Assembly (NCBI RefSeq): GCF_002571385.2
Contig: NW_019218439.1
Span: 1-62,131, forward strand
Source: Stylophora pistillata
Lineage: Eukaryota
Direction: 5' to 3'
DNA: 62,131 nucleotides
In this document: positions 1-62,131 of the stretch, piece after piece
Layout: each line of letters starts with the position of its first letter
How positions within the stretch are numbered: the first letter of the stretch is position 1
Notes under the pieces: generated by a model
What the model was told of the DNA's origin: nothing
What the model saw: only the letters and a program-made list of their open reading frames with translations
The model's database searches: none
Made by a program: the position numbers and the translations under genes

Positions 1-24809: not shown

Positions 24810-27800
24810 ACGTTTTTGAAATAAAATAATTATTCCACTCGTGCTTGTTGGATATAAGATGATTATTATAGATTATCAACTTCATTTAAAAACCACAACC
24901 CAGTCTGAGCAGAAAATGTTTTTTGATTTGGATTTTTCTCCAAAAAGTCGAATCGAAAATCTTCAGTCTTCTTCTATTTGTTTGAAACAATTGGTCGTAC
25001 ATGGACAAACTGCTCTTTTTTTGGATATATCAACAAAGTTGAAATGGTAAATTGGCCGCCGTAGCGATTACAAAAGCTGACGTTTCGAGCGTTAGCCCTT
25101 CGTCGGAGCGAATAGAAGGGCTAAAGCTCGAAACGTCAGCTTTTGTAATCGTTACGGTGGCCAATTTACCATTTCAACTTTGCTGATATATCCAAACTAT
25201 TTCGTTACCCCCACCAAACAGTTTCTTTCGAAACTATCAGCCTTTATTCATTTGCTCATTTTTTGGCCTATCAACGACTACTGATCATTTGTAAGCTCAC
25301 ATTTGTCATAGTGCGCACGTCTAGAGATGTCTCTATTCAATGGTTATACGTGGTAATTGAATTGACTACACTTTAAATAGATTATGTTGATGTCGGATGC
25401 TACAGAGATCGCTCCTCGCGTGCAATTGCATCACTCGAAAGAAAAGATCCGCTATTGTCAGGATGGCACAAAGATCGCGAGAACCCTATCGAAAAATGCG
25501 CCATAGTGGCTCGCCAAAGGGGCTTCCGTATGTTTGCCGTTCAATATGGCGGGGAGTGTTACAGTAGTTCAACAGCGGAAAAGACTTTCGACAGATATGG
25601 CAAGAGCGATAGATGCGAAGGTGACGGAAAAGGAGGAACTTGGGCGAATCGCGTCTATGCCTTTCAAGGTTTGTGACCAAGTTATTGAGCTAAACTTATC
25701 AAATTCCTCAGTTAAGACATAAAAAGGTAGTTTGACGGGTTATGTCGAGACTGATATCACTTAATCTCTGGTTCGTGTTTGAAGATTAACTCTTCAATGG
25801 GATCTAACATATTTTGATGGGATAAAATTATTTTCTCAATTGTACCGTTGACGTTTAGATTTTCTATAAAAGTGTAAAACAAACAAAACATTTTTTTTCG
25901 TCGTAGCGTCCACTTCGTGGTGCAGCCCCAGCTTTTTTCCATTTCATGGAGGTTGCTTTTCCATAGACACTTACAACAAAGTAAACTGGGAGCAAGCCTT
26001 GGAAAGGTGCAAATCTGAAGGAGGCACCCTGGCGAAGATTTCAAGGGAAGGGTTAAGACATGCTTTCTCTGCTATGTTAGAAGGATTCAGAGCCTACCGA
26101 TGGGATATTAATAACTATTTCATTGGTATGAGGGGCCAATATGACGACTGGACGTGGATTGATGGCACTCCTTTGAATGAATCGTTGTGGGTATCAGGAT
26201 ATCCAAACAGGGACGATAACAGCCTAGGATGTGCTTATCTTTCGGCTGATTCATCCCGAATAAAGAATAGTGCCTGCAAGTCACATAAATACCCGTTGTG
26301 TCAGAAAAAATCAGGTAAATTGCAATATGCTTAGCAGTAATATTCATATTTAGGCATGGCAAGGGCATTCTCCGGTAAAGCACTTCTTAGAAAGTAAGCA
26401 CAGGGCCTATAATCTAAATGCTCTAGAGTAATACGAAAGAAAGAAAGTATCGAAGGCAATAACAGGAAAATAAAGGGAAGATCTGGTGTTGTTTTTATGC
26501 CATTTTAACATTTTCATTTGACATATTTATATTTCTTTTCCACGCAATGACATCTAAGTTTTCAAAGGCTTTAGACCAAAAGCTGAGTGGTTAAGTTCTA
26601 ATAAATATTTTGAAAGTAGAATGCCTTTTTCACCAAGTCAAGATAATTTTCAACCACGTTTCCTCTTTTAGTTAAATGGAAGCAGTTTGCTTTACTTTCA
26701 CTGGACATAGCTTTATTTTCGTCTCGTGCTATGACATCTCAGCTTTGAAAGGCGATAACCTAATAGCTGAAAGCTCTCTCTTTGTTAAACGGTTTATCCT
26801 TACTGAACGTCTTTTTGAGGCATGTTTCCTCTTCTATTCGAACTGCTACGGTCACGTTTAATAGTTACAATTTAATTTCAGCCTATGAAGGTTCTTGTTA
26901 ATATATTTTAGTTGTGGTTTCCCTTTCTTAATGCATTTTTTTTTCTCGATACGCCTAATTCCCTCGTTTTCCTTGCACCTACCAATTTCAAATTGCCGAA
27001 AATTTTAATTGAAATGTTAAGTTGATTTAAACACTTAGTCCACTGTAACGGTAGCAAATTTCGATGAAAGCTCTTAATTCGTCGTTTGATATATTAAGGT
27101 TTTCACTTTGCTTAAGTTAAATATGATTTAATATATATCTTCCATGTTATGGTGCCGATGTTCTTTGTCATGCAGAAGCATCTTTGTCAAACCGAAGTCA
27201 AACCAATTGTTCCAGTGTTCTGTTTCGGTATGAGCCTTTTCTGGCCATCGACAAATCTTATACCACCTGCTTTCGTTCGGCAAAGGTAAGAAATTATTAT
27301 TATTATTTCCATAGGTAATTAGAGGCCAAACATGTACTGTCTATGTTTCGATTTGATTCATAAATTGTGACAAGGCACATTTCACTGTCTTGCTGTCTGG
27401 CATATTACTTGCTTGCTTTCTGTAACGTGACACTTATATTGTTTTGTTTTTCATTTAATTAGGAGTCAGATCCTTGGTGGCAAGTTAACCTTGATAAAAA
27501 CTTGTACGTAACCTCTGTGGTAATCACCAATAAAGTTGATTGCTGGCATCGTGATAGTGGGATTATCAACGTTAGGGTATTAAATGATCCACATGGCACA
27601 GACCCAACCTGCTCCAAATCAATGGCATATGATGGAGTAACCCAGCAATTTAAATTTTACTGCTCACCACCAGCGCTAGGAAATTACGTGAAAATAACTT
27701 TGAAGGGTGATAATGTCACACTTGTCCTGTGCCAAGTTGTCGTGGAAACTATCGGTGAGTTTCCGGCAGTTCCCTTTCCATTTGGGTGTTGGAAATTTCT

Positions 27801-30800
27801 TTAAAAACAAATTGTAAAAATGTTGTTGAATCGTACATGTATTACATTTCTTCTTGGAGCCCTTTAGTACATGGAGCCCTCCATAAGGTTACAATACTAA
27901 AGCCGCGCATTTGAAGCTTTTCAGGAATCATTGCTTATTTTTAAAGTTATCGACTACAGTGTCTGTGTCAACAACTATGTGTATGTGTCAACGACTAAGT
28001 GATTGGGTCAAGAAATTTATGCTTGGCTCATCTTAATAGGATTACTGCAAAACGGCCTAGATGGCATAATTACAGCTTTAACGAACTCTCGTCCCATCCT
28101 TTAAAAAAAATATTTTAAGCAAAGGAAGGAAAGCCCATGTCTTCTATTTAAATCCTTGTGCAGTCTGAGATCCCCCCCAACCCTCTTCCCCGAAGTAGCA
28201 ATTAACACGTTGCAGTGTGTCTATTCACAATAGAGTCGCTTACCGAGGCAAAGGGAGTGCTACGTGAGACCTGGTATAGACTGAGAAATTACGAAGCCAG
28301 GAGTAGATCAATCATGCGCGATCATCCACTGATTCAAGGTCCACCCGATAGCCGGATAGTTCTGCAAGATTTTGATGCTCCTCTCGATTTGGAAGACAGA
28401 TACGCTCAAAGATTGACAGCTTACTTACAGGTAAACATGACATACCCTTATTTGAGGTTGAGTTCCTCCTGCACATTTAGCCCTTGTTTCGTCTTTTTTC
28501 GAGAAAAAGGGAAATGAAAAACTTCTTTTAAGTTTTGTCCATCCTGTCGGATTTCATTATTTAGCTCCTTAGACAATTAATCATAATCACCCACTCACTA
28601 ATGTAGGTTCCTCAGAGCGGTAGCTACGTCTTCTACGCTTCGTGTGACGATTCGTGCGAGTTGTGGAAGTATGACGTCAAAGAAAATGGAATCGAAAAAG
28701 ATAACACCAAATCAGACGAGAGTGTAGAGAACCGACGTCCAATGGCATCTGTTAGCAAACTCACAAGATATCTTGAATGGGACAGGTAGGCACCTTATAA
28801 GAAGGATAAAAGGCGAATTCTCCTGAACTTTAACACTAACGGAGTTGTTCTTAACCTTTTGATGACCTGTCGTTTGAAGGTACGAGGGGCAATCTTCCCA
28901 GCCCATCTTCCTTGAAAAATGTCGCATTTATCGTCTAGAGGTGTATGGAAGGGATCGATACGGCAAGGATCATCTGTCAGTGGGCATGCGCAAGCCGAAT
29001 GGAGATTTTGAAAGGCCTATTCCTAAGAAACGACTATTCTGGACAAAACCAGGTATTTCGCTTTGGTTTGTGTTAGTTTTTTTTTTTTGTTTGTCAGTTT
29101 CTGGTTTGTTTGTTTGTTTTTTTTTTTTTTCAATCTTTATTTATTTTTTCTGTTTTGCACTTTTTGAGGTTTGTTTTGGTTTGTTTTCTGGATCTTAAAC
29201 AGGGACACGAAAATTGGTGGTGACGCTCAACGGCCTTGAAACGTCGAAAACTGCTATCGTCGGGTCAAAACTACACATTTCAGGTTGGTATAAATATGTT
29301 AGAGGTTAAGTAAACGCGTCGAACTTTCCTATTTCATTCGACAGAGTTGGTATGAAATATCAATTGAAGGCTTAAATCATCAAATTTATATTCTAAACGT
29401 CCATTTTTTTTGTTTTAAACCCACAGGTACCCACAGCTTCTGTTGTTACGGCATACATTGCCCTGATTGTTCATTACAACTGAACCTCTCAACCCTGGGA
29501 CAAAGTATAACAATAAACTCAGCGTTAAACATATCTTGTTCAAATACATCATTTGAGACTTTCTTTGACACAGACAGACAGCCGGGAAATTATACATTGA
29601 AGGTTTGTTCATTTTGGATTTACAGCTATTATATGCTACTATTATAGACAATTTGCCCTTGCTTCAATACTACTAATGCACAAATAACTTATTAAACAAA
29701 AACTTGCAAACCCTTAAATTCAATTACAATTTTCTTAGTCTGGTCAGGAATTCGAATTGTTATTCCTGCCCACTTGAGAAATTTGGATGTGAGAGACAGA
29801 GAACGAGAAAGTCCTCTTACGTTTCAATGCGGAGAAATTGTTTTTAGTCTGATAGATGCAAAAGTAAACAATTTTATGAGTTGCTTATTTTGAAAAAGGC
29901 AAAAGTCTGTAGGATTTTGTTAGAAAAAAAGAAGTTGACTCTGCTGTTACAAAATGAAAGCGTTTGGAAAAGTTAAGGCTCTTAAAAAATGTCTATCAGT
30001 AGTTTCCAATTTAGAAGTCCAAAATAAAACAATTTTCAACAGTTCTCGTCCAGTCAAAATAGGTTACGTTCCAGATGGTCTTTGCACCTTTTGTAGAGAT
30101 TCATTTCCTATCTTATGATTGTTCTTTTATTGTAATCCGTTTTGGAACGATATTAAAATAATTTGGTTCGGACGTTTTGGTAAAAAATGTCGAAATAATT
30201 TAATAGAATATTTTGATGAGTAGATTGAACCAGTCGCAAACAGTATTTATCTATTTAAGGGATTATTTTATTTGAAGTATAAGGATGAACGATACATTGA
30301 AATCAAATATAATACTCAATACGTCATTAGGTCAGCTATTCATTTCTGGAGCACCCGGGGAAAATTCTTGAAGAGAGAGTGCTGGGAAATGTTTGTCTTA
30401 AAGGTAGTTACGTTTTATGAGTTTGACGATTATTTTTCTACCTCTCTTTTACATCAGTTAAGCATAAATATAAAGGTCAGTTTTTATAAGATTCCGAAGA
30501 CTAAACAATAAATAGGAACTGAATTTAAACTATGAAAGAGCTGACGTAAAATTTGGGAAAATTTTGGCCACCAATCAACCGATCAATGGGTTTTAAAACA
30601 ACTTGATGGGTCATGGATTTAAGATGAAGAGATATCAAGAATAAATCAAAATTCAAGAATATCATTAATATCATTTTTTAGACGCCTGTGGTTTTTCATT
30701 ATTGAGATTTCCTTCCACAGAAACAGGAATTGCAAAAAAAGCTTACTTGTACGGGGCGAAAGCACTTTCATAAACACCATATGCTGCTCGGATTTATAAG

Positions 30801-33800
30801 GACCCATTATTCTTGTCTCCGTTTTCAGTTAAACCTTTAAAATAAGAAGTAATCTGATAAACAATTCTAACGTTTTCTGAAATAATCATTTGAATTCCTA
30901 CAGCTGCTGTAGCATTAAAAGAATGTAATTTTGAGTCTGGAAATTGTGCAGGCTGGACTGGCCTTGGAAGCAATGAAAACTGGAAGTTCTCCAAAGGTAA
31001 GAACGGCATTGTATCCGATGAAGACTGGTTTGGCCTACCCACTTGTTGTATAGAACAAGTACGGCCGATTTCTATGTTTTTATTATTTTTAATAACAGCC
31101 CTTGTCAATTTCCAAATAAGTTATGGAAAGGATTGACTTGAGGAGCTTAGTATTTTCTCTACAATTGTGTTATTATTTACTGAATATGAAATGCTCCAGG
31201 TCATTTTGCCTACATCGGGAGCTCTTCTAGAGGACAGCTCAAGAGTCCGTTGTTACTATGGAAACCAGCTTATGAGAAGGTGGGCTTGTGCTTACGGTTT
31301 AAGTACCTCATGCCAACTAAATCAAAGTCGTATTTGAAAGTTCTACTTTGGAAAAATAAAGAAAAAAGGGCAATATTAGTTTGGCAGCTACTTGGATACC
31401 ACGGTGCTGGATGGTCAGTGGCTCAGGTGGTTTTGCCAAGCTCTGTAGCTATTCAGGTAAGTAAAGCATCCATTCTATATAAAATAAATTTCTCCCCTCT
31501 TGCCTTTATGGGTGTAGGTTTAAATCTATGCACATGACGACCTTGAAATATTTTATTTAGTGTTTGATGACATTATATTATGTCCCTTTCTATTTTTTCT
31601 CGTCTTGTGTCAGGTAATATTTGAGGGAGAAGGTTTTCTGGAGATCCCTGTCAATGTAGCGATTGATGACATCAGCATAACAACTGAGAAGTGTGTCCTA
31701 CTACCTTACTTTGCAAAACCAGGTGATTTTTAGTTTATTTCCTTTCTCTCTCTTCTTGCCTATACGTTCAACTAAGGAACGACACGTTCATTTGGATATC
31801 TTTCAAGATCCTTACCACTTACGTTGAAAGCGTACACTTGGTTTGCCAATAGCCAAGTAGTAGGCTGCTATTAAAGACACTTAGCAACGCGTTAACGTCA
31901 AACGTGAACGGCAAGAGTGACCACGTGACCTTGTTTTTCCCGCTATTTTTTTATGTTGCCGAATGCGCTTCGCGTTTCCCGTGCACGCAAGATTTTCTTC
32001 ACTTTTCTCTCGCTCAAGAGAAGTCAATCGCCGGAAAAAGGGCACTAAAATTATTTCTTCTAAGTTATACAAGCGCGCCTTCAAATCCACCATTAAGTGA
32101 GCTCACGCGAAGCTAAAGCAGTAAGCTTTTCACGCTATTTTACGTGAAAGGCGAAAGGGCAAGCTAAAATTTGCCGTTTCAAGTAAACATGGTGCTAAAT
32201 CTCTCACACACCAATAGCAGCACAGATTTAAGGTTCAGTTCTGACCTATAATTTTTTTGGAACTCATCAGTCTGGGAATAGTGCATTCATTGTCAAATTC
32301 TCCCATATGACTGTGTCTCTCCTTTGTTCCATCTCATCATCGCCTTTCAGTGATGAGAAAGGAAAAAGAAACAGAAAGCTAACTTTGCTGAGGTTTTCAG
32401 GTTTTCAATGTGGCAAAAAAACGTTTCAGTGTAACAATGGTGAATGTGTCAAAGATGATTTAACGTGCGACGGTGACTTTGCGTGTAAGGATGAATCGGA
32501 CGAAGATAACTGTGGCTGCCCCTCAAATAAGTTTGCTTGCCAGGATGGGAAATGTATTCCTGCGACAGCCGTATGCGATGGTAACAACGATTGTTCTGAT
32601 GGAGATGATGAAAATAATTGCCGTAAGTTTTATATTAATTGCACCATGCTAAGGAAACCACGTTAGTTACTTTAATTGTAAATTCTAACAGGAAAATGGA
32701 TAGTCTCTGATCTCTCTGGTCGGTAACGCTGAGTCAATCATTAAGTGCAGCCAGCGACTATAAAAAACGTTTCATTTTCTTTACTATACCTCCACAATAT
32801 TCACATTTGCGTTATTCAAAGATTAAGGATTTGCTTTCCAGGCAGTTCATGTGCCTCCAAATATCATTGTCTTGATGGATCGTGCATTTCCTGGTCAAAT
32901 ACCTGCAGGGAAAAACCTTTCTGTGGAGACGGGACTAACACTCCGTCTGTATGTGGTGAGCAGGGCACAGTAGCCTATATCTAATTCTAATTAGGCGTAA
33001 TTCTTGTTAGTTTCAAGAAAGTCTCGACCGAAATTTTTCAAGATCTAAAAATCATCAAATCAATCATTGTGATACTTTTAAAGAAACTGGTATGCTTTAG
33101 AACTTACAGTCTAAGGAGCGATTAGAAGACTCAGTGTACTAGTATTAACTGGGGCTTCGATCTCGTCTTGCACTTGATATTTTTGCATTGCAGGGTCCGG
33201 AGATTGCCTTCTCAGTGACTTATCGTGTACATCAAAGACGTCGGAAGAGTTATCACAGTGTAAATCATCCTTTAGAGGTAACATACATGTCTAATTACTA
33301 AATTGCTGCCACACCTTGAAGACCGTTTTGTTTATCGTCAATTATTTTCTTCTATGTCCTCACCCTACCTTTATGTTTAGGATACGGAGACAAAGTGTCT
33401 GGTTTATTTGGCGAATGATTTGTCTGGCTTGCTTAATCAAATCGGGTGTAGAGGAAACGTAGACGTATGTAATTGTAATACTCACTCATTACTTTATATA
33501 ATTGCCAAGGCGAAGATACAGAAAGGGAGATTCGACTCGGTGAAACAAATACGTGGTCACTCAAAGTCTTAACTTTGGAAAATTGGAACAGTCAATAACA
33601 ATTGCGAAAATTCAAAAGTTTATTTTACAAATGCAAACGATCGTCTAAAAATGAGGTCATCGTGGACAATGACCCTGAGTACCCTTGCAATTTTGATATT
33701 GAAAAGCGACTCGGGTATGCAGAGAGGAAATGAATATGTATCTCAAGCATTGTTATCCTTCTTTCTTTCAGTACTATCTAATCTTTCCTTTCAAACAGGC

Positions 33801-36800
33801 TATTGCAGATTCAACGATAATTTCTGCAATTTGAAATATGACCGGAATGCCACATTCCAGTGGACCATAGCTTCGGGCAAAACGCCAACAGAGAATACTG
33901 GGCCAAGCTATGATCACACCACGCTTAGCAAGGATGGTAAGGAGTGTGTCCAGGACTAGACCTTAACGAGACTCATTTTTCTGCCTAGTTTTTGCCATGT
34001 TTCTCAACCTAGTTCAAACTTTTAAAATGACATTTAGAATTATACTTTATAAAAGATGAATGTAATCCTTTGTCGCATAATGATCGTATCGTGAGACAAG
34101 CGAATGTATTTCTGTTTCTGAGGTTTTATTGGCTCAGTACGATGACTAACCACAAACTAACTTACGATCAATAATTATGTCGAGTAGGAAATTTCTGTGG
34201 AATTTGATGTTACGAAAAACGCTTTTTCTATCCATTACCTGGATCTATGAAGTTTTTGAGCTTTTTCAGTCATTTTTGTTTTACGTTTCTAGTTATACTA
34301 TTAGAAGGGGTTTGTATATTGTGTATGTACAACATATTATAAAAAAAAACATAGTTCTGATAGTAATTTTGCAGCGTTGCTAAGGCAAACAAGCAAATTA
34401 AAATTTTCCAGAGTCAGCCTTTTCGAGGTTCCGTAAAAACATTATAATGTAAAAATAGTGTAAAAAAATGCAGAATTTACTCCTGATGCTCTTTTCTTCG
34501 TGCGATTCTCTTTGCATAACCTGAACTTTGAGAGAATAATAAGCACATATGTTTTTTTTATTCTACGATAGGATCGTATATCTACATCGAAGCCTCTCCT
34601 CAAATGCCCGGAGACGCAGCAAAGCTGTTAAGTGACTGGATGGAACCCAATGAAAAAGTTTGTATTCAGTTTTGGTATCACATGTACGGCTCAGACATCG
34701 GTCATCTGAGCATCTACCTAAAAACTAACCTATCAGAAACAATCGTCTGGACACTTTCGGGAAATCAGGGGGACCAATGGAAGTTCGGACAAACAGCTTT
34801 GATCAGTCGTGATGCCTATAGGGTAGGTTTTCTTGCACTTAGTAATACAAAGTAGTTACGACTGCAAAACCCTTTTTTTGTTCCTCACAACTATTCTATA
34901 TTATCATTATCATTATCACTTTTCTCGTCATCATTATTATGATCTTTATTGGTGTCGTCATCATCATCATTATTATTATCTTTATTGGTATCGTCATCAT
35001 CATTGTTTTCCACAAGTTTATAATTGAAGGAACAGTTGGCGGTGGAAGCAGCGGTGATATAGCTCTGGATGATCTGACATTGCTAGATGGAAACTGCCAG
35101 ACAATTATTACACAGAGTAAGTAAAATAACATCTCTAACAAAGTTAGTTATCCATCACCCAGTGGTTTATGAATGTTTATTTTGTTGGAAAAATGACACA
35201 TGTTTTGAAACGATTACGTGTTTCAGATATCTTATTTGACATTTGAGCAATTTTTGTTAATATGAAGTTTAGATATAAAAGCAAATTTATGATTTTCATG
35301 TGCCGTTCCGTGATTTTGATTTTTACGGTTTTTGAGATAAATCCTTGCAAAAACTAATCATTAGACCCAAATGAAGACTCAAGTTTTTCCACTAACCTCG
35401 TTGGACATTTTGTAGTGCGAGTGCAATAGAAAGGCCAAATTGGAAGAGAAAGTTGGAGAAGAGATACATACGCACTAGGTCGTTGCACGGTGAAAAGATA
35501 AAATTCATAGGGAACATTTTCATAAATACATCTTCCGGTCTCTTTGTTCTTTAGAGAGTCTGAACTGTGATTTCAAAGAAGACACATGCGACTGGGAGGC
35601 TAAAGGAAAGTGGACCCTTTCAAAAGGTGCGCTAGGATTGAGAAATTGCCATAGATAGCTATGAGCGCACTTTCTTTGCGAGTCGTAAAACTGTTCAGTT
35701 TTTTAGACTGATTACAGGGCGCACTATAAGTTATTTTTTTTGTAATTATTGAAGTATAACACTGCTCACCAGCCCTGAATTATTAACGAAACTCAACTGA
35801 AGATCGTTCATACTGAGTGATGTTCTCAGTTTCGTGCTACTCGTAAGTTGTACCACTGACGAGTTAAAGGTTGAAGGGCGTTGACAGCCTATCTGAATGG
35901 ATGCCTGGTTGAATGCGTTACGAACAAAATGTCCGATTGCTTTATCGAAAAATCGAAGAAAAAAAGAAAAATTCAAACTGAAAGAGGTTTAATTTTCCCC
36001 CAGACTTTGGCTACTGATGGAGAAATTTATTCGCTGAACAGTCATTGCATGTCTTTAACAATTTATGGATTTTGATTATTCGTTTCTATAACTATCTTTT
36101 ATAAGGTGGTTCCTTTATTTTTCTTGGCCGTGGAGCATATGAGGTGGGTCATTCTCTCTTTTCTCCTCCGAACATAAATACCAGAGAATGGAAATGTTTA
36201 CATTTTTGGTATTTCATCGGAGGCAATGACGGGTATGGAGCGTCCTTAACGGTGCTACTAAAGATGTTAACATCAAAACAAACGACTTTGCTGTTCTTCA
36301 CGGACGAGACTACAGCTGGAGCAACATACACCCAAACACCGTTACCGGGAAATTGTACAGATGCTCAGGTACTTAAAAAGTACACCCGTTTTGTTACCTC
36401 AGATATTTAATAGGCTTTCTAAGTTTCCTGTTAATCACTTTATCTCAGATTGATTTGATGAAGAATTTGAAGAAGCTTTTCAGTTAAAATTTAAACATCA
36501 CACTCAAGGGTTACTAATCTGCTATTAATGATGACGCTATCCCATATTACTACGTAGATCGAAATAGTGGGAACCAATAAATGGAAGGTTCTGTTTCTCC
36601 GACAAGTCTCCTTTTCTAAAGATTCTTGTGAACGAATTCCCAACCCAAGGAATGGTAAGTCTCTATCACGATTCCTGTCCTAAATTCAAGTGTATATTGT
36701 TCGGCTTGTTGTGTTTCGAATGATGGCAATGTAAACGCTATATGTCACAAAACAGTGACGGCTTCCTTATTGTCTGGCCCACCCTCTTTGTACCACATTA

Positions 36801-39800
36801 TTGGAGGTATTTTATGTTTATTAAAAGGCTTGCGACTAAAAAGCAGAGCTGATAGAGAAACCACGTTTGTATTACGACGTACTACTGCCCTGTATAACTG
36901 CAAACAAGAATTTTCATTTAAACATTCCATGGGGAATGATACAGAGTCAACTTGCATTGCGCTTAAGTATATTGAATTTATTTCTACTGATTTGAAAGAA
37001 AAAGTAGCTAAATACATCTTACAAGGGCCTACTTGTAACCTTTGTTTTTTATCGTTCCTCATCCGTGCAATGTTTAGATTTGCAACAGCATAAACCTCTT
37101 GGAATGGAAAACGGTGTGATCCTTGACAAGAAGATCACCTCATCCTCACAACTTGATGAGCTTCACGCTCCCATCCAAGGAAGACTTCACTTTCAAGCAA
37201 CCCCAGGTAGAGCAGGATCCTGGTCCGCTGGTTTAAAGGACTCAAGTCCATGGCTTCAGGTTGATCTGAATATTAAGAACACAAGAGTTACAGGTGTTGC
37301 GACACAAGGGAGAAACGGACCTTTCGCTCAGTGGGTAACGGAATATCTGCTGCAGTACAGCAACGGTGGAGTAAGCTTCAAATACTACAGAGAACCAAGA
37401 CAAACCAAAGCAAAGGTACACGAGAAATGTATTTAGACCTCAATCAAAGACTTCAGGGACAATTCAAAAGGTCTTTTTTCAGTAAGCAAAATTCTGCAAG
37501 ACATTTACTGATTTTAGGTTTCGCTTGTGAAATAGAGTAATATGTAATTCATTTGTCAAATGTGTGTTTCTCGGAGACAGTTCCACATGCTCGTGAAAAA
37601 TAAATGGCGTATTTCTTCAAGATCAATCGCTTATCTGTTTTCAGACATGACTTTTTAAAATCACCTTTCCTTACATAAAAATCCCTGATAAGGCCTTTTT
37701 TTATGACGAACATCAGCTCGGTGTAATATCTCTCCGAGTGATTATTTTGGGGCTTAATAGATGTAAGTTAATTAACATCGCGGAACCAATTATTGATATT
37801 TACAACGCAACAATTATCATAACGTAATGTTTTGTTAATAAAGCGCTTTGCTGGAAACGCTGACCAGGATGCTGTAGTTTTTCACGAGCTTATTCCACCA
37901 ATCAAAGCATGTTACATCCGCTTTCGGCCTGTGGCTTGGCATGAAGCAGCCTCAATGAGAGTTGAACTGTATCAGGATGTGAAAGGCAAGTCAATTACTT
38001 ACAGAAATTTTGTTCTGTTATAATAATAACAATCTTTTATTGGGAAGCTCCATCACAATAGTGGTTTACATAGAGGTCCTAAATACTAGTTGTGTATTAT
38101 ATAAAATACAATTAAAATATAGAAATTTGAGCTAAAATCGAAATATAAAAATGATTACAACATATACACTGCAAAAATTAATTAAAAAAAATACTTTATT
38201 ATTAAAAGCAGAAAAAAGACACTTCTTAAAACTTGGCAAACTTACTGAGTTTCTTACACTTCTCTCTAAATCATTAAAGTCTTTGAAACAGTGATACCGC
38301 GAACGATGCTTTCCCCAATTGTATTTGATTTTGGGGAGCTTTATAGTATCGTTATTGCGCGTATTGTAGGAGTGCATATCACTCTTTCTTACAATGTTCA
38401 AAGAATGATTAAATTCGCCATTAGTAGACTTGTATGCATATACACGTCGATGAAATTTCCTACGTTCTTCAAGATTTAGCCATCTCAAGACTGTTAATGC
38501 ATCAGTGAATGAGGAGTGAAGTGATCTATCTAATATCAACTTAGCTGTTTTGCAGAATTTGCAATTCCTTCATTAGTGTGACATTGTCCTTGTCACCCCA
38601 GACTAAATCAGCATAATCAAATATAGGCAGCACTAAGCTATTATAAAAATGTAACCGAGTATTATAAGGTAAATAATACTTAATCCTAAATAATCCTATT
38701 CCTTCTTTATTCCTTTTTTCCCTACGCAAACGCTTTTAAATGGGGAAAATTCGGTATCACTTGGCAAAAAAAAAAAAAAAAACAGGAAAAACAATGTTGG
38801 ACTTTGTGTCTTTTCAAATTATAGTGGAAGTAATGATATCTCTGTTGTCAAGGGAGTTTTTAAAGCATCTGATGTCTTATAAGACTGTTATTTACTGGTC
38901 TGAAGAAATGTTTTAGGCCTCAAGGATAGTTGTTTGGGTGACCGTCGTGCACGTGAACGAAATCTCGGTGACTAAGACAACAGCTTACCCTAAAACTAGT
39001 AGTTAATTTTAAAAAGTAATTCATTGATAAGGATTAATAATAATAAGTAGCATAAATAGGGTATTTTTCCTAGATTAATCTGATTTATTCTAACTAGAGT
39101 GTAATGAAGCCCTGGGAATGGAAGACGGTGCAATTTCGAATGGACAAATTCTTGCTTCTTCACAATGGGATGGATATTCTACCGCAGACCAGGGAAGATT
39201 ATGCTTTGAAGCCGCACGAAAAAAACAGGGAGGATGGTCAGCCGGCAAAAGGAATACAAGGGAATGGTTCCAAGTTGATCTGGGAAGTCATTACGTTAAA
39301 ATCACAGGTGTTGCAACGCAAGGCAGGCAAGAGCACGATGAGTGGGTAACCAGTTACAAACTGCTTTACGGAAACAATGGAGAGAGCTTCCAGTACTTCA
39401 AGGAAAAAGGGGAAGTCTTGGACAAAGTGAATATAAAAGCAATTAATTATATATTTATTGTACAGGCATGGTCTGGCAAACAATAATCAATTTCATGTAA
39501 TTTTCGTTTTGTATCTGCTGATGATGTCATTGTCCATCTTAAAGGTCAAGCGTTAAACTCTATATCAGCTATTTAGTTAACGAGCAATCAATAGCCAGTT
39601 GGTAGTTATTATCACCGGTGTTCATGGTCTTTTGGTCCTCTCATTAAAAAATTGAAACGTTTTGACGAATGTAATATTTTGATCTGCTATAAGCCTTACC
39701 ACTGGTTCTCGTGTTAAGGGATTCTCTGTATTTTCGAGCAGCCCACTATTATCTAATCAACAATGTTACTTTATGTCCTTCTTCTTTAGGAATTTACTGG

Positions 39801-42800
39801 AAATATGGACCGTGACACCATTGTTCATCATAAACTTAACCCAGCCATCAAAGCCCGCTATATTCGCCTGCAACCCTTAACTTGGCACAACTGGATATCT
39901 TTGAGAATGGAATTGTATGGCTGTTCAGATGGTACGTGAAGTTAATTCTTCTTAAAACAGGACTCTCCATTTCTTACAATGTCTGCATCCGATACAGGTC
40001 TTTTTACTCAAAAAACCTTTTACCCTTTGCATACATTTGCTCACTTTCGTTATTTCCTTCTTGAGTATAGATTTTGTTTTGGGATATTAATTTGCTCTAT
40101 TCAATTCCATTTTCAATAAACCAAAAAGAATGTCAAACGGATCTTGGCTTAAAAAATAGAGCTATTCCTGATGCACAGTTGAGTGCTTCTTCCCAACTGG
40201 ATCGTGACCATGTCGCATCGCAAGGAAGGCTGGACTATGAAGGAGAATTGTGGAAAGCATCGGCTTGGTCATCTGGGATAGTTGATCAAAGCCAATGGCT
40301 CCAAATTGATCTTCGAAGTCTATTCGTTACAGTAACCGGAGTGGCGACACAAGGACGTAGCGGCTGGCGCAGGAACTGGCAGTGGGTAACACATTACATG
40401 CTGCAGTTCTGTGATGATGGAGAGAACTTTACTTTCTTCAAGGAACTAGGAAAATCAGAGGCAAAGGTAATACGATTTTTTTTGTTTTGTTTTGTTTTAG
40501 TTTTTTTCACGGACATGTAACCGTGTGTTATTTTACAATGATAGATATTTAAACAAAAAAATTTACGTTCCCTCCATTTAGAATTTTAGTGGAAACAGCG
40601 ACAGCAATACTGTTGTTCATAATGACTTAAACCCACCAATCAGAGCTCGTTATGTCCGCTTTCTCCCACAATCTTGGCATAAGCATATATCAATGAGGGT
40701 GGAGCTCTATGGATGCCTCAAATATAGTAATAAAGGTGAGGAACGCAGCTTGGACTTAAGATAAGAAGATGTCGTGACGAAATAGCGAACGACAAAATTA
40801 TTCGAAGAGCGCTATATATATAGCACAATGTAGACTGACTAGTGGACACAGTCAGTATGGCAAGTTGTAACACTGGGTTTTGGGATAAATGTGGGCTCGG
40901 TAGACACATCATCGATCCTACCTCATCGATGAACTGTGCTTGCACATCAACTTTGTTTGGCCTTACCTCACGAAACTTGGCCTGAATGCGTTTCTCCAAA
41001 ATACGAATTATCGTTCAACCGAATCTGCCTGATATGCAGCCGAAGGGTACTAGCTGACGCGATTAGATATAGTAACTATTCCTTGAAATGATCCTCACTT
41101 GTATTTACTCTCTATAGTTTCTATGAATGTATCCGAATGTCGAGGAGCTCTCGGTATGCAGGACGGTATAATATCAGATGGACAAATCAGTGCCTCTACG
41201 GAAAGACATAGCTCTCAGATTGCAATCCTAGCTAGGCTACACCGTGCACCAATGACTGCAGAAAAGGCTGGATCTTGGTCAGCAGAGAAAAATGATTTAC
41301 ATCAATGGTTGCAAGTGGATCTAGGAAGCCATTATACCAGAGTAATGCGAGTTGCAACGCAAGGAAGGTATGATGACAGCCACTGGGTGACAAAATACAA
41401 GTTACAGTATGGCAATGATGGAGAAAAATTTCAATACTACAGGGAACTGGGAAAATTTTCAGATAAGGTAATATGATAACCGGCTGGATCTACAGCAATC
41501 TCTGGTATTTCATTCGTAAATGCTTAACTTTCAACCTTAATTCTTATTCAAAGACCCAAAATTGCAAAAAAAAAACAAAACAAAACAAAAAAAAGACAGA
41601 GCAAAATCAAACAAAGTGGTGATTTCCTCGCGGATATCACAGTAACCTGTGAGGCGTGAGTAGTCCAGTGGTCAGTGCGCTGGACTCTAGTTCAGACGGT
41701 CCGGGTTCAAGTCCTGGCTGGGGCTTGACGTTGTGTCCTTAAGCAAGACGCTTCACTCACATTGCTTCGTTTTCTCGGGACGAAGAAAAGGACGTAAAGC
41801 CGGAGGTCCCGTCTCCTGCATCTGTCAGTTAATTTGGTTGGGCAGGGGACGTTATAGAACGAGATTACTATGAGGTGGTCTGGCCTGTTTATTGGGAATT
41901 AGGGGGAGGGGGCATCTGTAGAATTTCTTCTTTATTAATTGTAAANTGCAGCTGGCAGTCTGGAAAAAGTCCCCCGCACAGTGTTGTAAAGCGTATTAGA
42001 ACATTGCATGGAAATGCGATATAGAAACTGACATCATTATCATTATTATTAAACTGCATTATAAAAACCAAATAATGTGCCTAAAAAATCCGAAATCAGA
42101 ACATGCTCTATTTCATGGTAGTGAATATTCGTGCTCATAAGAATCAATAGTCACGAGAGGAAGAGGAAGCTGGTGACTTACCTTCGGAAACTGTATCCTT
42201 TCGGAAGAATTATCCAAATGAGAGATTTCAACGTATTTAAGCAATTGCAACGCTGAACACTTATAAACCATTAACGGTTCTTCTACTTTTTTAACTTAGG
42301 ATTTTGTTGGAAATTCTGATCGAGACACCATCGTTTTTCATGAACTAAACCCACCAATCCACGCACGTTTTATCCGCTTTCAACCACAACACTGGTTTGG
42401 CCACATAGCCATGAGGGTAGGGGTATATGGATGTCAAGGTAAACGAAGAATTGAGTTTCAAATCCTTGAACTAATCAAAAATGCAAAGAACATGTGATTA
42501 GTATACACCAATGGAATTCACATATTGCATCATTTTCGCATTATTTCAGATTTCAGCCCCCCTTTTTCGTCACTGTTCCATCTATCACAACTCTTACTGC
42601 GCACTTTCATTTTTTGCTTTAACTCGCTTGCTGTCAACTTTTGGAACTACCGGTCGAGATTACGTCACAGGTTCTTTAACAACAGTACCTGCCCGCTTTT
42701 TTGTTAGTTTGTTTGTTTTCTTTTTCACCCTGGAATTTGAAGGTACGCGTTGTATTTTTAACCGTAAACTTTCATCGATTTCTTAAAACCCTCAGAATGT

Positions 42801-44626
42801 ACTAATCCTCTCGGTGTGGGCAGTGGTGCAATATCTGACAAACAAATAACTTCCTCTTCACAACTGAACGATGCTCATGCCGCTATGCAGGGAAGACTCG
42901 GCTCCAAGGCCACTAAGAGTAAAGGAGGATCCTGGTCCGCTGCTTCGAACAACTACAGCCAATGGCTTGAGATTGATCTGCGAAGTCAGAACATCAATGT
43001 GACCCGCGTAGCCACTCAAGGAAGACCTGATGCCAGCCAGTGGGTGACGAAATACAAGCTGCAGTACAGTAAAGATGGCGTAAATTTTCAATATTACAAA
43101 GAACAAACGAAAACTGCACATAAGGTGACGTTTATGTGTTCACAAATATGTTAACTTCAGTTTCCCTTTCAAATTTTCTTTATTCATCTTAAGATTAGCT
43201 TCTTTGCCATGCTTTTTTCAATGAACTTTACAGCCTGTAGATATTATGCCCTATAACCAGTGTTAAGTTTCGCAGCACTTTGGCATATTGATTACAAAAA
43301 GGAATTGCCAAGATAGGTTAAAATGGAAAAATAAAAACTGGATATGTTGAAAGAGGTAAGATTACTTTAGATTTCGGATGGCAAAGATGTTTGACAACAA
43401 AGCGATATACTAAAATATTACCCGGCTTGAACCCTAGTTCTTATGATTATCGAAATTTTCAACTGAGACATTATTCATACGATTGTAAATCTGTAGGTTT
43501 TTGATGGGAACGTTGACCAACACACCGTTGTTTATAATGAGCTTGTCCCGCCCATCACAGCACCTTTCATCCGTTTTCGGCCAGTTGAATGGCATAGTCA
43601 CATATCGATGCGAGTAGAACTTTATGGATGTCAAGGTAATTGCAGGATGTGTCACCTTTCTAAAAAACTTTCATTCAGTTCCCGGTCGAATTCCAATTAG
43701 TTAGGTTTGGTCTAGGAAGCGCACAATACCTTGCAACCTCGAAATAAAAAAGGATGCAAAGCGACTCTTAAAATTTTTTAGTTAAGTAGGTCTTGGAATT
43801 GATATTGAGGCTTCCAAGGAAGAACCTTAAAAGAGATTTTTTTTAGTACTGGCTATGGCTAAACGATCAAGCATTTTCGTTCAACACTGGATTTTTCTAG
43901 TAAGAGGATTTGATATTTCAAGGTGTCTTGTTCTTGATATGTGTGTTTAAGAAAAAAAAAACCTTCCACCCTTTTAGACGACCGTCCCTGTGACAAATCA
44001 GTAGACTGGTGTGGATGGAAAAACGTATATGGTTGGAAAAGAATCAAACAAAAGGATCTTGAGGTCTACAAAGGTACGTGATTACATTTTCAAAACGTTG
44101 ATAAGAATTTTATATTTTATGTCGTTTGTTCTGATCAAAATAAAAAAAAAATATATCTGAGCATTTGTAGCGGATATTGAAGAAAGGATAATAATGAAGT
44201 TACAATAAGAATTAATCTGTTTTCGTCTTTGCTTTTTCCGTTTTAGGTCTCAGTGACGACAACAACTTCGAGGCACATCTTCCTGACAGCGAGTATGGTT
44301 ACATATCAGTTTCAGATGTAGTATTGGATGAATGCTGTTTCACCATTTGCTTTTGGTTGAAAACCGCTGATAGAGGCTTCTTTATGGAATATAAAACTGC
44401 GGGATCAGCCGAAGAAAACGAGGCTCTAGTTTTCGAAATCTATTATGGAGACACATTTTCCCTTCAAAGCGGTGGCAAGAGAAGGTATTCAAGAGGAATA
44501 GGTGTAGGGTTTTTTCTTGTCAGTGTTTAACTCACCACCTTCGTAATTACCTTGACAAAGATGAATCCTTAAAATGATCAATTGTTGCCAAGTTAACTGC
44601 CTAGAACCGTGGCTCGTCCATTGAGA

Positions 44627-44664
<38 letters not shown>

Positions 44665-47600
44665 GCTTCATTTAAAGCTTAAGAAATGGCGTCAGCCAGT
44701 TACCAAATGTTGCAACCAGTCAAAATCAAGATAAATCATAGCTTTGCAAAAGCTAAAGATTTTCCACTTAAAGAAATTCTTTACTTGAATAAGACTAAGA
44801 AATCAAGTGGAAAAAAAGGAGAGTTGTATTAAAGTGAGTATGAACAGTGTATTTCGTTCTTTCTGCACAGCGAGCATTCAATGGACGTGATGGACTCCAC
44901 CTGGCATCACGTGTGTGTCTCCTGGGATGGGAAAGTGAGACAGCTTGTAGTTTTCAAGGATGGTTATAGAAATTTCAAGTTAAATGACTTCTGGACGCCT
45001 CTACTTCAGAAGCCGAATAAGGGTATGAACCTTTTTTTTCTGGAGAAAAGAGGGGTGGGGGTGGGGATCTCATGTTTTGGCAGATGGTGATCTGTCTCTG
45101 AATTGTACTTGGATGTGAACAGGTTCAACGCAGGAATTGATGCTAAAAGATATTCAAGCTTAGTAGACAAACTAAGCCTAAAGGTGAACTATCTCGAGTT
45201 AGGTCTGATAATAGCGACCACTATAGTTTGCAGATAGAGCGTGGATGGCCTGTAATAAGAAAGACGCTTTACGATCAAATACCTCAGTCACTTTCACATA
45301 ATTTGCATATTTTAAGCCGTCTAAACGAAGTCACCCTGAAAAAGAATGCTTTTATTTCGAAACCAGGAGTCGTGACGATTGGGTTTAGAAATAAGAGTGG
45401 AAATGCATCTGCTGTAATTGGTAGACTAAGTGGCTTTAATATTTGGAGTCTATTGGTCACGGAAAACGAGATACTGCGCATGTCATACGGTTGTGGAGAG
45501 GTGATTGGCAACGCAATGGACTGGGGAAAAGTTACAAATGGGCTGATTGGAGAAGTGGAAGTACGATCGCTTCCAACTTGCAACGATGATAAACGTAAGG
45601 CATACCTTGATAAACATCATTATTGTTATCGTTGCAGGCCAAACGTTAAGAAAAAAATTTTGTTGTGGTTTTTGTTTTGGTAGTAATCTCTTTACTTTAT
45701 CAACGCGCCAATTTCTAAACATAGTATTTGTATGACCGCCAGGTGACAGGCTTGTGGTAGATACCGTCATTTCCAAGCCAAATGGAACTGCTGTTCTTGT
45801 GAGCCCGACGTACAAAAGATCAAGTGACGGGAAAAGCAGATGCTTGAGGTTTCGCTACATGCTACGGGGGTCTCGAAAGAAAATGTTGACAATTTTCCAG
45901 AAAATGGAAAGTTATAGTGAAATACCAATCTGGACTTGGAAACGCAACACAGGCCGGAACTGGGTTTATGGTCAAGTACCGCTGACCTCTACTTCGAAGT
46001 TTAAGGTAATATCAAAACTGTGGAACTTACTTCTACATTGGTACCAAAATAAACGATGTAGGCTATTAGTTCCTTCTGGTCAGCTGATGATATTGCTAAT
46101 AAGATTCGAAACTTTGTTCTGCTCTTCTAGTGCTGCAATACCTGAAGGCATATAAACGAATTTCGTTTCCTCCTTTAGATTTTGATTAAAGGACAAAAAA
46201 CCAGGAAGAAAGACTTGATCGCTGTAACAGGAATATATGTCGAAGAAGGACTTAATTGCAAACTAAGGCCACTGTCCGCAAAACAGGGTAACTCGCTTAT
46301 ACGTGTCTTGCCTTGCAATGTTACCACATTATGATTCTCTGTTAAATGATTTGTTATAGTTTTTATAGCGGCCGATAAAATCAGCTTTAAATATCAAAGA
46401 ACGGAAGACTGCATCACTTTTTTAAACGTTTTCTGAGGATCACCTCCCTTATATTTCCTTTGGAACAAAGTTAAGCATTCATTTGATATGTTAGATATCA
46501 CTTTCTTCAAGAAAGTAATAGCCCTTCGTGACTTGCCTTTGTAGCTACTCTTCAGAAAATTCGATTTATTACACTTATCGACTCTTTGCTATGCTGTTTA
46601 TTTATCTAGGTTTTGCTGTTTTATCTGTTCGATCTTTTTCTTTATTCTGTGTTGTTCTGTCTGTTTATGTAAAGTATACACTATCTCTCTATATATTTCT
46701 ATTTTACAGCTTGCAATGAGGACTTAACCAATCCATCAGGATATATCTTTTCGCCGACCTATTCCGGCATGGTTCCCTATGATATCGCTTGCACGTGGTA
46801 CATTACCGTTCCGCGCAATAACAAAATTCGCTTGGAGTTCCAAGATTTTCGTCTTCCAGACCATCCCACGTGCGACGGCTGCAGTCTTCAAATTTTTGAT
46901 GGAAGCGAAACGTCTGCTCCTATGATTGGTCGATTCTGCGGTTATTTGTATCCTCCTATTGTGGTTTCTTCGTCAAATCATCTCAGGATTGCTCTGCGTT
47001 GCGCTGCCAATTCATACACAGCAAGATTCAAGATTTTCTATAACTCCACGGCGGGTATGAAGCACTATATCTCATTGAATTTTCCCCGCAATCAACCATT
47101 TTTTTAAGGTCTCTCCCTCTTTCAGAGTTCTGATTGAAAAAAGAAGATATAGTAATTACATGAATATGTCACGCTATAATTTCATGTTGCCATTTACTTT
47201 TCAATTTTTCAGCTAACGAAGATTTAGAGTCGTCCTGTTCACTCCAGCAAGGTACACAAAGATCCTTGAGATATTTTTTCCATATGAGTTTGGGCTTACG
47301 TTTTGTAAGACTGTAGCAGTTTTAACGAGTGAATTTATCAATTAGACTTATTGTCGGGTACTACCAGATTTCTTGTTAGGTAAGTACCGTTTTCTGTGCA
47401 AAGCTAATTCGAAAAATAGCTACCTAATTGAGTCTTTGTTCAGGCTTTTGTCCCAGAACTACAAGCGTCTTGGTGCTTGTTTTCGTTTTAACTTGCAAAA
47501 AAGGTAAAGTCTGTTTACGAGCCTAGTGGCCCATTAGGCCGGTGCTTAACTCCGGTTTCTAACTTGCAAACGATGATCTTAAATCACTAGTGCTTATCGA

Positions 47601-50600
47601 TCAAAACCAATGAGCTTGTGTCTTGCAATCTGTCTAAGAATGCCCATCAAGCTGCAGATGTGAAGAGTTTGGTGGAGAAATAGACAAGAGGATCCTGGTG
47701 AGAGGAGAAGATTTACTGAGTGTACCGAATGATCTTCCAACAAACGTCGGAGCAGTGTATGTAACATTTGGGGTTCTTTAACCCTCACTTTTCGTTTTAT
47801 CATCTTCTCTTTTCCAAAAATAAAATTAACAGTTCCTTCCTCGTGTTTCTCCAAGTAACCGATATTCTTGCTACTTGTTTAAAAAGGTTTTTTGGCCAAA
47901 ACCGGATCTCCCAATTACGCGAGGAGGACTTTGCAAACCTCTTGAAATTGGAATATATGTAAGTAAACATGTAACATTTTTTTTTTTGAGATTGGACAAT
48001 ACTTTGTTGCAGAGACTGTATGAATATTGAAAATTTTTCGATCAGTAATCAAGATAGTGGCTAAGACAACCATATGATTTCCTTAAACAACGCCTTGACT
48101 AACAGTTTTCGGGCGAAAGGAGCTTTCGTTGTCTCTGTACTTTCTGGACAAAGACGAAAAAAAAATTTCTCTTTTTAAAACTCAATCCCTTTGATCTGAG
48201 CTTAAAGCTGTTGTGTCACTGTTTTGAAAAAAGTTGTCAATTCTTTCTTTCTCTTCGTCAGTGATGTGAGCTTCAACACCCTGCTTCACGTGGATGAGGA
48301 CAGCTTTCAAAATTTGACATTCGTTAAGACACTGTAAGCATTAAGTAGTTATTATTTTCAAAGTGACTGAGTAACTTTTCCGCCCTCGATTCTAGAGAAA
48401 CGTCGATGATCACGTGGATACACAAAATACATTTTATAACAATCGATATATTCACTTATTTGTCGCAGGAGACTTAATTTTAAGTTTCTTCGAGCTCTTC
48501 CTGTTGGGGCCCTCAAAGGATTATCCAATTTACGTGTACTGTGAGTATTTCGTGTAAATAATGTCATTCTCGTACTTCTTATGCGTTCTTTACAAGACAC
48601 AAATGTGTTCAGATCGAAAAAAACATTTTCGAGAGAGAATACGGGTAAGGGAGAATTAAGTTATCTACCTCTTTTTAAGTGAATAAAAGGGATTGACTAC
48701 TTTCTTTCAGTGACTTAGGAAGGAACCTTCTTCGGGTTGTATTCAGCGAGATGCTCGATGGACTTTCGAATTTGGAAATTTTGTATGTACTCATTTTTAG
48801 ACCAATTAGTTTTTGTTGTTATATTATAGTTATAAGTCTATAATAATCAGCCAAATCATATTTTCTCTTGGTTTTGTTACAGGAGTCTTCGCTCTAACCA
48901 AATCGAGCGGTTGGAATATGGTGCTTTTAGGAATAAAAGCAACATGACTCATTTGTAAGTACATTTGAGTGGTTCTCAGGTCACTCAGATCAGACTTAGA
49001 CGCTCAGTTTTCAATAAAGCCAATACAAACTGATTTTAAATTTGATCGAAAAAGCTTAATGCGATCAATGCAATATATGATTGGCTATTAGAGTGCTGGT
49101 CTTAAGCTAAGTCAGCAGAAACATCTTGCTCTTTTGTTTGTTTGTTTCATTCTTGTTTCTTTGTAGGTACCTACAAGATAACAAGCTCAAAGAAGTATCA
49201 AATGGGATGTTCAAAGATCTTCTTAAACTTAAACTTTTGTGAGTGCATTTTAATGTCATACTTAGAGTCCAAAACCTGAGAGTTAATTTGTGCATTTGTC
49301 ATTAATTTTTTTTTCTAATTTGTTGCTGTCGTGGTCTTTAGTATTTGTGTTGTTATCTTTGTTGTAAGCGCTGGTAAAACACTTGCTTCTTTTTAATTAT
49401 TCTTATCTTACCAACTTACAACTCACCAGAAATCTCAGCACAAACAGACTGAGGACTGTTTCTAAGGAAACTTTTCAAGGGTTGCAGTCGCTTGAGTATC
49501 TGTAAGTGTTTGACTTTGCTGAGCAAAAGTGAATTACTTACTTACCTACTTAGGGTTTGCACTTTGCTGTAAGACGTTGTTAGCATTTGATCAGTCAGTT
49601 AATGATTTTCTTTCGAAGAACTGTGAATTCGAAATTTAAAGCTTATTTGAAAGGAAAATGCCCCTAGTCGTATTTTTAAGGATTTATTGCAGTTGATGAA
49701 TACTTTCTTGAAACGATTTTTAAACTCAATCATTAAAAAAGGTCGAGGATAAAATTATTTGGGAAAAAGAATTGATTTGATCAAAAGTAGAAATGAACAA
49801 ATTCGCTTTTGAATGGATAAATAATAGCCTAAGTCAGTTTGATAGAAATGTCATATGCATCAGTAAATTTGGTAATGGACAGGGTGGAAAGTGTTCTTCT
49901 TGACTTTTTTCGTTCATAAATTCAGGTACCTGGATAAAAACGAACTTACCCTGAAAGTACCCCCAGATGCGTTCAATGACCTCAAGAACCTGCGATATTT
50001 GTGAGTCATTTGTTTAACAATCCTCGTCAGTCTAAATTGCTTGCAATTGGTTTTGTCCAGGACATCGATGTGGAATAATGACAGGAATTAAAGCAAAGTT
50101 TCCCTCTTTACAATTCTAACAGGAAACTGGATCACTTCATACTATGTTGCTACGCCAAGAAGTCAATTGGAGGAGTGGATTGCGAATCCCCAGTCAATGA
50201 ATTCTCAAGTTGCGATGACCTCATGAAAAATAAAACTCTCCAAACTTGCATCTGGATTCTGGGAATCCTTGCTTTCTTTGGTAATCTGCTTGTCATACTA
50301 TGGCGGATAGTTGATACAGAAGAGAACAGGGTCCACTCGTTCTTGCTGAAAAATCTAGCGCTTGCCGACATGTTCATGGGTGTTTATCTGTTGGCAATTG
50401 CAATTATGGACGCAAGGTGGCAAGGAGAATATTTTAAGCACGACCATGAATGGAGGTCTGGTTGGGGTTGTCGAATAATTGGAGTTCTCTCGATGCTGTC
50501 CAGTGAGGTATCTGTACTAATTCTAACAATCATCACAATGGACAGATTCATTTGCATCGTCTTCCCGTTCAAATTCCGTCGCCTGACGTACAAATCCGCC

Positions 50601-53600
50601 GTATTTACCTGCACTGGAGTGTGGGTATTTGGAATAGTCATCTCCGTGATTCCAATCACTGGACTGAACTATTTTTATGACAAAAGCGGTGATTTTGGTT
50701 TCTACAGTCGTTCAGCGGTTTGCCTTCCGCTTCAGCTATCTGAAGGAACCCCAGCCGGTTGGGAATACTCCACCTCCTTTTTCATCGGGATGAATTTCAT
50801 TTCTTTCACCTTTATCCTGGTGGCGTACCTCTCGATGTTTCTGACGGTGAAACGTGTAACCCACGCTGTTCGATCGACGAATTTAAACAGAGAATCTGCT
50901 ATGGCAAAGAGACTTGTTTTCATAGTGATGACAGACTTCTGCTGCTGGATGCCCATAATAATTATCAGCATTTTGTCACTGACAGGAAATTTCAATGATC
51001 CAGACAAAATTGCCTACGTGTGGATTGCAGTGTTTGTTCTTCCTCTCAATTCCTCCCTTAATCCAATCCTTTACACGTTTTCCACCGATAGAGCAAAACG
51101 CAGCTTAAGCCATAAGGGGAAAAATGTCACTGGTTTTGTTATGAAGACTCTGAACAGACGTACTGAAGGTGGGTAAATCTGTTAAAGAATAATTTAGTGA
51201 TCAGATTCTGCATGCTTTACTCATCTAAATTGTTCAAAGAAGACATAGAAATGATCTTGTTCGGCTGTAGTTTAAGAGTACTATTTCCCATCGTCTTCTC
51301 GAACAACAAATTGCTGCAAAGATAGGAAATTAAGAGAAAACATAACACAAACGTGGGACAAAACCGCCAGGAAGCGGTTTCAATTGAAGGCTAATAACAA
51401 TCACCCCATGATGCATCAGAGGCGACCTAACTAGACTAGTTGATTTAGTAATTGATTAGGCACAACGCTTGTTTTGAAACTCACAGTATGAATGACGTTG
51501 TGTCCCAGTTACCATAAGATCCTTTTCATTCTTCTATCTTAAAGCGTAACTTTATTCATGGACAGTACCCTATTCTTTTTCTTTTGAAGATCGATCGTCC
51601 AACGCCTCGAACATGTCTGGAAAAACGTTGCTTTCAAAAGTCCTTTCCATTTCCAGCCCCAAGCCAAAAGTGAGGGAAATGAAAAAGCCGCAGCCCGAGA
51701 TTGTTGTTGTGCAAGCTAATCTGAAGCTTATTGAAGAAGTAAATATCTTCAAGGATGATACTGTTGGAAAACAATCCACAGTAAGTACTTCTCCGTGAAA
51801 ATCAAAATGACACTTTTATGGCTACAGACCAGAGACGATCAAGTTAAGAGACTTAATCTCCCACTGTGTTGGCCGTATTTCCACTTAAGATGGAAGAAGA
51901 GCCTAAACAGAACCAATCTTGTGTTTCGTATTTGTCTTTGGTTGGCACTTACTCCCTGTGGGAGCCGAGAAACATTTCCCTCGATCGATGGAGAGTCTTT
52001 GAATCGAGCAAGGCTTCTTTGACGAATACATCGTTTTTGTCTCATATTTTAAAGATTCTCTAGAAAAGACCTTTCTCATGCCAATTTCTTGAACTTTTCT
52101 GAAAAAGTTAATAAATCTTGCTCTGATTAATTTCCTATCAACCAAGTTTATGCAAGGATTTTGCGTGTCTTACAAACATTTGACAAGTAGTACTCCCATT
52201 GTCACTATTTACCATTTCCATGTATGACGTGTACCAATGATTATATGTACCATTTCACTTCTCGCCTCTACAGGGCTATGTTACTGCTTGGTGTGAGGTA
52301 GGAGGTGCTTTCAATATTGTGTTGCTAAAGTACTTTGGAAAAGGAATGAAGGAGGAGTGGACTCGGGAAGTGGCTATAGTACAGCACTTTTCTTGTGACA
52401 AGAAGCCTCAGTCCAATGTGTTACAATATCGGTGGCACTCCAAAAGTAAGTGAACCTTACCTTTATAATATAACTACCAGTTGTTAGAATTACCATCTCC
52501 ACTTTTCTCACAATATTTAAAAATGCCAGATTACCTCACAGCTCTCTGCAACATAAAGATGTTTTTTCCCTTTTGTTGCTATTAGAGAATCAACTAGGAG
52601 AAAATTGGGGGTGGGATTTGCGCTTTGGAGGTTTTTTTCTTACTTCATAGGTATGTATTTTATTGTAACTCTGGAGTTTTCTGTGGTATTTTTTCCTCAG
52701 CTAACGACCTGAATATTGAGCACGGCAAAACGAAGATTGATGCTCTACAAGGAAAAAGTTTGTGAGTCATAAATGAATGAGTGCTCTATAATCAAACATA
52801 TTTAAATCTCCATACATTTGGTTTCAAGTAATATAAAGGATTTTGAATGATGTCTTTTCTTTTTTTTCCGAAAGCCTGATATGTTACGACTTTGTGTCAA
52901 GTTCAACCCTGGAAGATTTCATTTGTGAGAAAGGAACTGTCATTGACTTCGAGTCAATTTGTACAGTAGCCTGTGACGTCTTAGGTGCATTAGAAGAACT
53001 ACAGGAACTTGGAGTACTTCATAACAATATCACAACACGTAACATTCTGATCAGCCAGTGCGCTAGGGTTAGTAAAGTGGTAAAAGAACTAGTTTCTTCT
53101 ACAGTCATTCTCACTTTCCGAGTAAGGTAATAAGCCTACAGAGTGTTACGTGACCGGTAGATCACATATATAGCACAGAGATTTTTTGCGAGTCCGAAGC
53201 GAAATCACGAGCGTCGGTCAGAGGAGAAATGCTCCTGCAAACTTTTTCTTTCATAGACAATGATCTCGTTCTTTAGTTGATATTCAAGGAAACTTCGCTT
53301 TGAAAGGCCTCGAAGTTTCCTTGCTCAAAATTTCCTTCGAGCTTTCGAAAATATTTCTTGGGAACAAAGCACATTTCGCTTGCATCGCTTTTTCGATTCG
53401 GAATACTGTATGTCATATCTTTGATTGCTTACAAATCGATCATCTAAACTTCTGCTTCCTTCATAAGGCATTTATTTGCTTGTTTTGGTCGGAGAGAAGT
53501 TATGGTTATTGCCTCTAGAATTTACTTTTATTGTTATGGGTGTAGCTATAGTGTATGATGTATTGTATTAGGACCCAGATTCCCCATCAGTGGTGCATGT

Positions 53601-54175
53601 AACGCCTGATTGTAGTTGTTAAAGACCACGAGTCGTTGAGGCGGAATAAAGCCATCGTTTAAGGTCAAATCCGTTGTAACCCTCCATTATTTTCCGACCA
53701 GATCGGTCACAACAATGGGTTGGAGAGAAGTTATGGTTATTGCCTCCATGCATTTGCTTTTCACAGATTCCTCCAATCAAAGCAATCTTGGGTGGATTCT
53801 CTCGTGCGTCCACGGTGAATGAAGAGAGCGCGTTCACAAACCATGCTATGGATGAACAAAGTTGTTTTGGTAGCCATGTTGAGAAGTTTGGAAAATTGTT
53901 GGCCACACTATTGGGACACTGCCATGGCTCTAGTGAACAGTCCAAGGTAAACATCGATAAGTTAAATGAATTTAAGTTAAAAGTTACTGCCTCGATGGTA
54001 ACAAAGATACGCAATGACCGAGGAACATATGTTTTCTTTTTTTCTCCAAAAGCTACATGAAATTATGAACCTCTGTTTTGAAAAAACACCAGAGAAGAGG
54101 CCCACAGCACGTTGCCTCCGAGAACTCTTGGAAGAGGTGTGGTGCACCAAGGGATTCAGTGATTCATTTGTTTGA
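13916..54175 (+). CDS. Paralog 2: giant multidomain LGR-type GPCR-pseudokinase, ~70 exons, ~4,535 aa (manual model)
   Basis: Every exon identified has an AG acceptor and a GT (one GC) donor with compatible phases and no in-frame stop. Summed exon length is 13,608 nt, divisible by 3. Starts with a signal-peptide exon and ends FSDSFV-TGA at 54173-54175. Confidence 0.8.
14805..19515 (+). CDS. MAM domains 1-3 (exons 14805-14912, 15669-15925, 16424-16547; 16853-16966, 17197-17444, 17825-17939; 18226-18351, 18827-19086, 19425-19515)
   Basis: Three repeats of the three-exon MAM pattern: CxF...CxW; YI..S...ARLxSP..C..F.YHM.G; I.EG....IA(I/L)DD...C. Confidence 0.92.
14999..15038. repeat. (CA)n microsatellite
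   Basis: Perfect CA run. Confidence 0.98.
20137..20290 (-). mobile_element. Copy of the Penelope-type/hammerhead-like short repeat
   Basis: Highly similar to 6151-6290; flanked by TCTGTAATAA (20127-20136, 20291-20300). Confidence 0.7.
20346..20735 (+). CDS. Phase 1-1 exon encoding an unrecognised ~130-aa extracellular module
   Basis: ttaag acceptor, open frame DETTYYVSSYMGKDYK...CSFKVTEP, G/gtagga donor. No family recognised. Confidence 0.65.
21161..21592 (+). CDS. C-type lectin domain 1
   Basis: CQPGW...SCF...W....LC...FLGL....W.W.DG.......W...EPN....C.....WND..C....YICE. Confidence 0.95.
21912..22538 (+). CDS. LamG/concanavalin-A-like domain
   Basis: SMSVFAWV...WNFIGFTYEYYSGVATIWVN...VGAS....FRGQISCLQFYEQALS. 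Confidence 0.88.
22775..23080 (+). CDS. WSC-like domain 1
   Basis: YRSVGCFAD..RA...IEKCA..A...GF.MFAVQY.GQC......YG....C...GKGG.WANNVY. Confidence 0.88.
23095..24510 (-). mobile_element. 5'-truncated non-LTR retrotransposon (CR1/L2-group) with an uninterrupted reverse transcriptase domain, antisense in an intron
   Basis: ORF 24556-23210: RPISLT, QFAYR, DFSKAFD, GVPQGTVLGP, YADD, LLGV. Minus-strand AATAAA and a (TTA)n-type tail near 23095-23120. Confidence 0.93.
25019..25250. mobile_element. Palindromic copy of the Penelope-type/hammerhead-like repeat
   Basis: Inverted arms ttggatatatcaacaaagttgaaatggtaaattggcc / ggccaatttaccatttcaactttgctgatatatccaa; same family as 6151-6377. Confidence 0.72.
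25381..25668 (+). CDS. WSC-like domain 2
   Basis: YVDVGCYRD..RAI...IEKCA...GFRMFAVQYGGEC...YG...C...GKGGTWANRVY; clear internal duplicate of WSC 1. Confidence 0.88.
25907..26314 (+). CDS. C-type lectin domain 2
   Basis: CSPSFFPFHGGCF...NWEQALERCKSEGGTLAKI...YFIGM...WTWIDG...W..GYP...CAYL...C....PLCQ. Confidence 0.93.
27176..27754 (+). CDS. F-type lectin (FTP/fucolectin)-like domain (exons 27176-27285, 27463-27754)
   Basis: LAID...TCFRS..ESDPWWQVNL....V.SVVITN..DC...C...GNYVKI......LVLCQV.V. Confidence 0.85.
28234..29052 (+). CDS. PA14 domain (exons 28234-28430, 28607-28785, 28880-29052)
   Basis: GVLRETW...FDAP....DRYAQRLTAYLQVPQSGSYVFYASCDDSCELW...SQPIFLEK...YRLEV......GKDHLSVG...P......IP...LF. 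Confidence 0.88.
29203..30403 (+). CDS. Unassigned beta-rich module (exons 29203-29283, 29427-29602, 30331-30403)
   Basis: Phase-compatible exons: ...AIVGSKLHISGTHSFCCYGIHCPDCSLQL...PGNYTLKVSYSF...; possibly Ig-like. Confidence 0.55.
30904..31722 (+). CDS. MAM domain 4 (exons 30904-30996, 31200-31456, 31614-31722)
   Basis: CNFESGNCAGW; LKSP...CLRFKYLM; VIFEG...VAIDDISI....C. Confidence 0.9.
31870..32205. mobile_element. Probable MITE
   Basis: Imperfect inverted ends (ttagcaac...gaacggcaa / ttgccgttt...gtgctaa). Confidence 0.45.
32401..33277 (+). CDS. Two canonical LDLa repeats, one degenerate LDLa and a Cys linker (exons 32401-32622, 32842-32955, 33194-33277)
   Basis: C....FQCNNGECV.....CDGDFACKDESDEDNC; C....FACQDGKCI.....CDGNNDCSDGDDENNC; the third repeat lacks the acidic DxSDE. 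Confidence 0.92.
33799..36654 (+). CDS. MAM domains 5 and 6 (exons 33799-33936, 34572-34822, 35017-35116; 35555-35626, 36106-36368, 36558-36654)
   Basis: TPTENTGPSYDHT...YIYIEAS...CIQFWYHMYG...DIALDD; the second copy is divergent (CDF...CDW, CLHFWY). Confidence 0.9.
34895..35005. repeat. Degenerate (ATC/ATT)n trinucleotide repeat in an intron
   Basis: tcattatcattatc...catcatcatcattattatt; it generates spurious poly-H/I/M ORFs. Confidence 0.85.
37078..43635 (+). CDS. Five tandem F5/8 type C (discoidin) domains (exon pairs 37078-37415/37844-37985, 39098-39426/39790-39931, 40129-40466/40582-40735, 41118-41467/42300-42438, 42796-43124/43497-43635)
   Basis: LGM..G.I....I.ASS...GRL....W.....WLQVDL......V..VATQGR....WVT.Y.L.Y / F.GN.D....V...L.P.I.A..IRF.P..W...I.MRVELYGC. 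Confidence 0.95.
38020..38705 (-). mobile_element. Disrupted 3' fragment of a CR1/L2-group LINE in an intron
   Basis: ...FYNSLVLPIFDYADLVWGD...LQILQN / ILDR....S.TDAL..LRWLNL..RR.FHR...HSYNTR...; frameshift/stop near 38540; (TTA)n tail. Confidence 0.85.
41651..42051 (+). mobile_element. tRNA-derived SINE (MIR/CORE-like organisation)
   Basis: A box (tagtccagtgg), B box (gggttcaagtcc), core-like ttgtgtccttaagcaagacgctt, L2-like 3' end tgtaaagcgtattagaaca...attattatt. Confidence 0.75.
43978..46287 (+). CDS. MAM domain 7 interrupted by a pentraxin/LamG domain (MAM-N 43978-44073; pentraxin 44247-44484, 44871-45022, 45367-45594; MAM remainder 45743-46005, 46179-46287)
   Basis: PCD..DWCGW....W; FTICFWLK...WHHVCVSWDG......FKDG...IG.......GRLSGFNIW....EI.....C....GN..DW; AVLVSP...CLRFRYM..G...W......W.YGQV / ILIKG.....IAV..I......C. 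Confidence 0.85.
44628..44661. repeat. (TC)n microsatellite
   Basis: Perfect TC run. Confidence 0.98.
46710..47054 (+). CDS. CUB domain
   Basis: CNEDLTNPSGYIFSP.Y......CTWYI......IRLEF.DF.L.....C....LQIFDG......IGRFCG...P....SSSN.L.I........F...Y. Confidence 0.93.
47213..50000 (+). CDS. Linker, LRRNT and eight LRR exons (47213-47251, 47639-47756, 47887-47958, 48262-48333, 48469-48540, 48711-48782, 48883-48954, 49167-49238, 49430-49501, 49926-50000)
   Basis: CPSSCRC cap; seven 72-bp and one 75-bp phase-2 exons, each LxLxxNxLxxL....F..L..L..L, the classic LGR exon structure. Confidence 0.93.
50123..51168 (+). CDS. Paralog 2 hinge + 7TM exon
   Basis: KLDHFILCCYAKKSIGGVDCESPVNEFSSCDDLM; TMDRF; DFCCWMP; NSSLNPILY; donor G/gtgggt. 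Confidence 0.95.
51590..54175 (+). CDS. Paralog 2 cytoplasmic pseudokinase exons (51590-51780, 52274-52445, 52701-52761, 52875-53067, 53767-53946, 54053-54175)
   Basis: IVLLKYFGKGMKEEWTREVAIVQ..QSNVLQY; LICYDF...TLEDFI; VLHNNITTRNILI; KAILGGFS; HVEKFGKLL; EIMNLCFEKTPEKRPTA...DSFV*. Confidence 0.82.
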
Positions 54176-54330
54176 TCAAACATATGGACAAAAACAATTC
54201 ATAACTTTATAATACATATATTGGTTGAGCTTTTGAAAAACCCATAAGTTTGTCCATCTCTGATAGCAGTAGGGTATAGGCCATAAGCAAAAGAAATGTT
54301 TAGTTTACCAATAACGGTACAGCACACTAC

Positions 54331-54336
54331 AATAAA
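54331..54336 (+). terminator. Candidate polyadenylation signal of paralog 2
   Basis: AATAAA about 155 nt after the stop, followed by a GT-rich tract (ctgtgttgt). Confidence 0.4.
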
Positions 54337-56093
54337 GTGCAATAGTGATTCTGTGTTGTAAATAGTTTGAGATTATGTGCAGTGTTTTGGTACGAAATGT
54401 ATATTCAGTTAGGAAAATAGAGAGTCTGGAAAATGCTCATTTTCTGAAGAGCCCTACAGTAATCTGAGCTCATTGTGTTGCTCCGTACGTAGTGTTACTT
54501 TTTATCCTTCATGTTGAATCAGATTAGTAAACTTTTAAACCTAAACAAACGGTAATGGACACTGTACTCGTAATTTCCCTTAAAAATATTTACACCTCAG
54601 ATCGTCTACGTATGCTTAGGGCTCCCTATAGAATATTCTTTGACTCTTATACAAAGGTACAAGATCCTCAATTTCCAAGGTCTAAATTTCAGCTCTCGTA
54701 ATGCCCTAATAGTCACAAAACTAATAAAACACTCAGTGAAAACCCTGAATACTCTTTATGTACGCAATCATTATTTATAGTTTGTTCACTTGCCAAGGAC
54801 AAAGGAAAGCATTATTCGCTGTTGCTCGCCATTATGCCCTTGTCCTGCTCTTTTGAAGTCGATTTGTAGTCCGATTCAAAAGTGATTTCCCTTTCCCAAG
54901 CGAGTAAAACCCAACTCATTCACTACACATTTAGTGGTTTAACTGAAGTTTCCGAACTGAATGGTCAAAGAACTAAACTGGAACACAAAATCTAACAGTT
55001 ATCGGGAAGAAGGTCAACTTGTTTCGGAAGGGCGTAATCAATCGTATGCAATGCTGGGCTGTTGTTGATTGGGATTATGCTAATTTTACTACGCGGGAGG
55101 GGGTCTGGTACGAATCGCTTGCTTGTGCTAATCGAGCGATCAGTTGCGATGTTTAATTAGAGAGGTTCAAAAACCAAATTTAGACGGTAACTTGAATTGG
55201 TCAAACCACGGCAACTGGACTTAACTGTGAAATTTCTTTTTTTTTTAATCTTATGAACAAAAGGTGATTCTTTTTAGGAGACACTTAATTTTTATTCAGC
55301 TGACCATTATGTCTATAGTCTAGTAGTCTAGCACCACTGACTCTGATCTGAAGGATGTGCCTTTAATTCTATCTTAGCAGTCCAACAAAAGACGTTGGAG
55401 TGTAAAACTGTTTTTCTGGTTTAACTGACTCCAAACTCCATGGCCAAGTTTATTTCGCACTATTCAAATTAATACAGTACAAGAGGACTTATTGAACTAG
55501 GTGAACTTGGAGAAGATAATGAGAAGTAGATATCGTGCATGTTTGTATATTTGTGCACAGTGATCAAAGCAGCCGTAGCTTTCGTTAACTGACAGTACAT
55601 TAGGCAACATTAACAACTAATGAGTCCAATCGAACATATCGTAGAAAGAAATAAAGATGAAAACTTAGGATAAAACTTGCTGTGCTAGGATAAAGCTAAG
55701 ACAAATAAATATAAACGGGTAATGATAAAAAGCTAGCGCAGATTTCCCTCCAGTTGTATACTGTTGTCTTTAACTTGCATTTATTGTTATAAAGGTGCTT
55801 TATATCACTATGACAACATTTTTTTTCAATTACAACTCGTGGTTTTAATAATGTGTGCTTTTATTAGTTTCCTGCGCTGACAAAAGCTTGTTTACAAATA
55901 AGGATTTAAGAACATTGTTTTTCGGTTGACTGTTTAATTGGAGTTTCCTGGAAAAAAATTTCAACTCGTATGGCAACAAGTATTTTTTCAGAGTTTCAAG
56001 CCGAAATCAGTTTCTTTACTTGAAAAAAAAAAAAAAAAAAATTCAGTCTCGAGGTAGGAGCAATATTAAATTCTATGGTGTCTGTGGCGTTAA

Positions 56094-57906
56094 GGAGGCT
56101 GGATATAGCTTTCGCTTTTCTGATGCAAGAAATTTCAACTAAAATTACGAAGCTTAGCTTTAACGAATCGCGATCACATTTTCCCCTGAAATAAAGATAT
56201 TATTGAAGAATCAGTTTGTTTTGAATTGTTGTGAAAAATTCTTTGCCATCGCAACGTTGCTGGCTTGCAAACGTTGCAACGTTGCTGGGTCCAAAATTGG
56301 ACTTGACTTGAATTTTCTTTAAAACTGGACGGTGAATTTATTTTAGATTCTGCATGCGTCTATTGACTTTCTTGGTCTACTTAACTGTTAAGTTTAAAAA
56401 AATTCTGTCAGAAAGTTTAAGGAAAAGAGGCCTTTTTTAGAATTCATCGTTAACTTTTTTTCCCTCTGACGGAATTTTTTCGAATTTTTGTAAAACACGC
56501 ACAGAGCCGTTCAAAGTTAACATGTAAAAAATAAAAAAAATTCACCGAGCGGAAACGGAAATACGTAAGTCTATAGTTTCAAATTTCCGAAAATTTCGAC
56601 TGGACAAGATGGGTAATTGCGCATGCGCAACATTTGTATCACGCCACGACATTTGCCACGGCGCCACGAGGGTTTGGACGTCTTGTTCGCCGAACGTCCT
56701 TCGTGCTCTTCTAAAGAGCTTTATTTTGCTAAGAGAGGTTTACCTTCTGGATGGATTGCGACCGGAAATGGCTGCTGTTCTATTTGCCTTCAAAGTGCTG
56801 GATTATTTTGTGCAGTGTCGGGATGTTTTGTTCCTCTTGGAGCTGATCGATGAGATGTGGTCGGCGATTTGCTAAAAATGGAGACCAGTGCTTCCTTCCC
56901 ACCGTTGTTGTAAAGATCTTTTGAGTCATCGTGATACAGACCGCGTTTTGCAATTTTCTGAATGATGTTTTCTTTGACGAGGAGTCCGTTATCGCCATGT
57001 GAATAGAGCTTGTCTTTGAAAGTTTGCATGCGTTCGTGGCGTCCGTCAAGAAATCCCATGTCTTCGAAAGCGAAGGAGGGGGATTTCACATTGCTGTTGT
57101 TTACAATGTCAGCGCTTGTTAGCTGCTACGGGGATTGAAAGAGGACACAGTGGAGGGCACGTACATCTTCCAAAGCATCGTGTGCGTTGAAATCTTCATA
57201 AAAAACAGCTTAATACACAGAAGGGAGATTGTTTTTTTTATATGGTTTTCCGTCAGGATTGAGAAGAGTGTTACCACCTTTGGCGAGTGTTTTGATGAGT
57301 TTATGGCTAGAAAAACACTTTCTTCGACCGATAATGTTTCTTTACTTTGAATTTCCAGCACATCGTAGGAGTGTCGAACACAGAAGAATTATGGCCGATG
57401 AAAACGGTGTGACAATGCGTACTGCTACAAAGGAAAGTGGTAAATGATTGAAGACATTCGCTCAGGAGTGTACTGGAACATTCTCTTTGAGCAAAGTTCT
57501 CTCACCATCCACAGCTTTGACAGTGACTTGTTTACACGAGAAGCGTAGCTGCTGATATTGCAGATAGGTAGCACATATTTAGTGTTCCGGAAACCAGCCA
57601 CGATACGGGAAAATAGCTCCGAAGATCGTGATCGTGTTTGCGGCCGGATTCACGCGTATTTTGGTCACTTGAGAGTGTTGTAGCTTTCCGTTTTTGAAAC
57701 ACACTACTAATAAAGTTAGAGGAAACTGTGCAGCCTACCTAGAGGTGTAAAACATAGTCTACTAGGCAGATGAAAAAATGATTCTGGTCTAAGCGCGGTG
57801 GCCATGTTTGTTTGTTTGTGTTTTTTTTTTTTTTTTTCAACTTTTAAAAGTCACCGGTAAATTAGAACCTAGTCTGCGCGCGCCAAAGAAACTATATCCA
57901 GCCTCC
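56094..57906 (-). mobile_element. Non-autonomous TTAA-specific DNA transposon (Kolobok-like) carrying a decayed DEDDh exonuclease
   Basis: TTAA-GGAGGCTGGATATAG ... CTATATCCAGCCTCC-TTAA (15-bp perfect TIR, TTAA TSD, purine termini). Minus-strand fragments FIGHNSSVFDTP (~57365-57402) and DFNAHDALEDVRAL (~57153-57195). Confidence 0.8.
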
Positions 57907-58178
57907 TTAAATTATTTTCCTTATGACCATATCAGAATGTGCGGAAAGATCTTAGCTCAAGAACTGTTAAAAATCATTTTCTTAAAGGAGTGGGTTTCTA
58001 GCTAGCGTCACAAGTGATCGCAGTTATCCTACCAACGGAATCGATCGGAATGTCATCACTTTTGGACAACCATATGAAGAGGCTATGACCTGCGAGTCGT
58101 TGTGGTTATAGTTTTTATTCTTCTTTACTTGAGCCTAAGAAAATAAAGCTAGCTGATAAAATCCCTCTAAAATTAAAT

Positions 58179-58273
58179 TAGCCTGTGTACAATCGCCCCA
58201 TCCCCTCCAAAACATCGGGAAGGGGGCCCCTTCCAGAATTTTTTGAGGGGATGGGGCGGCTGTACACAGGCTA
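58179..58273. mobile_element. Short palindromic MITE
   Basis: tagcctgtgtaca.tcgccccatcccctc ... gaggggatggggcggctgtacacaggcta. Confidence 0.7.
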
Positions 58274-58668
58274 AAATTGAATCAGACATTTCACCAAAAT
58301 TTAATCTGAAGTTGCGTGATACCCGTAGCTCTTCAGGGATCTTCAAATTCCTGTTTCAAAAAGTTAGAAATAATCGTTAAAGTCGTATAATTTTTATCTC
58401 GATAGATAGAGTTTGGAAGGCAGGCCTTAATTTCTTTCGCCTTTGACTCAATTTGGCTAATGACAAATGTTTGTGTCGAGACTTTAAGCCTATGACATAA
58501 CGCGATATTTCTGCCAATCAAATAGTTCGATCTATCTCGCTCCACGCAAGCTAAGCTAACTCAACGAACCTTGTCAAAGCGCATAACATGCTTTGTTAAC
58601 TTCGCTGATTTCATTCACCGGTTTTCAAACTTTCATCAACTGATTGACACGGGCTGGATGTATTCAAA

Positions 58669-58931
58669 ATGGCCGGCATTTCTGCAGACGTTCTCGGACA
58701 GATAATTTTGTCGTGTTACCTGTCTTTTCCACAAATGTTCTCCGGAAACTACACGCTAGCAGAGGTTCTTTACGTACTTCGCCATAATTCGACCACGTTG
58801 TGGTACATCGCCAATGCGACTGGCTTTAATAAAGATGTGGTAAAGCAGACTGTTGACCTGTATTTGTGGGTAGATGAGCATATACTTCAAGCCACTGAAG
58901 CCCCATCCACGAGTGACACGACCTCAAACGG
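58669..58931 (+). CDS. Probable first coding exon of a downstream gene of unknown function
   Basis: aaaATGG start, 87 open codons with coding-like composition, strong donor GG/gtaagt. No further exon was confidently identified in the window. Confidence 0.5.
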
Positions 58932-60939
58932 GTAAGTGTCACGCCGGGTTGTTAGACGATACTTGCTCGATTAGCTTTAAGTACGAATATTTATGTTTCT
59001 TTCTGGGGAGCCACTCGGTCAGATTTTTTACGAATAATTGCTTTCCTTAACTGTGCATTGAAATTTTCGATGATCCAAACTAAGTCACAGTGAATTAGTA
59101 GCGTAATATGTCCCTGACCCGCCAAAGATTCACGCGAGCCTTGAGAATCGTGACTAAAACTTTCCTCGATAACATCTCGTCTATGGTGAATTTTAAACAA
59201 GTCAATTATGCTGCTAGATCTCGCCAAGTTATTATCTTCTTGAAATGACATTTCCTTTAGTGTCATTGGTATTGCTCAACAGGAAAATTAGTTGTCAAAC
59301 TTAAAGCGTAGCGGCTTATTTTGACGATCGAAGTAATATTTTCGAGTGGTTGTAAACACATTAGCGTGCGCTAATATTCTATGTTCTGTGAAGCGTGACT
59401 GAGTGGCAACGCGAGCGTTCTCTTCCTTTCACGAGTATTCATCCTCTTGTAGCGACGAAAATCGATTTGTTGGCGTTATTTTGTGTCAAAACTGTTTTAA
59501 TTTAAACTGTCGCTTTTAAGCCTCCATGTTCAGTTTACATTTTGACATTGTAAAGATATGCAATCTGTAGATGCATCTAGCTTAAGTTAGAATATTTTCT
59601 CTGCCAGACATGAACTGAAATAATTACATGCAGCGTCGTCAAACCAAACGAAGTCGATCGATGACGAGAATATACTTCCTTTCCTCGACGTGTATTTCGA
59701 AACTGAACATTCAGTTAAAAATACACAGGGGTCGACAACATATTTATTTCCTTGATCGATTGAAAATGCTCGGTAGCTGTTTGCTACAACACATGTACAT
59801 GTGTACATTCTTTAAACAGAAACACAAGCTCATTGAATGTTATCCTTCAAAATGCATAATCAAATGGTAGAAACCTTTTCAGCTTTCTGACAGCTGTTAC
59901 GTTGAATGACCTTATCCTCAAAAATGTCTGAAAATACGGTTATGATATAAAAATGACCTGGTTGAATCACAGCTGATTCTCCTGGAGGGGCGATTCTTGC
60001 AACTCAAAATTAAACGCTATTCCATAGTACAGCAGTGGCCTGCCCCTGCAAAATTAAGATAAAGATCTTTACCTTACATGCAATGCCACCCTCGTCTTCA
60101 ACACCGTACTACTGAAATTTTCCATGGTCACGACTCGAGCTCCATGCATTTAATTATGAAAACTAACTCAATCAGTTGTGCGTCTGACACGAGCAAGCGG
60201 TAAATGATTTATATCAACGGTTCTGTTCAATTTATTTGCAAAGACTTGAATAGATATCAATCCATCTCTCGTCGGGGTCAGTTGTTATAAAATGCAAATA
60301 GTTAGACATGGTTCAAATGGGAGGGAGACATTTCACCATAATGATGCCAACAATATCGGAATGCGCCATTAACTAGGACTTCAATGGCTTTTTCGGTTTA
60401 TTCGACGTGTATCATCTGTTATCGGAAGAATGAAACGCAAAACCAAATCAAATTCATACAATATTGTGGCAGATAACTGAGAGAAATAAAAAATGATCAA
60501 TTTGTTTGTTTTAGCTTCCATTTGGTTTCCATGTTGATGTATGACGTTGTATCCCAGTCATGCACATTTTGGCTAACCCTGAGGGTCTCTCTATTGTGGG
60601 CGGAAATCGATTCAGAAAAAGCGATACTACATTAAAAAAAAAATTAAATCAATAAAAACAATTTGAATGAAACCCTTATTTGTTTTCGTTTTATCACTTA
60701 AGGGCTTTCTCACCCAAGTTTATTGAATGTGTATAGTTTTGCAGTCATAATTAGATTTACAAGGAGTCTGATAAACTTAGTAGCCACACATGTTCAACGA
60801 AAGTTTTCAGATTAAGCAAGAAAAAAAGAAAAACCGACAACAGACACCCATTGCTTGCGAAGTGGATCGTTTCGCGTGGCTCTGCCGCTTTTTAATCATC
60901 GAACGCCCGATGAGCACCTACGAGAGAGGCTAGCACTCC

Positions 60940-61269
60940 CGGACTATTGCAAATTTATTTCGTACCAAATTGACATATATAGTGTATTAGAAGAGGTTGA
61001 TCGCTCACTATTTAAGAAGATCTCCAGTATGCCTGGTCACCCTCTGTACCCTTCTCTCCTTAAAACGAAAGAAAGCTCAGCGCGCCTCCGAGTTCCTAGT
61101 GGTCAACTCCTCAGGGTTAATACCCAGCGTTTTAAAAATAGTTTTTTTAAATAGGCTCTTTTTCAAATATAGAGTAGCTATCTAATGTAATGTCTTATAT
61201 TATGTAATGTTGGTAGCCTTGTAATTATTTTTATGTAAATTTTCTTGTTTTAGCATGTATTTTTGCTTA
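60940..61269 (+). mobile_element. 3' fragment of a LINE (CR1-group)
   Basis: IYSVLEEVDRSLFKKISSMPGHPLYPSL...L.RVNTQRFKNSF / NRL resembles the C-terminus of the 23210-24556 RT ORF; runs into the N gap. Confidence 0.7.
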
Positions 61270-61399
61270 NNNNNNNNNNNNNNNNNNNNNNNNNNNNNNN
61301 NNNNNNNNNNNNNNNNNNNNNNNNNNNNNNNNNNNNNNNNNNNNNNNNNNNNNNNNNNNNNNNNNNNNNNNNNNNNNNNNNNNNNNNNNNNNNNNNNNN
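61270..61399. other. Assembly gap (N run)
   Basis: Run of N. Confidence 0.99.
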
Positions 61400-62131
61400 A
61401 TATGATTATTTGTTACCATTGGTTTTTAAGTGTCAATTAGTCACTACATTCTTGAATCATCTTTCCTTTGTGGAACAATCCTGACTCATAAAGATGTGGG
61501 ATGCGGCAGCAGTAGCCATATGCAGCCTTAACTGCCTATTTTTTTCTCATGCGCGACGGGCTTTGGCGAAAAGAAGGAACTACTCTCATAGTTCACCTCT
61601 GATTGGCCGTTTTGTTTACTTTGGTTTTGGTATTTCGTCATTGATTCGAAAAACGCTCTAGGAAACGAAGTCGCGACAAGGCTGTGGTCTAGCAGCGCCC
61701 GGTGGCCCCTGGCGTTTTACTTTTCCTCTTGGGCGACTCATGAATTTTACTTTTTTTCACACAAAGCATATGCCGGGCACCCTGGATTTCACAGTTTCAG
61801 AGCATTGGGCTCCATTCAATTTTCCTTCGGGCACAGCCTTGCGCAATGACATAAAATCCTCCTTGTTTTCTTTATTCTAAAGAAAGTCTGTCTCGCGCTG
61901 TTGCAAGCTAAAATTTCAATTTTGCTCCACTTAATAGACTCATAGGGATCTAGTACTTCCTCCAACGACCATGAAAACAGAACGATGCGCTCACCTTATT
62001 GTTATTGCCATGGTGAACTGTTTGAATGAAGTGTGGATCGCTGATCCAGCACGTCTGGTAGAACTATATCTGGCACAATATCTGCCACTTGTCAGAGACT
62101 GGTAAGATAGTTCATGTATTGCAGTTGTATT

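What the first reader, a model, noticed from the sequence alone, without database searches (positions are those of the whole stretch)
50123..54175. Animal class A GPCR (LGR) fused to a cytoplasmic kinase-fold domain: a 7TM receptor-(pseudo)kinase
Seen: the 7TM exon has no terminal stop before a phase-1 donor. Six further phase-compatible exons encode, in the correct order, beta3 'VLLK', alphaC 'WTRE', 'SNVLQY', hinge 'LICYDF..STLEDF', catalytic loop 'HNNITTRNILI', 'KAILGGFS', an alphaF-like 'VEKFGKLL' and 'IMNLCF..PEKRP'. The same fusion with the same exon boundaries occurs in the paralog at 997-5055, so it is conserved and not a chance juxtaposition. Established: LGRs (glycoprotein-hormone receptors, LGR4-6, RXFP1/2, GRL101) have short tails without enzymatic folds. 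GPCR-enzyme fusions are mainly known from oomycetes and amoebozoa (e.g. GPCR-PIPK). Inference: this is a receptor class combining G-protein coupling with a built-in kinase-like scaffold. I do not recognise a described animal family with this architecture, but cannot confirm novelty without a search.
Basis: partly seen in the sequence, partly recalled or inferred. Interest (0 to 1): 0.95.

Follow-up and report, generated by a model that had tools for sequence, protein, structure and literature searches.

The report
Coral GPCR fused to a pseudokinase
A stony-coral hormone-receptor-type GPCR (LGR/relaxin-receptor family) really is spliced in frame to a cytoplasmic tyrosine-kinase-like domain that has lost its catalytic residues; this receptor design is conserved in corals and sea anemones, sits unremarked in gene catalogues, and was not described in the papers I could search.

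Summary
The 7TM exon (50123-51168) has no stop before a phase-1 donor. Contigs from three poly(A) RNA-seq runs in three studies, plus raw reads from a fourth, join it in frame to six downstream exons ending at 54175. Every predicted junction was seen as a GT..AG joint, and intron 1 has no sense-strand depth.

The tail matches Pfam PK_Tyr_Ser-Thr. A family profile hits JAK/TYK2 kinase domains in the PDB (5e-10). An AlphaFold model of a same-genome paralog's transcript product finds only protein kinases by Foldseek (RET, EphA3, JAK3; 2.7e-10).

The catalytic motifs are degenerate (HRD to HNN, DFG to GGF, no Gly-rich loop), so it is a pseudokinase. It is under purifying selection (dN/dS about 0.13).

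At least five or six loci in this genome share the layout. NCBI models from Acropora, Porites and Nematostella carry 7tm_1 plus the kinase domain; Exaiptasia models show only the tail.

GPCR-kinase fusions are published for oomycetes, amoebozoans, choanoflagellates and sponges, with the statement 'not in other metazoan lineages'. This is therefore a new variant of a known kind.

Function is inferred, not shown: a non-catalytic scaffold on a G-protein-competent LGR. The joined spliced protein of the window gene was not searched; exons were searched one by one.

The parts
50123..51168 (+). Exon 1 of the described unit (gene B): LRR C-terminal cap/hinge, the seven transmembrane helices and helix 8. 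It carries DRF, CWMP and NPILY motifs and ends in a phase-1 GT donor without a stop.
   Evidence: Pfam 7tm_1 2.5e-35. Motifs read. RNA joints 50000/50123 and 51168/51590 are.
51590..51780 (+). Tail exon 2: a low-complexity linker, then the start of the kinase N-lobe (LKLIEEVNIFKDD).
   Evidence: GT..AG joints 51168/51590 and 51780/52274 in X3, X4, X10 contigs and X24 reads. The linker has low pLDDT in the paralog model.
52274..52445 (+). Tail exon 3: candidate beta3 Lys (VLLK), alphaC Glu (WTRE) and beta4 (SNVLQY).
   Evidence: Translation. Aligned with the family. Joints.
52701..52761 (+). Tail exon 4: a 61-nt variable insert between beta4 and beta5.
   Evidence: Joints 52445/52701 and 52761/52875. 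Translation.
52875..53067 (+). Tail exon 5: beta5, hinge, alphaD-alphaE and a degenerate catalytic loop (HNNITTRNILI in place of HRDLAARN).
   Evidence: Pfam PK_Tyr_Ser-Thr 2.8e-6, 27.3 bits, profile positions 78-137. HMMER alignment to JAK3 VHRDLAARNILVE.
53767..53946 (+). Tail exon 6: degenerate DFG (ILGGFS), a short activation segment, and alphaF (VEKFGKLL).
   Evidence: Joints 53067/53767 and 53946/54053. Alignment of lggfg to IADFG.
54053..54175 (+). Tail exon 7: alphaH-alphaI (IMNLCFEKTPEKRP), the C-terminus ...SDSFV and the stop codon.
   Evidence: Pfam PK_Tyr_Ser-Thr profile positions 233-257. Depth continues into the 3' UTR to at least 54487.
48711..50000 (+). Five one-repeat LRR exons (48711-48782, 48883-48954, 49167-49238, 49430-49501, 49926-50000) joined to the 7TM exon.
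   Evidence: GT..AG joints in all four runs. Each exon translates as a 24-residue LxxNxL repeat.
17193..47107 (+). Probable upstream ectodomain exons of the same gene (MAM, C-type lectin, LDLa, F5/8C, pentraxin, CUB). They are colinear with Nematostella LOC5517652. Continuity with the LRR exons in RNA was not shown.
   Evidence: tblastn of P0051 against the window gives colinear hits for aa 71-2387. ORFs. Pfam architecture of P0051.
997..5055 (+). Paralog A: the 7TM exon (997-2042 or 997-2057) and six tail exons (2348-2538, 2772-2943, 3284-3344, 3623-3815, 4288-4467, 4936-5055). Same phases and exon lengths as gene B. It ends ...WDTYL.
   Evidence: Sequence and splice sites. It is 82% (7TM) and 42-70% (tail exons) identical to B, with dN/dS about 0.13. 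No RNA was laid on this copy.

Best explanation
The finding is the 3' half of a very large coral receptor gene. Its product is a type C LGR, related to the relaxin receptor and GRL101. It has a mosaic ectodomain, LRRs and a class A 7TM bundle. The cytoplasmic tail continues, after a disordered linker of about 60-100 residues, into a tyrosine-kinase-derived pseudokinase domain of about 250 residues. Most family members end in a PDZ-ligand-like C-terminus.

Shown here: the in-frame spliced mRNA exists; the tail has a kinase fold; the catalytic Asp of HRD, the Asp of DFG and the Gly-rich loop are gone, while a candidate beta3 Lys and alphaC Glu remain; the tail is under purifying selection; and the fusion is shared by several paralogs and by other hexacorals.

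Inferred: the 7TM part still signals like an LGR, because the DRF, CWxP and NPxxY motifs are intact. The pseudokinase does not phosphorylate. It would act as a ligand-controlled docking or allosteric module, recruiting or regulating cytoplasmic partners or receptor dimers. This is how RTK pseudokinases (PTK7, ROR, RYK), JAK JH2 and the kinase-homology domain of receptor guanylyl cyclases work. The C-terminal T/S-x-L/V motif would tether the receptor to PDZ scaffolds.
For: RNA: all twelve listed junctions are GT..AG joints, including 51168/51590. They occur in contigs of three poly(A) runs from three studies and in raw reads of a fourth (4 reads, 3 starts, up to 70 nt on the shorter side). One 887-nt contig runs 50927-51163 | 51585-51780 | 52274-52445 | .. 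| 52875-53065. Intron 1 has zero contig depth. The read orientation fits a + strand RNA. RNA runs hold 0.45-0.51 of the sampled words, and the exons make up 0.485 of the stretch.

Second locus: P0151 is a 417-aa ORF of an assembled contig. It maps in seven colinear pieces at 90-98% identity onto C279 (L008), spanning TM5-7 plus the whole tail. Pfam gives 7tm_1 9.8e-10 and PK_Tyr_Ser-Thr 5e-9.

Fold: the AF2 model has C-lobe pLDDT 80-95. At least 500 Foldseek PDB hits at E <= 0.001 were found, and every hit listed is a protein kinase; the best is RET at 2.7e-10, probability 1.00. The tail profile hits 711 PDB sequences, with JAK3, TYK2 and JAK2 at about 5e-10. ESM Atlas neighbours are all kinases.

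Degenerate motifs.

Constraint: tail dN/dS is 0.13, against 0.10 for the 7TM exon.

Family: the genome holds six exon-5-like loci. The window pair and three others (C279 twice, C81) have the 7TM exon upstream on the same strand. The sixth (C1102) has a 7TM fragment at its contig start.

Other species: Nematostella LOC5517652 (3282 aa) has 7tm_1 at 2666-2930 followed by PK_Tyr_Ser-Thr at 3110-3175. Acropora digitifera, A. millepora, Porites lutea and P. evermanni models carry PF00001 plus PF07714.

LGR identity: the best solved relative is RXFP1, 9e-19.
Against: No protein-level evidence exists, and no test of nucleotide binding, phosphotransfer or G-protein coupling. The structure model is of a paralog's product (P0151), not the window gene, because the window's joined protein could not be submitted. 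N-lobe confidence is only moderate (pLDDT 59-79), and the beta3 Lys assignment rests on motif position. One HMMER local alignment places that Lys two residues from JAK3's. Synonymous sites between the two window paralogs are saturated, so dN/dS is approximate. Both second exons carry an ATG near their start (51613, 2359), so an additional tail-only product cannot be excluded. RNA depth in raw reads is low (121 reads).
Confidence: 0.72

Rival explanations
1. The tail is an atypical but active kinase. It would use non-canonical residues, as WNK, CASK or haspin-type exceptions do, making this a true 7TM receptor kinase.
For: A candidate beta3 Lys and alphaC Glu are conserved across the family. 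Gene B keeps the R-N of the tyrosine-kinase catalytic loop, HNNITTRN versus HRDLAARN. The domain is under purifying selection.
Against: The HRD Asp is Asn in five of the six own-genome paralog exons and in nearly all homologues aligned; the pseudogenised C81 copy reads HSD. The DFG Asp is Gly in almost all members; one Exaiptasia fragment reads VDFS. There is no Gly-rich loop. The catalytic-loop Asn is itself variable (His in the C279 copies). Pfam scores are near or below the gathering threshold.
Confidence: 0.1
2. The joined mRNA is a read-through (conjoined) transcript of two neighbouring genes. The main products would be a normal short-tailed LGR and a separate soluble pseudokinase.
For: An ATG lies near the start of exon 2 in both window copies (51613, 2359). 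Old gene models of Nematostella and Exaiptasia predicted the tail alone (P0094, P0141).
Against: The 7TM exon has no stop before its donor in either window copy, and a transcript ORF reads through the same junction in the C279 copy. Phase and exon lengths are conserved. Intron 1 has no sense-strand depth, and no cluster of read starts was seen. Depth is similar on both sides of the junction. Independent RefSeq models in Acropora, Porites and Nematostella join the two parts.
Confidence: 0.06
3. The tail is an evolutionary relic with no function of its own: a dead kinase domain decaying on the receptor's C-terminus.
For: The catalytic motifs are lost. Tail dN (0.25) is higher than 7TM dN (0.10). 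One genomic copy (C81) is a pseudogene.
Against: dN/dS is about 0.13 with saturated dS. All exons have open frames and intact splice sites in several paralogs that are only 25-40% identical in the tail. Kinase core motifs and the C-terminal W-D-T-x-L are conserved between corals and sea anemones. The C-lobe is predicted to fold with confidence.
Confidence: 0.07

Closest known systems
Type C LGRs: relaxin receptors RXFP1/RXFP2 and GRL101 (cnidarian type C LGRs described in PMC4079206)
   Same: It is a class A 7TM whose best solved relative is RXFP1 (9e-19), followed by TSHR, FSHR and LHCGR. It has one-repeat LRR exons directly upstream. LDLa modules lie further upstream in the same colinear gene. 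NCBI names its homologues 'GRL101-like' and 'relaxin receptor 2-like'.
   Different: The 2014 survey set the tail aside as 'poorly conserved'. Here the tail is about 330 residues and contains a kinase fold. The ectodomain is also far larger (MAM, CTLD, F5/8C, pentraxin, CUB).
GPCR-kinase 'bigrams': GPCR-TKL of oomycetes and amoebozoans, and GPCR-TKL/K and GPCR-TK of choanoflagellates and sponges (PMC5784254, PMC12716839)
   Same: The architecture is the same: a 7TM domain with a C-terminal protein-kinase-fold domain. The kinase part is of tyrosine-kinase type, as in GPCR-TKs. No member of either group has been functionally characterised.
   Different: In those families the 7TM domains did not cluster with known GPCR classes, or were heterogeneous. 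The fusions were reported as absent from metazoans other than sponges. Here the 7TM is an unambiguous rhodopsin-family LGR in a eumetazoan, and the kinase is catalytically degenerate. An independent fusion is the likelier history, but homology of the kinase part to sponge GPCR-TKs was not tested.
Receptor pseudokinases and kinase-homology domains: PTK7/CCK4, ROR, RYK, JAK JH2, receptor guanylyl cyclase KHD (from established knowledge, not tested here)
   Same: A membrane receptor carries a tyrosine-kinase-like domain that has lost catalytic residues and is thought to act as a scaffold or allosteric regulator. JAK-family kinase domains are the best PDB sequence matches.
   Different: Those receptors are single-pass or cytokine-receptor-associated proteins. 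None is built on a seven-transmembrane GPCR. Identity to them is only about 14-18%.

Membership tests
Rhodopsin-family (class A) GPCR | Seven-transmembrane domain matching 7tm_1 above the curated threshold | tested here: met
   122.6 bits against a cut-off of 30.5, E 2.5e-35, profile positions 1-260 of 260.
Rhodopsin-family (class A) GPCR | Activation microswitch motifs: E/DRY, CWxP and NPxxY | tested here: met
   DRF at exon residue 140, CWMP at 274 and NPILY at 313. This is direct reading of motifs. Coupling itself is not shown.
LGR (LRR-containing GPCR), type C | LRR ectodomain directly N-terminal of the 7TM, on the same transcript | tested here: met
   Five 24-residue LRR exons are joined to each other and to the 7TM exon by GT..AG joints in four runs.
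LGR (LRR-containing GPCR), type C | 7TM closest to relaxin or glycoprotein-hormone receptors | tested here: met
   The paralog product P0151 has RXFP1 (7tmw_R) as best PDB hit at 9.1e-19, then TSHR, FSHR and LHCGR.
LGR (LRR-containing GPCR), type C | LDLa module(s) in the ectodomain of the same protein | tested here: inconclusive
   LDLa-like exons at about 32.3-32.7 kb are colinear with the LDLa region of Nematostella P0051. No RNA link from them to the LRR exons was examined.
LGR (LRR-containing GPCR), type C | Ligand-dependent G-protein signalling | not testable with these tools
   This needs cell-based cAMP or Ca2+ assays.
Eukaryotic protein kinase superfamily (tyrosine-kinase-like branch) | Bilobal kinase fold | tested here: met
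   Foldseek on the AF2 model of P0151 gives at least 500 PDB hits at E <= 0.001. Every hit listed is a kinase, with RET, EphA3, JAK3, LCK and KIT on top (TM-score by target 0.5-0.57). The model is of a same-genome paralog, not the window protein.
Eukaryotic protein kinase superfamily (tyrosine-kinase-like branch) | Sequence match to PK_Tyr_Ser-Thr or Pkinase above the curated threshold | tested here: met
   Window exon 5 alone scores 27.3 bits against 23.1. P0151 scores 36.3 bits. The Nematostella full-length model scores only 21.6 bits, below threshold. The tail profile hits the PDB at JAK3 4.7e-10.
Eukaryotic protein kinase superfamily (tyrosine-kinase-like branch) | Catalytic residues: Gly-rich loop, HRD Asp and DFG Asp | tested here: not met
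   HRD reads HNN (HNK, HSD or NNN in single copies), DFG reads GGF/GFG, and no GxGxxG is present. It is therefore a pseudokinase, not an active family member.
GPCR-TK / GPCR-TKL/K (PMC12716839) | 7TM domain with a C-terminal kinase domain in one polypeptide | tested here: met
   Spliced mRNA, the transcript ORF P0151 and RefSeq models.
GPCR-TK / GPCR-TKL/K (PMC12716839) | Common descent of the 7TM and/or kinase domains with the choanoflagellate or sponge families | not tested
The paper reports none outside sponges among metazoans.

The most novel reading that the evidence does not exclude
Hexacorals, and possibly other cnidarians, possess an old family of hybrid receptors in which a hormone-type class A GPCR carries its own tyrosine-kinase-derived signalling platform. 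Ligand binding to one molecule would then drive both G-protein signalling and RTK-style assembly of cytoplasmic partners. This would be a fusion independent of the protist and sponge GPCR-kinases, and a natural experiment in how GPCR and kinase-receptor signalling can be wired together in an animal.
Probability: 0.3. Interest if true: 0.8.

Novelty: new variant of a known kind. Interest (0 to 1): 0.66.

Why it matters
Two surveys of GPCR-enzyme fusions bear on this. One states that they are 'rare or even nonexistent' in metazoans (PMC5784254). [quoted passage not shown] The LGR evolution literature set the cytoplasmic tail aside (PMC4079206).

Here an expressed, selectively constrained, multi-copy LGR-pseudokinase family is documented in a reef-building coral. 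Fused homologues are present in Acropora, Porites and Nematostella, and Exaiptasia has the tail. This extends the GPCR-kinase architecture into eumetazoans and onto a well-understood receptor class.

It gives a tractable model, since Nematostella LOC5517652 is in a genetically manipulable animal. The question it opens is what a kinase-fold module does on a GPCR tail.

It also flags that the many 'GRL101-like' genes reported in coral expression studies are not all ordinary LGRs.

Tried and rejected
1. Joined protein. Exons were searched one by one by reference. Database proteins (P0151, P0051, P0094 and others) stood in for the full tail.

2. Single tail exons against Pfam. Exons 2, 3 and 6 gave nothing. 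Only exons 5 and 7 matched.

3. phmmer of P0151 against PDB sequences found only GPCRs and no kinase. A family profile was needed.

4. The search for homologous proteins with the Nematostella tail found only itself in the 1805-5743 aa length window. This is a limit of the tool, not evidence of absence.

5. The exon-5 profile against 1.84 billion representatives mostly returned unnamed single-exon ORFs from ENA or Logan contigs, so their organisms could not be named. The long multi-kinase hits (plant LRR-RLK-like, JAK-like and others) are generic kinases, not family members.

6. Tail exons downstream of four further close 7TM copies. C484 shows none in 8.8 kb. C799 is hidden by an N run and the contig end. 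C688 has only an exon-2-like hit before an N run. C693 gives weak exon-3-like and exon-5-like hits. The N runs were left untouched.

7. Eight literature searches for an LGR, GRL101 or GPCR with a kinase or pseudokinase domain in cnidarians found no description.

8. Earlier notes of the scan held nothing on this.

9. No complex prediction was run, because no specific binding partner is claimed.

10. RNA was laid only on gene B. Paralog A's junctions are predicted, not observed.
Full report
**Observation**

The ORF covering 50175-51176 is a rhodopsin-family 7TM domain (Pfam 7tm_1, 2.5e-35, full profile). The exon starts at 50123 behind an AG. It ends at 51168 on the first base of a codon, before GTGGGT, and the reading frame reaches a stop only inside the intron at 51174-51176.

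Six further exons follow: 51590-51780, 52274-52445, 52701-52761, 52875-53067, 53767-53946 and 54053-54175. All have AG acceptors and GT donors and compatible phases (1, 0, 1, 2, 0, 0).

Taken alone, exon 5 matches Pfam PK_Tyr_Ser-Thr at profile positions 78-137 (27.3 bits, above the curated 23.1). Exon 7 matches positions 233-257 of 258. This is the right order for one kinase domain.

The paralog at 997-5055 has the same seven-exon plan with identical exon lengths. Its exon 1 has two in-frame donors (2042 or 2057), and its exon 3 has a GC donor.

**RNA evidence**

The window comes from a stony coral: the runs that hold it are labelled coral metagenome or a single coded organism. Poly(A) RNA-seq runs hold 0.45-0.51 of the sampled words of 50123-54175. 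The seven exons make up 0.485 of that stretch.

I laid three poly(A) runs from three studies, plus one run of raw reads, on 48700-54500. Every predicted junction appeared as a GT..AG joint.

- The critical joint 51168/51590 was listed as 51163>51585, cut +5. It occurs in one contig per run, with 149-196 nt on the shorter side, and in 4 raw reads with 3 different starts.
- One 887-nt contig runs 50927-51163 | 51585-51780 | 52274-52445 | .. | 52875-53065.
- Intron 1 has zero contig depth. In the raw reads, the only reads there lie in the opposite orientation.
- Read orientation fits a + strand RNA.
- Five upstream 72-75-nt exons, each encoding one 24-residue leucine-rich repeat, are joined to each other and to the 7TM exon.

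It is not met.

**Rule followed**

Exons were searched one at a time by reference. Database proteins that already contain the joined sequence of relatives were used for full-domain analyses. N runs were left as they are.

**A family, not a one-off**

Exon 5 finds six loci in this genome: the two in the window, C1102, two on C279, and C81.

- On C279 (both copies) and C81, a 7TM exon lies upstream on the same strand, and exon-3-like, 5-like and 6-like exons follow in order, plus an exon-7-like one at the two C279 loci. Over aligned segments, 7TM identity to gene B is 52-60%. Tail-exon identity is only 25-52%.
- On C1102 most of the 7TM region is an N run, but a 7TM fragment sits at the contig start.
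- The C81 copy has eight stops in its 7TM exon and is a pseudogene.

The genome holds at least 72 LGR-like 7TM exons. In most of them the open frame runs only a few dozen codons beyond the 348-residue match. The tailed receptors are among the copies closest to gene B (56-87% identical in the 7TM), apart from the pseudogenised C81 copy (45%).

Of four further close copies, C693 shows weak tail-like hits and C688 an exon-2-like hit before an N run. C799 is hidden by a gap and the contig end. C484 shows no tail in 8.8 kb.

**Independent transcript support at a second locus**

P0151 is a 417-residue ORF of an assembled contig in the Logan collection. It contains TM5, TM6, TM7 with NPILY, the linker and the entire tail. 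It maps in seven colinear pieces at 90-98% identity onto the C279 locus L008. Pfam finds both 7tm_1 (9.8e-10) and PK_Tyr_Ser-Thr (5e-9) in it.

**Other species**

A profile of exon 5 from the six genomic copies was searched against 1.84 billion representative proteins. It gave 72 hits at E <= 1e-10.

- P0051 is Nematostella vectensis LOC5517652 isoform X2, 3282 aa. Its domains are C-type lectin, F5/8C, LDLa, five MAM, laminin-G, FN2, pentraxin, CUB, LRR, and 7tm_1 at 2666-2930. A PK_Tyr_Ser-Thr match follows at 3110-3175. That match scores 21.6 bits, just under Pfam's cut-off. This may be one reason the architecture has gone unremarked.
- Searches seeded with P0151 and a Porites model found NCBI models that carry both PF00001 and PF07714. 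They are 'G-protein coupled receptor GRL101-like' from Acropora digitifera and A. millepora (579-932 aa, several with LRRs), 'relaxin receptor 2-like' from Porites lutea, and an unnamed Porites evermanni protein.
- Older tail-only models exist for Nematostella (XP_001631855/A7S952) and Exaiptasia (XP_020909115). UniProt names them 'Protein kinase domain-containing protein'.
- An ENA contig of an unnamed organism with different base composition (GC 45% against 38%) shows a CUB exon and a 7tm_1 exon, then exon-3-like, 5-like and 6-like exons on one strand.

The fused architecture is therefore shown in stony corals (Acropora, Porites and the window's species) and in the sea anemone Nematostella. 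Exaiptasia shows the tail only. Its range outside Hexacorallia was not established.

**The whole gene**

The window from about 17.2 kb to 54.2 kb is colinear with Nematostella P0051 residues 71-3282. The order is MAM, C-type lectin, LDLa, MAM, pentraxin/MAM, CUB, 7TM and tail. Additional F5/8C ORFs at 37-43 kb are not matched in P0051. The finding is thus probably the 3' end of a gene of about 37 kb for a protein of roughly 3000 residues or more. RNA continuity upstream of 48.7 kb was not examined.

**What the tail is**

By sequence, the family profile of the tail hits 711 distinct PDB sequences at E <= 0.01. JAK3, TYK2 and JAK2 kinase domains lead at about 5e-10.

By structure, an AlphaFold2 model of P0151 was built with a 29-row family alignment that included the window's exons as separate rows. 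Mean pLDDT is 67.8, the C-lobe is at 80-95, and the N-lobe at 59-79. The post-TM7/helix-8 stretch, the linker into the start of the N-lobe, and the insert encoded by exon 4 all fall below 50. Foldseek against the PDB returns at least 500 hits at E <= 0.001. Every hit listed is a protein kinase, led by RET, EphA3, JAK3, LCK and KIT (best 2.7e-10, probability 1.00, TM-score by target 0.5-0.57, identity 14-18%). ESM Atlas feature neighbours are all kinase clusters.

The HMMER alignment to JAK3 gives the key equivalences:

- VHNNITTSNVLIE aligns to VHRDLAARNILVE.
- LGGFG aligns to IADFG.

Across the family:

- The HRD Asp is replaced. HRD reads HNN in most copies, with HNK, HSD or NNN in single copies.
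- The DFG Asp is Gly in almost all members; one Exaiptasia fragment reads VDFS.
- There is no GxGxxG loop.
- The catalytic-loop Asn is variable.
- A Lys in the beta3 position (VLLK, LIKHF) and a Glu in alphaC (WTRE, WKNE) are conserved. So are the alphaF Asp-x-x-x-x-G-like segment and the alphaH-alphaI motif (C-x-x-x-P-x-x-R-P).

Gene B keeps the R-N of the tyrosine-kinase signature AARN. The domain is therefore a tyrosine-kinase-derived pseudokinase.

Between the two window paralogs, the tail exons give dN 0.25 and dS about 1.9 (saturated), a ratio of about 0.13. The 7TM exon gives 0.10 (counts summed exon by exon). The tail is therefore under purifying selection.

Most family members end in W-D-T-x-L/V, and gene B ends in S-D-S-F-V. 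Both fit a class I PDZ ligand, S/T-x-hydrophobic. That is a reading of the motif, not a test.

**What the receptor part is**

The 7TM has DRF, CWMP and NPILY motifs. Its closest solved relative is the relaxin receptor RXFP1 (9e-19), followed by the glycoprotein-hormone receptors. Cnidarian type C LGRs (relaxin-receptor-like and GRL101-like) were described in 2014, but that study set the C-terminal tail aside as poorly conserved (PMC4079206).

**Mechanism**

Shown: one mRNA encodes LRRs, a class A 7TM and a conserved kinase-fold domain that lacks the residues needed for phosphotransfer.

Inferred: the receptor still undergoes ligand-driven 7TM activation and probably couples to G proteins like its LGR relatives. 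The pseudokinase, tethered by a flexible linker, would serve as a docking or allosteric module. It would bind or regulate cytoplasmic partners or a second receptor. RTK pseudokinases, JAK JH2 and the kinase-homology domain of receptor guanylyl cyclases work in this way (established knowledge, not tested here). The C-terminal motif would anchor it to PDZ scaffolds.

I put the fusion itself at above 0.9 and the non-catalytic scaffold mechanism at about 0.6-0.7. The rivals are an atypical active kinase (about 0.1), a conjoined transcript with mainly separate products (about 0.06), and a functionless relic (about 0.07).

**Comparison with what is known, and novelty**

GPCRs with C-terminal kinase domains are a known kind. 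GPCR-TKLs occur in oomycetes and amoebozoans (PMC5784254). GPCR-TKL/K and GPCR-TK occur in choanoflagellates, and GPCR-TKs in sponges (PMC12716839).

[quoted passage not shown] Their 7TM domains are not LGRs.

Eight full-text searches found no description of an LGR, GRL101-like or other cnidarian GPCR with a kinase or pseudokinase tail. One coral receptome paper read in addition held none either. The proteins themselves are already in RefSeq and UniProt under uninformative names.

I therefore rate this a new variant of a known kind. It is not categorically new, and not already described in the literature I could search. That literature excludes most subscription journals.

**Verdict**

The finding is real, expressed, conserved and apparently undescribed, and its function is unknown. 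Interest 0.66.

Noticed in passing
window 17193-50000 (+): A chain of ectodomain exons is colinear with Nematostella LOC5517652 (P0051 aa 71-2387). The order is MAM, C-type lectin, LDLa, MAM, pentraxin/MAM, CUB, then LRRs. Five F5/8C (discoidin) ORFs at about 37-43 kb have no match in P0051. If it is all one gene, the receptor is a mosaic protein of roughly 3000 residues or more.
   Followed up: partly
window 23210-24556 (-): A 448-aa ORF on the opposite strand has a reverse-transcriptase-like sequence (…YADDLTL…). It is probably a non-LTR retrotransposon inside an intron of the large receptor gene. It was not scanned against Pfam.
   Followed up: no
window 2943/2944 and 2042/2057: Paralog A's exon 3 uses a GC donor (GCAAGT) where gene B has GTAAGT. 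Its 7TM exon offers two in-frame phase-1 donors 15 nt apart (GTGGAT at 2043, GTAAGA at 2058). No RNA was laid on this copy.
   Followed up: no
window 54158-54172 and 5038-5052; C-termini of P0051, P0094, P0151, P0196-P0206: Nearly all family members end in W-D-T-x-L/V, and gene B ends in S-D-S-F-V. This is a class I PDZ-ligand-like C-terminus conserved between corals and sea anemones.
   Followed up: partly
L008 (G000:C279:40500-50400); proteins P0005 versus P0151/P0152: One assembled-contig ORF (P0005) joins exon 5 directly to exon 7. This skips the 180-nt phase-0/0 exon 6, which encodes the degenerate DFG, the activation segment and alphaF. It could be an in-frame isoform or an assembly artefact. 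No such joint was seen for gene B.
   Followed up: partly
G000:C81:612302-613303 (L010): This family copy has eight stop codons in its 7TM exon but still has recognisable tail exons downstream. It is a pseudogenised member.
   Followed up: partly
G000 genome-wide: At least 72 LGR-like 7TM exons were scored at E <= 1e-20, out of 1222 first-look candidates. This is a very large LGR/GRL101-like expansion, of which the pseudokinase-tailed genes are a small part.
   Followed up: no
L011 (ENA ERZ25073755 contig, 611191-627799): An unnamed organism with higher GC (45%) has a CUB exon and a 7tm_1 exon, then exon-3-like, 5-like and 6-like exons on one strand. The 7TM match is split over two frames. The family therefore extends to at least one more distant genome, which I could not name.
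   Followed up: partly
window 51222-51415: In the raw-read run, the only reads inside intron 1 lie in the orientation opposite to the gene's reads (depth about 1.5). This may be a weak antisense or unrelated transcript.
   Followed up: no
window 51613 and 2359: Both copies have an in-frame ATG a few codons into exon 2. It may be chance, or it may allow a tail-only product from an internal start. No cluster of read starts was seen there, but raw-read depth was low.
   Followed up: partly
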